DNA of 61,000 bases, filler included, from Hausera hauseri (lineage: Eukaryota): assembly GCA_046269625.1 (NCBI GenBank). It is 8 parts of 8 records of this genome, joined end to end, with 100 filler letters (N's around TTAATTAATTAA, not from the genome) between each part and the next. Parts side by side here need not be neighbours in the genome. Positions count along the whole stretch, not along the records: positions 19,143 to 24,595 come from JBJURY010251958.1; positions 24,696 to 28,935 come from JBJURY010681773.1; 6 more parts are not named here. One strand, written 5' to 3'. Below the pieces are notes generated by a model. That model was not told the DNA's origin. It saw only the letters and a program-made list of their open reading frames with translations, and ran no database searches. Made by a program: the position numbers and the translations under genes. The first letter of the stretch is position 1. Each line of letters begins with the position of its first letter. Shown here in pieces: positions 1-61,000 of this stretch.

Positions 1-1005
1 ATGGTGGGGCTTTATACGGACCACCCTGGTATATCCTCCGTTCGAGAAGTACTTCAAGTCGACGGCCTGAGCCTGACATATTGCGCACATAGTCTTACCA
101 TTTTCTAGAGTCCACTTCTCTAGATATTCTCGGCAGTATTTGTGTTTGCAATCTTTGTTGTCCAAAACGACTAATTCTTGTTGGAGGTTAGCTTCGCAGA
201 CCGGGCATTCGTTTTTTTCTTTTTCCCACTTTTTGTCATCAAGATCTACTCTGATTGTAAGTTCAATCTGTTCAAAAACTAATCCTTCTTCGTCCTGATA
301 TATGTATTCATGAATTTGTTTCTGTTTAGGGTCCACAGAACTTCGTCTTGGGTCACAACTTACTGCTACTAGTGTCCAGTCGGCCATCATCTCATGGTCT
401 AAGTCGGGAACTCGGTTAGCTGTCCGGTATTTTTGGTATTGTTTCTTTAGTAGGAGTTTTAATTGTTTGTCTACTGGCACTGTCAATTTTCCATTTCTCT
501 TTGATTGAAAAATTGGTGCAACATATGTTTCTAGCATAGAATTTTTCCATATATAGGTGTTTTCATATACTTCTCTTTTTGGGGTAACCGTGATGTAAAA
601 GGCTGCTTCCTTGATCTTTCCATGGCTATAATGTTCAATCATTACTTGCATTTTAGGCGAATCTTCTACAGTGGCAAAGTGTTGGTTTCCAGATACGTCT
701 CTATTTCTAAGGACATTTATTTCCGTATACCGTTTAGTTCTCACCGATTCCTTTTGCTTTTGATCTGTAGTTTCTTCCGGTCTCTGTTCGATTGGTAGGG
801 AATTTCCGGTCGTCGTTTTCATACTGTCGATTTTACGCGTTCTTTTAAATATACGGTCATATAATGAGAATTTCTTTTTGGTATTTTGTAGTGGCATATC
901 GATTTTTTGTTTCTTCTCTGAAACGAGGGGAATTTTGAAAACCGATTTGTCGTCCTTATCCTCGTCTAGTAGTGGAATGGAGACTTCTTGACTAGTATTG
1001 GGCAT
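1..1005 (-). CDS. ORF (>=335 aa, runs off the window edge) with a C3HC4-type RING finger; probably the first ORF of an LTR retroelement
   Basis: Manual translation from ATG at 1005 (MPNTSQEV...) has no stop down to position 1. At ~207-75 it reads CPVCEANLQQELVVLDNKDCKHKYCREYLEKWTLENGKTMCAIC, which is RING spacing with one Cys ligand replaced by Tyr. It is intronless and absent from the ORF track because it is open at the edge. Confidence 0.7.
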   Translation of the reverse strand, partial: MPNTSQEVSIPLLDEDKDDKSVFKIPLVSEKKQKIDMPLQNTKKKFSLYDRIFKRTRKIDSMKTTTGNSLPIEQRPEETTDQKQKESVRTKRYTEINVLRNRDVSGNQHFATVEDSPKMQVMIEHYSHGKIKEAAFYITVTPKREVYENTYIWKNSMLETYVAPIFQSKRNGKLTVPVDKQLKLLLKKQYQKYRTANRVPDLDHEMMADWTLVAVSCDPRRSSVDPKQKQIHEYIYQDEEGLVFEQIELTIRVDLDDKKWEKEKNECPVCEANLQQELVVLDNKDCKHKYCREYLEKWTLENGKTMCAICQAQAVDLKYFSNGGYTRVVRIKPHH

Positions 1006-1479
1006 TTGGTTATCGTTATTTTTAAATGTATTATGAATTTCATATAGTTAAAATACCTTGATGATTATATACAAAATAGTTGCAAATTAATAACATATCC
1101 TGCTGCAAATTTCAGTTTCAGGAAATAAAAAATATCTGACAGAAATCCATATTACGTCAAATTAACAACATACTTGTTACAGAAACACACAAATTCATGA
1201 CAATCCTAGCTTATTGGCATGCAAATAGCAACATTCCAATGCAGCAAACATACTTGAATTTTTCTAAAATTCGCAATACTGATAAGTTTGAGATAAAAGA
1301 AATTCGATAAAATTAGGTTTTAAGAAGTTTGGGTTCTTGAACCTCAAACTTATACTTACTTAGTTCAGTATAAATAGTTCGAGGTACGATTCTCCTCGAA
1401 CCGGATTAGTTTATTTACTCTTGGAAGCCGCCTGTGGGGTCGGCTTAGAAATCAATTTAATATGTTCGAGAATTCGATC

Positions 1480-2082
1480 ACCAGGAGGGACACTGGTGTC
1501 TTCCCCAGATTTTAGATGAGTTTGGCTTTGTACGGATTTTTATGTCCGTAAGAACAATAGGGCCCTTTTATTTAAAACACTAATAATGACCTTACTACAA
1601 TAACTTTACTTTTGTTTTATTTTAGTTATTAAAAATAGTTTACGAGAATCAAAGGAAACAATAATACTTTATAAAGATATAATTTTAATCAAACTTGAAA
1701 AATAATCTTTAAAATATACACAAAAATAAGAAAAGAAACTTACACGAGTAGTAACTAACATGCATAATGTGAATGTCTATCGTAAAAGTTTTTCTAAGTT
1801 TATTTTCCAAAGCAATGGGTTTATATACCCCTTTGATCAGACGATAAAATTCCAAACGGATATCTTATTTCATGAAAAATTCATGACAATTAAATGAAAT
1901 AAAAGATGAAAATACAGTTGCAAATAAAATGAAGATGAAAATACAGTTGCAAATAAAATGAATTTACTACAATTGCAATGTGTTAAATTTTATCAAGTAA
2001 ATAAGATCAATTAAAATTCAGTTAAAGTGACATTACAAATGTTCACAAATGTTCAATTTCAGTGTCAATTTCAGTGTCAACA
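1480..2082 (-). mobile_element. Putative 5' LTR/leader of the element carrying the RING ORF
   Basis: The minus strand starts TGTTGACA at 2082, exactly where homology to the 18301 repeat copy breaks. There is a TATA-like GGGGTATATAAA at ~1820-1831 (minus) and short internal tandem duplications (1895-1960, 2053-2082). The inner boundary and PBS are not confidently located. Confidence 0.4.
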
Positions 2083-2545
2083 AATTTATCTTGAAGAAGA
2101 GGTTCAAAATCATAGAATAGCTTGGATATGGAAAATTTTCCTTACGAATTAAGGATATTTTGATATGTCCCACCATCATAGTGACAATAATTTCACTCTA
2201 CATTATTGTCCCTTTTACATTTCCGGTAGCATGATAAATCAGAAGAGTGGTCATTCATTAACAGTGATGCAGATAATTTTTATAAAAATTTTTAATTATA
2301 CTAAATTTTTGAAAATATTTTATGAAGCTTTTCTGACATTTTTCGTATGTCTCAAAATAATTTCTTCTACGCTTCTTTTAATAACAAATACGAGAAAAAG
2401 TTGTTTACTTCTTAATGTACATTTTGTCAGTCTCTCATCCACTGTGAAATTCGAATTAATTTCATTTGATTATTTTCAATACTGATAAAAGGGTGACAAC
2501 AAAAATTCGATTTAAATTCAAACTGTTCGATCCACCATCGAATTG
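2083..2545. repeat. Dispersed direct repeat, copy 1 (copy 2 at 18301-18762)
   Basis: Near-identical sequence from aatttatc..gaagaagaggttcaaaat to gttcgatccaccatcgaat. It produces the paralogous spurious ORFs 2165..2485 and 18383..18685. Confidence 0.9.
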
Positions 2546-3250
2546 TAAGTTAAATTAATTAAAATAAATTTCGTATGTTGAACGTACAATGATAAATAAT
2601 AATATAGTGGACAATAGTAGACATGAGGTATTTGATTGAAGATCGTGCCTTTCAATGAACCAGCTACAAGGGGTTACCATCAGTTCTTACAACGACACTT
2701 TATTTCAATTAAGTAAATAATTAAAATTACTAACCGAAATAATATTGTATAAATAAAATAATATCAATAAGAAGTTCAAATAAATCTTATAACAAATAAT
2801 AGTCCAAAATTCCTTGAGTGTCATTGCACTACGTCTCGAGTAGCCGTTAATGAAAATTTCTTTGCCAAACAAATTTAACCAATTGAGATAAAAAATATTC
2901 CAAATAAAATTGATAAAAGTTACTACATCTAAGAAGTTCGTTACAATAATATTTACAAAATAATTTGATACAAAAATGTGTAAATTTTTACGAAGCCTTA
3001 CATTTATTGTAATTTTAAACACGATGAAATTTTTAGTCAAAAATCAATTGTACTACAAATTTTATATTTATTCACCATTTATCATTTATTTCAAATGGAA
3101 AATATTGTCGAATACTTTTGTTGGTATATGTTACGTAATAGAATCCATTAATCAAACAATACAATAAAATACAATACAAAGCCGATAACATCAACATCGA
3201 ATACATATATAAACTCGAATGTTTTATTAATTTAATAAGAGACTTTATCA

Positions 3251-6200
3251 ATGAGAGATTTTCTGCTTCTTGTTTTAGTCGGACTGCTGCTTTCATTGCA
3301 TCAATCTGAATCTAGAAAATGTGGTCATCGTTTGGCAAAGATAAATGAGGTAAAAATCGACATTTTCCTTACTTCGTAATATCAACTATAACTTCATTAA
3401 TTTGGAATATCATTCAGATAATGACTGGAATTTCTGTAGACCAGCATCCACGTCACACCAGAGTTAGACGATCAGCCAATGATAACATTCGTTTACATTT
3501 CCATTATATGCCGGATTTTGAACAAAATCCAGAAGCAGAAGATATAAAAGTAATTCATCAATTGATAAATGATAGAATAAGGATTCTGTAGAAACAAATT
3601 ATGGAACCAGCACGAAAGGAATTAGAAGCAGTTCTGAAAGTCAAATATCCAGTGAATGGAATTCTTCGAGTTGACAGGTTCGTTTAGAAAATTTGTAGAA
3701 TTTTCAGACAGTACAAAAAATATTATTATTCATGAAATGTATGCCGAATACAAAAATTAATGTTAGAAGAGTTTTGGATTTACAAGGCCTCAAAACTAAA
3801 TCTATTTTAATCAAGCTTACAAATGATCATTATCAGTCGACCAGTGAGAAGAATTAGTTAAATTATGATTAGATACAGTTTCTTACATGAAAAAAATTTA
3901 AAAGAATAGAATACAAAATATACAGCCAAAATCTACCAATTTTCATATTGATTTTCAAATTGGTTTTAATTTTTTGTTTTATATTTTAGACCAGTCCTTT
4001 GAATAAACACAGAACGTCTATAAATAAGCACCCGCAAGAAAATATAAAATTTAAATTTATACGATCAATTCGTTAAATAGATGACATTGAAGTGACATTG
4101 TAAAACTTATTGCAACTGCATTTAATGACATACAAAATGAAAATTGAACATTATTTTATCATATATTTGTTCTTAATCTATGTTATTGATTTTATTTTTA
4201 TTCAGACAATGCAAAAGTAATGCATACATTAAAAGAAACAAAAAATTGATTTGTGCATATGGCTGTGAGCAGATATCAACATGTGATGATATTCCTATCC
4301 CTGAAAAATATCTCAAGGTAATACAATTAAATTATTAGAATTTATTGAAATTTTATAATTATAATTAATATTGCAATTATTAGCAATAAAAAGCAGTTGC
4401 AATTATTACATTTTATTAACATTTATCAGTAGTTTGTAAATGATAATTACTCATAATAAATAAATATTACTTATTAGTAAATAATATTTATTATAACTTT
4501 TTATAATTGGAAATGTCATAATTACTATTTAATGTTACTTTTGAAAAGGTATTTTAAAACGTCTCCAAACACCGTGATGAGCTGTAGCCATTAAAATCCT
4601 TTTAAACAAAAATGAAATATTGTACATCCATGTAGATTGATAAAATATTTTCATATTACGTTTAACCATAAAATAAAATTCAAATGTATAATTTAAAAAG
4701 CTCATGTGCAGAGGACTGAAAATCGATATTGGAAATTCTATAAAATGTGATTGTAATGTACTGGCATTGGGAGTAAATCCACATACGATAAATTTCTTTA
4801 ACACAAAATGATAGATACTGCAAACTACGGGAAAGGTTATTATTTGAATTTCAAAATTAAAAATCAATCTACTATTTACAAATCTTTTTTAACCATAGTA
4901 TTAAGTAAAATTCCATTGACACTAAAATTTAAAAAGTGTAGTAACTACGAACGAATTTGTACGAAACATTTGATCACATAAATAACATTGATCACTGATG
5001 CGGTATCATTACTGAGTAAATTGACCAACGATGAGAATGTCAAATTTCTTTGGAAATTCATAAAGACATCTTTTATTTTGGAAACGCTTTTACGGGACTC
5101 AACGGAAGTACGTAACATTTGCGGTACGTGGTCGTTTATTCTAAAACCGTATTGGCATCCACATGTTCCATGTCGGTGACGAAAACAAGTTTAAAATCGA
5201 TAGGTTAAACGAAATGGTTAAGTCTCGAGAATTCGGATTTTGTTAAATTTTTCAAAAACTGCTTTGGGCTTAGTTTGACTTTCTTCTTGTATTGATAGAG
5301 TTTAAATACTCCACTTTTGACACGTATTGTGTATGGTTAAGATTTTTTTTTAATTTGTCTTGTTTATCGGTGATGATGTATTCTGGGGATATAAGTTCGT
5401 CCGAGTGTAGTCGAATAACTACCATGTTGGTATTCGACGACGTAGCCAAATTGTCGAAAATAGGACCTGAAAACAATCGTTTGATTGAGCTGAATTATTT
5501 TCGTATCGTCCATTTTGAGCATAAAATTGTAAGTTTTATATACGCGTTTTACACAAATCGTTGAATATTTTTCGAACTGGTATTTCTTACTGCAAATATA
5601 ACTTCAAAAACATTTTTAAATTGTGATAGCAGCTCATTTTTAATTCGTAAAAGCGTTCGTACTGCAAAGGGCGGCGAACGTCTTTCTGAATTGTGGCATA
5701 AACGCTCAAAAATGTTACGAAAGTCTCGCAGAGCTATAAACCGACGAACATATTTTGGTATGATGATAGCGTACTGTCGGGTTTCATGATACTTAAATTT
5801 ACTGCATATGGTCTCGCCAAAAATCTTTTGAATAACAATAGTTCACTGTTTTAGTATATTGTATTGTCTTCTTCGATATTCGTCTCGATAGAATGTTTGG
5901 ATATAAATTGCGGAACTCTGGACAGCCGTACTGTGGTGGCACCCGAGTCCACGGCACTACACTACCCTCCCGTAGCAGAAGTGAAACAATAGAAATGTAA
6001 CAAAATTAATTTAATGTGACAAAAGTAAGAAGAAAAGGCAGCGGGGTATAGGCGAACTATAGAGACTTGTTTTGAAACACCAAATATTTGAAGCGGTTGA
6101 ACACACAAGAACGGAATGTTTTTGGCAATGACATACAATGTGTCTTGAAGTTCTCGGTTGGTCTTAGGCGTCAATTTCTGATTGCGGAATTCGGTGCAGT

Positions 6201-9200
6201 TGGATCATGGTGGCGCTCGAGTCCGCGGCACCAAAGTGATATTCCCACAATTCGGATTTATTTCATCTGTACAACTGCAATAATTCCTAAATCACATTTA
6301 AATTTTATAATAATTCATAAATCGTTGATTGAAAGGGCTGTATGAGGAACTAAACAATACACAGTTGCTAATGTGATGTTACTCACACAGTCGTACATTC
6401 TGACATGTTAATTATCAATTAAAATTCAGTTCCTAATTTTTAGATAGTTTTAATTAGTTGTCCATAAATTATTAAAATGTTTTTATGTTCCAATGTTACT
6501 AATAATTATTTATTCCAAAAATGATGTAAAATACGCATCTGATTGGGCATTCTAAGAATGTTCATAATATTTAGAAATGCGTAACATACGATCAACTTAC
6601 CGGTGAAAACATTTCTGGTACAGAAGGTGAAGGAGCTCCAAATGTCGATATGGTTCTCTTAATTACAAATAAACTTTGTCCACCCAACGTTCTGGCCAAT
6701 GCAGTGTCATGTAAAATGGATGTTATGGATAGGTAGATCATTTGTACTAAATGTGACGTAACATAATTTCTTAGACCAATATTTGGCATAGTCAATTTGT
6801 GCCGTGGTGAAGTGCACAGTAACAGAGACATTTCAGACAGTATTAAAGTTGTTAAACACGAGATGATTCATGCTTTGGTAATTTTCTTATTGCGTCTATT
6901 TTTGGAATGCTTTTCTGTAGGGATTCTCACCAAACAACTTTGCATTTTATCGTTATCCTAATGGAGAACCAATTGTTCCACGTGATGATTTTGGATTGCC
7001 AGAAAGGTCAATTAGTGGAAGGTTTGTTTATTAAAGTATTGGTTGTCAAGGCTTTTATGAAAATAATTTATACAAGTACAAACATTTTATGGTGATTGAT
7101 AATATGAAAAAATATTTTTCAAATGAAAGTGTTTATAATATTTACCTTGTTTTTTCAATCAATATTCGAATTCAGTTCGATTTCTAGTGTGTCGTTGAAA
7201 TTTTACTAAACACTCACGTATTCATTTAATTATCAATTGCGTCACTAATATTTCTTGGCTTATGAATAAATTTTAACTAGACACATGAAAATTAGACAAA
7301 TATTTATTAGTTCGACAGAATCTTTGGTCGATAATTTTGTCAAATGTTAAAAAGAAAGAAGTAACGCAAAATGACGAAATGATGTAACATTTAAAACCTT
7401 AAAAAATTGCACAGTTTTAACTTAGCTGCGTAAAATGTTTTCTCATCATAAAATTTTGTACTTGAATAATTAACATAAAAGTCCCTTACGTTGTAAGTTT
7501 AATGATTAATTAATGAATCATTTCATATTTAGTCACTACCAATGGAACGATAAGATCATGAAACAATTCACAAGACATCGATCATCTGTAACAATGAATT
7601 ATACAAAAACTTTTACTGGATTTGTCCTACCAAATGTTTTGGTAATTCAATGATTATTATGATGACTCATTTGTGACGTGTTTGCAGAAAGCGGCAAGAG
7701 AACATTTTAACTGCCCTTCTCTGGATGGAGTTGATCTTGAAGAATTTGGTGATGAAGGTTCAGCAATGGCCCATTTTGATGAATATGTTTTCAATGTAAG
7801 TTTAATGTTTACAACCGTATACGTCATTATTGTGTAATTGTGTCTTTAATTAGTTCGTAAAATGATGTCTGTTTCTGTCAAAGTGCTGCATACAGAACGA
7901 GACACAGAATCTGTAAACGTAATGCCGCCTTATAGCATTTTCCGTGATACAAGTTGATAAATATGTATAAATACGTATCTTTGTATAGAATCCAAAATAA
8001 CTCATAACTTAAAGAACCTGTCAAAAAATTTTGAATTCGAATATATTTAATATGATACGACACACTATCAGGGTAAACCATTTACGCCATGATGCAAATC
8101 TGTAAGGATTATAAAATATTTTCCATTGAGTTGTTTAGGTGGTCTCGAAAATTGTATTACAATAGTTCCAATTAACCCCCATTCTCATGTTCGTTGCTAA
8201 ACAGATTCACGTAAAATGTTCTGCTCTGATGAGATTTCTTGGTAAAAGAGAGATTTGACTGGTGGTTAGGGTTTACCATGACAGTAAGTTATACAAATAT
8301 AAAATTTTATTCTGATGATTCATATGAAAATGTTACGTAATCACTGCATTCAAAGGATATTTCATTTTGCACTTCTTCGATTCCCCCTTGACATGCAGAG
8401 GAATCATAAACATTCATAAATTTTTCGTTATTTTTCATAAGCCAATAATATTCGATCTGTAGTGTTGTTTTGATGTTCTGATGAATTAAATTTATTAGTC
8501 TAATTTCATGTTTTATCATGAATGCATTTTGGTTACTCATACAACAGTTTATAGACCGGATTTTGAATAGATATTTCTCATTTCGGTAGAACATCTTCGA
8601 ATAATTTTTGAAAATTTGTTTTGCTTATTAAATTTTAATTTTTTTTTCTATTCAGAATGAAATGATGACTCCTGTGTCCAATCATGGATTGGATACCCTT
8701 TCCAACTTGACACTGGCACTTTTGAAGGATTCTGGGTAAGAATATTATTTATTAAGAAATTTTAATAATTTTCTTGACAATCTGTGATAGTAAATGTTAG
8801 GAAAATAATTCAAAAATTTTTGTAAGAATAAACTCAAGCAGTGTAACTATGGCAATTATATTCGAATAAAACCCGAATAGTAAAATATAATCAAATAAAA
8901 GCACATCAGGTAAATAATTATGGTTGTTGAACAGTTTAAGGAGAAAAAGAATTTCCTTCCTACACCTATGAATAAAAGCACCAACAAAATGATGTGCAGT
9001 AAACTGTGTACAAGAGTAACTAAAATAGGACGTAACTCTGTATACAAATTATGTCACATTGGACTTTGTGCTGCACCGTGTTCTATTTTGTTCTTTAATG
9101 CTGCTAATGATTATTGATTATCTCCATATTTCAGATGGTACGATGTTGATTATTCGAAAGTGGAAGAACTGAAGTATGGTAAAGGAAAGGGATGTGAATT

Positions 9201-12200
9201 ACCGTTATCCGGTTGTTATGCATATATGCAAAGTCGTAAATCAAGGTTGGAATTGAAAATTTAGAACAAAATTTAATTAAATATAGTGGAGATATTTCAC
9301 CATTCTGTAATAAACCGGCAATCGGAATAAAGCGCCTGACTTGTTCAGAGGACAACACATATTTCCAAAGGTGTGACCTTGTTGTTCCATTGAACGGTGT
9401 TCCTGAGAAATACCGATATTTTTCGACTTTACCTGGAACTGGAATAGATGGAAAATCAATTAGCGGATTAAACGACTATAACGAACGATGTCCCGTGACG
9501 AGTGTAATAATTTTATTTTATTTAACTTTTGATTTGTGTAAATTAAATGTTAAAATGGACAATTCATGTTTGTTGAAATAATTCAATAATTATGTTCCAA
9601 AATTAAAATGTTATATCATTGTCAGTACCATAAATGACAAATGTGACTGAGATTGTGTTACTGTATGAGCAAACTTTATTGACTAATGACAATGATCGCG
9701 TGTTAATGTTCGGTAATGCACAAATTTTCATTGACGTAAAATTACCATTACAGAAATTAATTGTCATAATGAACCAGAAATGAAAATTAATGAATATTGA
9801 AACAAATTATAAATCTTTCGTTTAGTTGTATTGATCATTATAAATGTTATTGATCTCTTCCTTCCTTTACCTTCAACTGCTAACTCAGAACAATAATTGG
9901 GATGTTTTTGAATAAAAATACTTTTTATGTTTCATACTGTTAAGGAAATAATTTCTTGACATCAATACGAATCAATACCTTTTTACGACATTCTTCATTA
10001 AATAATCGATTGCCTTCATTAATTTTCCTTTTTCACTTCGGTAGATGGAAAAGTAATAAGAAAATATTGGCATTTGCAGACTTTAAGCAGAAATGAAGTG
10101 AATGAGACACATGAATTGCTGGTGAAGAACTACAAATATCCTAAAAGTTTTATTAAGACAAGTTTAATGTAAAGGAACATACACGCGTTTAAAAAACGTA
10201 AAAACTTCCTGTTAAAAATCTCTTGTAAGAGCTAAAAATTTTCTTTTGTCAAAAGTGAAGAAAATGCTCCTAAATGTACTTCGTATTAGCAATAGTCAGT
10301 TTAAAGCATACACAAGGCAATCACCTGTTCTTAGTTTACAAATAATCACCTCCATTTTGAATAATTTTCTGCAGGTCAGTTTTTCAACTTTCAAATTGTC
10401 AGTTTCATTCATCTTTAGTGATGCTGCGAAGAAACTTCGAAAGGTATGTCTTTAATTTTTTATCATCAACAAAGTTCGTACGATGTCGACGTTTCTCAAG
10501 TTCTTTAAAGTCAAGGCGATCCAAGATGTTGTAACCTGGACTCCATGATGATTGTTTAATGAGTGTGACACCTTTGTCTTTAAGATAACGAGTGGCATTA
10601 CCCTTCGCATGAGCCCTTCCGTTATCATGTATCAATAACATCTGATTCCAATGAAGAGGGAGATAAACAGTAGACGGAGAAGCTGCATTATATCCCCATG
10701 CTTTTCTAATAAAGGACAACGTTTTCAGTGCTGTAAATTCATTCCTCCAACACGTGTCTACTCACATTCTAACATCTCTTATTAATTTTCATTTTTGACA
10801 ACTACAATAACAAGAAAATTTTAACAGCTTACAATTTCGTTAATAATGTAGTTATGGTTCTGAAACTTAGTTATTTACCCATTGTCTCATTTAGGTTTTT
10901 CAAAATCCAACTTCATTTTGCAACGATAAAAGAATGACTGGTGTACAACGTACGATTCATTTTGATAACTCACATCAATAATTTAATTGTAGAAGGCCAC
11001 AGCAGCGTACCGTCATACTATGGTAGTGATTCGATGTGTATTGAGTACGACATTGATGATTTTAATGCAAATGCAAACGATGGAGCATCTTGTGTGAAGG
11101 TAAATTTCATTTATAGCATTTTTCTAAAAATGTGGGATTCTGCCAGCTTTTTTTAATTTCTCACGTTCGTTGCTATGATAAAATGAATGAAATTTACCCT
11201 GAATATGCCGACATGTAACTTGAACGTGTGTACGAGGTTGTGTTGCACGGTGAGTGTTTAGTGTAATCTTACTTGATAAAATAAAAAGGAAGGAAATGTA
11301 CTCGCGTAGACCTTGGACTATAAATGGTTGGCTAAAATATTACTTTAGTGTAGAAGCACATATTATAAAGTTGCGAGGCATGAATGGCGAGTTGCGTATT
11401 ACAAAATTTGGACACGAATTAATAGATGTTGGATAAATGAGTATTGGATTCAATGAAAAAAAAATCCACAAAGATCTACATTCCATCGGCAAATTGATCA
11501 GTTCAATGATAGAAGAAAGATCGAACGTCTAATGAAAGACCTCAAGAGATTGACATTTTGAACAGAGATATCGTATATGATAAACTTATTAATGAAGATC
11601 CATCAGTCAAATATTCCTCCGCATACATTTTTCTTATGGAATGGGTCAAAGAAATATTGACGGATTTCACAATAGAAAAATATTCTCACGATATTTCCCA
11701 CAAAAACAATGTAAAACTGGTTCAAAATATGAATCTTTTAAGCCTTTATGGTGAAATTTCGTCGAATTCTAATTACAAATGACGATACATTCTTGTCTAT
11801 TAACATTGATCTCACTGAAATTTATACTAATTCATTTTTATTTTGGTTGCCATTCTGTTGAAATTTTACAAAAATGTACAAAAATCTCAAATGATTTATT
11901 TTTGTTCTTGAAAGTAATATTGGAAATCAATTCAATTACAATTTGAAATTAACTTTTGTAGTTAAATATTTTTATTAAAACTTTTGATGTATTTCTTCAT
12001 GAAATAGTCTCATAATAACTCAATATTTTTCTATTTTGCTTTAACGGACAATTTCATTCAGTTCAAACAAAACAATGAATCATCAATTACAATCACAGTC
12101 GGCACACAATCATTCACTTGTCCATCGTCAACACCAAATACTTATACTATGCAAAATGGGAAGACAGTAAAATTCAAGTGTCCAGCGAAATATTCAAATT

Positions 12201-12259
12201 CGAAGTAAGTTATTCAAATATTCAAATGCAATATTAACAATTGTTATTTCAGGAAATAA
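3251..12259 (+). CDS. LMLN-like: Leishmanolysin-like/invadolysin (peptidase M8) secreted zinc metalloprotease, 16 exons, ~567 aa
   Basis: Exons 3251-3349, 3418-3549, 3592-3677, 4206-4317, 6575-6732, 6775-6877, 6921-7006, 7533-7641, 7688-7795, 8656-8735, 9135-9245, 9287-9503, 10895-10940, 10993-11099, 12062-12204, 12253-12259. All introns are GT..AG with consistent phases (1704 nt total). Signal peptide MRDFLLLVLVGLLLSL; RVRR site; RPIFGIVNLC; zinc motif VKHEMIHALGFS (6857); AREHFNC..LDGVDLE..G..GSAMAH (third His); Met-turn NEMMT; TLALLKDSGWY. Confidence 0.93.
8920..9117 (+). mobile_element. Remnant of a piggyBac-type C-terminal Cys-rich domain in an LMLN intron
   Basis: Translation ...MCSKLCTRVTKIGRNSVYKLCHIGLCAAPC... 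resembles the C..C...C.V.LC..PCF end of piggyBac transposases. Confidence 0.45.
10405..10719 (-). mobile_element. Tc1/mariner (DD34D spacing) transposase fragment in an LMLN intron
   Basis: LIHDNGRAH...QSSWSPGYNILD, with 34 residues between the second and third catalytic Asp. Confidence 0.75.
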
Positions 12260-13199
12260 CGAAACAGAAACGAACATAAGTCTTTCATTGATATTGAAAT
12301 ATTTTTGAAGACTATTCAAGTTGTTTGTTGGTTAACTATTTTCGTTTGTTGTTTGAAATAAATGTTTTCTTAACATGTTTTGTCTACTTATTATTTAAGT
12401 TGATAAATATATTTGTATATTTTTACTTTACATGCAGATAAAGGAAAATATTCAGCGCAACTTTTAGGATTAGAAAATGAAGATTTTATTTCTTTTGTTA
12501 CTCAATTAGACGACATAGTTTAGCGAATTTAATTGATATTGTTATAATCAGAAAGTGATAATAAAAGTGACTAAAAGTGATTTTGATCAACATAGGACAT
12601 TGATTATGAATACTGTGTGGAAATCGCACTGTCGGGTATAAAAATACTTCATGCTTTCGTGTCTTAAATTACATATTATTTTGTTAAAGTAGCTGATACT
12701 TTAAATTAAATATGAAATGAAGATTGAGTGGTTTGTATTTATAGAGAAAAATCGAGTTTATTTGTAATTCACTTGCTTTAATACATTGGGAATTTATTTT
12801 GCATCATGCATTAGTTTTATTTACAATCCATTTATCATGCTGATTTCCCATATAAAAGGCCAGTATAAATACTGATGCAGTTTATGGTAGCAGCACAATT
12901 TGTCTCTGGACACTATTTAACTCATCAACTTGACATGATTTTTTATTTTTTGTACTTTGGCGATGACTACTCGTTAGTTTTGTGTCATATTAAATGTTAG
13001 TATTTTTGTTTGAATAATTATTAAATAATTTACCAACTAATTAAATAAGTTTGAAGTAATTAGAATCGGGGTTCGTCCTGGATAATACTAAATAATAGAC
13101 AATATTTAAATAATACGATATTAAAATAATATATGTGCACATACTAACTTGACTAACACCAAAAAGAGATATGTATATATAAATTCGAACACCATTTAA

Positions 13200-13735
13200 A
13201 AAAATATGGATCTGCTATATATTTTATAGAATTGCTCTCCATCTTCAGGCTCTAAATCACAAATATAAACTGCTTATGTGCAAAAGCAGCAAACCTCAAA
13301 AGTATACTGAATGACGACAAATTAAATTATTGCAAAAATTAGAATTTTTGAAACAAATTATATTTTCATATAAAATTTTATCAATTTTATTAATTAATTT
13401 ACTAGAATTACATTACTATATTTATTTAAATGACTTGAGCAATTGGACAGATTTGCTCTAAATATTTAAATCAGGTTTCCATGATTTTATCAGAATCGCC
13501 TCAGCCATTGCTCTTTCATTATAATTACCAAAACCCTTACTTATAATTTTAAATTCGGATATATTAATTTTGTTGTTACGATTTCTACAATTTGAACCAT
13601 GATCAGAGTGTTTTACTACCAACATCCCTACAATGATCAGCTACTCTTGTGCGAAGATAAAGTGAAGTATCTCAAATGTATGAGCTATTACGCCCATGGC
13701 AATCAAATTTATATACAAGGTTAGACTTAACATCG
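13200..13735 (-). mobile_element. Penelope-like element 3' end: degraded GIY-YIG endonuclease and 3' region
   Basis: Minus-strand translation KSNLVYKFDCHGRNSSYI*DTSLYLRTRVADH... and ...EFKIISKGFGNYNERAMAEAILIKSWKPDLN. These match the VY...YIG.T..L..R..EH and EA..I....P.LN motifs of PLE endonucleases. Confidence 0.75.
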
Positions 13736-13764
13736 AGTGGCGGGGCAGATTTATTACTAAATAG

Positions 13765-14058
13765 ATCAATGATTCGCCAAATTTATTGGACCAATTTTCA
13801 TATTGATCAATACCAAGTTTAGTGCGCAAATATTCGTATTTGTGAATACCGAATTTAGTGCACCAACTTTCATATTTATCAATACCAAATTTGGTGCACC
13901 AATTTTCATACGGGAAAATATCAAATTTAGTGCGCCAATTTCGTATTTTCAATACCAAATTTAGTGCACCAACTTTCACATTTACCGATACCAAACTTAA
14001 TGCAACAATTTTTTATTTATTAATACCAAATGTGGTGCACAGATTTTCTCATCCATCA
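13765..14058. repeat. ~36-bp tandem satellite, left block
   Basis: Unit approximately aataccaaatttagtgcaccaattttcgtatttatc. It gives the 12-aa repeat YENWCTKFGIDK in the ORF track. Confidence 0.92.
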
Positions 14059-15745
14059 AAAGAAGAAGTCAAAGGATTGGAGAAGTAATAGCTTCTGTAA
14101 CAGAAAATTAAGAAGAACTTCATAAACCAAAGGAATATATTCTTTTACCCAAGATCAAAGGTACAGATTTAAATATAGAAGAGTATGCTGAATTTAGTCT
14201 TTTATTACTGAAATATGAAGATGTATTTGCCAAAAATGAAGATTATTTAGGAAAATTAAAAGATTTTCAAGTTGCAATAAAGCTAAAAGAGGATCCAAAG
14301 ACAGGATATGAACTGAATCTAGCAGATTAACCTCAACCAAAATATTATCTGCCACCTGAAGCAGAACGACAAGATTTAGACGAAGAAATTAAAAGATTGC
14401 TCAGACTAAAGATAACAGAAAAGACCAATGCACCGTGGGTATCTTCAACCCTCATGGTTCCAAAGAAGAACACAACCAAAAAGCGATTGTGTATCGACTT
14501 TCCACATATAAATAACTTTATAATAAACAATACTTTTCCATTACCAAAAATAAAAGAAATAATCAAAAAGTTGAAAAACAGCGAATTTTATATAACTATC
14601 GATTTTCAATGCGGTTTCTGGCATGTTAAAATTGTTGAAGAAGATAGATATAAAACAGCTTTTAGAGTACCACAAGGAATCTATCAGTTTAAAAGGATGT
14701 CATTGGGTTTAAAAATAGCCCCGTCAGTATTCCAAAGTTAATGACGCAAATTTTAACAGAAGAAAATAATCCTGGTGCAGAAACGATAACTAGCACCAAA
14801 GAAGGAGATATGGTATATATTGATGATCTAATCCTTACTGGTAATAATTTTAATCAGTTAATGGCAAAGCTAAAAGACAAATTAGAACGTTGTAGAAAAA
14901 CAAGTTTAAAAATCAATCCTATGAAATGCAAATGGTTCAAACGAGAAATAACATACCTCGGATTCAAGATATCAAAAGAAGGAATAACCACTATTTGACC
15001 AGCTATCCTATCTTAATTCCAACAAAAGATCTGTTAGCTATTACAGTTGCAAAAAAGTTTATTAGCAAAATAGTTTGTCAATTTGGCGCCCCACGATACC
15101 TATTAACAGACAGAGCACCAAACTTCCAAAGCGAATTATTAAAAAAAATAACAGATATATGTCAAACTAATAGGTTGCTAACAACAGCATATCATCCTCA
15201 ATGTAATGGTAAAATCGAAAGATTGAATTATACCGTGCAATGTATACTATCAGCCATGGTAGATAAGACACAAAAGGATTGGGACATCCACTTAAAACTT
15301 GTGCAGTTTGCAATTGCAACTACACCTACTAGTTCATCAGGATATACACCATTGGAATTAATGTATGGTAGAAAATTACTACTGCCAATGGACGATCAGT
15401 CTGATGAAGAAATACATGAAAGTGTTGTAAATAGTTTAGCAAATTGCTGGAAAAAAGCTAAACAAGCAATCAAACAATATAAACAAGACTATCAAGAGTA
15501 CTATAATAAAAAAGCTAAACCTCATAAATTCCAACCGGGTGATAGAGTAATGGTACATTATCCAGTAGCGAAACCAAAAAAATCATTAAAACTGACACGT
15601 ATAGATAAAGAACCTTACTTAGTAGTAAAGGCCACACCTGAAAACATATTTATTTAAAAAGGCACTGGTGAAAAGACCAGAATTGAATGTGTATCCACTC
15701 AAAGAGTCACGAAAGGACCAAAGGATCCAAAAGCTAAAGAGGGGC
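14059..15745 (+). mobile_element. Internally deleted Ty3/Gypsy pol fragment: RT joined directly to the integrase core (RNase H deleted)
   Basis: RT motifs: APWVSS.LMVPKK, RLCIDF, IDFQCGFWHV, KTAF, YIDD. Abrupt junction at ~14997 to integrase FGAPRYLLTDRAPNF..TTAYHPQCNGKIER and a GPY/F-like KFQPGDRV..EPYLV. Stops and frameshifts are present, and no LTRs are seen. Confidence 0.9.
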
Positions 15746-15756
15746 CTTGATATTCA

Positions 15757-16940
15757 TTGCGATCAACAAAACAACCTGTTTTAAAACTAGCCTGTAGCTT
15801 AGAACAGTTATTTCTCATAATTATGATTTTTGGTCTAATACTATCAACCACGGCACAAACTTTAGTAACAGACCATATAGTTACAAACTTAGAAATACGG
15901 GTACAAATTACCTGGCAGAATTCATTAAACTTAGTAAATGGATCATTCGTAGGAGAATCAAAATACAAAGAAATGACTCAATTAGTTCTGTCACCAGAAG
16001 TAAACGACGCAATTTGGTTATCAACTAAACGTTGTTGAATCCTACTATTAACCGAAATTTGCCTTATAGATCTTTATTTTCTAACAACTGAAATGTTATT
16101 GAAACCGAAACAGAAAATCCTGCCTATAGCAAGACAGGTACAAGTAGAAAAAATTGGTGAAAAAGCCTTAAACTTCCACATTCATATGACATTACTGCAA
16201 TTCTTTAAAATAAGGCAAGAAATAATACCAACTGTGGCCACCTTATCAACAACTAGTAATAACCCAATTACTATATTCAACTTGAATAAAATACCTGAGG
16301 TTACCATGATAGCAACAGACTCGTATTTTGAGTTTAAAGTCTTTCAACTAATAGAGGACCCCACTTTTATAACTTGCGTAGGAAAATACCATATTATGTA
16401 TGCCATTATAAAAAAGTACGAAAGGATAACTAGATGCATTGACCTCCAGCCTGACGAAGAATATCTAATTGTTTTCACTCAACACCATGCAGTAACAAGC
16501 CATCGAACAATCAGAGCTCAAACGAGAACCAAAAGATATCTAATACATGAAGAATTTCTAGTTTACACACCAACGCAGTTAATGACTAGTCCTAGTACTC
16601 AAACAAATATGCTAAAGATCATAATACCCTCTATAATAATAATACTCCTCTTACTGTCCATATCCACACCCTTTGTAATAATTAAAATAAAAAGATTTTC
16701 TAAAAAACAAAATATTATGAATAAGACTCTGTTACTGTTGACTAACCTAATATGTCTAGTAGGTTATAGTGTGGAGTGGATAATCGACGTTCAGAGAGAT
16801 AAAAAATTCAATCTAAGGCACAAATATGCAAAAATGCTCATACAACATAGAATAATATTACTGACACACATGTCAGTAAATAAGAGCAAATCTCAACCAA
16901 TAGATTTGCAATACTTTAATAACGCAATTACACCAATGAT
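15757..16940 (+). pseudogene. Env-position type I membrane protein ORF of the Gypsy fragment (signal, FN3-like motifs, RTKR, TM)
   Basis: ORFs 15757..16038 and 16093..17046 are in the same frame as integrase 14926..15657. Signal-like MIFGLILSTTAQ; NLEIRVQITW and LQPDEEYLIV motifs; RTKR; TM IIIPSIIIILLLLSISTPFVII followed by KIKR. Confidence 0.5.
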
Positions 16941-17852
16941 TTACAAATTTAGTGCGCCAATTTTCGTATTTGTCAATACCAAAAATGGTGCACCAATTTT
17001 CACATTCATCAATACCAGATATAGTGGGCTAATTTTCGTATTTTAAATACCAAATTTAGTGCAGCAATTTTCTTATTTTTAATACCAAATTTAGTGCATC
17101 GATTTTCCTATTCATCAATACCAAATGTGGTGCACAGATTTCCTCATCCATAAATACCAAATTTAGTGCACCAACTTTCATATTTATCAGTACCAAATTC
17201 ACTACACATATATTCGTATTTATCTATACCAAGCATGGTGCACTAATTTTCTCACCCATCAATACCAAATATAGTGCACCGATGAGCACATTTATCGACA
17301 CCAAATATAGTGCACCGATCTTCGTATTTATCAATACCAAATGTGGTACACTAATTTCTCATTTATCAATACCAAATTCCGTGCACAAATTTTCGTATTT
17401 ATCTATACGAAATGTGGTGCACCAACTTTCTCGTTCATCAATACCAAATATAGTGCACCGATTTTCGTAGTTTTCCATGCCAATTTTAGTGCAACAATTA
17501 TCATATTTAACAACATCAAATATAGTGCACCAAGTTTCACCTTTATCTATACCAAATTCAGTCACGCATTTTCGTATTTACCAATACCAAATATAGTGCA
17601 CCAATTTTCTTATTTACCAATACCAAATTTAGTACACAAATTTTCGTATTTATCTATACCATATGTGGTGCACCAATTTTCACATTCATAAATACGAATT
17701 TAGTGCACAAATATTCAAATTTATCAACACCAATTTTAGTGAACCCATTTTCGTATTTATCAATACCACATGTAATGCACTGATTACTCATTCATCAGTA
17801 CCAAATATAGTGCACTAATTTTCATATTTATCAATACCAAATTTAGTGCGCC
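16941..17852. repeat. ~36-bp tandem satellite, right block (~25 units)
   Basis: Same aataccaaat(t/a)tagtgcaccaattttc unit as 13765-14058. Confidence 0.95.
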
Positions 17853-18300
17853 TTAATTTTTGTTACTCTATTTTTTAAATAAAATTGGGAAACCCAAAAT
17901 AAACCATGATTGCTTGACCGGTGATGAACACGGAATAGCCTCGATTTGCGATAATGATAACTGTTTGTGTCGATTTGAACGAGCGTGGGTGCAGGTGATT
18001 TACGAACAATCATCGAACTGCAATCGAACCCCGAAGTGCAATGTGCATGGTCATTACATAAGCAGAAAGATTAGAAAAGAGACCAACAAATTTAAAACTG
18101 CAAAGAATTAATGGCGGGCGAATTAAGAAATCTTAAAATTAAAACTTCGTGAAAAATGACCATATAGATCTACAATTTATCGCATGTATAACCAATGAGA
18201 GTATGACCACAAGATATTGACTTTTTGAACATGGGTGTTTACGATTAAATATAGATTCAGCAAAACATTTAGTAGCATCATTGATATTTCCTTGTACATG

Positions 18301-18762
18301 AATTTATCGTGAAGAAGAGGTTCAAAATCATTGAATAGGTTGGATATGGAAAATTTTCCTTACGAATTAAGGATATTTTGATATGTCCTACCATCATAGT
18401 GACAATAATTTCACTCTGCATTATTGTCCCTTTTATATTTCCGGTAGCATGAAGAATCAGAAGAGTGGTTATTCATTAACAGTGATGCAAATAATTTTTA
18501 TAAAAATTTTTAATTATACTAAATGTTTGGAAATATTTTATGAAGCTTTTCTGACATTTTTCGTATGCCTCAAAATAATTTCTTCTACGCTTCTTTTAAT
18601 AACAAATTCGAGAAAAGGTTGTTTACTTCTTAATTTAGATTTTGTCAGTCTCATCCACTGTGAAATTCAAATTAATTTCATTTGACTATTTTCAATACTG
18701 ATAAAAGGGTGACAACAAAAATTCGATTTAACTTCAAACTGTTCGATCCACCATCGAATAGT
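18301..18762. repeat. Dispersed direct repeat, copy 2
   Basis: Near-identical to 2083-2545. Confidence 0.9.
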
Positions 18763-18782
18763 ATGTTATATAAGTAGTGTAT

Positions 18783-19042
18783 AAATGGCGGTTCTGCCCC
18801 ACCCCCACCCCACGAGGTGTGCCAAATCGATATTGCACATGTGCCAATCGATAGTGCACACTGTGCACTATCGATCCATAAAATGCTAGGCAACGGTGCC
18901 GTTAGTGACGGTTGCTAAGGACACTTTTGCACATTTCACAAATCGATCGCTGCACAGTGCAGTATTGATCGAATCGATCGGGAACAAGTGCTAATCGATA
19001 GAGCACATCGAGTTGCACCTTGATTGATTATGTGCAGGTGCA
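18783..19042. repeat. Low-complexity repeat built from ATCGAT/GTGCAC palindromic words
   Basis: Repeated atcgat, gtgcac and tgcaca words after a C-rich tract, at a contig end. Confidence 0.5.
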
Positions 19043-19142
19043 NNNNNNNNNNNNNNNNNNNNNNNNNNNNNNNNNNNNNNNNNNNNTTAATTAATTAANN
19101 NNNNNNNNNNNNNNNNNNNNNNNNNNNNNNNNNNNNNNNNNN
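19043..19142. other. Artificial 100-bp contig spacer (also 24596-24695, 28936-29035, 34329-34428, 41000-41099, 45383-45482, 55968-56067)
   Basis: N44-TTAATTAATTAA-N44. The linker places stops in all six frames, and the length is identical each time. Confidence 0.98.
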
Positions 19143-19850
19143 CACATATCGCTTTCCGGTAGTTTCATTGAACTTTAGTTCCTTAATTTTAATAAAATTA
19201 CAACTTCTTCCAGAAGGCGGTTCCCATATTATAACAGAACTTCTAAAGGCACAGGTTCCGCCTTGTAAATGACACTTTTGATTCTAGGTATATAACTTTG
19301 TGACACTATGGAACATTACTTTCTGTGACCGCATCTCCGATTCGTAAAAATCCACGACTATCACGTTTGTTTGTAATCCTTTTTCGGTGTCGTATTCCTC
19401 TCCGTTGCAATGTCAGCTATTCATATCTAATCTTCTGACCACTATTTTGTATGCCTTAATTATCTTTCCGGGTTGCATTTCTAATTCAATACTGTCCTAT
19501 TGTACTCTTCCAGTCTCCTTGGCCTATTTGCAGTGCTGGCATTCTAAGTTCATTGGGACAAGGGGAGTTGTTGGTTTGATTATTGAGAAATGTCAGTGTA
19601 CTAGCCCACAGTGAAAAATGCTACGAGATCGTCTCAGCATACACTCCATTCCGTCTAACGATATCAATTCTTGTTGTTGGTACAGGCAGTAATTTTTCTC
19701 TTTAATTTCTAACTTGTGCGGCATTGCATCTTCGCACACCTCTAAATCCATTAGGGAATACCTCTGCCCTAGTTTAAATTTATCGCAATCGTAGACGGTA
19801 ATAGTCCCTATTTGCTTTATTAACATCATCAAGATGAGAAGGTTAATTAA
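19143..19850 (-). pseudogene. N-terminal part of a chuvirus-like envelope glycoprotein of a retroelement
   Basis: Hydrophobic signal WLINLLILMMLIKQIG, then TITVYDC...YSLMDLEVC...LYQQ...ECMLRRSRSIFHCGL. It continues through stops to CQHC..KETG, CNG and KCHLQGGTCAFRSSVIIWEPP..RSC before the spacer. Confidence 0.7.
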
Positions 19851-20002
19851 CCAACTTGATTCACTTTTCCGGTGGCTAATATCCGTTGTTGTCAAATTAC
19901 TTAACATATCATCAAGTCTATTACTATTACTGGTCCGTTTGTCTTCTTCTTTTCAAATAGTCTTGACCAAGTTACTTCGTGGGGCAGTTTCCTCGCCGCT
20001 CT

Positions 20003-23000
20003 TTATGCTAAGCTTATAGATTTGTTGATTTCATTCTCTCGATTGGGGTTTATTTTGATGGCTAAGTATAGTAATACTTTTCTTAATTCCTCATTGGTGT
20101 TTTCTACCACAATCTTTTCGATTACCGCTTTATCGGTTAAGTTACTTTTTGATAGTTTAAAACGTGAATTTCTCATCATTCTAGCTGCATTAAATATTAC
20201 TTTTTTTATCATCTAGTGTGTCACCTCGAAGGCTCGAATAATTTACAATTCATATAAGTTTCTTCATTAACTCACTTAATTTTTCATTGTTTGTGCTGAA
20301 AGTCGGAATCAACATTTGTCTCAATTCTCTAATCAATTCTCCATTATAATCAGTCTTCTCTCGCATCTTTTTAGGCCTGCCAACTGGAAGTTTTTGTCTT
20401 GGGACATTGGCTATCATTTCACTCAGAGGCGCTAAATTTTTGTCGTATTGTTCGTTATCCACATCCGTTTGTAGATACTCGAAGTACATTGCAGCATCTC
20501 GGACTTCCATAATTTGTCCTACGCATTGTTCTGTCCTAGCCTTACGCGTGGCTTCTTCTTTAGTTTGTTTATTGACTACTATTACCACTATTCGATTTGT
20601 TTCGTCGGGAATAATTCCGACGTCTGTTAACTGTTTTAAATCGTCTAGTATTATACCTCTAAAATAAAATCTATAATTTAGCTCGTTTGTTCCGCCATTA
20701 TTTAATAACCATTCTCTTACGTCCGTCACATAGGAATATGTAGATTGTTCACATTCTTTTTCACATATCCACTCGGATGATACCAACACTTTCATCGTCA
20801 CCTCAGGATTAGCCTTCAAGATTTTAGCGTATTTTTATCAAAAAGTTTCAGCACTGTACTATAAATGGTATTTACGCTAGATAATTTAGTTAAGGTCGGG
20901 ATGAGTTGTTTTAACTTGCTTTCAATAATGTTTACGTTAATTAGTTCAATCAAATTTTTCTCAGTTAGCGCTGAATCCAGGAGCATTTCCACATTGTATC
21001 ACTTGTTCTGCGGGGGTTGTTTCTATTTCTTTTAGCTATACCGGAGTCAGGGGAGTTTTGGCCGTTATCGCCCATAAGTAAGCGTCCCATTCCGGTTCAT
21101 TTCCCACATCTGGAAGTCCATAGTCTATTAAGGCTATATTCGTTCTCTGCACATTTTTTCGAATTTCCTTTAATTTTGGTAGTATTTCCTTTACCTGCGT
21201 AGTTCGGAAACCTATTCCGTTTCCACAAGCATACTGAATCATCTTAAGCAGTTCACCTAACTTATTCAAATGGATGAATCCCTTTTGGTGATAATCGGTT
21301 AGTTCGATAATTACATCTCTTTGCCATGTTTGTACGAATTCTCGCTTGTTTTTGATTTCTGATTTGGTAAAAGCATATTTGTTTCAGTAGATTTCGAGCT
21401 CTTTTACTAATTCGTCTAACCTTGTTGCTCTTTGTTTGGTTTTAATGCAGGTCTCTTCAACCTCTCTTATTTTAGGCATCAATAGCCTCATTCTCTCATC
21501 ATTAATTTCTGCCATTTCTACTAATATGAAGGCTAGCTCATACATCTCATTTATGACTTTTGAGTCGGGATCTATTTCATCCAGCAATTTCTTTACAAAC
21601 TTAGATTCCTGAAAACTAAAATGTTAGTCGTCTCTTATCCTTGTCAACTCGGTATGGCAATTCTGATCCGATCCGGCCATCCATTCTTGTGGGTTACGCA
21701 AGAATTTCATTGCTTCTGTTAAAGTGGCTCGATATTCCGGACAAATATCTAGGGTTTCAATATGTTGGACAGAGATCTCGTCGATAGGTTTATCTGTTAA
21801 ATGTTGGACTCCCTCTAGTCGGACATTTCTTAACCTTGGGTAAAAATTGCAAGTCATATTTTGCTTTTCTGTAAAGTTTGTCTCTTCGACCATTTTATAG
21901 ATCTTTTCCAGTATCGTCGCCTTTTGTTTCTTCATAAAATTTAGCCGTCGTAATGCTTCTAATTGAATTCGGATATCTATTTCCGCCTTTATTGTGTCTA
22001 GGTTATGTGCACTTTCTTCTAACTGTTTCTTTATAGAAGGCTCGCTTTCTGGAAATTCTTTCCTACGATTTTCCACTAATTTACTTAGTCGCGTTATTAA
22101 CTCGGACCATTCCGACAACTGATTGGCGATTATTGGCTTTGCCATTATAGACTTATCTAGCATCTTATATGCATCCTTTAATTCATCATTTGGGCCCTTT
22201 ACGAAATTCATAATCCGACGACATAGCTAAACTTGTCCTTATACTAGTCAAATTCTATGATACAAGCCTTTACTACGAATTGGGTTTCTTCGTGATTTGG
22301 AGACATAATTCGGTTTCTCAAGCTACAAATCTGCGCTCGCTTTTCATTTTCTACTTTGATTCGCTTTTCTAGGTTCGTATATTGTTTAGGTACAGCGAAT
22401 GCAATTTTATCATCTCCATCAAGAGAGGGATATCTATTGCGTCTATACCCAATATTTCTAAATCGATATCACTTCGGTTATTAACCGGTTTTTCTCTAAG
22501 TCGATTAATCATTACACAACAAATTCCATCCATAATGCGCTCTAGATTGTGTACTACTCTCTTTAGTTTTGGGTTTGTTTCTAAGGTAAACAATAGCGTC
22601 TGAGCCTTAGTGACTTTTATATCAACACTATCTTCGTTTTTGCTCCATCCTTCCGAAAATTCCACTCCACTTTTGATCCATGATTCGAATTCATGCCGCC
22701 ATTTTGACAGTGTTTCGGGTAATACTTCTTTAGGTTGTCCTAGGTAGATTGCTTCATTAAGTTTTTCTTTACTGCATAATTTTAGACTTTTATACAACCT
22801 ATCAGCATGCTGTTGCTCTTTTCCAGATATATCTACTTGTTCGCTAATCTGCTTAAGCTTTTCTAAATTTCGCTGTAGTATTTCTGGGTCGTGACACCTA
22901 ATTCTCATTTTTAACTCATTGGCGTTTTTCCAGGAACGTCGAACTTTCCACTTTCTTGGATCAAAATCAGCGATATTTTCCGTTTCTCCCTCACTAGTAG

Positions 23001-23400
23001 GAAGTGGGCAAACCTCGTTAATTTCATTAATTAACTCTGTAGATTCTTCTATCTCGGCAGGTGTGGATGCACCAATTTCTGTTGTGTTCAAGCTAGGTTC
23101 TACGTCGCTTCCTTTAGCGATATTAGTATCTTTCGTTTCTTCTCTAGTTACTTGTGAGCGTGAGCGGTTTTTTAGTGCAGGGCTATGGCCTTTATTTTTC
23201 GTAATCTTGAGTATTAATGGCTCCATAATTTCTTTTTCTGCTGTATCGCCTTTGGTAGACTTATCCGCTTTTTCGATCGCGAATTCGGGCTCCGCATCTA
23301 GGTCGACCTCTGTCGAGGTTCCTGGTTTATCCGTTATTTCATTACTCGTTGGTACACTTTTTTTCCTGTCACGTCAATTCGTTTAGGTGCTATGGTATGC
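20003..23400 (-). pseudogene. Accessory region between gag and env: charged helical/coiled-coil ORF pieces plus a ubiquitin-like domain (~20575-20795)
   Basis: Co-oriented ORF fragments 22369..23226, 21624..22211, 21384..21587, 21036..21269, 20250..20819 and 20003..20212 are E/K/L-rich. ORF 20250 contains VTDVREWL...YRFYFRGIILDDLKQLTDVGI...IVVIV, a UBL pattern. Confidence 0.6.
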
Positions 23401-23604
23401 TCATATTCAATTTCAGGTTCTGCTAAACCATGGTATACTTCTTAAAATCTTAGCTTATCTCCATATTCTCTTCTAGCCATCAAAATTTGTGGGTTAATAG
23501 TCTCAGGTTGAGTATCTAGAAATTTTCGTAAGTCTTGTATGTCGATAATAGTACCTGCTCTCCGCGAATACCATACATAGCCTTTCAATTCTCATTAACT
23601 TTAA

Positions 23605-24595
23605 TCATACTAGTCTTATTAGACTCAGTAAATGAAACGCTACGTGGATTGGACATGCCCTTGAAATATGTACTTCTTTTCCGCAAGTGAAACAAACTAA
23701 ATTTGCGTTCCTGCCGACACTTTGTGGGCCGTCTTCGTTCACATGTGACTTAGGCCTATTTGTACTTCTATCGTACTGATTCGGCCAACCTTGTATACTA
23801 TCTACGTTTCTTCGACTATCATTATTTCGATTATTATCATCGCGAATCGAATAGTAAGAACCTTTGTAGTTTTCTCGAATTCCATTGGAGTTTGATTTGT
23901 TCGTATTTCGATCGTTAGTATAACTATTGTTTCGACTATTCCTGTAGTCATTATTACTATTTCTATTTTCATAATTCCTATTTCCATTAACTCGTCTATC
24001 ATCTCTTCCATGATTGTCATTTTGATTTCTATCGTTACAGTCATTTGGATCATTATTTCTATCGTTCCTATCGTTGTGTCTGGCATATCTATTAAGTGCC
24101 ATTTCTAAATCTTGAGCCAATTGTAGAGTTTTCTCGAAATTCTCAGGTCTGGCCAAAATCAACCTCTGAACTAAATCTCTGGACCAAATACCGTTAATTA
24201 ATTGAGTTGTTATCAGGACGTCTAAATCTGGCGGGGTTGCCTTTTCCGCAGCATCATGTTCTGCGTCTGTTTTAGCTTTTGCTACATTAGTTATTCGTAG
24301 AGTACTTACATAACTATTAGCGAGTTTTTTCAATGCAAATGCAAACTGGGTTACAGATTCGCCCTTTTGTTGCACCCTATTTTGGAATGCCATAAGTTTC
24401 TGTTGTGGCGTTACGGTCGGCAACAATTTACGATTTAATGCTCCTACCAGGGAGGAACAAGTCTTTTTTCCTTATTAGTGAGCTCACTATAAGCGTCAGC
24501 CGCAAAATTTTTCAAATACAACAAAAAGCGTTTAATCATCACTTCAGGAATGAGACTAGCACCTTCTGTGTGTAATTTATAAGTTCTCAAGAATT
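23605..24595 (-). pseudogene. gag: Gag (capsid C-terminal domain, N/D/R-rich linker, CCHC knuckle)
   Basis: RVQQKGESVTQFAFALKKLA (major-homology-like), QLINGI..LVQRLILARPENFEKTLQLA, CFTCGKEVHISRAC. Confidence 0.88.
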
Positions 24596-24695
24596 NNNNN
24601 NNNNNNNNNNNNNNNNNNNNNNNNNNNNNNNNNNNNNNNTTAATTAATTAANNNNNNNNNNNNNNNNNNNNNNNNNNNNNNNNNNNNNNNNNNNN

Positions 24696-27560
24696 ACATC
24701 GTAAAAGAACGCTTCGGCTACAGTATGACTAGTCATATTTTTCAAAGGTATCAGAACAACATATCTTGAATAGTAATCAACAAGTGATAAAATGTATTTA
24801 TATCCTGATTCAGATGTTGGAAATGGTCCAGATATGTCCACCGAACACACTTCCATAGGCTGCCTTGCTTCGGGAAGACTTCCTAAAAGGGCTTTGCTCG
24901 AAATCCTCTATCCTTACGGGCAGCGCACATTTTACAGGAACGTACCCATCCTTCAATATGTTTATTCATTTGAGACCAATAATATTTTGTGGCGATGTGT
25001 TTCAATGTTTTGTTTAACGACGGATGACCCGCTAAATGAGAATCATATTCCTGAAGCACAACTGCTTTGATTGCCAAATTGAGTACAATAATTAACTTTC
25101 TTTCGCCAACAAAGTTTTACTATTCCATTTTCAATGTCTATTTGTTCCTTATGTTGCCCGTAAAATTTCTGAATAGAACTTGATACTTGATCGTCCGTAT
25201 GTCCATTTATTATGGTTTTGACTTGAACAATAAATAGATCTTGATTTTGTAGGTTTTGAATATTTTGAATCTGAATTTGTCTCTGTTCTTGTAGCATGTC
25301 ATTAATAATTTTCTCATTTAACTGTTTATCTTCTTCTTTGACTTGTGGTTTATAAACCGCAGCGACAATATTTTCATATGGCAATCTAGAAATTGCGTCT
25401 GCGTCTCCATTTTCTTTTCCTGGTCGGTATCGATATTCAATATCATAATTCAAAAGCTCTAGATTCCATCTTTGGAGTCGACTTGATACATGTCTATTAT
25501 CTGAGCGCAAAGAGAGTAGTGCTTTGTGATCCGCAAATATTACAATTTTATGACCATAGATGTAATATTCATAATGTGTTAATCCATCGCGTATTGCTAA
25601 TAATTCTAATTCCGTTGTAGAATATTTCCTTTCAGAATTATTCAAACTTCGTCCTCCATATGCGATTACATGTTCAGTTGTCTCTTATGGACACTGTTGT
25701 GCTAAAATATAACTAATAGCTTTAATGCTGGCGTCTGTTTTCAAGATAAGTGGAAGTGAAAAATCTGGATATCGTAATATTGGAGCTGATACTAAGCGTC
25801 TTTTTATTTCGTCAAATGCTTCTTGATTTTCTTCAATCCATTCCCATTTTTGATCTTTTCTAAGTAATTTATATTCAGGTTTATTTATTTCCGCAAAGTT
25901 GTCAATAAACGTAGCATAGAATCCACTTAATCCTAACCAGGCTGGCATCTCATGTACACTGGTAAGAGGAGGATATTACAAAATTTTAGATATTAAGTTT
26001 GTACTGGTCGATATGCCTTGATTGGAGACAACAAATCCGAGATATCTGACTTCAGTTTTACACCATTCGCACTTTTTGGATTCAGTTTTAGTTTGGCCGT
26101 TCTGATCCGATCGATCACTTCTCGTAATTCTACTAAGTGTGCTACCATGTTTTTGAAGCAATTAAAATACCGCCTATGTACGATAGTCCACGTACTCCTT
26201 TCAAGACGAGTCGAATAAATTCTCGAATAAATTGTAGGTGCCGTTTTTAAACCGAATGGCATACATGTAAATTGGTAAACGCCTGCATGCGTTTTGAATG
26301 AGTCTTCCAACGATTTTTTTCGGCTACGAGAATCTGCCAAAATTCGCTCTGCAGATCCAATGTGGTGAAATACTTATATCCTTTCAACTCATCAATGATA
26401 TCTCTTATTCGTGGTATTGGACAAGCATGATTCGCCAAATGTTTGTTCAATGTAACATAGTTTACGCATAAACTATGTTTCATGGTATTGGCTTTCTTTG
26501 CCATAACTACAGGCGATGGCCATGGTGATTGACTAGGTTCAATGATGCCTTTTTTAAGCATGGCTTGTATTTGCTCCTCAACTTCCTTTTGGAGTGCTTT
26601 TGGAGGCGGGTACCATTTTGGTATCGGTTGTCGTAACAAGTCTATTTCTTTTCCAGTTTGAGAATTCATCATGAATGCTAATTTGAACTCGACTAAGTCC
26701 CTTCGGCCAATGTCCGTTTCATTTTTGGAAAATATATCAATGTATTCAAGGATGAGATCTGAAAAGTTCTTAAGGTACTCAGCTGCTAGATTTTTCTTTG
26801 CATTAGTGAGAACAACATCGAATATATCTCCTGCTTTAGTGTCCTTATCTTCAGTGATTGATGCAATTTTACTGTCATATTCAGGTTGACGGATAGTTTC
26901 ATATGCTTGGCCTAATTTCGTTCTTGCAAACATTGTAATATACTTAGGAGATGAATTCAAAACTTCAATGGGAATTGTTCCTCCAGTTACACAAACACAA
27001 TAGTGTGGCAATAACAATCCATTTTGAAATATCCGTGGTATGAATTCAATTATTTTGTTATCTGGAAATATTGTTCTAGCATGTATAACCTTTCTAGAAT
27101 TAGGTGGTATTTTCTCCATATGTCTTGTGCAAATGTCCGTTATATAGTATTTATCCGGAATATCCTCAGTATTTGGACAAAGCGATCCTGACTGCAAATT
27201 TATGTGAAAGCCTTTCAAATTTCTTAATACTTTCATTCCTAAAATACATCTGGGATCTAGAGTTGTTATTATATCTAAAGTCATTTTTAGTATTTTTCCA
27301 CAAATTACAGGTTTGCATTTCCAATATCCATATGGTTTCAGGCATTGCTAAAAGGCTGATGTCGTACCGGTACATTCTTTTGGAGCCAATTTTATATGTG
27401 ACTGATATTCTTCTGGTATCGCGTGTTTTGCTATTAGTAAAATACTAGCTCCCGTGTCTACCATTTCACTTATATCGAAAGAATCGAAGTGAACTATCGT
27501 ATGACGTCGATTATCTCTTATTAGCTCGCGAAAAGTCAGTATGTCATTATTATCATCTAT
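24696..27560 (-). pseudogene. pol: Ty3/Gypsy pol: aspartic protease, dUTPase-like spacer, RT, RNase H, integrase (frameshifted)
   Basis: MVDTGAS (~27450); IIEPSQSPWPSPVVM, FTTLDLQSEFWQI, MPFGLKTAP; LKTDAS, ERKYSTTELELLAI, DHKAL, NGDADAISR; HLAGH..YYW..CKMC and VDISGPF. The order PR-RT-RH-IN identifies Gypsy. Confidence 0.93.
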
Positions 27561-28206
27561 ATGAGGCTCCATTAAGGTATAACTTGCTGAACAATAACTT
27601 GGTGACCCGTTTAATAATATGACCGTTAAACTATCTAAAGATTGCGCATCATTTGTTGGCTCTTTCGTTCGTTGTTTGAATTCAATTAAATCCGGGTAAT
27701 AATTTGCACGTTCAGTAGAGCTTTGTTGTATGTTAGCATGTGGCATTGTTGAAATCAAATAATTTGTCCTTCCGTTTCGTTGTTCCATATCATTATCGTT
27801 GGTTGGTCTATTTACTTTTACTCGATGATGAGGTATAGATGGCAATGTTTTTAATTTTGGAGAGATTTGTAGTGATACTCTATTCCTTTCCATACTTTGA
27901 GTAATAATAGTTTGAAGTATTTTTCTTGTGAATATTTTGGAATACTACGTAGTTTTGTGTATTCTTCTCTTTTAGCATATAAGTCATTCAGGTCAGATAA
28001 CTTTGGTAGTTTGTCAATTGTTTGTTCGTCAATTAAACGTGTTTTAGTTTCATAAGGAGCATCTGGTACTATACGATTGCTCTTTAGTCTTGTTTTCTTT
28101 AGTGGGAAAAATTTTCGGATTTTCGGGTTCTTTTTCTTAGAAATATTAGGTTCTGAGTAATATCCAGGTGCATCATCATCATAGTCTGAACTTGATGAGG
28201 TATCTT

Positions 28207-28935
28207 TCAATGTCGGATTATTATTCTTATAATCCACATGCTTTCCAATTTACCTCGCCATTGCTTTTCATGGTAAGCTTTAATAAATTTACCAAGAGGA
28301 GAAAATAGAGCACCAATTATGCTCAAAGATAATCCTGTCAGATTGTAAATTTCATAAGCGTTTAATATTAAATTGATACAAACTTTCAGAGTTTGTAGAA
28401 TAAAGTAAATAGCCAGAAATCCGGAAGCTACTAGCCCAAATGTTAGAAATCCACCCCACATTTTGTGCCATAAACGGGAAACTATTTTTGTATAAGCACC
28501 GAGCGTCCACAATCGATTCTATTTTCCTTCTCCAGCAGAATCATCGATTACTCTATGTATTCCTCTGTTTACTACCTGCTCTTGTTGTCTCGGATATGCC
28601 AGAAATTTTACAAGTGAGTCAATTTCTTTCTTGCTATACAATGCTGACTTTGATATATCAGTAAACACATTCGTTTCGATAGAATGTCTGAGGTTAGTCA
28701 TAGTTCATTTTTTGGCTGTTTCTTTACTCTATGTCTATCAGGTAGTCTGACCCTTAAGTCTTGGTTATCGTATTTGATAAATGGCTTGTTCAGTGCTGTA
28801 CAGTTTTGAATTTCCTTTGATATTGTATGTGGCGTCAACAATACTCTAGTTATTGGCTGAACATATCGAATTTCGTCTTTATACTTAACCAGTATTTCTG
28901 AATAACATGGAGTACCTGTAACTAATGGTAAATCC
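28207..28935 (-). pseudogene. C-terminal part of a chuvirus-like glycoprotein with membrane anchors, immediately upstream of protease-pol
   Basis: PCYSEILVKY..RYVQPITRVL..NC; SALYSKKEIDSLVKFLAYP; MWGGFLTFGLVASGFLAIYFILQTLKVCINLILNAYEIYNLTGLSLSIIGALFSPL. Overlapping ORF pieces 27851..28237 and 27348..27893 follow and lead into the protease. Confidence 0.72.
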
Positions 28936-29484
28936 NNNNNNNNNNNNNNNNNNNNNNNNNNNNNNNNNNNNNNNNNNNNTTAATTAATTAANNNNNNNNN
29001 NNNNNNNNNNNNNNNNNNNNNNNNNNNNNNNNNNNAGTCATGAAACAATACAAAAATCAATTACCTTTCCTTCTTGCATATTTCGAGATAATTTACTTTT
29101 TAAACACGTTTATTTAACAACAAATTATACAAAAATATAATAAAAATATAAGAACCAAACGACAGATTGATTGATAACAAAACCTTAAATTTACCCTGGG
29201 AATTTTCATATCCTTCTGGCTCATTGACATTTCCTCCATCGACTGAATTATTTCTATTGGCCATATATATATCTAAGTGGTTATTAGTTTCGAAAACAAG
29301 ATGTTCAGGATCCTCTGAAAGTTTAATTGCTTCTTATTCTCCTATTTGATACTAAAGGGGTGAGAACATCAACACAAAACTCACCCAAACGTTTCTAATC
29401 TAATCTCGTGGGATAATGGTAAGACTTGAAAAATCGTAGTTAGTAGTTATGAAATATGCTGAGTTTATATACTGTTTTCCATGG

Positions 29485-29735
29485 CTCATGTACGTCATTC
29501 TTTATTTTTAGAATCTTCATTATTTGGTCGTTTATTTTATTTTTTAAAAATGTCTAATTTTCAAAATTGTAATGTGTGTCATTCTTTATTTTCAGAAACA
29601 ATGCGTCATTATTTATTTTCCAATTTTCAAAATTACAATGTGCGTCATTCTCTATTTTCGGAAACAATGCGTCATTATTTATTTTCCAATTTTCAAAATT
29701 ACGATGTGCGTCATTCTCTATTTTCGGAAACTGAT
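29485..29735. repeat. 66-bp tandem repeat (~3 units)
   Basis: Unit aatgtgcgtcattctctattttcggaaacaatgcgtcattatttattttccaattttcaaaattac, giving a 22-aa repeat in the ORF track. Confidence 0.9.
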
Positions 29736-30379
29736 TCATTGTATTATTCTGATTTTTAAATTTATGAATGAATCATTTTGTTTTAAAATCATATCAATCA
29801 ATCTATCGTTATTAAATAAATTGCTTACAATTGCTTTACACAATTCAGCGAAATAAAAATACTCATCAGGCGAGCTCAAGAAAGTAAATGGGGGGTCATA
29901 TATAACACGCGAAATGTCTAGTATATTAAAGTATATAAGTGTTAAATTACTAAATTACAAAAGTCATTGGTCACAATGTTTAATTACATAAGTCACATAA
30001 GTTATTGATCATCACAAAATGTTCAGTACTGAGTTTATTAAGTTTATGGTTGTTCTTGTTGTTCTTCTTGGGTTCTATCTTATTGGGTTCTAACACCATT
30101 GAATAGGCTGTTTTTTCTTGCCAGAGCTTAGTGATGCGAATGGAGCGGTTAGAGTGGAGCAGTGTGGAACATACTTATGAATAAAGTGCAAGGTTCCGAA
30201 AAAAGAACGCATCTCTGTGGGTGTTTGGTAATGAATAAATATCCGTCGAGAGAACAAGAGTTAAAATTAAAATCCGAAAAAAATTTTTTGAGTAAAAATA
30301 AAATTCAAAAATGATCGATCTGAAAAATCTTTTTGCTCAAGAAAAATTTAATGCAAAAAATGGCGAATAAATTAAACAT

Positions 30380-32410
30380 TTAAAAGGAAAAATTCTGTAT
30401 TTAGTTACTTACAATATTTAAACAACTACACTAGTTAATGTCCCGACTACGGCAAGTAAAACGAGGGTTGAATAAGTCAAATAAAGGTCGTTGTTAACAT
30501 TGAAGGAATGAATGATGACCACAAAAATATGGAACATAAAGCAAATATAAAAATACATTTGGAATCATAAAAATTAGTTGGGAGATTTCTTGTTTTGAAT
30601 CCAGCATATGTTGAAATAACAAGTTTCAACCAATTCCAACCAATCGGTATCCAGAATCTTGGAAAATCTCTTCTACAAATTATTTCGACATATTCAATTT
30701 TTGGATTCGGCATATTAACATCTGAGTAGTTTCCATCATAGAATTGCTGGATCAATAGCAACGTTGCATCAACACAAATCACAACAACAGTGGCAGACAT
30801 AATAAATTTGTTTGATGTAAATAATACTTGTTTGCTACCTTTCATAGCCGATGAAAATATGCAATATATTCTAAGAGTCTTCATTAGAGTACTGGTATAA
30901 ACGACTCCCAGAGACCAAGTCACCATGAAAGACTGAATTATACATTTCCCTTTACTCGGTTCCCCTATGTACATGATCATACTTATACATGTTAGAAATA
31001 ATGCAGATAACGTGATAATACTTCTTTCAAACGAACTGGCTTTCAAACGTCTCGACGGTCGTTTGGTTATGTAGACATAAATAACGAATATTTTGACCAT
31101 GGACCCTATACCGCATGCGACAAAGTCAATGATGGATATCCATGAGTTCCATTGCAGATAAACAGGTTGTATTTGGCCACATTGATCCGAATCTTGTCTA
31201 GGCCAATAGAATGTTTGACACGGAATACAGCGCAGTCTATCGGACAAAGGAATCTCGTTGACCTGGCAAGTCTGACATAGCAGACAGCAGGATGTTAATG
31301 CAGACTTGATCTGAAATGGGCCATATTCCATTAGACTTTGTTTTTGGATACGACGTCAATATCTGGATTGTACAATACTCCATTGAGTGTTATTTCTTGT
31401 TCTTGACTCCAGGATCCGATTTGTCTCATGGCTGTCAATGAATATTGTTGAAGAATGGAATACATTGGCTGTGAATCACCATTGGCATTGAGACTTACAT
31501 TTCGAGTTATTCCGTTGAATCGAGTATTGCTCAGATATGTATAAAGTTTTGTACTATCGATGCACTTGTATAAATTTGATTTACTATTCCCGGAACATTG
31601 GCTTCTGATGTAGTTTGAAATGGTTACCCCAAACACACGCACAACATCTTTTATTGCTTCTACGTTCAGATAGTCTTCTATTTTATTAGCAATGTACGGA
31701 TAATTTTCGCAATAGCATAGAGTACAATACACATCGTCCTGGAAGCAGCATTTGTTCTCAATTCGCCAGAATTCCTTGTAGAATGGATACTTCATCCCCT
31801 TTTGTAATGTTAAACCATTGCATACTTGTATGGTTGTTGAATTAAGGTTCACTGTTAGACTTATTGAAATGGAATTTTTGGTTACGTTTGCGTATGTTGA
31901 TGATAGTTCAAATGTAGCATCGGATCCAATGAAAATGAAATCTGTGATTAATTTGTGAGAGAAAATTGTCATTCCACGTACCAAAATAGAGAATGTAAGT
32001 TAAAAACTGCTTGATATTCTTCAAATCAAGAAGATCCGCCTTCAGAGTTGCGGAATTCGTTATGTCTATAATTTTCCCAATACAAACACTATTCATTTTG
32101 GTCATTTTACTCATGAGTGTTAAAAATGAGTTTAACAACCCAGTTCCATGCGTGTTAGCTTGATACGCAATAGGAACATACCGAATTTTTAACAATTTGA
32201 CAAATTTTAGTATTGCCCTTGCTTGGCAGTTGTCGGATGCAACGAGTGTCAACAGAAATGGATTGTTCGCCTTACCCGTGAATTCATCCGATGTTGAATG
32301 ACCGGTAATCTGAAGAGTTTTGAGGTTCTGCAAATATTTCGAGATGACCAACGTCTCACTGATGTATACACCGTCAACAACACCGACGATTATGTAATAT
32401 TTCGAGTTCG
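30380..32410 (-). pseudogene. Class C GPCR (metabotropic glutamate receptor-like), intronless, frameshifted
   Basis: Venus flytrap IVGVVDG..S....ISKYLQ..QITGHSTSDE..LVASDNCQARAIL, FIFIGSD, FNGITRNVSLNANGD. Cys-rich CCLLCQTC..RCIPC..FYWP..DQC. 7TM motifs LKASSFE, LMKTLRIYCIF, FKTRNLPTNF. Split into three ORFs with stops. Confidence 0.85.
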
Positions 32411-32574
32411 CATGTTACCACTGAGTTTCTGGGATTTGGTCATGTTGGGTTTTTTACACAGTCAGCATTCGGCTTTTGTTTGAGAGACTTTTATTTAAAA
32501 CTTTTCATCGATTCACTATGCCTCATCAAAAGTTTTGACTGATTTCTGTTGATATTATTGTGACTTCTGTCGTA

Positions 32575-32687
32575 ATCTCGAGGCGGAAGATCGGGGCCCG
32601 CCTCTGGGCCCGACGCGGCGGCGGCAGACGCCCGGCCGTGTCCAACCAAATAGGCCAGAGGGCACCGGCTGCTGCGAGCACCACAGT
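32575..32687 (-). repeat. GC-rich ~115-bp dispersed element, copy A (copy B at 56943-57058)
   Basis: actgtggtgc...tgccct..cctatttggttgg.cacggccggg.gtc.gc...cgccgcgtc is shared with 56943-57058. Confidence 0.75.
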
Positions 32688-33223
32688 GTAACAGAGATAT
32701 TGAAATGATATTGTGAAGCTCACATTAATGAAAATATCATATTATTTCTCATGATTTGTTCACTCTTTAGTCTAAAGTTCATTTCCGAAATATTGACCAT
32801 TTGCAGTCGAGACTGTGTTATTTTTTTGGAAGCACTGTTTTCAAAATCAGCAATGTATGCCATTAAATTATGATCACTACACACACTAACATAGAAAATA
32901 CCATGGTACTTAGTTTATCGTCATTTCGAAAATTTGCGTCAACCGAATATGGATCACCCCGTGAATGTTCGTTTTTTTTCTTTTAATAATTTTTTATATT
33001 ACTATTTTATTAGTAATTTTAATATTTTATTAATTTTTCTTTTTATTATTAATTTTTATTAATGACCCAGTTTCGGATACTTGCATATTCGAACTCACCG
33101 CAATGAGTAGAGTCGGAAAAAATTTTAGAATGACAGTTTCGGACACCTGCATATTCGGAAAAACAATTCCCTATACGGAAAAACAGTGGAGAATCGGAAA
33201 AAGCGGCTCAATGTGAGTAGTTA

Positions 33224-33350
33224 TATTATGAGGGCCATGGGCCGGCCCCTCCATTTTTTTTTAAAAATTTTCATTCGTTCGCCACCCACCACCTCTCACT
33301 CATGAAAAGTTTTTAAAAAATTGAAAAGCCGACCCATAGCCCTCATAATA
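33224..33350. mobile_element. ~125-bp MITE with TIRs and TA ends
   Basis: tattatgagggccatgggccggc ... gccgacccatagccctcataata form imperfect inverted repeats. Confidence 0.7.
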
Positions 33351-34328
33351 CAGGCTGGTCGCTAGAAAAGAGGAAAATTTGTCAGTTATTTATTTTTACA
33401 AAGTATAACTTTTGCAAAGTTTTTAAAGGCATATGTTATATTACACTCATCCATGCTTAAAATGTCGTCCGTGCGCTTCAGAGCAGCTCGTGTAGCGTTT
33501 TGAAGGGTAACTTGTTAGATATCGTTCCAAGCTCTTCCCAAGCTCGTTTTCAAATCATCAATGGAGTTTATGTCGCGTCGGCAATTCTGAAGCTCTGTTA
33601 ATAACAAGCTCCAAACGCAGTAATCCATGACATTTAAGTCTGTACTTTTGGAGGGCCGATCTTCCGGCTCAATGAAATCAGGAGTAGATTGCTGAAGAAA
33701 TTGAACTGAAGCCGTTGCTGTGTGAGCCATGGCATCATCCTGCTGCCATGTCCATATATGGTTGTCCATTACATTTCGTATATTGCTGAACATCTGTGGA
33801 TACATCTCTTCACAATAAACTTGTTGGTTTATTGTTTTTTTCTTCCTGCCTTCAGGACTCTGACAATATCCTTCAAGAAATCGAAGCTCCGTTTTGCCAT
33901 ACTATGAAACGGGGGCATAACAAAAAACAGATGGCTGCAAATTGTCAAATTCCACAAGCAGATCTTTCTCAGGTATGTCAGCTTTTACACGCACTTCTCG
34001 GTAAATGCGATCGTTTTGTATATTCAAATGCGGTCACAATGAAAACCTTACTTCATTTGAAAACATACTCTTTTCCAAGCACACTGGTTCAAAGCGATTG
34101 ATTAGTGCAAGCGACTTGTTTTTGCGCATTTCCTGATGTCGCTCACTGAGGAGGTTACATTTTATTCGACGATAGAATTTCAGTTCACTTTCTTTGAGAA
34201 TTTCAAACATTGATGTTTTCGATATATTGAGATGTCGAGCGATTTCTCGTTGACTGAAATGACGTCTGTTCATTGCACCGTGTCGCACAGATGAAACAGC
34301 CAAATCTTTCACTGTGGCACGTGCCTCG
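33351..34328 (-). mobile_element. Tc1/mariner maT-type (DD37D) transposon, degraded and truncated by the spacer
   Basis: HTH SQREIARHLNISKTS; FSNE (first D position); WQQDDAMAH...SKSTDLNVMDYCVW with 37 residues between D2 and D3. The end reads TA|CAGGCTGGTC at 33349-33360. Confidence 0.85.
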
Positions 34329-34428
34329 NNNNNNNNNNNNNNNNNNNNNNNNNNNNNNNNNNNNNNNNNNNNTTAATTAATTAANNNNNNNNNNNNNNNN
34401 NNNNNNNNNNNNNNNNNNNNNNNNNNNN

Positions 34429-34830
34429 AATTTTGCTTCTGGAAGAAGTTCATTTTTTTCTTTTGCATTTCCCGGCTTTGTCTTTTGCGTCACAGAAAAA
34501 CCGACAGCACCACGGAACTCGCCGTTGTCAATTTGACCACAAACCGTTCATTTCCCGACGCTAACATCAATGGTTCCATTGAAATTCACCTATCTTTCCA
34601 TTGGCGCCTACCTTTTCCTCTCTTTGACCTACTTTCCCACTTCCCAAACATGCGAACCCCATGTTTCCCATATCATTCGAACTCCCATACTGTATTCTAC
34701 ACTTTCTCCTATCCATCCATGCTCAAATTTTGCTTCTAGAAAAAGTTCGTTTTTTGCATTTCCCGGCTTTGTCTTGCGACACGCAAAAACCGACCGTACC
34801 ATTCAACTCGCCGTTGTCGAATTGACCAAT
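34429..34830. repeat. Diverged direct repeat with ~300-bp period
   Basis: ttttgcttct.ga..aagtt..tttgcatttcccggctttgtctt..aaaaaccgac..aactcgccgttgtc.a.ttgacca occurs at 34430 and ~34728. Confidence 0.75.
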
Positions 34831-34889
34831 CAGTATGCGAGCGTTATGTGATTGGTCAATTGGTGCGTGTGTGGATCCCCTGTACTTGA

Positions 34890-37800
34890 CACCATTGTTG
34901 ATTTGGTAAAGAATTTTGATTGTCCATAAATAAATCCTTTTGTTTGATTATGGCAAACAACATTATAAATATCATTTAAAAAATCAATTCAAAGATCAAA
35001 CTTTTGTATGAAACTGTGCCAAACAATTAAAACAATGTGGTACACGAAACCGTTAAAAGTTAATAAAATTGGGCACCACGATGAGGCAAAAACGACGGAA
35101 GTGCGCCAGTTTTTCGACAATTAAAAATACAAATAACAATGAAAGAGAAAACAATAACATTGTATTTACAAGTCAAAAAAATCAAAGTACGGCCCCTGTT
35201 GGGCACATCACCCCTCGTGGCAACGAAACGACTATACAGGTAAGATAATAGGAAACGTAGAAACGGTGTAGGCTGTCTAAGTGGCTTTTGTATGAATAAG
35301 ACGTTGTATTCCTGCGGTGTTAATCTCCTTACTGTAGGTACTAAATGTGACGGATTTGTGATTTTTCAATGTCTTTGAATCAGATTGCAGAGGTGATAGA
35401 GGTAAAACAATGTCGGATTCCGTCGTTGAGAGTGGTGTCATTCAGAGACGAAAAAGGAGCTGGAGGGGGAGATGTAGGAGAAAAGGAAGTAAAGGGTGGA
35501 AAGTTAGTAGTAGGGGAGTTTGGATTAGGTTCTGGTAAAGGAGTAGGTGTAGGGTTTTGAATGGAAAGGGGTGCAGGGGTTGGAGGAACTGAAAGGGGAA
35601 AAGGCAGAGGAGTCAGAAGGGGTCTAGAAGATTCAATTTGGGGGGGGTATCGTCTACGAAAAAGGCAGGCTTGACGTTGTTGATATGCACCGCTAGTTCT
35701 TTACCGTCTTTAGAAATAATGGCATTGTGGGATTGCAATTGGACGAGTTTGTAAGGCCCCAAATAACGTGGCTGAAAACCGCATGGTGTCTGCTTTCTCA
35801 GCCAAACAAACTTTGCAGAATATAAATCGTCGGGTAGGTACGTTTTGTTATGTATTATTCTGCAGCATGAATCTTTGCTGACAGACAATGATTCTGTGCC
35901 GTTCGGATAGCTTCATCTGTAGGTGTATCTTCCAATGCTGTAAGCTCAAGTAATGAACGTACGGGTGCTCCGAATAGGACTTCTGTAGGTGAACAACCTG
36001 TAGAAGTTGAAGGAGTGTTTCGCCAACCCAATAGAACTAACGGAAGAAGAGTAGTCCAACTACTATTGGATTCAGTGAGGATTCTCAGTGACGTTTTTAG
36101 TGTTCTATGGAATCTCTAGAAGACCATTCGATTGGGGTGATACGGTGTTGTGTGTATATGGCTGATTCCTAATCGGCTAACGAGTGATTTAAACAAGTTG
36201 GACTCAAACTGAGTGACTTGGTCTGTAATAATGAACCTAAGGGATCCAAACCTGCTGATCCAAGTGCGTATGAAAACATCGTCTATGGTCTCTGTGTTAG
36301 TGTTCCGCAGAGGGACAGCTTCTGGCCACTGGAGGAACGATCCATCATGGTCAAAATAAACTGATGACCGTTGTCAGGAGGAAGAGGACCAACAAGATCT
36401 ATATGTACGGACTCGAAACGCGATGTGCAAGGGAAATGATATAGCGGTGGCTTCAAATGCTTGATGGTTTTAAATTTTTGATAGGCCACACATTTTTTAA
36501 CCCACGCTTGCACATCAGAGCGCATAGATGGCCAGATAATCTGTCGGTGAAGCAAGCGAAAGGTGGCTTTAACACCGGGGTGGTGTAGTTAATGTACGCT
36601 GAAGAATGCCTGTTTTTGCAACCAGGAGCTAAGATTATTTTAGACTCCCGGTTTAGACATGTCGAAAGCTACGCTGTCAATGGTGTTGTAGGATCGAAAA
36701 GATTTAAGCATGTCCGAAGGTGGTTGGTTTTCTTGCAGTTGATCTTGTGAAAATAGGCTTAAAATTAATGGAGCTAACGGATCTGGAAAGAGTCGGCGAC
36801 TAAGTTATTTACACCGTTAATGTGTTTGATCTCGAAATTGAACGTCGACGAGTATGAGATTTGTCGTTCCTCCCGAGATGATGGGCGTTTCATTGTCATT
36901 ATATTGATTAAAGGCTTGTGGTCGGTCTGTATGGTAAAGTGGAGAGCAGTATGTAGATGGGAGAAATGTTTTAATGCGAGAACTATGGCCAATAGCTCTC
37001 GGTCAAACGTTGAGTACCTAGTTTCAGGAGGTGTTATCTTGCGTGAGAAAAACTCCAAAGGCTGGTTCCCTCCTTTATGGAGTTGATGAAGTACGGTGGT
37101 GGAGGCGTCTGTAGTGAGGATCAGCTGTGCATCATCCTTGGGGAAAGCTAATATTTCGAGTTCTTAAACCTTCTCTTAGCTTTTCGAATTTGTTTACTAG
37201 TTCAGGAGTCCATAGTATGGTGTTTTTTTGCTGGTGTTTTTTTTCCACTACTGAGGTGAGCAAATGGTGCGGTAAGTTCGGAGCAGTACGGAGCATACTT
37301 GTGAACGAAGTGCAAGGTGCCCCAAAAAAACTCCTCATTTCTGTTGTTGTACGAGGTAACTGCACGATTTTTAGGGCTTCAACTCGATCGGGTTGAGGCG
37401 AGTGGCCTTTAGAAGAAATAATGTGGCCAAGGAAATTTATACGCTTCTGGAAGTGACATTTGGCGAAATTAATCTGCAGGTTATTCTGGTGTAAACGTTG
37501 AAAGATTGATCTGATGTGTTCTTTGTGTTGTTGGGTTGAAGAAGAAACAATCAATGTCATCGATATGGGGATGAGCATATGGAAAATCAGAAAGAATAGC
37601 ATCGATGTGGCGTTGAAGGCTGCGCAGCATTCGTAGGCCGAAAGGCATGTACAGATATTCATAAAGGCCAAAAGGAGTAGTGACGGCTGTTTTTTCCATA
37701 TCCTCAGGTGCCACAGGAATTTGGTGGTAGGCTTTGGATAAATCAATGATAGAATACATTGTAGTGGAATTGAGACGGTAAGATATCCTTTATGAGTGGC

Positions 37801-39800
37801 AGCGGGTATGTATCCATTATGGTCAGTGTTCAACTTGCGATAATCGCCACATGGTCTAAAAGTTCCATCCTTTTGCACGGCATGCAATGGCGACGACCAT
37901 GGGGATTTGGAGCGATGTACAATGCCGGAGCGTTCGAGGTCTAGAAATTCGGCTTCAACGGCCTGTCTACGACGATGAGACGATGGACGCACTTTCTGGC
38001 AGATAAGTCTCTGATGTTGTGTTATAATGTGGTGAAAAGTGGTATTTTCTTGTATAAAGGACCAGTCTTTTTGAATAATTCTAGAACAAGATACCTTGAT
38101 GAATTTCTGAAGACTTTCATGTAATTGTGAAAAGTTTGGTGGGAGCGAGGTTTTACCAGGAACTGTGGTATCAGTAACAGTAGCAATTTGGGCGTTATTC
38201 GGTGATGTAAAATGAAGTGGTATACGATGCAGGATTGTAGTATTGAAGATGGTATTGTAGCTGTTTGTTTTATCTAATGATTTGGCAGTATTAACGGAAT
38301 CACGCTCATCACCGTGCAAACTCCAATCGTCAGTAATAGTGTTCTTTAGTAATTTATAAAACAAGATACCATGATTGTAAGAAAAAGGTTTGTTCAACGG
38401 TTTTTTTAATATCGGCTTTCGAGTAGCATTCACCCGTACGACAGCCGAAATGGTATCGGCGTGATCGATTACCTCCTTATTGCAACCACTTGTTAAGCAA
38501 CGTTGTTTGCAGTCGACAAGATTATAGTGCGAAAGAAAGTCGGATCCTAAAATGACGTTTGCAATGGTAAATGTCCAGTGAAACATTGAAGTAAATGTCG
38601 GAAGGGTAAAAGAAAGCCTGCATGTACCGGAAACGTGTTGCGGTTGTCCTGAAGCGGTAAATAGAGGTTTATATTTGGATGAAGTATGTTGAGTTGGAAA
38701 GGTGAGCGGCAGTAACGAAATCGCTGCACCTGAATCGATAAGGAAGTCTGTGTTGGGGCGTCGGGGCTGTGGTAGAGGCTTGTAATGTGAACACTGCAAA
38801 AGAAATCTTTCGGCTATTAGATAGTGAAGAATTGCCTTCGTCAATGCTTGCCGAAAGCTCTGGCAGCGAAGTTAGTTTTTTGAAAGAGGAGAACCAGGGT
38901 GGCTGTTAGAGGCAAAGGTTGCGTGTCCGTCATTTGCACGATAGGGTTTGCTCTCAAAAGTGCAACCTGAAATGCATCTGCGTGCATTATGTCTGAATTT
39001 TGCAAGATATATACAAATGACGTTGTCTGTACGATATTTCTGGGTATAAAATTTGCACCTTAGGTGGCATTTTTGTGCTTTATTATCAAACCTACCGTGA
39101 TAATAGCAAATCTATAAACGTCCGGATGAAGGTGACCGACCATGTGATGCAGGACGGTTACGGTCAGTGACGAGACCTTCGTTGTCAGAGAAATTTCATT
39201 TAATCTATTATTAATATTATTAATTGTTGTTTCTAAAGTCGTATTTTTAGCCCGTAGTTGGTTTAATTGATGTTCGAATGCTGTATTATTGATGCTAACG
39301 GCTGCAGAAATGATTGGCTGTGCATGTAGGTTCAGGACTTTATGTTTTATCTGCTAGTTCGGCCAATTTGTCAAGAGTTGTCGATGCTTCGGCGACGATA
39401 AGTAATGCTCTGATCTGGATGGGCAATGTGTTTAGGAAGTAGCGTCGTAAGAGGTCGGCATTATGTTGTTTAGTAACGCCGAGAGTTTGCAGTTGAGCAA
39501 GAGAGGTTCTGAGGAAATTAGATGGTTTCTGCGTTCCCATGGCATTGTCATTAAAAAATCGGTGGATAATGGAATCCATAGATGGTTCCGTAAGTTTAGT
39601 ACTGCGTTGTAGAAGTGTTTTTATGGATCAAATTGTTGGAATATATCTAACAGATCATGAATAGATGTTTTTACTGCAGTCGGTAAGAGATAAAGTAAGC
39701 TATGGGCTTTGGCTGATGGATCAGTAATGTTGTTATACTGCAGTCAAAGTTTGTGAAAGTTAAGCCAGGTTTTGCTGGACTTTTTATGGTCAATAAAGTA
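34890..39800 (-). mobile_element. Degraded Ty3/Gypsy LTR retrotransposon (gag, PR, RT, RH, IN, probable 3' LTR)
   Basis: gag MGTQKPSNFLR..LDKLAELAD; FLIDSGA; SKSPWSSPLH, RPCGDYRKLN, IDLSKAYHQIP, MPFGL, HIDD; ETRYSTFDRELLAI, TDHKPL; VHIDLVGPLP, QPRYLGPYK. A purine tract followed by TG lies near 35207-35217. Confidence 0.92.
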
Positions 39801-41099
39801 TTCTGTGTACTGAGAAGTGTGTTTGGGTGAAAGTAGATGGTGTGGTGAGGGTTGATAATTTTTGGTGAAAAGTGAAAGGTGACGGTTTAGAGTTAATTTT
39901 GTCAATATTGTCAATGGTGGGCGAAGAATTCAGGCCACCACGAATACGAATGTGTATGTGAATAATGACATAACAGGATGAAGGAACAAAAAGGTTGCGG
40001 AAATTGACATTAATTACAGGTAGGTTGTTGTAAGTGAGGTAAAAATCAGAAAAATTAGCAAAGTGTAGCACATAATTGTGCAAGTAATGTGTCTATAAAA
40101 TATGTTGTATCGAGTGTGTAAAAATGGCAATTATTTAGAAAGAATAAAAAGGAAAGTGTCGGTGTTGGACGTAGTGGTTGACGTGGTAACGTAACATACC
40201 GTGACGTAGGACCTACGGATGTTGGACAGACGGTCGGGCAGTCGGTCGTACTGTGATGTACCCGAAACTCAACATCTTTGTTGCGCGTACTGTGGAGAAT
40301 CTCTGTCAACGAATCTGCATAATCTCTAATATTTGAATCACTTTTATGGGTCGGAACAATATCGAATAATGTAAGATATATTTTTTCTCATAAAGTGAGA
40401 AATTGCCATATGGCCTGCTGTCTTTATGTCACTTTGTCTTAAATCAAGTGTGATTAACTGTAATGTAGCAGCAAGGTAGTCAGTAATTGCTATACCGCTT
40501 TTGCATGTTGGTTTGCAACATGGCAAACACGGCCTCAGTAACGAACGATTAGTCAGAAAACCTGCACGAAGTGAATGGACAGTATCGCTAGAAATCAGGT
40601 GGTTGTCAATATTGAGGAACGGTAAACGCTGAGTGACTTGTAGTGTGTTGGCCAACGCTAGAATTCCATTTAAAGGTTTGAAGTTGCACAGGGTGCTGAG
40701 ACTAATCAAACCATTTCCTGGCCTTTCATTTTCGGTTCCATCGTGTGGGTTTATAAGCTTATCACAAATACCATCGGCGATATGGCCTGACCCGACATTC
40801 TACAGGGAAATATGTTTGACATTCAACAACTCCAAATGGCGAATGCATTGAGCAAAGAACCTAATTGGATACCGGTGGACCGAAACATACGAAGAAGTGT
40901 CAAATATAAATCGCACAAATAAAGATTGATTATCAGGGCTGATAAAAGTATTATTTGGTTATATAAACAAAAATCGGAAGTCTCTAAGTAAATGGGTCTN
41001 NNNNNNNNNNNNNNNNNNNNNNNNNNNNNNNNNNNNNNNNNNNTTAATTAATTAANNNNNNNNNNNNNNNNNNNNNNNNNNNNNNNNNNNNNNNNNNNN

Positions 41100-41525
41100 G
41101 CATATGGGAAAGTTGCTTTTGATAAGTTTGTTTGTCCAATTTTTGTAAGCATTCTATTAACTCGTTGCTGCTTTCCAGATGAGCTGCAGTCTTTTAGGAG
41201 GGACTTCAAGAAATATTCCAAGAGCCAAGAGATTTTTGTGTTTGATGAATTGATGTTTGATACAATTGGTCATACTCTGATGTCTGGTGTATTTTTATGA
41301 GTTCTAATCAGACAATGAAATTTAGCAAAGTTTGGTTGTTGTGGAGGATGACTTAATTGGTTTTGGTAGTTTATTGGAGTTGCATATTTCGGTCCATTAT
41401 TTATTGATTTTAGATTCCAATGTGTTGGACTTGATGTTAGTCACTTTTCGTAAACACATTTGTTGTTAAGATGATGGTTGGTTGCTTCTATATATTTATG
41501 ATTTTCAATTATGCAAGTAAACCTA
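41100..41525 (-). mobile_element. Penelope-like RT N-terminal fragment
   Basis: Translation QPNFAKFHCLIRTHKNTPDIRV*PIVSNINSSNTKISWLLEYFLK matches the F..LPK.HK....RPIVS motif of PLE RTs. Confidence 0.7.
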
Positions 41526-42717
41526 GCTTAAATACAAAAATTGATTCTTTCGACATAATCCAATTTGTATTTTAGTTAACTATTCCATAAATTTTCAGAA
41601 ATTTTTTCTTAAAAATTAAATCGGTTCTCTTAAAATTTTTAAATTTAAATAACATTTTATCTAGAATATTTAACTCTAAATTTGTTTAAAAATTCAAAGT
41701 CTAGACCAGAAGAAGGTTGAAATATTGGCAACGAAACACTAGCAGCTGTATTGTCATCGAAATATAAACTTTTCCTTTTGAAAAATGGAAATTTTACTAT
41801 AAGGTTGCCATTTGCTGAGTTGAGTGACTTGAATAACACTTCACATCAAAGGAAAAAGAATGCGATTATGTTTTGATTGGTCGTAAAAGTTGGAAAGTAT
41901 GGTTTTAGTACTCCTCAATAAAGTATATAATATTCACAAGTAGTATTGATTATATTTCACAATGCAAAAGAATGCAAAATTTACATAACTTTTCAATTTC
42001 ATAACTTCCAAAATCCTTTTGGTTGTTATTAAAATAAGATTTTCGTACCATCTGATATTTCTGTCCATTATTCTTTCTAATAGGCTTGGCAAGCATCGGC
42101 TGTTGATGAAAGAATAATAATTACTTTATATTTCTTAGAAATTTGACCATTAACCTGTTAAGCATGACGTATATATACACAACTAAGCATTGAATTTTTG
42201 GCCATGTGGTACTGCTATTTTATGCAAATTTATATTAAGTTTATTTGCCCTGTTTGACGTATATATACGTTATCGCCAATTTTAATTACACATCCAGAAA
42301 TAAATTTTTGAAAACAAATTACTCTCTTAACTAGTTAAGAAATAGTTTTTCTTTTAGTGACAGCAAAAACAACAGTAAGGTATTTTCAATCAGCTTTCTC
42401 CAAATAAGATTGATTCAAGAATTGTCCTTTCAGTAATTTTTATTTCAGAATTTATATATGTAAAGCTAAGAGAATTATTTTCAAACATATTAAATCACGT
42501 ATGAATATTTACGGAATATTTTGTATTTCAAAAAATTGAGTAATTACTGCAATATATATTTGCCGTCATTTGCGTTGTACAATATAGTATAACAGTGCGC
42601 TATAATTATCTTTGCTACACAGAGTAATAAACGATAGTAATACACTGATCAAAGAAAGCAAAACTCATAAAGGACACTAATTTATTTCCAAAAACATATT
42701 GAAAATTTGCAAATGGA

Positions 42718-42987
42718 CGTTATTTGTTACGTTGATTTCAAATATGTAAATTATTTCATGCTCTTATCCAGAATTTTCCTACCTATTGATAATAAATTTG
42801 TATTAGCAATGCAGTGTGTGTGTTCATGAAATATTACATTTGACATTGTACTCATTCATCAAATGTAACAACAGTTTTGGGATACATAGAATTGCTTATA
42901 GAAGTTTACTGTCAATAGTTAAGAAAATTCTGGATAAGAGCAAAAATAATTTATACACGTATTTGATATCAGCGTAACAAATAAACG
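42718..42987. mobile_element. Foldback/MITE-like inverted repeat (~90-bp arms)
   Basis: cgttatttgttacgttgat..gctcttatccagaattttc..agcaat is the reverse complement of attgct..gaaaattctggataagagc..atcagcgtaacaaataaacg. Confidence 0.75.
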
Positions 42988-43472
42988 AAATAAACGAAAC
43001 AAATGCAACGTTTTAACATTTACTGTACAATTAGGACATTCTAAATTTTTATTGTAGCATTAATGTCTTCAGTATTTTTGCGAACAATGATGATGGAAAC
43101 GAATAATTACTTGCTTGTGTGTTATGTTTACCGCACTTACCTTAGTTTGTTTTTTTGTGATGCATGAAAAGACGATATATTACATTTAACTTGAATAATC
43201 GATTGAGTATATTGTGTATCTAAAATGAATATGACATCGCAAATATTTCTGTTATTTGAAACAATAACATTACATTCTAGATATTTTTCATTTAATAAAT
43301 AAGAAAAGTTCACAAAAATTCCAATTAACATAACTTATACTACAACCCCATATAACCCACTGTTATGTAATAGCATTGGCGGCTGAAGTGAACTCATATC
43401 ATACTAAAGTATGCATATTAAATAGTTTTTATAACAGAAAATATAAGTATTAAACAAAAAGAAAATTATCAA

Positions 43473-43898
43473 TCATACTTTGTTATTTTGCAAGACAACA
43501 GTACAGAACCGTTTTTCATCGCCAGCAATCAAAAGACTTCCTTCTTCAAACCCGGTACTTTTTACTCGTACTTTAATAACAAAAGTGTAAGCATCAGCAT
43601 TTTCGTACGAATAATCCTCTACAAAAAATACTCGAAAAGATTTCCAACAAAACTGTCTACCGGTTTTCAGTTTGATAAGCTGATCCGGTGAATCAACGGA
43701 AGAATACGAATCAAGTAGTTGTCCACCTCGATTCACAAACTCCAATACTCTAGGACACTTTTGCAAATGCCTTGGAACGACATCTTGGTTGAACTTCACA
43801 GTTCTCTTGTTGACTTGGAATAGATCGATACAACCCGCGAAATGATAAAGACTCAAATCCTTGTTGTTCTTAAATAATATAATATTGGAACGAAACAA
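43473..43898 (-). CDS. Hypothetical 141-aa protein divergent from the ZnF ORF, possibly Maverick/Polinton cargo
   Basis: Intronless ORF with less AT bias than its flanks and a globular-looking composition. No motif recognised. Confidence 0.3.
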   Translation of the reverse strand: MFRSNIILFKNNKDLSLYHFAGCIDLFQVNKRTVKFNQDVVPRHLQKCPRVLEFVNRGGQLLDSYSSVDSPDQLIKLKTGRQFCWKSFRVFFVEDYSYENADAYTFVIKVRVKSTGFEEGSLLIAGDEKRFCTVVLQNNKV

Positions 43899-44315
43899 AA
43901 TAGGTCAAAGGTAGAAGTATCGAGCAGCCTTGGTTGTCGTTAACGATTGGTCTTTGTCATGCGTGTTTTCCTCGTGGTTGCTGATACGTGTCACTGACAA
44001 TGGTCACGAGACAAAAAAGGTCAAAGGTATAAGTCATCGGTTACGTGTGCAAACGTGCCGGGTACAAAAACGCCGACTCGGCTTTGTCTGAAAACGCTGT
44101 TGCTTACGAAACAAGTTACAAACAAGTTGTACATTCAAGGTTAGTGAAAAGTTAGTGTTGTTAAGAATGTATAGTTGTAAAAGAATTAGTGAATATTTAC
44201 TGTTAAGGAAAAAAAAGATGTTATGGTTTACTGTTTATATTCAACAATGTTAGTGAAAAGTTACTGTTGTTAAGAACATATCTTTAGTGTTAATGGTTCT
44301 TTTTATATTCCACAG

Positions 44316-45382
44316 ATGCCTTCGCAGAAACACAGCTGTGATGAATGCGACAAAAGTTTCACACGAGCTACAACTATGCGTCATCATAAAGAAACTGTCC
44401 ACGTTCAACCTGGTTGTGATGTAAGTTGATTATCAATATTAAAAGTTTAGACAATTATGGTGTATTTAACTGTAACTTTTTTTCCACATTTGATATGTTT
44501 TAGTGACTTGTATACTATGCTGATAGGTTATTAATTAAATGCTTGTTTTATATTCCACAGAGACAAAGACATGAATGTACTGTGTGCAACCGTGTCTTCA
44601 CGAGTCTTGATAATCTTCGGTGACATTCTAAAACAAAGCATAGGCGACATCCCGTTGGTTGTGAGATTTGCGGTCGTCTGTACGGGCGAAGCGACACCTT
44701 GAAAGCACAAAGGAAAAAAGAGCATGCATCCAACGAGCGTCCCTCAGAAGAGAACATCACTAGTTCAGCTGCTGGAGTCCAATCGAACTTAGTTGATGAG
44801 ATGTCTACTGAGCCTAAAAAAAAACGTAAACCAGATCAAAGTCCTACAAGCTTTGCCGGGTCTAAACTAGATGACGGTGAAAAAACGATTGATTCTAACC
44901 ACCAGCAAGTTACTGATTCTAAGAAACAGAAAGTTACTGATTCTGAGCAACAGAAAGTTACTGATTCTAAGCAACAGCAAGATTGTAAGCAACAGAAAGT
45001 TACAGACTATGATACATTAGCTGATTTACATGATGATCTGAAAAACATGTATACCGAAAACTGGGACTCAATAAAAACGCACAGTAACGTTGGCAAGTAC
45101 ATCTCTACTTTCACATATTTCCATAGACCAGATACAGCTCACCGATTGGATTGGAGTGGTCTTTTAGACAATATTTTCAAGAATCAAACAAACTGGTTCA
45201 AGCTCAACTACAGCCATCACTTTATACTCAGACACCACGATACCCAACACACTGCCAGCCCCGAGCCACGGTACCACCACAGTCCCTTACTGCACATAAC
45301 TAAAGAATTACGACATCAAGATGCTGACGTCATCAAAAAGAATGGTGGTATATACATCATCTACTACAAAGACATAACATTA
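44316..45382 (+). pseudogene. C2H2 zinc-finger protein with a probable Maverick/Polinton PolB-associated N-terminal region; one in-frame stop, truncated by the spacer
   Basis: Exon 44316-44419 reads CDECDKSF..H...H. A GT-AG intron runs to 44560, then CTVC..LR*H...H and CEIC... fingers, 21-bp repeats (QKVTDSK), and YTENWDSIKT...IFKNQTNWFKLNYSHHFILR. Confidence 0.6.
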
Positions 45383-45482
45383 NNNNNNNNNNNNNNNNNN
45401 NNNNNNNNNNNNNNNNNNNNNNNNNNTTAATTAATTAANNNNNNNNNNNNNNNNNNNNNNNNNNNNNNNNNNNNNNNNNNNN

Positions 45483-46247
45483 TGGCGATCCCTGGCCAGT
45501 TACCTAGAAAAAAAAATGCCGAAAAAGCAGTTAACGCCTAAAATAGGCAATACAAAATTAAGCCTACCAGGAATTCTACGTTAACTTTTCTTTTTGAAGC
45601 AAATTAACCCTGATCATTGAATTTTATATCATCAAAATTTTATTCTCCATAACTGCTAGGGGACTTCTAAAAGGATTTTATCTTTATTTTTAAAATATCT
45701 TATTCATATATTTATAAATATTTATGAAATAACGAAATTTTACTAATCCTAAATTCAAGCAATTATACTTAAGTTATGGAGAATCTATCTAGTTTGAACC
45801 AATAATTCTTGATGAAAAAACAATTTGATTATTATGGTTACTCACGATGATGATCGTTCGGATGACTACCGTATTTTCTTTGTATTGGAAGTTTTTTTTT
45901 TTAAATTCATAAATATTCCTTCATTAACCATGAGCCATCATTATTCACGTTATTTACATATCAATTAATAATAATTATTTTAATTAAAATTTTTTTAATC
46001 AACATAAAAAAAGAAAAAAAGAGATTTAGCAACATATCAAGGATACTTATAATAAATATAATAAATATAATAATAAATAATATTTATAAATGAACATAAT
46101 AAAATAATAATAAATAACAATTATAAACCTTCTCTTAGAATTCTTATGTTCGACCAAAGAGACCATCAATACTTTATCCAAGGCCAGTCGTGTTTTTGAG
46201 AGCGGAGGTGGAGACATATAATTGTCTGACCCAGGCTGACCATCACA
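45483..46247 (-). repeat. 3' LTR of the intact Gypsy element (truncated by the spacer)
   Basis: Begins TGTGATGG at 46247, directly after the PPT. 45483-45955 closely matches 55493-55967. Confidence 0.9.
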
Positions 46248-46260
46248 CTCCTCCCCACCC
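46248..46260 (-). promoter_or_regulatory. Polypurine tract
   Basis: Minus-strand GGGTGGGGAGGAG immediately before the LTR TG. Confidence 0.85.
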
Positions 46261-46344
46261 GTCGTAACCCGACGGAAAAGGTCTCCATGCACAGCAAGCC
46301 GAGTCGGAACAATTCTACCTATTTACAAAAAACAACAAAAAAAA

Positions 46345-48042
46345 CTACTGTCTCCACATCTCCCAAAGGTACTGGTCGATTTCGCCAGGTGCGGGGGCAT
46401 AATTGAAAGCTGCCATATAACCCCTTACTTGGGCCGCCGCGAGATCCATTTCTCTGTGGATGTTCGCACGGATCATGGCGGATGCCATACCGGGAGGTGG
46501 TAAGCGTGGCATCCCCCTTAAAGGTGGCATCCCATGAGGAACCGGTGATAGTTGGGGACCACGGATCATTCCCCTACGCCATGGGTATGTTGAAAACCCC
46601 GGAGACCCACTATCAACTTCCATCCTCCGTGGGTTCCAATAAGGGCGTACCGCTCGAGATCCCGGTCCTCTCACGTTGGGACGACCCCTTTGATTCCTTT
46701 CTCGCCCCATCGGCTGCATAGGCGAAGCTGAAGTCGGCGGAACACAGTCCAGTCCCAGACGAGATTGCAACGATGAAGGGCGAGCCCCGGCAAATCGGAC
46801 CCTTTGTGTCGCTCTGCCCCGCAAAGCGGGTGACGTGCTATTCACCCCCAGTCGGTCCTGAAGAGATGAGGGGCGAGGACCACTAGGCCGAGCAGTTGGA
46901 GCAGCTTCGGCCGATGAGACAGGAGTCTCACAGGACATCCCCAGTCTCTCGTGTACCTTACGACCCTGACCCGATGTTGGAAGTTTCCCAGTGGCCACTA
47001 CCGGACGAGGAATCTTCTTGGTTCCCCTCCGTGTAATCTTCCCCTTGGTTCTGGAGAGGGAAGCCCCACTTGACGGAATGTTCACACCCGATGGTCCGGG
47101 GAGTGAAACATCCGCCTCCGGTTCGTCGATTGGGGCTGTGGCACTGGTACTAGCCGATGTCGACGACTCCGACTTCGGACTAGCTTTAGCACTAGGGTAT
47201 ATTATCCTAGATTTGATTGGTGCTTTGGTCTTGGGTATCACAGGCTTTGGTTTGACCCCACGGGTTTTGTTCTTAAAACCAGTGGGGGAGTCGGACAAAC
47301 GTCTCCTTAAATAAAGCCAGAAAGAACGGCAGGTTCTTCCGGTCGGATGTACTCCGTCCGATAGATAACCTCCCTCGCCTATGGTTTGACAACCACCGGC
47401 GAGGAAGCCATCCATCCGATGACGTTGAGGACGGAGTCTCCCAATAACCTGTGCGCCCAACAACTTTTCATATTCGCTTATAGACCCCGTAAACAGTTCT
47501 GACTGTGGGTCTATAATTTCTAGGTATCTCTTGATTGTTGCTAAGTAGAGCTTTGATGGTTCAAATGCCGGGTCCTCACGATATTTTCGTCTTATTGACT
47601 CCGGTGCATCTCTAACCATAAGCTCGTTCTTATACACTAAGTCAAGAGGTGGAGGTAGAAAAAGGAAAACCTTAGCTTGCGGAGCTATTAATTTGACTCT
47701 TGACTTAAAGGTGTAATAATGATGGATGAAGGTGTCAAGATGAAAGTCAGGATTGGGAATTATGGCGAAATAACTTCGTTTGTCATCGGGGCCGCTAAGG
47801 TTGAATTTCTTGAAGGCTTCCGTGATTAGCGTGAATAACACTACATGAGTAGTGTCTTCAGCCAAATCCCCCGGGAGGTAAGTAATAAGTTGCGTCAAGC
47901 GAGCTCCCGGGTAAGAAGCAAACTCAACTTTGGCCTCCGGAATTCCCAAATCCTTAACATTGAATGTTTTCTCAAGGGTTGTTACCCAAGAGTGTCCCAC
48001 AATCAAAAGCTGGAACAGATAATAATAATAGAAATCAGGCAT
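46345..48042 (-). CDS. ORF3: SGNH/GDSL-hydrolase-like domain plus long basic, disordered R/G/P-rich tail
   Basis: LLIVGHSW (block I), SYPGARL (block II), HVVLF, KVFLFLPPP, YLSDGVHPT (block V). The C-terminal ~300 aa are low-complexity with SSLQ.RLG repeats. No TM segment. Confidence 0.75.
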   Translation of the reverse strand: MPDFYYYYLFQLLIVGHSWVTTLEKTFNVKDLGIPEAKVEFASYPGARLTQLITYLPGDLAEDTTHVVLFTLITEAFKKFNLSGPDDKRSYFAIIPNPDFHLDTFIHHYYTFKSRVKLIAPQAKVFLFLPPPLDLVYKNELMVRDAPESIRRKYREDPAFEPSKLYLATIKRYLEIIDPQSELFTGSISEYEKLLGAQVIGRLRPQRHRMDGFLAGGCQTIGEGGYLSDGVHPTGRTCRSFWLYLRRRLSDSPTGFKNKTRGVKPKPVIPKTKAPIKSRIIYPSAKASPKSESSTSASTSATAPIDEPEADVSLPGPSGVNIPSSGASLSRTKGKITRRGTKKIPRPVVATGKLPTSGQGRKVHERLGMSCETPVSSAEAAPTARPSGPRPSSLQDRLGVNSTSPALRGRATQRVRFAGARPSSLQSRLGLDCVPPTSASPMQPMGRERNQRGRPNVRGPGSRAVRPYWNPRRMEVDSGSPGFSTYPWRRGMIRGPQLSPVPHGMPPLRGMPRLPPPGMASAMIRANIHREMDLAAAQVRGYMAAFNYAPAPGEIDQYLWEMWRQ

Positions 48043-48101
48043 GGTTTCTTAAGACATTCATCTTGACTATTTCACTATAATTCAATTTCCTTTGTTCCCA
48101 G

Positions 48102-51100
48102 TTAACTCCGCCGTTTCCGCTCGAGGATGTGAGTTTGAACATTAGGCAAATCCACACACGACCCTCGAGAACGTGTGAAAGGGCGAAGTTCCGCAGCAAC
48201 GTCCCTATCATTTTCATTTGAATTATTGAAATTTACATTGAGATTTTCCTCTAATAAATCAAAAGTGATACCGTCACTTGGAGGATCTACATCATTATTT
48301 AGAGAAGTCTCCAAAACAATATTGTTGGTCTCTCCATCACTAGGGAATCCCTCAAATTCCCATTCCTCTTCACTCGCATCGGTGAAACCTTCAAAATCCC
48401 ACTCCAAGGAAATAGAAGACTCTGTATCTGAATCTATGGATATGGACTGTAAGTCTACTAACTCCAAGAAACTGACTTTCTTTGTCTTTGATGAGCCTTT
48501 CCCAGACGAAAGAATGGAAGGGAAGGTGATATTATATTTCCGTAAGAAGGATGGGAGATCAGGGGAACCCCCCGATGTGGGCGTTACTGGAATCTTGCTG
48601 CTTGTACTTGAAGTGTTAAACAATGAACAAGATTTTTGGGGGCTAGTTACATCTATTGCGACAGCAGTTAACTGACTAGCAGTGCGCAATATGTTTTGAA
48701 TTTTTACAAGAGTTGCCCGTGTTTCCTCGTCTAGCGAAAAACCTTCAAAATCATCCTCATCTGGTTCAATCGACGGAGTGATATTACGAATAATGTGTTC
48801 TTCGTCGATACCTTGAACTTCCGATGGCGATGATGTAGGACTGGTTACTTCAGGAACCTCTCGCATAGCCTGAAAGTTGAATTCTTCATGTTCCTGCAAG
48901 TACTTTGGAGGAACCTGCCAACGTTTTATCTGGCTATGATGCACCCGATAAACGCGATGGTCCTGGAGCGATTTAACTTCATAAGTGACTTTATTTGGGT
49001 TTGTAGACAAGACCTTCATGGGACCCAAGTAACGTGGTTGTAACTTGTTAGTAACTAAGTCACCAGGAAGTTGACGCTTTAAACCCACTAAATCCCCAGC
49101 TTTAAAAGCGGTGAACAAAGGATGTCCAGGCTTCCAGAACGAGTCCATGTTCTGAACTGGAAGTCCAAAGAATGCCTTGTGGGCTTTTTCCATTATGCTC
49201 TCACACGGAGTTAATAATGTTTGAGCATGTTGCGTGTGATTGTAAGTAACCAGAATATGAGGTAGTTTGGTATCCCAGTTTGAACTGGTTGCCAACGATA
49301 CGCGCAAATATTGAAGCAATGTTCGATTCACACGTTCGACGATACCATTAGACGATGGTTTATAAGGAGTAGTAACTACATGTTTAATATTATATTTATC
49401 TAATAAATTTTGGAATTCACTTCCTGTGAACTCTTTACCATTGTCAGTGAGCATTCGCTCAGGTAGTTTAGGTAATGCAGGTAGTATGTAACGTTGTAAT
49501 GCTAACGCTACCGTGGCAGATTGTTTATTCCTTAAGGGAACTGCCGATACCCATTTAGAAAAATGGTCCACGAAGACCAATAAGTACTTATTACCCAAAC
49601 TAGACACTGGCAACTGCATTAAATCTACTGCAGTAAGTTCGAATGGACAATATGTAACTATTTTGAACATGGGAGGAACTATTAGCAAATTGGATAATTT
49701 GGATGACTGGCACACATGACAGGTTGTTGGAACATCATTACAAATTTTATACAATGACGGATTCCAAATATGCCTATCCAATAATGCTATCAATTTATTC
49801 CTACCCAAGTGTGCGTATTCTAAATGGCACTTAACCACCACATCTACGGCGAAGGAGAAAGGTACTACAGAAGGTACATAACCCTTTGACGTAACTTTAC
49901 TCAATGTATCATTGTAAAGTTTGTAGTCCTTTTTGAAACGCAAAAAGGATTTCATTTCCCCGTTAATATGACCAGTAATTCTGATGGGGTTTTGTAGAAA
50001 TTTAATTAGTCTGCTTATTGATTTATCGGACGATTGCGCATATCGGATTGTATCTTCCGATAGTAGGGATCCTTCAAAAGGAATTTCCTCCTCCTCTAAT
50101 TCCTCTACTCGAATGCACATCATTTCAATCACCTCAGATGCCGATTTTGATAAATCCTCCCCACCAGACTCAACTAACTCATCAATTAAAAGGTTAGGTA
50201 CGTTCCCTAATAAAGACGACTGTTCTTCCAGTGATTCATCAAGAAGATTAAAAGAAACAAAATTCCCTTCAATCTCCTGATGTAAATGTGGTTCCTGTGT
50301 TGATAAAACCTCGGAGTCTGGTGTGGTTCCTAGCAATAAATTATAATGTATACCCCCTAAACATAATAATCTGCAAAGTTTCCCACTTGTGGTTGGGCCG
50401 AATCTTAACGGTTCTCCATTGCCATAGTAAACCCAAACACGAGTTTGGTATAAAGTCGCAAAAGCTTCGATGGCTTCAGTAATAGGCATTTGACCTACTT
50501 GTTTCATCAACTGAAGTAGTTTGGTTATTCCAACATGATTTTTACCATTCAAGATGCCATATTTCTGTCTGTGGGTTATCAATTCTTGAATCACTTCTTC
50601 TCGTAGTTGTGGATGTTTATCCATGCTTCCGAATCTCCACAATGATAAGCACATAAACAGTGAGTCACCCCCTCCTGGAACCTTATGTTCAAGACAACCT
50701 GGAGGAAGTTCCATTTCTACCGGTGAAGAAAGCGTCTCGTTCGCTGACACAGGAGATCTAGATAGAGCATCGGCGACTATATTTTGTCGGCCCGGAATAT
50801 ACCGAAGCTCATAATCTATGTCATTAATCTCCTCCAGTGTCCGAGCGACCCTCTGATTTACGAGAGACATGCTGTTCAGAAACGTAAGTGGCTTATGGTC
50901 GGTGTGAATAACGACCTTAATGCCATACAAGAATGGTTTAAGTGATTTGACAGCCCACCGAATAGCTGCGACTTCTTTTTCAGTGGTGCTATATTTAACC
51001 TCAGCTTTTGACCATGTTGTGGAAATATAAGCAATTGGTTTGAGTTCTCCTTGCTGTTCCTGAGCTAGACAAGCTCCTGATCCGACATTGGAGGCATCCA

Positions 51101-53201
51101 CGAACAACATGAGCGGTGGAGCGTCAAGTTGTCGATTTGGATAAACTAACAAGGTGGGATTTATTAATTCCTTCTTCAGTTGTTCAAAGGCTATCTGGCA
51201 CTCTTGAGTCCAACTTAGGGTCCGTTTTCCCAGAATCTCAAACAATGGCTTGGCTATTTCCGAACACCGCGGTATATGCCGTCGGTAAAAATTTACCATT
51301 CCCAAAAATTGTCTAACCTTCCTAACAGTAGTAGGTATAGGGAATTCTTTAATTCCTTCAATACTTTTCTGTAATGGGATCATTCCCCGTTCCGAAACAA
51401 TGTGACCTAAATACTGAACCTCTTTCCTTAGCAAGAAGGTTTTACTTGGCTTTATTTTAAAACCTGTATTCGAGAAAGCAATCAATACCTTTTCTAGGCT
51501 CCCCAGATGCTCCTCGAAAGTCTTGCTAATAATAAGGACGTCGTCAAGGTAAACCATGACTTCCGTCCAGGGGATATGAGACAAAGCATATCTCATCCCC
51601 CGCTGAAAAGTGGCCGGTCCATTTTTCACCCCAAAGGGCATTCTCAAAAATTCCCAATGGGATAAAGGAGTGGTGAAGGCTGTCAGCTCAATGCTGTCCT
51701 CTTCCATTTCAACTTGGTAATAACCTTTGACTAGGTCCAGGGTAGAAAAATATTTTACCCCCTGCAAGCTGAAAAGCATGTCTATGAGATTGGGGATAGG
51801 GAAGCTATCTCCCTTGGTGATCTTGTTTAATTCCCTATAGTCGATACACAATCTCATAGAACCATCCTTCTTCTTAATTGGAACTACAGGAGCGGAGTAT
51901 GGGGATTTACTCCGTCTTATGATCCCTTCCGACTCCAACTTTTTGCAACTCTCCTCCACATCGCGCAAAATCGGGCCCTGCAGCCTTCGAACTGGTAACT
52001 GCACGGGGTCGTCCTGGATAATTTCAATTCGATGCTTGATGACGGAGGTACAACCTACATCACCATCGTGCAAGCTTAAGGCATTCGGATATTTCATCAA
52101 CAGAGTGCGCAACTGATCTCTCTGATCCTCTGTGATATCCGAATCCTCTAACCGAAATTCTGAAGTTAATTTATCGGCAGTCCATCCTGCTTGTTTACCA
52201 TTCTCGGGAGTCTCCGTCAACTCCACGACATTCAAAAGTGCATCCTCCGCTTCCAGGAATTCAATCTGCCCAATCTTCTGACCTCTCTTAATTTTCAAAT
52301 ATCCTGGACTCTCGTTATAAGCCAGGATAAATGCCCGATCTTCCCGAATCTGCACAATTCCAGAGGGGGAGATAAATTTGCAATTTGTGTCGCTAGAAAA
52401 TATAGGGATTTCTGTGGAATTACTTATTTTATTATTAGGGACTTCTATTTCTACTATTTTTCCCGAGTAGGGACCTAACAAAAGAGATTCAGCTAAGGAA
52501 CATTCAATATCCGACTTACTCTCGCGCCTAGTATCCCACGCTACAGTCTGGACTTTTTTCCCTGTGCGTTTCACTAATTCGCGTTCCCGCAAATCGGGTA
52601 ACAGATGTTCCCTGCTTAAAATATCAAAACCCATAATAACATCGTGATGAGTTAACTCATCCGGTATTATTATAAAGGTATGAGAGTCTAAAATGTAAGA
52701 TTCGGAAAAACGCAGTTTTAAATCTACCGCCCCTATAATAGGGTATTTTATTCTTCCTATCCCACTAATACTCACATACATTGTGGGTTTGACGGGAAAC
52801 ACATGACTATTTAACCGTTCATAACAACGGTGAGTCATCAAGCTCACGGTAGCGCCTGTATCTACAAAAGCAACGAATGATGTGCTTGGTTGATCAAGTA
52901 CATGAACATTGATCAACAACGCGTCTGTCGAAAGTGTCGAGAGTCCCAACTCAATATTAGGTTGGTCCATCGTTTCATCCGATTCGCCTGCATCAATGAC
53001 ATCCGCATCCGCAAAATTTGGCGGCGGTGCTACCGGTTTATCTTGAAAAATATCAAGATCTTCCGCTGTTATAACGGGATCCATGCTTAACAAGTCATGG
53101 ATTATAGGAATCCTTTCTTCTGATGAAGATGATGTAGATACATCATTCACCTCTTTTTCCTCTGAGTTGAGGTCTTCTAACTCAGAAGTATTCAGTTTCC
53201 C
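48102..53201 (-). CDS. pol: Pol: protease, dUTPase-like, RT, RNase H, OTU-like insert, integrase with GPY/F-like motif, acidic tail
   Basis: FVDTGA; RLCIDYRELN, LDLVKGYYQ, MPFG, YLDD; VDAS, YSTTEKE, TDHKPL, ADALSR; H..H..C..C, VDL, TDNG, NGIVER; PRYLGPM. The frame stays open upstream of the GTG to the slippery site. Confidence 0.96.
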   Translation of the reverse strand, partial: GKLNTSELEDLNSEEKEVNDVSTSSSSEERIPIIHDLLSMDPVITAEDLDIFQDKPVAPPPNFADADVIDAGESDETMDQPNIELGLSTLSTDALLINVHVLDQPSTSFVAFVDTGATVSLMTHRCYERLNSHVFPVKPTMYVSISGIGRIKYPIIGAVDLKLRFSESYILDSHTFIIIPDELTHHDVIMGFDILSREHLLPDLRERELVKRTGKKVQTVAWDTRRESKSDIECSLAESLLLGPYSGKIVEIEVPNNKISNSTEIPIFSSDTNCKFISPSGIVQIREDRAFILAYNESPGYLKIKRGQKIGQIEFLEAEDALLNVVELTETPENGKQAGWTADKLTSEFRLEDSDITEDQRDQLRTLLMKYPNALSLHDGDVGCTSVIKHRIEIIQDDPVQLPVRRLQGPILRDVEESCKKLESEGIIRRSKSPYSAPVVPIKKKDGSMRLCIDYRELNKITKGDSFPIPNLIDMLFSLQGVKYFSTLDLVKGYYQVEMEEDSIELTAFTTPLSHWEFLRMPFGVKNGPATFQRGMRYALSHIPWTEVMVYLDDVLIISKTFEEHLGSLEKVLIAFSNTGFKIKPSKTFLLRKEVQYLGHIVSERGMIPLQKSIEGIKEFPIPTTVRKVRQFLGMVNFYRRHIPRCSEIAKPLFEILGKRTLSWTQECQIAFEQLKKELINPTLLVYPNRQLDAPPLMLFVDASNVGSGACLAQEQQGELKPIAYISTTWSKAEVKYSTTEKEVAAIRWAVKSLKPFLYGIKVVIHTDHKPLTFLNSMSLVNQRVARTLEEINDIDYELRYIPGRQNIVADALSRSPVSANETLSSPVEMELPPGCLEHKVPGGGDSLFMCLSLWRFGSMDKHPQLREEVIQELITHRQKYGILNGKNHVGITKLLQLMKQVGQMPITEAIEAFATLYQTRVWVYYGNGEPLRFGPTTSGKLCRLLCLGGIHYNLLLGTTPDSEVLSTQEPHLHQEIEGNFVSFNLLDESLEEQSSLLGNVPNLLIDELVESGGEDLSKSASEVIEMMCIRVEELEEEEIPFEGSLLSEDTIRYAQSSDKSISRLIKFLQNPIRITGHINGEMKSFLRFKKDYKLYNDTLSKVTSKGYVPSVVPFSFAVDVVVKCHLEYAHLGRNKLIALLDRHIWNPSLYKICNDVPTTCHVCQSSKLSNLLIVPPMFKIVTYCPFELTAVDLMQLPVSSLGNKYLLVFVDHFSKWVSAVPLRNKQSATVALALQRYILPALPKLPERMLTDNGKEFTGSEFQNLLDKYNIKHVVTTPYKPSSNGIVERVNRTLLQYLRVSLATSSNWDTKLPHILVTYNHTQHAQTLLTPCESIMEKAHKAFFGLPVQNMDSFWKPGHPLFTAFKAGDLVGLKRQLPGDLVTNKLQPRYLGPMKVLSTNPNKVTYEVKSLQDHRVYRVHHSQIKRWQVPPKYLQEHEEFNFQAMREVPEVTSPTSSPSEVQGIDEEHIIRNITPSIEPDEDDFEGFSLDEETRATLVKIQNILRTASQLTAVAIDVTSPQKSCSLFNTSSTSSKIPVTPTSGGSPDLPSFLRKYNITFPSILSSGKGSSKTKKVSFLELVDLQSISIDSDTESSISLEWDFEGFTDASEEEWEFEGFPSDGETNNIVLETSLNNDVDPPSDGITFDLLEENLNVNFNNSNENDRDVAAELRPFTRSRGSCVDLPNVQTHILERKRRS
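53149..53201 (-). promoter_or_regulatory. -1 programmed ribosomal frameshift signal (G GGA AAC plus hairpin/pseudoknot)
   Basis: Heptamer at 53201-53195 just before the gag TGA, then a 6-nt spacer and the stem CTTCTGAGTT/AACTCAGAGG. Loop ACCTC can pair with downstream GAGGT. Pol is in the -1 frame. Confidence 0.85.
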
Positions 53202-54991
53202 TGACGCTTATCGCAATCCATCCCAAAATGCGCTCCACTACAGAAAGGGCACTTGGGTTCTTCGGGTTGTCTCGTAGGACAATCCGGAGCAAAATGTCCT
53301 TGCTCCTTACAAATCATGCATTTTCGCTGAGCAACATAACAGTCAGCATGCACATGTCCACGTTTGCCGCAAAATTGGCACAAGGGTCGTTGACGACATT
53401 GCCCCATATGGTGGCCCTTCTTCTTACAGAAGTTACATTTCTGTGGCGACTGTCCTGAACTCCTTGGTGGCGAATAAGGTGGCCTCGAAGATCTCTTCGG
53501 GGATTCACCTTGAGGCTTCGGGCTCGAAGGGGTATTCCTCTTCGGGCTTTTTGGGGCCTGCTGCTTATTAGCACTATTATTATTCTTTTTCTTATTATTA
53601 ATGGTTTGTTTTGGAGACTTAGGAGGAGACGGTGGAGCAGTCGTCCTCCTATAACTTGAATTATAATAAGTATTACTACTTTTTGGTTTTGCTCCACGCG
53701 CAACATCTGCATAAGAAGGAGCATGGCTAATGCGCTCTGGCATGGGCACTTGTTCCCTCGACCTGGGGGCGGGCATTCCCTGGCTAAGTGTAGCCTGGTA
53801 TGCCTCGGGTGGCTGAGCAGCTGATGGGTACTGTTGACCCCATCGATGTTGGCAACTGCAGTATAATGGCATGCTGCCAACGGCTGGCATCACCGTTGTT
53901 AAATCGATTACGTCGGGAGGCTGATACGGTCCCGAAGCCACATTCGAATTTGCCGTATATGGCATATTGGCGTCAACAAGGGAGATAAACTGGTCCCAAG
54001 TCATACGCACACCCATGGTCTTTTCATAGTTCCTACGTGCGTTTTCCACGTGGAACCGAATCTGTGGGGGAACACTTGCCAAGAATCTTTGCCGGACGAG
54101 GGGAAGATTCTCTACGTCACATCCTGGCAAAGCCCTTTGGGCTAATCCCAGCAAACGAATCGCGAAAACGGAGATGGGTTCATCCCGATGTCGCGTCGCG
54201 TCTAGGAAACGAATGGAGTGAGCCTCCTCCTCCCGATCCAATTCTTCGCGAGCCCATTGAAGTAGACGTTCCTTCATTTCTTCATATGAGGTGACCGAAC
54301 GTAAAGCCACCTGATATATTTGGAGAATTGGCCCCTCAAGATGTTGCCTCAGCAGCTGGAGTAGACCAACAGTATCCACTCCAGAATACGTGTCTCTGCA
54401 GAACGTCTCAAACCTTTGGAGAAACTGGTACACAGTTTCCCCGCTGTCCGGAGCATAGGTGCCCAATGGCTGGGGTCGTCTTTTTGGATTTACCGTCAGA
54501 CCCTGAATCAAATCAGCCATCTTCTGCATTAACATCTGATTCTGCTGGAACAACTCATGCACTAGATTTTGCATATCCTGACCAGCATTCACTTGAGGAT
54601 TTCCTTGAAAAGTCTGAAATGAAGGTGCGGCTGCATTAGCCATTAATAAATTGTTAGTCCCTGGCGTTTGTACGTTAGTTGTATTAGTGGTAATAGTTGT
54701 CATAGGCAAATTAAAAGATGGGAACGGGTGTGAAATCGAATAAGGGTACAGAGACGGTGCTGCGGCGGGAACGGAACTAGACGGGTTCGTCTGTGACCAA
54801 GTCATCTGTGGTACTGTTGATGTCCCCACCCCTGGCGTCAAAGTCATAAAAGTCTGTCCACTGGTCGAGTACATAGGCTCGGCCAGTGTAGTGAGAGTCT
54901 TATTCTCACATACTTCTCTCATACTCTGTCCATTAATGTCTGAAAATTCCACCCCATGTTCCCCACTAACAATCATCTTTTCCTCTTCCAT
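53192..54991 (-). CDS. gag: Gag, 599 aa, four zinc knuckles
   Basis: QFLQRFETFC, RHRDEPISVFAIRLLGLA; CNFCKKKGHHMGQC, CQFCGKRGHVHADC, CMICKEQGHFAPDC, CPFCSGAHFGMDC. Confidence 0.95.
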   Translation of the reverse strand: MEEEKMIVSGEHGVEFSDINGQSMREVCENKTLTTLAEPMYSTSGQTFMTLTPGVGTSTVPQMTWSQTNPSSSVPAAAPSLYPYSISHPFPSFNLPMTTITTNTTNVQTPGTNNLLMANAAAPSFQTFQGNPQVNAGQDMQNLVHELFQQNQMLMQKMADLIQGLTVNPKRRPQPLGTYAPDSGETVYQFLQRFETFCRDTYSGVDTVGLLQLLRQHLEGPILQIYQVALRSVTSYEEMKERLLQWAREELDREEEAHSIRFLDATRHRDEPISVFAIRLLGLAQRALPGCDVENLPLVRQRFLASVPPQIRFHVENARRNYEKTMGVRMTWDQFISLVDANMPYTANSNVASGPYQPPDVIDLTTVMPAVGSMPLYCSCQHRWGQQYPSAAQPPEAYQATLSQGMPAPRSREQVPMPERISHAPSYADVARGAKPKSSNTYYNSSYRRTTAPPSPPKSPKQTINNKKKNNNSANKQQAPKSPKRNTPSSPKPQGESPKRSSRPPYSPPRSSGQSPQKCNFCKKKGHHMGQCRQRPLCQFCGKRGHVHADCYVAQRKCMICKEQGHFAPDCPTRQPEEPKCPFCSGAHFGMDCDKRQGN

Positions 54992-55117
54992 ACTTCCCTG
55001 TAATTGATTCTACAGATAGAAAAGCGAAGAACAGAAAATAGAAAGCAGTGATACGGTGATTAATGAGCTTCAAGCTCTTTAGTTGTGCAAGTGCACCGGT
55101 AGCGAGCAGAAAACTAC

Positions 55118-55129
55118 GCTCTGCTACCA
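55118..55129 (-). promoter_or_regulatory. Primer binding site, tRNA-iMet type
   Basis: Minus-strand TGGTAGCAGAG(C), complementary to the animal initiator Met tRNA 3' end, a few nt after the LTR end CCATAATA. Confidence 0.85.
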
Positions 55130-55133
55130 ATTA

Positions 55134-55967
55134 TATTATGGTAGTGTAGAAGTAGGGCGAGAGGAAAAGGGCCCAGAGTTTCCCCCCACATGCAAATTAG
55201 TTGGTTAGTAATTTTTTCCCTCTTCTGCTACAGGTCAAATATAATGACTGTCAGTCACTACCTAATGAGGAGGTTTCTACTCTACTTTTTCGCTCACCCG
55301 TCACAACATGTAATCACTGGCAATGAGTCCTGGTACTGTGGTCACGGCAAACCAGTCCAGTTCCTGAAAAAAAAGAAACTTTATACAAAATGTACCTTCA
55401 TTTCGGCAACTTTTCAATTTGTATAGTACTTAACTGGCAAGACTTCAGGTGTCTGCTTGTCAAAAATAAGGCGAACTCGTCCAAATTTGAGAATGGAGAT
55501 CCCTGGCCAGTTACCTAAAAAAAAATACCGAAAAGGTGGCAATTAACGCCTAAAATAGGCAATACAAAATTAAGCCTACCAGGGACTCTACGTTAACTTT
55601 CCTTTTTTTTTTTAAAAGCAAATTAACCCTGATCATTGAATTTTATAATATCTTCAAAAATTTTATTCTCCATAACTGCTATGGGACTTCTAAAAAAAAG
55701 GATTTTATCTTTATTTTTAAAATATCTTATATATTTATAAATATGAAATAACGAAATTTTACTAATCCTAAATTCAAGCAATTTTACTTAAGTTATGGAG
55801 AATCTATCTAGTTTGAACCAATAATTCTTGATGAAAAGACAATTTGATTATTATGGTTACTCACGATGATGATCGTTCGGATGACTACCGTATTTTCTTT
55901 GTATTGGAATTTTTTTTTAAAAGTTCATAAATATTCCTTCACATGAGCCATCATTATTCACGTTATT
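55134..55967 (-). repeat. 5' LTR (truncated by the spacer); full LTR inferred at ~1.1 kb
   Basis: Direct repeat of 45483-45955. Ends CCATAATA, an imperfect inverted repeat of TGTGATGG, next to the PBS. Confidence 0.88.
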
Positions 55968-56479
55968 NNNNNNNNNNNNNNNNNNNNNNNNNNNNNNNNN
56001 NNNNNNNNNNNTTAATTAATTAANNNNNNNNNNNNNNNNNNNNNNNNNNNNNNNNNNNNNNNNNNNNCAAGATATCTGGTTGAAACATTTTTGACAAGTG
56101 ACATTTTCGCATGGATATTTATATCAACTTTTCAAAATTAAAAAAAGGAGGGGTAAGGTGGGAATAGTGAAACCACGACTGCGCCAGAAATCTCTTTGTT
56201 CTTGGGGTGGGAATATTGAAACCCAATCTACCCCAGAAAATGCTTTGTTCAAAATTTAAACAAAAATTTTTTACGCGCCAATTTTTACACTTACTAAAAT
56301 CCATACTGTTCACCTGCTTTTGTATATCACAGTGTGCCTCCCATCTACACCATATTAACCGTACATGGGTGTACCATTTTTTCCATCCCCATGACTCATC
56401 CGAGAACCAAATCTTTTCTCTTTCCCTGGGGGGAGCAATGTGCTCCTTTCTAACTACTTTTGGGATTTAAAGTATCATA

Positions 56480-56942
56480 CCGAGGAATTAAACCAGACAA
56501 TTCCATGATATCCAAAATTACAGATATTAAAGAACCGGCTAATAGAAAGGAAGCGGAAAGCATCTTAGAATTAGTTAACTACTTCGGGAAGATGATTGCA
56601 AATTTCTCACAAAAACGCTAAATCTCAACAAACTAAGGAATTCCGAGGAAGTTTTTAAGTGGACCAAAAATGCGACGAGGAATTTAGCAATCTAAAGAAG
56701 ATATTATTGAACAGACTGTTAGTGAAGCAATACGATCCTCAGAAAATGGTTACAATTACAACCGATGCATGCACGGACTGTATTGCAGCAATAATGTCAC
56801 AAGACAACCATCCAGTAATATTCGTATCGAAAGTATTATCAAAGGCCGAAAGGAACTATTTGAATATAGAGAGCGAAGCACTAGCCATTACCTGGTCAAT
56901 CTTACGCTTTAAACAATTCTTACCGGGAAAAGAATTCGTAGT
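56480..56942 (+). mobile_element. Gypsy RT-connection/RNase H fragment
   Basis: LELVNYFGKMI.NFS, W..KCDEEF..LK, TTDAC, PVIFVSKVLSKAERNY..IESEALAI.W; truncated at 56943. Confidence 0.85.
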
Positions 56943-58045
56943 ACTGTGGTGCCCACGGAGACCGTTGCCCTTCCTCCTATTTTGGTTGGGCACGGCCGGG
57001 TGTCCGCTATCGCCGCGTCAGATCAATAGTCGGGTCCAACTCTCCGCTTTAGGAATTTAATCTGTCAAATTAGACGAGAAGATTATCGAATATCTCATTC
57101 AAAAAATTTAACATTTCAGCTATCTTTAGCAACATCGCTTCGTTCTGCGCTTCAAACACTTCAATCTCGTTCTTCATTCTCAACAAAAGACGATTTATCC
57201 GATCATCAGAAATTATCAGTGAACTGTCTTTCAGTTTATCAAATATTCGATTTACTTATTCGATTGGATGCGGTTACGCAAAATGGAGAATCAAGTAATA
57301 ACTACCGATTACAGACTTCTGACTCAACTTACACAACAAAACGGTAATTCTTATTCTCAGACGCACCATCAGAAATCCGTTTCGAAACAATTAGCTAATA
57401 GTAATCAAATTAAAGATTTAGTTAAAAGTTTACAAAAATTTTTTCATGATCAATATCCAAACAGTATCATCAATTGCTCCAATTTCTCCTTCATATTCCA
57501 AATCAAATCGAATCTCTTATTATGTGCAGATTTTATCACATTTAATAGAAACATGCCTTTTGCAGCTCTGTCCACAAACTTTAAACTCACCCAATTCCAC
57601 GTTATCTACAGGTTCGATGAAGGACAACAATCCCACTGTCGCTATTTTCAAATCGGTGAATTCCCAGTCAGAAGCCAGTAAATTGGAGCTTGACTTCCCT
57701 GTTAAAAAAGAAAAGCCAGAACCCAAGAAACCGAAATCCGTTCTTTATGATGTCGAAATGTTGAAGTATGTCATTCAGGATGTGACGAACACTTATCGCA
57801 ATCAGCTGGCAGACTATCATGAGAAAGAGGCACAAACGGAATATTACAAATTTGTCCGACTCCATTCGGTACTCTATTCTGAATTGTCGTGCAAATCAAA
57901 GAAGTTGAAAGCTCTCGTTCGCATCAGTGAAATTAACACTGAATTACTGAGACAAAATAAGGATGATCTCGAAAAACCCATTCACATGTTGGAATCAAGA
58001 CGACTGCCGAACCACTTAAAATGTGATTATTTACCGAATTCGTGA
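56943..58045 (+). mobile_element. Unknown element starting with GC-rich cassette copy B, followed by a hypothetical helical ORF (57268..58045 in two frames)
   Basis: The cassette interrupts RNase H. ORF 57446..58045 is S-rich then helical, with no recognised domain. Confidence 0.4.
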
Positions 58046-58969
58046 TTTGATAATTATCAAGATGTTTATTCTAATGCATACGTTATTTCTATCTGTATAT
58101 AACTGTGTAAATCTATGATCTCCATTATGTGCTCTCTATATCGCTGCGTTATCGCTTTGCTGTCAACGATTTTCGCCAACGATTCCTTAGCAATGCCGGA
58201 TTTACTGCCCCTTTATTTTCTGTATGTCATTGATGACATTTTAATGTGTCTATGTAAAAAAATTGTTTTTTGTTTTGTTTAAAATAATACAATTTGTAGT
58301 GCAAGTTAAACATTTTTCTATGCCATATTGCATTTTAAATTGGATTTCTACATTTTGACGAAATTGTTTTCAATCTCAATTTACGTCTTTTAAATATTCA
58401 ATGTGTTCGTTTATTAGCGGATTTGAAAGTTCTTTATGGGATTGTATTATGATTATTCCAGGGACACCGAAATTACATATTATTTATTCGATTGTTCAAT
58501 TCAATTTGACCAACTGTTTTAGTCATCGAATTTAAAACCAGGAAAAAGATTCTGTCTGCGGCAAGTTTAATCGGTGATACACTATGTGCACTTAATTTGA
58601 TTTTTGTTAAAAATGTAACAAAACAGTATCCTAATTTTGGTTGTTCAATTATAACTACTAATGGGTAGGTCCTTGGCGCTGTCGAACAATGTTATGTTGG
58701 TGAGTTTGAGGTCTGAATGCACTGGTTTCCTCTGCCATGTGATTTCGCCATTTCTAAAGATCATTGCGTCCGAAGTAAGGAGGTCCTCACGAAGAGAAAG
58801 CTCTGATAAATCACTGTTATACTCACTTGAGTTGGATGACTGAGGATGATTCATAATCGTGTCCGGTTCAAATTCAAACAATAAAGTCCCCATCATCAGA
58901 TGATGACTATTCGTAATGCAGTCTGATTTTTCAACATTTCTGACACTCGGCAAATCAACAAAACTCAAA

Positions 58970-59724
58970 TCAACACAAACATAATGTTCTTTCAAACTCA
59001 AATATGCCAATGTTACAACTTTCTCATCGGTTTTCATTTTCGTATTCAACGTTAAATCTTCTTCCTTTAATGTTTTAACCTTCAACTGGGCTGTGTTTAT
59101 GTCGATCGTTGCCGAAAATAATACAGTTTGTCGTTTTTTCGGTAGCTTTTTCACGATTGCATTCATATCAACCAAAAATCCCTGTTCCATCAATTTGTCT
59201 GCCTCATCAATAATCAGCGTATCGAGTTTGTGATATAAAAAGAATTCTGTTCTATTCATATGATCCAGAAGTCTTCCTGGTGTCGCCACAAGAATGGTAA
59301 CTCCTTCTTTTAAATATTTCGCTTCTTCACACATTACCGCTCCACCAATTACTAAGCCCACCGTTATTTCCGTGTTCTCCGTCAATTGTTGTAGTACTTT
59401 AAATATTTGACCACTCAAATCCCTTGTCGGTGAAATTATCATTGCACTGGTACCAATTCTCTAATCTGATTTCTTAGTAAACATGTTATTTATTAATCGA
59501 ACTAAAAATGCAAGTATTTTCCACTCAGTTTTTGCAACACAAAATGCATCTCTACTTTCCAGAAAATTTAGAATGCACTGAACTTGGATAGAAGACATTG
59601 ATATCATATTCATTTTAACCAGAGAAATTTCTACTCTTTTGTGCTTGTCTAACCCATCAAATTTATTATTTTTCAGAATTTTATGACCAGGTAAAACATC
59701 TTCGGTTATTTTATAGTCATACAA
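58970..59724 (-). pseudogene. DDX18: DEAD-box helicase DDX18/Has1-like, intronless, disabled and 3'-truncated
   Basis: IISPTRDL, GLVIGGA, LVATPGRLLDH, IIDEADKL..GF, LPKKRQTVLFSAT. Motif I is decayed (AKTEWKILAF), there is an in-frame TAG at 59461, and similarity ends after LKEHYVCV. Confidence 0.82.
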
Positions 59725-61000
59725 TATTGTAAAAATAAACAGTAACCTTAAAAATTATAATTTTGTCATCGGAAACGGTTCCAGCAACAACAGCAGTATC
59801 ATTCAATTTGATGAAATTTTACTGATTGCTTTTTGAGTCATTAGGACGTGTCCATAACGTTCTAGGAGGATTCTGTTCTGTGCGGCAGCAAAATCGTACA
59901 AATTATTTGTAGAATCAGAAGCTTTTTTAACATTTTATGGATACAATTCAAAGTGCTGTGTCTCGTGCTCACTCCTGCTTTGCAATGTTTTTGTCAATCT
60001 GTACTTGAATTAAGTCAGAGTAGTTGCTTCGCTCTTCTTTGGATTTTTATGATTGTGAAACAATTAATCAATTTCCAGATTTAATTTCAAAAGATAAATT
60101 TCGTGTTATACTGAATTGGTGAACTCACGGAAAATTGATTTAGTTTCCCTTCTTCCTTCAACTCAACAAAAAATCCACATCCGGCACGAAATTTTATATT
60201 ACATCTAACTGTTGGACAAATAACCAACGATCTCAGTTTTCCGAGTGGTCTTTGAGCAATAACTGCGGTTTTTTGCTTGACGGGCATTTTATCTTTTCAA
60301 TTTTTGACTGATCAATCAAAGTTTCGTTAAACAAGTTCTTGAAACTTTCTATTCTTCTTAAAAAATCCTTCATATAATATTTATTTCATAGAGTGTATTC
60401 AACAGTTTTCGGTTTTAAACATATTTTCTTAATGTCAATGATGAATAAATAATCTTCAAACGATTATCGAAGATATTCGTACATATTTTGAGTCATTCGG
60501 TTTTATTAAAGAACATTTCAAAATTACTATCTATATTACAGATGTACTTATGTTCTGAGTGAGAGAAGGTGTTTTCATCCACATTTTCCTTGTCTCAAAT
60601 CTCGAACTGTTCCATGGGATTTTTAGCGTGAAATAATACGCGAAACAGTACTTTGAACCAGATGTAACTGCCGCGCAATAGCTGTTTGGGTCAAACCTTC
60701 ATTAAACTTCTTAGTAATCAATTGTCGTGTAGCTATGGATGTATCCGTTGCGTGGAAAACATTAAAACCACAAATTATGCGAATAATTTGAACGCACGCA
60801 GAAATCGAATAAAATAAAATTATTTGATTATCTCATTTAAATAAATTATTCCATTATTTTACACAACTACCTTGCTTTTTAATATTGAAAAATATTAAAA
60901 TTACGTAAAACTAATACAGATGTCACCAATCTGTTCCCAAAATTGCCACTATGAAATTAATTTCAGCGACACTGTAATACATCCATTGCCCTCCCACCGG

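Follow-up and report, generated by a model that had tools for sequence, protein, structure and literature searches.

The window, a stretch of 61,000 nucleotides assembled from 8 parts of 8 records of the Hausera hauseri genome (GCA_046269625.1), contains two contigs with retroelement genes: contig A (positions 19143-24595, JBJURY010251958.1) and contig B (24696-28935, JBJURY010681773.1), both with elements read on the minus strand. In sense orientation, contig A carries a gag-like ORF with a zinc knuckle, then ~3.7 kb of decayed coding DNA, followed by a hydrophobic segment and by the N-terminal part of a fusion glycoprotein (G, or Env). Contig B begins with the C-terminal part of the glycoprotein and a membrane anchor, after which come a linker and PR-RT-RH-IN. 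All seven gaps of the window carry the same artificial spacer, so the order of the contigs holds no information; the contigs, which the preliminary description had regarded as swapped, are simply separate records joined by that spacer. The features, each in sense order within its contig, are as follows.

23980..24593, minus: capsid-like region of gag, 5' end missing, one frame switch (open frames)
23653..23694, minus: one zinc knuckle of CCHC type, preceded by a stretch rich in Asn, Arg and Asp (zf-CCHC E 0.007, below cut-off)
22230..23590, minus: cargo X1, a low-complexity stretch followed by ~230 residues with no known domain (334-aa ORF)
20985..22226, minus: cargo X2, ~414 codons with three stops, its second half matching one unnamed protein (P0003)
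20560..20800, minus: probable ubiquitin/SUMO-like domain, UBL (Pfam ubiquitin E 0.079, below curated cut-off)
19953..20550, minus: ~200 codons between UBL and glycoprotein, at the position where Burro has a Bcl-2-like domain
19794..19850, minus: internal hydrophobic segment, likely the signal-anchor of the glycoprotein (Kyte-Doolittle peak 1.94, where the PF24664 match begins)
19143..19844, minus: N-terminal part of a gB-type (Monjiviricetes/chuvirus-like) glycoprotein, five stops, cut by the contig end (PF24664)
24596..24695, no strand: artificial spacer, an identical 100 bases at 7/7 gaps of the window
28276..28935, minus: C-terminal part of the glycoprotein with membrane anchor, cut by the contig start (PF24664, hydropathy)
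27474..28275, minus: coding linker of ~270 codons between G and protease, with no gag and no repeat boundary
27216..27473, minus: aspartic protease, DTG motif at 27458 (RVP E 0.006)
26901..27191, minus: insert between protease and RT, unassigned by profiles
26077..26620, minus: reverse transcriptase broken by frame switches (RVT_1 E 0.0013 and 0.001, two weak pieces)
25445..25840, minus: connection and RNase H (RT_RNaseH_2 E 8.4e-31, RT_RNaseH E 5.1e-28)
24696..25044, minus: zinc-binding domain of integrase followed by the first part of its core, truncated at the contig end (Integrase_H2C2 E 2.9e-15; rve E 3.2e-6)

With stops read as X, the Pfam profile PF24664 (Monjiviricetes_fusion) matched contig A at ~19844-19194 over profile positions 7-227 of 653 (E 2.7e-15), and contig B over positions 394-421 at its start (E 0.012) and 468-601 at ~28671-28276 (E 7.5e-22). 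The two halves are thus collinear, with ~140 profile positions falling in neither contig, and the profile ranges (7-227 and 394-601) bear out the claim that they do not overlap; matches above cut-off on both halves likewise support their assignment to the chuvirus-like class III glycoproteins. A hydrophobic stretch at ~28452-28363 (hydropathy 2.06) lies at the C-terminal end of G, and apart from this and the segment preceding G, Kyte-Doolittle analysis gave no hydrophobic peak in the other eight ORFs tested. A likely internal signal-anchor precedes G, and in place of the several transmembrane helices proposed to end it there is one clear membrane segment. The cysteines of the N-terminal part are spaced 11/26/41/45/7/17. 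Phage records gave no match to the glycoprotein, and sequence searches of the PDB were negative for G, the UBL, gag and the PR-RT insert.

The 5' region of contig A is likely gag, judging from its sequence features. We took the motifs at 23980..24593 to be those of a capsid; profile searches with capsid families gave no match there, and an intact gag, that of a different element in the window, scored only E 0.018. The knuckle has one conserved position changed and ends ~3.8 kb upstream of G, a distance to set beside the ~5 kb allowed for gag in GAG-ENV-POL elements; gag itself falls below profile cut-offs.

The 1,216 codons between gag and the glycoprotein can be read through with 14 stops or frame switches, compared with 48.7 ± 3.6 (minimum 37) in 300 shuffles, confirming that this stretch is decayed coding DNA. 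Pfam profiles and tblastn detected no pol domains in it. Cargo X1 gave chance-level matches only in Pfam and NCBIfam. For cargo X2, a set of 1.84 billion cluster representatives contains a single relative, P0003, which carries no family name and aligns over ~150 aa at 21527-21081 (E 4.5e-18, 38-40% identity); P0003 in turn had no usable match in the Atlas. For the UBL region, Atlas ubiquitin/SUMO clusters at 0.81-0.82 serve as leads only, a single-sequence structure model of its ORF reached a pLDDT of 32, too low for a fold search, and a search for this ORF among longer proteins matched 0 of 1,579 candidates. We rejected a Bcl-2-like reading of 19953-20550, prompted by a short motif, as there was no Bcl-2 match and no hydrophobic helices followed. 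More generally, no piece of the cargo matched BIR, MATH, ankyrin or Bcl-2 in Pfam, which is less sensitive than the HHpred searches used for Burro. The cargo is helical, with no known domain and one database relative.

On contig B, the membrane anchor and the protease motif are 1,000 bases apart, placing env directly upstream of pol (gap <2 kb). The linker between them is crossed by 2 stops or frame switches over 273 codons, against 10.4 ± 1.9 in shuffles, and it matched neither Pfam nor NCBIfam families, including capsid and knuckle profiles. The pol domains belong to gypsy-type families (PF17917, PF17919, PF17921) in the order PR-RT-RH-IN, with no Pao-type family among the profile matches. 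The insert between protease and reverse transcriptase, which may be dUTPase-like from its appearance, had no dUTPase profile match. A search with the RNase H region matched 28 of 1,434 candidate proteins at 31-47% identity; all 28 carry PF17917 and match contig B by tblastn, while none carries PF24664 or matches contig A. The protease-RT region matched 1 of 2,849 proteins of 1,795-5,712 aa, a generic arachnid pol. Profile matches, hydropathy and coding continuity support both proposed adjacencies, likely gag to env and env to pol, each inside one contig, and with them a gag-X-(UBL)-G-pol layout in which gag and the ubiquitin-like domain score below curated cut-offs.

Neither copy is intact. 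Contig A contains 13 stops and 9 frame switches and contig B 4 and 7, giving 17 stops and 16 frame switches together and no intact ORFs. LTRs and a primer-binding site are absent from both contigs, which end inside gag and integrase, so that the LTRs lie outside the sequence. Both contigs belong to a repeat family of thousands of diverged contigs in two runs, X1 and X2, the former of which may be the source sample and hence not independent. Contigs aligned to contig A numbered 15,472 in run X1 and 940 in run X2, and those aligned to contig B 8,456 and 853, covering 30 of 30 bins of each contig in both runs. No pile-up of record starts or ends was seen among them on either contig, and none of the aligned pieces, placed on each contig separately, extends over a whole contig. 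Other contigs overlap across the junctions, for example at 19623-20029 and in the series 27594-27922, 27804-28031, 27995-28205 and 28084-28324, and long repeats, whether direct or inverted, are missing at these points. An insertion boundary between G and the protease, the outcome that would have separated the two, was thus not seen: contigs tile the interval, long repeats are lacking and the linker is coding.

Comparison with these other copies bears on the origin of the breaks. Among the differences listed (12 of 43 gaps and 40 of 1,629 letter differences for contig A; 12 of 16 and 40 of 983 for contig B), a length difference occurs no more than 45 bases away from 6 of 9 frame switches in contig A and from 4 of 7 in contig B (1.6 expected; p 0.001 and 0.04, respectively), and 4 of 13 and 2 of 4 stops coincide with a letter difference (0.3 and 0.1 expected). 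Many breaks look private to these copies. The remaining frame switches (3/9 and 3/7) had no counterpart among the differences listed, so a programmed frameshift or separate ORFs are possible. The copies in the window are dead, decayed members of a repeat family, and their decay is not the mark of another kind of element.

An env between gag and pol, presented in the preliminary description as a departure from known elements, is already in print: a 2019 paper reported it for Burro (PMC6431247), and a 2026 paper for a whole class (PMC13524379). The latter (Chary and Hayashi, eLife 2026) reports GAG-ENV-POL "ancient errantiviruses" with HSV/gB-type env in flatworms, bryozoans and nematodes, which share with the element described here a Ty3/gypsy pol, a gB-type, chuvirus-related env and the position of env. 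By hand count, the env cysteines of Smed_errantivirus_5 and _6 are spaced 11/25/42/45/7/16, nearly identical to those found here. Together our contigs amount to 9,693 bases and lack parts of gag, G and integrase; Smed_5 and Smed_6 measure 10.9 and 12.0 kb once 6 kb of flank has been subtracted. In cysteine spacing of the glycoprotein and in estimated size, the element fits Smed_errantivirus_5/6. An insect C1-type row in the supplement of PMC13524379 has a similar cysteine pattern, so the pattern is not flatworm-specific; the C2 rows of bryozoans and nematodes look different by eye. The published errantiviruses are intact, unlike the decayed element here, and the survey describes neither cargo between gag and env nor a single reading frame; the words "polyprotein", "ubiquitin", "Burro" and "dUTPase" have 0 occurrences in its main text.

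The second published counterpart is Burro/GYPSM1, a group of giant planarian gypsy-like elements (Arkhipova and Yushenova 2019, PMC6431247). Their env lies in frame between gag and pol and matches mononegavirus fusion glycoproteins, with a Ubi2/SUMO-like domain upstream. Env position, the probable upstream UBL (here weak, E 0.079), a long cargo after gag and a PR-RT insert support the suggested link to these elements. The two differ in size, with an estimated ~3,500-3,900 codons (~11-12 kb of coding sequence, LTRs and 3' region excluded) here versus 4,873-5,140 aa and >30 kb in Burro, and in zinc knuckles, one here versus two or three. Burro also carries BIR, MATH, ankyrin and Bcl-2-like cargo, families with no Pfam match here, and its PR-RT insert is dUTPase-like, whereas ours gave no dUTPase match. 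The mosquito BEL/Pao elements named Anakin (Dezordi et al., 10.1101/2020.02.15.950899) bear the same kind of glycoprotein in an LTR retroelement, but with a Pao-type pol in place of the Ty3/gypsy type.

We conclude, with a probability of roughly 80%, that the two contigs hold decayed pieces of Ty3/gypsy elements in which a gB-type glycoprotein follows a likely gag and precedes pol, that they likely represent one Gag-cargo-Env-Pol family, and that its ancestors likely encoded one membrane-threaded polyprotein. The single polyprotein is itself no more than likely: both copies are broken, and no contig or protein joins the halves. Searches of proteins, IMG/VR and JGI metagenomes found no relative that combines G with gag or pol, and IMG/VR and the JGI metagenomes yielded no relative.

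The strongest competitor, which we judge unlikely, is that two different GAG-ENV-POL families of one genome are represented, so that both have this order, yet the gag-X-UBL-G-linker-pol composite would not be a single element. No physical link connects the contigs, and their divergence from other copies is unequal: 47% of the run X1 contigs aligned to contig A are <90% alike, against 33% for contig B, making the former look more diverged. In tetranucleotide composition, contig B is as close to contig 1 of the window (0.899), which holds another gypsy family, as to contig A (0.892). From these differences, the two contigs may be different copies or subfamilies, and S. mediterranea alone has six such families. 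Against two families, the glycoprotein halves are complementary, the sense strand is A-rich in both contigs (39.0% and 37.5% A), and both occur in the same two runs at similar mean summed depth (6,540/106 for contig A and 7,462/138 for contig B in runs X1/X2, a weak measure that is not copy number), with run X1/X2 ratios of 61.5 and 54.1.

It is considerably less probable that contig A derives from a pol-less gag-env element, either a deleted gag-pol-env or an Anakin-like BEL/Pao derivative, and contig B from an env-pol element of a different sort, for instance an ENV-GAG-POL element whose gag is short. The weak identification of gag, the short-gag ENV-GAG-POL elements of mites and the chuvirus glycoproteins carried by Pao elements lend this some plausibility; but X is a long coding stretch free of pol remnants and covered by other copies like its flanks, the 270-codon linker shows neither capsid nor knuckle, the pol families are of gypsy type, and the cysteine spacing fits known GAG-ENV-POL elements. 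Finally, a one-off nested insertion or misassembly that placed a chuvirus-derived glycoprotein fragment beside gypsy genes, conceivable in a fragmented short-contig assembly of a very repetitive family, deserves hardly any credence: the two junctions are independent and lie in different contigs, coding continues across each, other contigs tile both without end pile-up, and long repeats, direct or inverted, are missing there.

For the favored single family, hydropathy and the published Burro layout suggest how such a polyprotein might work. Gag and ~1,200 residues of cargo would be made in the cytosol, after which the internal hydrophobic segment, acting as a signal-anchor, would direct the ectodomain of the glycoprotein into the lumen of the ER; cleavage by signal peptidase there would release the ectodomain's N-terminus. 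Translocation would halt at the membrane segment near the C-terminus of G, leaving the linker and Pol on the cytosolic side, attached to the tail of Env until the element's protease cuts them. Gag, Env and Pol would thereby be delivered in equal amounts at one membrane, from which enveloped particles able to fuse with other cells could bud. By analogy with proposals for Burro, the most likely targets of the cargo would be ubiquitin/SUMO or cell-death pathways of the host.

Threading a fusion glycoprotein through a Gag-Pol polyprotein is an unusual design for an enveloped retroelement. Since this architecture was published in 2019 and surveyed across animals in 2026, our find represents one more decayed, abundant family. 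What it might add is confined to the unnamed cargo that separates gag from env. We regard it as a possible, though rather doubtful, extension that these ~1,200 codons encode undescribed, selected proteins (X1, X2) unlike the BIR, MATH, ankyrin and Bcl-2 cargo of Burro, and that they define a separate, compact lineage of enveloped flatworm elements with host-modulating proteins of its own; if true, this could widen the list of element proteins that act on their hosts.

Two of the joined contigs, A (19143-24595) and B (24696-28935), carry decayed pieces of what is likely one gypsy-type element family, with the glycoprotein G, a gB-like fusion protein, behind a gag-like region in A and ahead of pol in B. 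All features of both contigs are on the minus strand and are interrupted by stops and frame switches.

Features of contigs A and B, with their basis
24595 downwards to the zinc knuckle, minus: gag-like region (knuckle, position, capsid-like motifs)
Between knuckle and 19850-19794, minus: further coding sequence, ~3.7 kb (event count against shuffles)
~20800-20560, minus: candidate ubiquitin-like domain (Pfam E 0.079; Atlas clusters)
19850-19794, minus: hydrophobic segment before G (hydropathy)
After 19850-19794, minus: G N-part, truncated by the end of contig A (Monjiviricetes_fusion profile)
28935 downwards, contig B, minus: G C-part (same profile)
28452-28363, minus: one long membrane segment of G (hydropathy)
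Between membrane segment and protease, minus: coding linker, ~270 codons (event count against shuffles)
3' of the linker, contig B, minus: protease, unnamed insert, RT, RNase H and integrase, in this order (profile matches)

Contig A comprises gag followed by env without pol, and contig B env followed by pol without gag, placing env between the two as the preliminary description had proposed; its overall sketch of gag-cargo-G and G-pol is real and correctly drawn. Both orders are independent of A and B being one family. The contigs are not "swapped", as had been suggested, because contig order carries no meaning: an identical artificial 100-base spacer occupies each joint between the eight separate contigs. 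No long repeats marking either junction were found in A or B.

The gag-like region closes with a single zinc knuckle (zf-CCHC, E 0.007) at 23694 and contains capsid-like motifs. Profile and structure searches gave no confirmation of its gag identity, although these searches barely register an intact gag that belongs to a different element elsewhere in the window (E 0.018). The middle stretch of contig A is genuine decayed coding DNA, because its 1,216 codons are crossed by 14 events versus 48.7 ± 3.6 in 300 shuffles; no pol remnant was found in it. For the X2 cargo part (20985-22226), P0003 (150 aa, E 4.5e-18) is the sole relative in a set of 1.84 billion representatives, and it too lacks a family name. 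For the candidate ubiquitin-like domain, four of eight Atlas rows are ubiquitin/SUMO clusters (0.81–0.82), a PDB search gave no match and the predicted model was not usable, making it only a fair lead.

The two halves of G are complementary, covering positions 7–227 of 653 of Pfam Monjiviricetes_fusion in contig A (E 2.7e-15) and positions 394–421 (E 0.012) and 468–601 (E 7.5e-22) in contig B. The contig B linker is crossed by 2 events versus 10.4 ± 1.9 in shuffles, and the pol domain set is of Ty3/gypsy type.

Elsewhere in the window, a second, different decayed gypsy element (14100-17046, plus; RT and integrase remnants) has no nucleotide match to the A/B element; its integrase frame continues beyond integrase, with a signal-like hydrophobic region around 15820, a membrane segment around 16610 and then tandem repeats. 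An intact-looking gypsy pol of 1,701 aa (48102-53207, minus) holds, between RNase H and integrase, an insert (50301-50720, minus) with weak OTU deubiquitinase likeness (Pfam OTU E 0.085; OTUD3 structure 4bou E 0.014), in which, judged by eye, serine occupies the catalytic cysteine position. The third ORF after this pol (46345-48048, minus; 567 aa) gave no match in Pfam and PDB searches; a DGVHP motif in its N-half is reminiscent of SGNH esterases. Also present are a gypsy protease-RT remnant (37132-38871, minus), a Class C GPCR (30477-32414, minus; ANF_receptor, NCD3G, 7tm_3) spread over three frames with no obvious introns, and a DEAD-box helicase fragment (58645-59460, minus).

Contig A was found in two public runs, with shares of 0.36 and 0.05. 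At 80% likeness, 15,472 and 940 run contigs fitted A, and 8,456 and 853 fitted B. Both were covered in 30/30 bins without pile-up of contig ends; therefore A and B, junctions included, are highly repeated sequence. Their summed depths are alike, which is weak evidence, and run X1 may be the source sample. Divergence from other copies appears somewhat higher in A than in B, and composition gives no special reason to pair them. None of the fitted run contigs is long enough to join A and B, and protein searches and contig scans yielded no relative with G plus gag or pol. A and B are likely one family.

The frame path requires nine switches and 13 stops in A, and seven switches and four stops in B. 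Of the switches, 6/9 in A and 4/7 in B lie close to listed length differences of other contigs; of the stops, 4/13 and 2/4 coincide with listed letter differences. Both overlaps are well above chance, the differences compared being only a small part of all rows. Because of this overlap, the breaks look like decay of these copies, and such copy-private breaks fit an ancestral long frame, although a programmed frameshift may have operated. The domains, their order and the two hydrophobic segments are observed; for a long-frame polyprotein, we infer topology, cleavage and budding. With a signal-anchor ahead of G and stop-transfer after it, Gag-cargo and Pol would stay cytosolic and the ectodomain of G would enter the ER lumen. 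The chain would be cut by signal peptidase and by the protease of the element, and budding particles would carry a class III fusogen.

GAG-ENV-POL gypsy elements with gB-type env are described from Nematoda, Bryozoa and Platyhelminthes, with nine flatworm elements in supplement 1, six of them from S. mediterranea (Chary and Hayashi, 2026; PMC13524379). The cysteine spacing of the G N-part, 11/26/41/45/7/17 with an extra cysteine three residues ahead of the third, agrees with that of Smed_errantivirus_5 and _6 (11/25/42/45/7/16, hand count). These two also fit in the distance from gag to pol (10.9 and 12.0 kb); by eye, the bryozoan and nematode C2 rows there differ (PMC13524379). One insect row is similar, so the spacing is no proof of a flatworm host, which we infer. 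The element works like a compact Burro, the giant planarian gypsy-like element, but does not match Burro proper in size or in cargo; what its cargo might do is a guess by comparison with the Burro literature. Most likely, it belongs with the flatworm GAG-ENV-POL errantiviruses. The element is real, with an unnamed cargo in contig A, but already known as a kind.

Follow-up and report, generated by a model that had tools for sequence, protein, structure and literature searches.

Layout of the element

The window analyzed here (the whole stretch of Hausera hauseri DNA, 61,000 nt long with filler included) contains a minus-strand Ty3/Gypsy LTR element that fills the whole of the part at 45483-55967, with N filler on both sides. 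Coordinates count along the window, and all features described below lie on the minus strand, along which the order is partial 5' LTR, PBS, gag, pol, ORF3, PPT, and partial 3' LTR. The Ty3/Gypsy assignment follows from the Pfam domain order in pol (PR-RT-RH-IN), and we observe the other hallmarks of such an element as well, namely two LTRs, a PBS, a PPT, and a gag with a Zn knuckle, with both LTRs being cut by the contig ends. The 5' LTR (55130..55967), aligned to the 3' copy, lacks its left part at the contig end, where the N gap begins at 55968, and the 3' LTR (45483..46247), delimited by the same LTR alignment, is cut at the other end. Where the two copies overlap, they show 442 matches, 13 mismatches, and 36 gap columns out of 491, and arithmetic from the two partial ends gives a full LTR of ~1.1 kb. 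Since both contig ends lie inside LTRs, the assembly may have collapsed a multicopy family into this one contig, from which no insertion age is to be read. The PBS (55119..55129), which we take to be of the initiator tRNA-Met type, is found at the same site before gag in the sister locus L001, which also shares the core of the PPT (46248..46260).

The gag frame (53192..55009; ATG at 54991, 605 codons) has several C-terminal Cys/His knuckles (Pfam zf-CCHC, E = 0.0087) and is 31% identical to the gag of L001. It is overlapped at its end, by 16 nt, by a pol frame of 1,701 aa (48102..53207); a GGGAAAC slippery heptamer lies at this overlap, and we infer that pol is reached from gag via a -1 frameshift. 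Along pol, we find the aspartic protease active-site motif DTGA (52851..52862), a weak and degenerate dUTPase-like domain between protease and reverse transcriptase (52251..52508), reverse transcriptase and RNase H (50826..51878; Pfam RVT_1, E = 2e-33; RT_RNaseH, E = 3e-28), an OTU domain (50322..50720), and an integrase with H2C2, DDE core, GPY/F-like motif, and SH3 (48972..49856; Pfam). The best match of a four-sequence profile of the dUTPase-like region is a dUTPase, at a weak E of 0.031, with dUTPases making up four of the five matches, and the same region of the sister locus L002 matches Herpes_ORF11 (E = 0.015). The third frame, ORF3 (46345..48042), runs for 565 aa from its ATG within a 567-codon stop-to-stop frame, starting 59 nt past the pol stop and ending 84 nt short of the PPT, which confirms the intact third ORF between pol and PPT described in an earlier note on this DNA.

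The pol clade and its pseudo-OTU domain

A four-sequence profile of the insert between RNase H and integrase identifies it as an OTU domain (OTUD3, E = 1.6e-8; OTUD5, E = 3e-4) with a Ser at the position of the catalytic Cys, in agreement with the pseudo-OTU that had previously been read in Pol. A search with the RH-OTU region returned 459 relatives, and the analysis was made from the best 120 of these 459. Of 124 pols, 103 could be parsed and 21 could not, and the catalytic Cys is retained in 3 of the 103. In a quick-method, midpoint-rooted RT-RH tree of OTU-bearing pols only (113 of 124, the other 11 having too short a coverage), we find the element within an 18-member clade (SH-aLRT 99) together with Armadillidium proteins, L001, and L002. 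The element belongs to an isopod-associated Ty3/Gypsy clade with a pseudo-OTU in pol, a placement that by itself would point to an isopod, such as a woodlouse, as the probable host.

Predicted fold and active site of ORF3

With respect to the fold of ORF3, an AlphaFold model made from a 15-sequence alignment has a pLDDT of ~95 for aa 11-251 (47290..48012) and a disordered linker over aa 252-518 (mostly <50); a single-sequence fold (pLDDT 49.9) was set aside. Among the Foldseek PDB matches listed, almost all are SGNH/GDSL enzymes, accompanied by three designed scaffolds (best E = 1.7e-5), and in VIA-align the domain aligns with 3mil at Z 15.6 (rmsd 4.6, 197 aa). The best structural matches among those listed are active esterases, with Z of 14 to 16, above the OSK domain of Oskar (PDB 5a4a; Z 11.7, rmsd 3.0, 160 aa). 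OSK is an SGNH fold used in RNA binding and lacks the catalytic triad, whereas the ORF3 family mostly retains it. ZfL2-1 (4c1b) is absent from the 50 structure matches listed, and the two domains may still be similar. Language-model features assign ORF3 to SGNH/GDSL at 0.93, with 140 of 256 shared, as is typical of a distant relative, while sequence searches of Pfam, NCBIfam, and PDB do not detect the ORF3 family. According to the model, aa 11-251 of ORF3 is an SGNH fold, and the SGNH-like protein that had been recognized from short motif blocks is upheld.

The motifs GHSW (aa 16-19), PGA (aa 45-47), and DGVHP (aa 229-233) keep S18, G46, D229, and H232. Block III is usually GxND. In ORF3 it reads LITE, with Thr74 at the place of the Asn, a position assigned by spacing after the third strand and not from superposed coordinates; the earlier remark that a block III Asn is not evident therefore holds. 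Counting the rows that cover each site among 24, we observe the Ser in 15 of 16, the block II Gly in 14 of 19, the Asp in 16 of 17, and the His in 16 of 17, and the block III Asn, again placed by spacing, in only 2 of 22. The block II Gly is missing in the P0132/P0134 group and in P0140, and P0132 is also without the His. As the Asn is mostly lost, and Gly or His is lost in some members, catalysis is not needed everywhere, and the retained triad is suggestive of chemistry or of a ligand pocket.

The best 19-residue Kyte-Doolittle mean in ORF3 is 1.25, indicating no TM segment and in line with the lack of a TM anchor noted before, and its sequence contains neither a signal anchor nor an R-x-[KR]-R furin site. 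An env identity is rejected on these grounds together with the SGNH fold; ORF3 is an accessory gene and not an envelope. The charge of the SGNH domain is near neutral (31 K+R, 29 D+E). We classify the element as a Ty3/Gypsy with an SGNH-fold ORF3 that is neither a canonical SGNH enzyme nor an env.

Relatives of ORF3 and their link to pol

An exhaustive phmmer search recovered 23 relatives of ORF3, ~25-37% identical overall, and the 9 that are named all come from Armadillidium vulgare or A. nasatum. A word-indexed search with ORF3 aa 8-255 gave no matches, a profile of 19 ORF3 sequences returned only two rows, both already known, and relatives were absent in scans of viral_contigs and genome_contigs. 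In four of the relatives, all of them gene models, pieces of pol are fused with the SGNH domain (P0125, P0136, P0134, and P0140). The pol parts of P0125 and P0136 match P0002 best (41-42%), those of P0134 and P0140 match P0005 best (89% and 53%, respectively), and all of these best matches fall inside the element's own pseudo-OTU clade. Judging from these gene-model fusions, ORF3 is linked to at least two other pol subfamilies. Furthermore, the ORF3 relative P0130 and the pol P0011 are each found on a 10,028-nt ENA contig, a link that is suggestive only of a third pol subfamily with ORF3.

At the sister locus L001, with a pol 48.7% identical to that of the Hausera element and the same PBS and PPT core, pol is followed by the PPT without an ORF3, and the same holds for L002. 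No ORF3 remnant was found in either locus by profile, and gag and pol are intact in both despite the absence of ORF3, indicating that ORF3 is dispensable. The count of ORF3-less loci comprises these two informative loci, as L003 ends within pol and is uninformative; the metagenome scan confirmed 3 of 553 stretches among the matches listed. Since neither of the two informative sister loci has an ORF3, we reject the gene as obligatory for the clade, and the idea that it always follows this pol clade fails with it. Its conservation in related elements, which had been left to be checked, stands as far as the 23 relatives and the four pol fusions go, but does not extend to the informative sister loci. 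In the tree, the position of L001 is among subfamilies linked to ORF3, and the tail of the ORF3 model P0135 has a match in the 3' UTR of L001, so that loss of ORF3 is the simpler reading. A divergent member of the family, P0143, lies inside an SAFB-like gene model with SAP and RRM, and its SGNH part may be a mis-predicted exon.

A candidate splice acceptor at the start of the SGNH domain

Immediately upstream of the first SGNH strand, we observe a predicted 3' splice site in phase 0 (48010..48038), with a branch point, an AG-free pyrimidine tract, and CAG. All three acceptor criteria, which were chosen with this site already in view, are found together at 1 of the 248 YAG sites of the internal region, and two of them at 14. 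In each of the four fused gene models, the change from pol to SGNH sequence comes no more than a few residues away from the predicted acceptor, and phase-0 donor candidates are present within gag at 54970, 54913, 54592, 54493, 54310, and 54010. The first ~11 codons of ORF3 look like the 3' end of an intron and not a true N-terminus, and from the sequence we infer that ORF3 is made from a spliced message. Unspliced expression of ORF3 is possible too, and the ATG at 48042 is in good Kozak context.

The ORF3 tail: linker, hairpin, and motif array

The disordered linker (aa 252-518; 46489..47289) is basic in the Hausera copy only. Here the tail has a pI of 11.8, with 46 K+R versus 13 D+E in aa 252-518, and the linker has a net charge of +33 versus -16 to +10 in 15 relatives and 8 RG dipeptides versus 0-3 in the same relatives. 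Charge and RG count are not common to the relatives, and an RG-rich tail as a family trait is rejected; as the basic RG linker is confined to the Hausera copy, it gives no family-wide support for charge-based binding of RNA or lipids. No clear NLS is found in the Hausera tail. The long, basic, RG-rich disordered tail of the earlier note is thus basic, and disordered over the linker, but aa 519-564 form a confident helical hairpin. This C-terminal hairpin (aa 519-565; 46348..46488) is conserved according to model and alignment, with helices at 519-545 and 554-564 (AlphaFold pLDDT ~88), and its profile also matches P0125, which was outside the training set (E = 5e-5). It has no match in Atlas or Pfam.

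The linker carries three Phi-x-x-R-L-G motifs, at aa 363-368 (46939..46956), 394-399 (46846..46863), and 425-430 (46753..46770), i.e., at a spacing of 31 aa. Invariant columns are 4 of 31 (R, L, G, and one Pro), three different Arg codons occur among the units, and the unit-to-unit DNA identity is 39-44%. P0121 has four motif copies in its own, different 48-aa repeat. Copies inside one protein probably arose by duplication and hence are not independent. The strict motif has 7 matches in 3,353 ORF3-tail residues versus 2 in 29,445 residues of pol tails, which served as control; 2 of 17 tails contain it (P = 0.049), and for the Hausera tail the probability of one or more strict copies by chance is 0.042. 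A relaxed motif, the pattern of which was chosen post hoc, occurs in 7 of 17 tails versus 1.7 expected (P = 0.0003), and 10 of 17 tails have neither form. Left out of these 17 tails are P0143, as a fusion, P0144 and P0145, as near-duplicates, and five tail-less rows. A second class of ALYREF motif shows no enrichment (2 of 17 tails, P = 0.36) and was rejected. Taken together, we regard this statistical support as moderate. Phi-x-x-R-L-G is the type 1 ligand consensus of the ALYREF RRM, resembles viral ligands, and is found arrayed (PMC13370473, a 2026 preprint), and herpes ICP27 contacts ALYREF via W105, R107, and L108 (PMC6177440). What we regard as new here is the likely splice acceptor at the domain start, the conserved C-terminal hairpin, and the three 31-residue-spaced Phi-x-x-R-L-G motifs.

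Comparison with known systems

The layout gag-pol-GDSL/SGNH is already known from the Vesta LTR elements of bdelloid rotifers, which are described as having, after pol, a GDSL esterase ORF3 that is without TM, has been gained and lost in a family-specific way, and has had no activity demonstrated for it (PMC5408684). Vesta1 and the Hausera element are alike in that gag and pol are followed, in the env position, by a TM-less GDSL/SGNH ORF3 with a family-specific gain and loss. Between PR and RT, Vesta1 has a dUTPase and the Hausera element a weak, degenerate dUTPase-like trace (E = 0.031). The two differ in that the Vesta GDSL keeps the invariant residues where the Hausera ORF3 is without the block III Asn, and that Vesta LTRs measure 159-551 bp versus ~1.1 kb. 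In addition, only a proline is left of the GPY/F in Vesta, for which an OTU is not reported, whereas the Hausera pol has a pseudo-OTU, and all 9 named relatives of ORF3 are from isopods whereas Vesta is from bdelloids (PMC5408684). Membership in Vesta fails on LTR length and on the Asn, as compared with the published description. With respect to the undescribed lineage that had been suggested, the layout itself has been published for Vesta (PMC5408684), which by the earlier note's own measure takes away the novelty of the layout, and what stands is that the pseudo-OTU clade was not found in the literature searched.

A functional model for ORF3 is provided by CERV, the env-position ORF of the C. 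elegans Gypsy element Cer1, which is spliced, has a pseudo-G domain, and is required for export of unspliced genomic RNA (PMC10309623). The two share a non-envelope ORF in the env position with an enzyme-like fold, CERV being spliced and predicted to multimerize. CERV is built of a pseudo-G domain, a Cys loop, and an M domain that forms rings; it is without an SGNH fold, the term SGNH being absent from the text, no ALYREF motif is reported for it, and no homology is claimed (PMC10309623). HSV-1 ICP27, POLDIP3, RBM26, and ZC3H13 resemble ORF3 in having a disordered Phi-x-x-R-L-G-type motif, often arrayed, beside Arg/Gly-rich sequence and a folded oligomerizing part; their folded domains are unrelated, and ALYREF binding is shown for them (PMC6177440, PMC13370473) but only predicted for ORF3. 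ZfL2-1 ORF1p and other non-LTR and Penelope esterases likewise have an SGNH domain in an accessory protein that also contains Arg-rich stretches and a helix for self-association; ZfL2-1, however, is a non-LTR element with this gene upstream of the RT gene, has the full S-G-N-D-H set with N195, and binds lipids and not oligo-A RNA (PMC3905857).

Proposed function of ORF3

We propose that ORF3 is a spliced, soluble, oligomeric nuclear RNA adaptor that ties unspliced element RNA to ALYREF/TREX, in the manner of Cer1 CERV and herpes ICP27, and we put the probability of this reading at roughly 45%. A donor in the leader or early gag would be joined to the acceptor at 48010, and the product would be a soluble nuclear protein in which the SGNH domain serves mainly as a binding module for element RNA or a partner, as in Oskar OSK. 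The C-terminal hairpin would oligomerize the protein, the Phi-x-x-R-L-G array would grip the ALYREF RRM, and unspliced genomic RNA loaded with TREX would be exported, or shielded from nuclear retention. Elements without ORF3 would also drop the acceptor, or use the ORF3 protein in trans. Consistent with an adaptor are the lack of signal anchor, TM segment, and furin site, the unique acceptor-like site (1 of 248) exactly at the domain start, and the four independent gene models that join pol to SGNH near it. The motifs, spaced by 31 aa with differing Arg codons and present four times in P0121's own repeat, fit the published type 1 consensus (PMC13370473), with ICP27 as precedent (PMC6177440), and are concentrated in ORF3 tails in both the strict (7/3,353 versus 2/29,445 residues) and the relaxed form (7/17 tails versus 1.7 expected). 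The oxyanion Asn in only 2 of 22 rows, the loss of Gly or His in some members, the precedent of a spliced, enzyme-fold export factor in the env position of Cer1 (PMC10309623), and the divergent relative within the SAFB-like SAP+RRM model P0143 point the same way. Against the adaptor stand the strict motif in only 2 of 17 tails, the 10 of 17 with neither form, the unenriched type 2 class, the probable duplicate origin of the copies, and the post hoc relaxed pattern; moreover, the triad is strongly kept whereas OSK lost it, the SGNH domain is near neutral, the Hausera tail has no clear NLS, L001 and L002 have intact gag and pol without ORF3, the good Kozak context at 48042 permits unspliced expression, and P0143 is possibly a mis-predicted exon. 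In addition, ALYREF in C. elegans helps retain unspliced RNA (PMC10309623), and the effect could go either way. A more specific version, in which ORF3 is an export hijacker whose SGNH fold is related to the domain in an isopod SAFB-like gene model and which converged on the ICP27 trick by tandemly amplifying Phi-x-x-R-L-G to place ALYREF/TREX on unspliced genomic RNA, we consider plausible but doubtful.

The earlier note had suggested a membrane-binding or RNA-binding adaptor, and in the membrane form the SGNH domain would bind acidic phospholipids or an acyl chain and steer particles or RNPs to membranes or vesicles, replacing env or matrix. The same role has been put forward for Vesta ORF3, as a conjecture (PMC5408684), and the env position, the env-like patchy loss of ORF3, and the retained catalytic triad agree with it. 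We nevertheless hold membrane targeting to be unlikely: ORF3 has no TM segment or cleavage site, its SGNH domain has no net positive charge while binding by ZfL2-1 is reported to be charge-driven (PMC3905857), the linker charge is not conserved among relatives, the R-L-G arrays are left unexplained, and the Vesta authors consider an env role improbable for GDSL ORFs that have neither coiled-coil nor TM domains (PMC5408684). The clues in the sequence point more to nuclear RNA handling than to membrane routing, whose support is the ZfL2-1 analogy. Less probable again is that ORF3 is enzymatically active, as an acyl- or acetyl-hydrolase whose oxyanion hole is unusual, and acts on a host acylated protein, RNA, or metabolite, e.g., against silencing, with the tail motifs delivering it to mRNPs. 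In its favor, Ser, Asp, and His are kept at an overall identity of ~25-37%, and active esterases head the structural matches (Z 14-16, versus 11.7 for OSK). Against it, 20 of 22 rows have another residue for the Asn, one of the three oxyanion-hole donors (PMC10792757), and 5 of 19 rows have one for the block II Gly; one member is without the His, and no substrate clue was found. Hydrolysis can be combined with the adaptor function. An origin of ORF3 as a host fragment that was captured and is carried along passively, or as a chimera of the assembly, would agree with the absence of ORF3 at both informative sister loci and with a contig that starts and ends inside LTRs and may be collapsed from several copies. 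The 565 open codons, the conservation of SGNH domain and hairpin across relatives ~25-37% identical, and the linkage to at least two other pol subfamilies by fusions, and to a third by the 10,028-nt P0011/P0130 pair, render such an origin highly improbable, and to roles other than those considered we assign a small share, above that of a passive passenger or chimera.

If the export-adaptor reading is true, Vesta-type GDSL ORF3s may also handle RNA and not act as lipid env substitutes. The role of esterase-fold genes in retroelements matters here, since it is in vitro work on ZfL2-1 that underlies the lipid idea and activity has not been demonstrated for Vesta, and so does the nuclear exit of the unspliced genome in splicing LTR retrotransposons, which is poorly known and for which CERV is the precedent found. 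The family offers a discriminating system, with one protein whose three defined motifs predict ALYREF binding and with the ORF3-less sisters and the subclade with an eroded active site as natural controls.

OTU domains in Gypsy pols

OTU domains are known in transposons from Ginger1 transposases and Helitrons (PMC2836005). The likeness to the Hausera element is a transposon protein carrying an OTU domain; Ginger1 and Helitrons are DNA transposons (PMC2836005), whereas in the present case a Gypsy pol has the OTU between its RNase H and integrase, usually without the Cys. The papers listed in the literature searches, outside of which lie Repbase and GyDB, yielded no account of a Gypsy pol with an OTU domain or of an isopod SGNH ORF3, and the terms OTU, esterase, and SGNH have no matches in PMC6338049 and PMC13524379. 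The present data flag a large group of Gypsy elements whose pol carries a pseudo-OTU, for which no prior description was found in the same literature. In this large group, the pseudo-OTU is often followed by a second protease.

Distribution of a second protease in OTU-bearing pols

A simple pattern match places an extra aspartic-protease motif in the interval between the pseudo-OTU domain and the integrase in 58 of the 124 OTU-bearing Gypsy pols, and in the tree of these pols the motif is the mark of an 85-member clade (SH-aLRT 100). Pols of this kind lie within P0017-P0120 and at locus L003 (3217-8736). The same simple pattern, applied to the 124 pols, finds no second aspartic-protease motif in the 18-member clade that holds the window element. 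At the C-terminus of pol, most of the members shown of this clade keep an R-P-x-T-R-S-x-G motif (window 48102-48190, minus strand), and a basic tip is frequent among them; by analogy, they may serve in chromatin tethering or as an NLS.

ORF3 relatives and probable ORF3 loss

The end of the ORF3 gene model P0135 (aa 299-331) is translated DNA that almost matches L001:6967-7064, which is the 3' UTR/PPT of the ORF3-less locus L001, and this near match suggests that L001 is an ORF3-loss sister of the P0135 subfamily. L001 has LTR ends that form a clean inverted repeat. In the window element, by contrast, the 5' LTR's right end (55130-55150, minus strand) does not cleanly mirror the left end of the 3' LTR.

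A divergent member of the ORF3 SGNH family (profile E 3e-32), retaining Ser, Asp and His, occupies aa 520-810 of P0143, an Armadillidium vulgare gene model carrying SAP and RRM domains, from which we infer that P0143 is SAFB-like. Its SGNH part may be a genuine exon or an error of gene prediction; it may also be where ORF3 came from, or a domesticated form of ORF3.

Other sequences in the window

The window consists of 4-10 kb contigs in series, adjoining ones not necessarily linked, with 100-nt N spacers that contain a six-frame-stop word and begin at 19043, 24596, 28936, 34329, 41000, 45383 and 55968. Several other Gypsy-like pieces, all frameshifted, lie at 14151-17046 and 56665-56976 (plus strand) and at 19143-28935 and 35951-38871 (minus strand). 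The frame 16039-17046, which follows an integrase and includes a hydrophobic stretch, is possibly a disrupted env-like ORF. A tandem repeat of 36-nt period (13741-14059 and 16907-17871) occurs at both ends of the piece at 14151-17046, possibly lying within its LTRs. The minus strand also carries, at 30477-32414, a sequence resembling class C GPCRs that is spread over three offset frames (ANF_receptor, NCD3G, 7tm_3) and, at 58645-59460, a DEAD-box helicase fragment (E 5e-28).

What the first reader, a model, noticed from the sequence alone, without database searches (positions are those of the whole stretch)
50335..50690. Catalytically altered OTU deubiquitinase-like domain inserted in Pol between RNase H and integrase
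Seen: right after RNase H (ADALSR), Pol reads KVPGGGDSLFMCLS...HPQLREEV...LMKQVGQMPITEAIEAFATLYQTRVWVY...LLCLGGIHYNLL. Known: the OTU consensus is VPGDGNCLF...H..LR...G.WG...E..A.A..Y...I.VY...HY. Here the catalytic Cys position is Ser while HY is retained. Inference: either a pseudo-DUB that binds ubiquitin (integration targeting or protection from degradation) or a Ser-variant enzyme. It is maintained in an open 1682-aa frame.
Basis: partly seen in the sequence, partly recalled or inferred. Interest (0 to 1): 0.85.

Follow-up and report, generated by a model that had tools for sequence, protein, structure and literature searches.

The report
Serine-type OTU domain in retrotransposon Pol
A jumping gene of an unidentified, probably invertebrate, animal carries between its RNase H and integrase a genuine ubiquitin-protease-like (OTU) domain whose catalytic cysteine is serine throughout a large, so far unannotated family, which makes it a natural test of whether such serine OTUs are enzymes or only ubiquitin binders.

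Summary
The piece is one full-length LTR retrotransposon of about 10.4 kb, Ty3/gypsy type, with gag, pol and an ORF3.

Pol residues 816-941 (window 50328-50705) sit between RNase H and integrase and form an OTU fold:
- The single sequence gives only borderline scores (Pfam OTU E 0.083; OTUD3 in the PDB E 0.015).
- A family profile hits OTUD3 at 1.2e-9.
- An AlphaFold model (pLDDT 88.7) matches OTUD3 with Foldseek E 6e-9 and VIA Z 18.1.

Ser830 stands at the catalytic Cys position, at the start of the central helix. His935 and Asn937 are kept.

This is not a point mutant. 189 cluster representatives (clusters at 50% identity) carry the domain, nearly always 12-41 residues after RNase H in Pols of 1400-2500 aa. 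Among 131 aligned domains, 107 have Ser. The three Cys rows are nested inside Ser clades. One lineage has Ala fixed, and one clade has lost the whole triad.

Pfam's OTU model misses the family, and I found no paper that describes it.

Function was not tested here. My odds are about 0.5 for a ubiquitin/UBL-docking pseudo-DUB and about 0.33 for a real Ser-His-Asn hydrolase.

I file it as a new variant of a known kind. Interest 0.66.

The parts
55494..55967 (-). 5' LTR, about 474 nt. The piece is cut at its outer end.
   Evidence: Direct repeats at 94-96% identity in the gapless blocks. Pairwise alignment with the other end gives the boundaries; mean column identity is 90% with indels counted.
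53192..54991 (-). gag, 599 aa, with several CCHC zinc knuckles near the C-terminus.
   Evidence: ORF list and translation. Pfam zf-CCHC is weak (E 0.0086), and four C-x2-C-x4-H-x4-C motifs are read directly in the translation.
53195..53201 (-). GGGAAAC heptamer in the gag frame, directly before the gag stop codon. It is a candidate -1 frameshift site into pol.
   Evidence: Read from the sequence. The pol frame is open from about 53207 and lies -1 relative to gag. That it acts as a frameshift site is inference.
48102..53150 (-). pol ORF, 1682 aa: PR - RT - RNase H - OTU-like - acidic linker - integrase - long C-terminal tail.
   Evidence: Pfam: RVT_1 2e-33, RT_RNaseH 2.9e-28, rve 8.3e-17, Integrase_H2C2 8.2e-08, and weak aspartyl protease matches.
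52605..52919 (-). Retropepsin-type protease (pol 78-182, DTGA at 97).
   Evidence: Pfam gag-asp_proteas, Asp_protease and Asp_protease_2, all below their cut-offs. The DTGAT motif was found.
50757..51878 (-). Reverse transcriptase and RNase H (pol 425-798), ending in ADALSR.
   Evidence: Pfam; motif position.
50328..50705 (-). OTU-fold domain (pol 816-941).
   Evidence: Family profile against the PDB: OTUD3 1.2e-9. AlphaFold2 with the alignment: pLDDT 88.7, pTM 0.81. Foldseek: OTUD3 E 6.3e-9, TM 0.70/0.78. VIA-align: Z 18.1 over 135 of 141 residues.
50661..50663 (-). Codon TCA for Ser830, which stands at the position of the OTU catalytic Cys.
   Evidence: Sequence. The alignment to OTUD3 places GGGDS opposite GDGNC. 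Ser is the first residue of model helix 30-40. TCA is two base changes from a Cys codon.
50340..50348 (-). Codons for His935-Tyr936-Asn937, which stand at the positions of the OTU catalytic His and third triad residue.
   Evidence: Aligned with the HYD of OTUD3 and the HYN of OTUD5. H135 and N137 of the model are among the seven columns conserved at 90% or more in alignment A1.
49866..50327 (-). Acidic, poorly conserved linker (pol 942-1095). No second protease is present here.
   Evidence: 27% identity to P0001 against 56% for the OTU-like domain. No Pfam match.
48972..49856 (-). Integrase: H2C2 zinc domain, DDE core and SH3-like C-terminal domain (pol 1099-1393).
   Evidence: Pfam.
46345..48042 (-). 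ORF3, 565 aa. The N-terminal part may be GDSL/SGNH-lipase-like; the C-terminal half is Pro/Ser/Arg-rich and of low complexity.
   Evidence: ORF and translation. No Pfam or PDB sequence match. Language-model features place it near clusters that carry Lipase_GDSL families, score 0.93. This is a lead only.
45483..45954 (-). 3' LTR, about 472 nt, ending at the edge of the piece.

Best explanation
SHOWN. The piece is one full-length Ty3/gypsy-type LTR retrotransposon on the minus strand. Pol residues 816-941 are a true homologue of OTU deubiquitinases. The domain belongs to a large retroelement-specific family that always sits just after RNase H. In this family the active-site loop D-G-N-C has become G-G-[D/N]-S, while His and Asn/Asp (H-x-N) are kept. 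Ser is the state of the family as a whole, not a mutation of this copy. The domain evolves like a working Pol domain: 56% identity to P0001 without gaps, against 61% for the integrase core and 27% for the linker that follows.

INFERRED, and this is my commitment. The retained cleft docks the C-terminal tail of ubiquitin or a ubiquitin-like protein. After Pol processing, the domain probably stays with or close to integrase. There it would tie the integrase or pre-integration complex to ubiquitin-marked host or element proteins, to shield them from degradation or to direct integration. It is not a thiol isopeptidase. I take non-covalent recognition (a pseudo-DUB) to be the core function, with at most slow ester-type hydrolysis.
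For: Identity and fold:
- Canonical OTUs P0033 and P0111 (Pfam OTU 88.6 and 58.6 bits) match the domain at 6.9e-10 and 2.4e-6.
- The profile hits OTUD3 at 1.2e-9, OTUD5 at 1.1e-6 and OTU1/OTUD2 at 4e-4, with Ser opposite Cys and HxN opposite HxD/N.
- The model has pLDDT 88.7. All listed Foldseek matches among the 52 with E <= 0.001 are OTU domains. VIA Z is 18.1 for OTUD3 and 16.8 for DUBA.

Family:
- 189 representatives at E <= 1e-3.
- 100 of 104 have the RNase H end motif 12-41 residues upstream.
- The nucleophile column reads S 107, A 8, T 8, C 5 (two of the C rows are the canonical outgroup OTUs, so 3 lie within the family) among 131 domains. The retroelement domains form one clade at 99 SH-aLRT, with the Cys rows nested inside Ser clades.

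Constraint:
- Per-domain identities are given.
- Other contigs of the same run differ from pol by 31 synonymous and 9 non-synonymous changes. Only one of these, a synonymous one, lies inside the OTU-like domain.

For binding rather than catalysis:
- A lineage with Ala fixed (GGGDA...HYN) has full-length Pols of 1752-1764 aa in several samples and keeps His and Asn.
- A 7-row clade (100 SH-aLRT) keeps the domain in Pols of about 1700 aa after losing all three triad residues.
- The Asp at Cys-3 of canonical OTUs is Gly here.
- The Ser-type OTUs Otu and CG3251 of Drosophila showed no DUB activity in vitro (PMC4654579).

Context: OTU or Ulp1 domains are also fused to gypsy-like integrases in Ginger1 transposons and occur in Helentrons (PMC2836005, PMC6431247).
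Against: - No binding or activity was tested.
- The three triad positions are among the seven most conserved columns of the family.
- Ser is kept in about 82% of lineages, although Ala or Gly should serve a mere binder as well.
- In the triad-less clade all three residues are lost together, which is the pattern expected of a catalytic unit.
- The variable-loop motif that contacts the ubiquitin tail in canonical OTUs (W/F-G-G) is replaced by G-Q-[L/M]-P, so the ligand may not be ubiquitin at all.
- Where Pol is cleaved, and hence which protein carries the domain, is unknown.
Confidence: 0.5

Rival explanations
1. The domain is a real Ser-His-Asn hydrolase of OTU fold, and catalysis is the selected function. 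Ser830 would be activated by His935 and Asn937, or water would be activated by His. The enzyme would cleave ubiquitin/UBL conjugates, most plausibly labile ester or thioester links, on integrase, Gag or host factors.
For: - S, H and N are among the seven columns conserved at 90% or more. The remodelled loop G-G-G-[D/N]-S is nearly invariant: the -1 position reads D 108 and N 30.
- Variants at the Ser position are mostly scattered tips. The tree needs 7 changes for the 8 Ala rows.
- The triad is lost as a unit in one clade.
- Ubiquitin esterase activity does not need the Cys, survives Cys-to-Ala, and was found in the pseudo-DUBs OTULINL and OTUD6B (bioRxiv 10.64898/2026.10.20.760496). This would also explain the Ala lineage that keeps His and Asn.
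Against: - To my knowledge no Ser-nucleophile enzyme is known in the papain-like clan.
- Asn, not Asp, is the usual third residue (126 of about 143 filled columns), which is weak for activating a Ser hydroxyl.
- Ser-type OTUs of Drosophila were inactive on ubiquitin chains, NEDD8-AMC, SUMO2-AMC and peptide substrates (PMC4654579).
- Ala-fixed and triad-less lineages still look like intact multicopy elements.
Confidence: 0.33
2. The domain is a polyprotein-processing protease. It would cut Pol in cis or trans near the RNase H-integrase junction, as the OTU-like proteases of tymoviruses and arteriviruses do in their replicase polyproteins.
For: - It lies at a junction where Pol must be cut.
- Viral OTU-type proteases that both process polyproteins and deubiquitinate are known (PMC3744425 and PMC3968130, listed).
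- In the crown clade the domain is followed by a second retropepsin, which shows that proteolysis is elaborated at this junction.
Against: - The element already has a retropepsin, and many relatives have two.
- The nucleophile is Ser or Ala.
- No conserved Gly-Gly-like cleavage motif next to the domain was looked for or seen.
Confidence: 0.07
3. The domain is a relic without a function: a host OTU gene fragment captured once and carried along neutrally.
For: - One clade has lost the triad.
- No function is shown.
Against: - It is retained at the same place in 189 clusters that are less than 50% identical to each other.
- It is ungapped and 56% identical between Pols that are 47% identical overall, twice the identity of the neighbouring linker.
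- Seven columns are conserved at 90% or more.
Confidence: 0.04
4. This copy is a point mutant of an active Cys-type OTU. Alternatively, the GDSL-looking motif marks an SGNH/GDSL esterase and not an OTU.
For: - Three family members have GGGDC.
- The string G-D-S-L occurs in the loop.
Against: - Ser is found in 107 of 131 domains.
- The Cys rows are nested within Ser clades.
- The codon is TCA, two steps from Cys.
- P0001 also has Ser.
- The fold is OTU, with no SGNH hydrolase among the structural matches listed.
Confidence: 0.01

Closest known systems
Cellular OTU deubiquitinases OTUD3, OTUD5/DUBA and OTUD1 (Pfam PF02338, MEROPS C85)
   Same: - Same fold (Z 16.6-18.1, TM about 0.7).
- Profile homology (1.2e-9).
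- The nucleophile position is at the N-terminus of the central helix, followed by L-F.
- The H-Y-N motif is identical to that of OTUD5.
- The conserved L-R motif in helix 2 is kept.
   Different: - Cys is replaced by Ser.
- The Asp at Cys-3 is replaced by Gly, and Asp or Asn stands at Cys-1.
- The variable loop W/F-G-G is replaced by G-Q-L/M-P.
- The domain is embedded in a retrotransposon Pol.
- It scores below Pfam's OTU threshold.
Ser-type OTU proteins Otu and CG3251 of Drosophila (OTUD4 subfamily), PMC4654579
   Same: Natural Cys-to-Ser replacement with His retained. The same open question applies: enzyme or pseudo-enzyme.
   Different: - Those are host genes and keep the Asp at Cys-3.
- In them the change arose several times within one subfamily.
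- Here Ser is ancestral to a whole retroelement family, with a differently remodelled loop.
- No orthology to OTUD4 was tested.
OTU domains of Ginger1 DNA transposons and of Helentrons (PMC2836005, PMC6431247)
   Same: An OTU domain carried by a mobile element. In Ginger1 it is fused to a gypsy-like integrase.
   Different: - Those are DNA transposons.
- Their OTU is C-terminal to the integrase, or lies within Rep/Hel.
- It is recognised by pfam02338 as a cysteine protease.
- Here the element is an LTR retrotransposon, the domain is N-terminal to the integrase, and it is of the Ser type.
Viral OTU proteases inside polyproteins (nairovirus L protein, arterivirus PLP2, tymovirus PRO)
   Same: An OTU fold inside a replication polyprotein. 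Nairovirus OTU structures match at Z 14-15.
   Different: - Those belong to RNA viruses, use a Cys nucleophile, and have shown DUB, deISGylase or processing activity.
- Sequence identity to them is only 10-16%.
Pseudo-DUB OTULINL/FAM105A
   Same: An OTU fold without the catalytic Cys. Weak ubiquitin esterase activity has been reported for it (bioRxiv 10.64898/2026.10.20.760496).
   Different: It has Asp at the Cys position, is a host protein, and shows no specific sequence relation to this domain.
Bdelloid rotifer LTR retrotransposons with accessory enzymes (dUTPase, GDSL esterase ORF3, DEDDy exonuclease), PMC5408684
   Same: - Invertebrate gypsy-like elements that capture extra enzymatic modules.
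- One relative of this domain, P0007, comes from the bdelloid Rotaria socialis.
- ORF3 here may be GDSL-like.
   Different: - That paper reports no OTU domain.
- No dUTPase is seen in this Pol.

Membership tests
OTU superfamily (PF02338 / MEROPS C85) | OTU alpha/beta fold. | tested here: met
   AlphaFold2 model at pLDDT 88.7. Foldseek: OTUD3 E 6.3e-9. VIA Z 18.1 with 135 of 141 residues aligned.
OTU superfamily (PF02338 / MEROPS C85) | Significant sequence similarity to OTU proteins. | tested here: met
   The profile hits OTUD3 at 1.2e-9 and OTUD5 at 1.1e-6. Canonical OTUs P0033 and P0111 match at 6.9e-10 and 2.4e-6. The Pfam model alone does not reach its cut-off: 13.8 bits against 23.3, and only 5 of 32 members match at E <= 0.01.
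OTU superfamily (PF02338 / MEROPS C85) | Catalytic Cys at the N-terminus of the central helix. | tested here: not met
   Ser830 (codon TCA) stands at that position. The family column reads S 107, A 8, T 8, C 5, two of the C rows being the canonical outgroup OTUs.
OTU superfamily (PF02338 / MEROPS C85) | Catalytic His, with Asp or Asn two residues later. | tested here: met
   His935 and Asn937. The family column has His in 136 of 144 filled cells, and the next-but-one column has Asn 126 and Asp 7.
OTU superfamily (PF02338 / MEROPS C85) | Asp three residues before the nucleophile (D-x-x-C loop). | tested here: not met
   Gly827. That column is Gly in 133 of 139 filled cells.
OTU superfamily (PF02338 / MEROPS C85) | Hydrolysis of ubiquitin or UBL conjugates. 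| not testable with these tools
   Needs an enzyme assay.
Ty3/gypsy (Metaviridae-type) LTR retrotransposon | Two LTRs that flank gag and pol. | tested here: met
   LTRs at 45483-45954 and 55494-55967. gag and pol ORFs.
Ty3/gypsy (Metaviridae-type) LTR retrotransposon | Pol domain order PR-RT-RNase H-IN, with a gypsy-type RNase H and an H2C2 integrase. | tested here: met
   Pfam coordinates. The Ty3 Gag-Pol structure 7q5b matches the RNase H end.
Ty3/gypsy (Metaviridae-type) LTR retrotransposon | Primer binding site, polypurine tract and target-site duplication. | tested here: inconclusive
   The piece ends at the LTR ends, so no target duplication can be seen. No clear PBS or PPT was assigned, and no tRNA gene is present.
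SGNH/GDSL hydrolases (considered because of the G-D-S-L string) | Flavodoxin-like alpha/beta/alpha fold with blocks I, II, III and V. | tested here: not met
   All listed structural matches are OTU domains.
OTUD4-type Ser OTUs (Drosophila Otu, CG3251) | Membership of the OTUD4 subfamily, with D-x-x-S and His. | not tested
   No OTUD4 sequence was at hand. The loop here is G-G-D-S and not D-x-x-S (PMC4654579).

The most novel reading that the evidence does not exclude
This family would be the first natural non-thiol hydrolase of the OTU/papain-like clan. It would be a Ser-His-Asn (or water-activating) ubiquitin/UBL esterase or isopeptidase with a GDS-like nucleophile loop, spread through invertebrate gypsy-like retrotransposons. 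In the crown clade it would team with a second retropepsin directly downstream, forming a ubiquitin-directed protease module analogous to DDI1.
Probability: 0.3. Interest if true: 0.85.

Novelty: new variant of a known kind. Interest (0 to 1): 0.66.

Why it matters
- OTU and Ulp1 domains are known in DNA transposons and RNA viruses. I found no description of an OTU domain inside an LTR-retrotransposon Pol, and standard annotation (Pfam) misses this one.
- The family is large and old, and it sits at a fixed place next to integrase. This points to a general link between retroelement integration or stability and the host's ubiquitin system.
- Ser is kept across more than a hundred lineages, alongside natural Ala, Cys, Thr and triad-less variants. 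The family is therefore a ready-made natural mutational series for a long-open question: are Ser-type OTUs enzymes (for instance ubiquitin esterases) or binders?
- The PR-RT-RH-OTU-PR2-IN architecture of the crown clade is also unusual.

Tried and rejected
- Single-sequence AlphaFold2 gave pLDDT 38 and was useless. Only the run with the alignment gave a usable model.
With the single protein it returned only L001, a chance match to one 8-residue word with no related ORF. I therefore got no DNA of relatives, and could do neither a dN/dS nor a Ser-codon-class (TCN against AGY) analysis.
- No run on record as RNA holds the stretch, so expression was not assessed.
- The GDSL-esterase reading of the G-D-S-L string was rejected on fold.
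- The point-mutant reading was rejected.
- ORF3 gave no Pfam or PDB sequence match.
- Five literature searches for an OTU domain in LTR-retrotransposon Pol found nothing relevant. Many hits use OTU to mean 'operational taxonomic unit'.
- The model's coordinates are not readable in scripts, so the Ser-His-Asn distances were not measured.
The alignment tools print a consensus line on their own, and I did not use it.
Full report
**What is in the piece.**

Places 45483-55967 hold one full-length LTR retrotransposon on the minus strand.
- The two LTRs are about 472 and 474 nt, at 45483-45954 and 55494-55967. The gapless blocks are 94-96% identical, and there are several indels.
- The LTRs enclose three open frames: gag (53192-54991, 599 aa, CCHC knuckles), pol (48102-53150, 1682 aa) and an ORF3 (46345-48042, 565 aa).
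- Pfam places these domains on Pol: a weak retropepsin at 78-182, RVT_1 at 425-585 (2e-33), RNase H at 647-775 (about 3e-28), the integrase zinc domain at 1099-1151, the rve core at 1168-1265 and an SH3-like domain at 1352-1393.
- This is the PR-RT-RH-IN order of Ty3/gypsy-type elements.
- gag ends with GGGAAAC followed by TGA, and pol is open in the -1 frame across that site.

**The observation.**

The plus strand of 50335-50690 is full of stops. In Pol, ADALSR is at 793-798, KVPGGGDS at 823-830 and IHYNLL at 934-939.

The roughly 300 residues between RNase H and integrase consist of a compact domain (816-941, window 50328-50705) and an acidic linker (942-1095).

**Is it an OTU domain?**

With the single sequence the signal is borderline. 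Pfam OTU gives E 0.083 and 13.8 bits against a cut-off of 23.3. The best PDB hit is OTUD3 at E 0.015.

The full HMMER scan of 1.84 billion representatives found 189 proteins at E <= 0.001. Among them are two canonical DGNCLF proteins, P0033 (6.9e-10) and P0111 (2.4e-6). Both are clear Pfam OTU members, at 88.6 and 58.6 bits.

A profile of the window domain plus 31 short relatives (A1) gives these PDB hits:
- OTUD3 at 1.2e-9.
- OTUD5 at 1.1e-6.
- OTU1/OTUD2 at about 4e-4.
- No other fold, apart from RNase H ends that come from the flanks.

In those alignments GGGDS-L-F lies opposite GDGNC-L-F, and H-F/Y-N lies opposite H-Y-D (OTUD3) and H-Y-N (OTUD5).

AlphaFold2 with A1 gives pLDDT 88.7 and pTM 0.81. 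The single-sequence run had failed.
- Foldseek against the PDB gives 52 matches at E <= 0.001, and every one of them listed is an OTU domain. The first is OTUD3 (E 6.3e-9, TM 0.70/0.78).
- VIA-align gives Z 18.1 for OTUD3 (135 of 141 residues), 16.8 for DUBA and 14-15 for nairovirus OTUs.
- In the model Ser830 (model residue 30) is the first residue of helix 30-40, and His935 opens strand 135-141. These are the positions of the nucleophile and the base in OTU enzymes.
- The language-model atlas also puts the segment next to OTU clusters, at score 0.91.

I take the OTU fold and homology as shown.

**Is Ser a slip of this copy?**

No.
- The 47%-identical Pol P0001 has the same GGGDS and GIHYN.
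- The aligned domains from the representative search give these columns. Nucleophile: S 114, A 8, T 8, C 5, two of the C rows being the canonical OTUs. Position -1: D 108, N 30. The three positions before that: almost always G. Base: H 136 of 144 filled cells. Two residues after the base: N 126, D 7.
- G26, G27, S30, R50, Y64, H135 and N137 are the only columns of A1 conserved at 90% or more.
- I built a quick maximum-likelihood tree of 131 domains, leaving the Ser column out. The retroelement domains form one clade against the two canonical OTUs (SH-aLRT 99).
- The three Cys rows (P0058, P0060, P0063) lie inside Ser-dominated crown clades.
- The Ala rows are mostly scattered: the tree needs 7 changes for 8 rows.
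- A 7-row clade (SH-aLRT 100) has lost the nucleophile (T, A or M), the His (C or Y in six of its seven rows) and the Asn (S, T or Y).
- The tree has few columns for so many rows, and its root rests on two long outgroup rows. I therefore use it only for these coarse statements.
- The window's Ser codon is TCA, two changes from any Cys codon.

**Where the family sits.**

- 44 of the 151 representatives are 1400 aa or longer.
- Seven full-length or long partial Pols were checked with Pfam and have RT and RNase H before the domain and integrase after it. One further partial sequence, P0007, has only RNase H before it.
- 100 of 104 representatives with enough upstream sequence have the RNase H end motif (..LSR) 12-41 residues before the nucleophile, median 34.
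- Pfam never reports OTU in these Pols. Only 5 of 32 A1 members match PF02338 at E <= 0.01, the best at 0.0016. This explains why the domain goes unannotated.
- Named members come from the bdelloid rotifer Rotaria socialis (P0007) and from an Armadillidium vulgare assembly, flagged there as possible contamination. Most of the rest are metagenome or ENA contigs.
- The window's own organism is coded and unknown to me.

**Is the domain under constraint?**

Against P0001 the identities per Pol segment are as follows:

| Pol segment | Identity to P0001 |
|---|---|
| OTU-like domain (no gap) | 56% |
| Integrase core | 61% |
| N-terminal/protease segment (pol 1-200) | 38% |
| Linker after the OTU-like domain | 27% |

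The source run holds 122 contigs that lie on pol at 85-100% identity, so the family is multicopy there. Among the 40 best supported differences, 31 are synonymous. Only one of the 40, a synonymous one, falls inside the domain.

**What it most likely does.**

Nothing here tests function, so this part is inference. Two readings remain.

For a non-catalytic ubiquitin/UBL-docking module:
- Ser-type OTUs of Drosophila were inactive in vitro, even after Ser was changed back to Cys (PMC4654579).
- A lineage with Ala fixed has Pols of 1752-1764 aa in several samples and still keeps His and Asn.
- The triad-less clade keeps the domain in Pols of about 1700 aa.
- The Asp at Cys-3 is gone.

For a real hydrolase:
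- The triad positions are the best conserved columns.
- Ser is preferred over the equally small Ala or Gly.
- The triad is lost as a unit in one clade.
- A recent preprint shows that ubiquitin esterase activity does not need the Cys, survives Cys-to-Ala but not Cys-to-Thr, and is present in OTULINL and OTUD6B.

I commit to the docking reading at about 0.5 and give the hydrolase reading about 0.33. A processing-protease role gets about 0.07 and a neutral relic about 0.04.

The position next to integrase, and the recurrence of OTU or Ulp1 domains fused to gypsy-like integrases in Ginger1 and present in Helentrons (PMC2836005; PMC6431247), suggest that the target is ubiquitin-type signalling around integrase or the integration site.

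**Comparison and novelty.**

OTU domains in mobile elements and viruses are known. Ser-type OTUs are known in flies. Accessory enzymes in invertebrate LTR elements are known (PMC5408684).

I did not find, in five searches of the held library, an OTU domain inside an LTR-retrotransposon Pol, nor a Ser-type OTU family of this size. A description outside the library, for instance in Repbase Reports, cannot be excluded. I file it as a new variant of a known kind.

**Limits.**

- No DNA of relatives could be fetched.
- No RNA run was found.
- The model's coordinates could not be read.
- No ubiquitin sequence was available for a complex prediction.

Noticed in passing
Relatives P0014, P0027 and P0058, and 53 of 83 representatives with 250 aa or more after the His: Many relatives have a second retropepsin domain (D-T/S-G-A motif; Pfam gag-asp_proteas, RVP or Asp_protease), usually 60-95 residues after the OTU His (up to 160 in a few). 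Their architecture is PR-RT-RH-OTU-PR2-IN. The motif is found in 53 of 63 crown-clade rows and in 0 of 19 rows of the basal grade, which includes the window element.
   Followed up: partly
Relatives P0047, P0081, P0134, P0117, P0039, P0077 and P0080: A well-supported clade (SH-aLRT 100) keeps the OTU-like domain in Pols of about 1700 aa but has lost the triad: the nucleophile is T, A or M, the His is C or Y in six of the seven rows, and the Asn is S, T or Y.
   Followed up: partly
window 46345-48042 (-): ORF3 stands where an env gene would be. Its N-terminal 260 aa or so carry G-H-S and D-G-V-H-P motifs and lie next to Lipase_GDSL clusters by language-model features only (score 0.93; other near clusters come from annelids and molluscs). 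Pfam and the PDB give nothing. The C-terminal half is Pro/Ser/Arg-rich. GDSL-type ORF3s are known in bdelloid LTR elements (PMC5408684).
   Followed up: partly
window 53192-53207 (-): The gag frame reads G GGA AAC TGA, which is a canonical -1 slippery heptamer directly before the stop. pol is open in the -1 frame from about 53207. No downstream RNA structure was examined.
   Followed up: partly
window 45483-45954 and 55494-55967: The two LTRs differ by about 4-6% in the gapless blocks, plus several indels in A/T runs, yet all three ORFs are open. The piece is cut exactly at the LTR ends, so no target-site duplication can be seen.
   Followed up: no
window 51616-51906 (-), RT region: One contig of the source run differs from the window at 36 places in 291 nt. 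All of the differences that were listed and checked (18 places between 51714 and 51876) are synonymous, 17 of them at third codon positions. This is a diverged subfamily under purifying selection in the same genome.
   Followed up: partly
L001 (metagenome contig Ga0074193_1000797): This locus was fetched through a single 8-residue word match. It has no related ORF and is a chance hit.
   Followed up: yes
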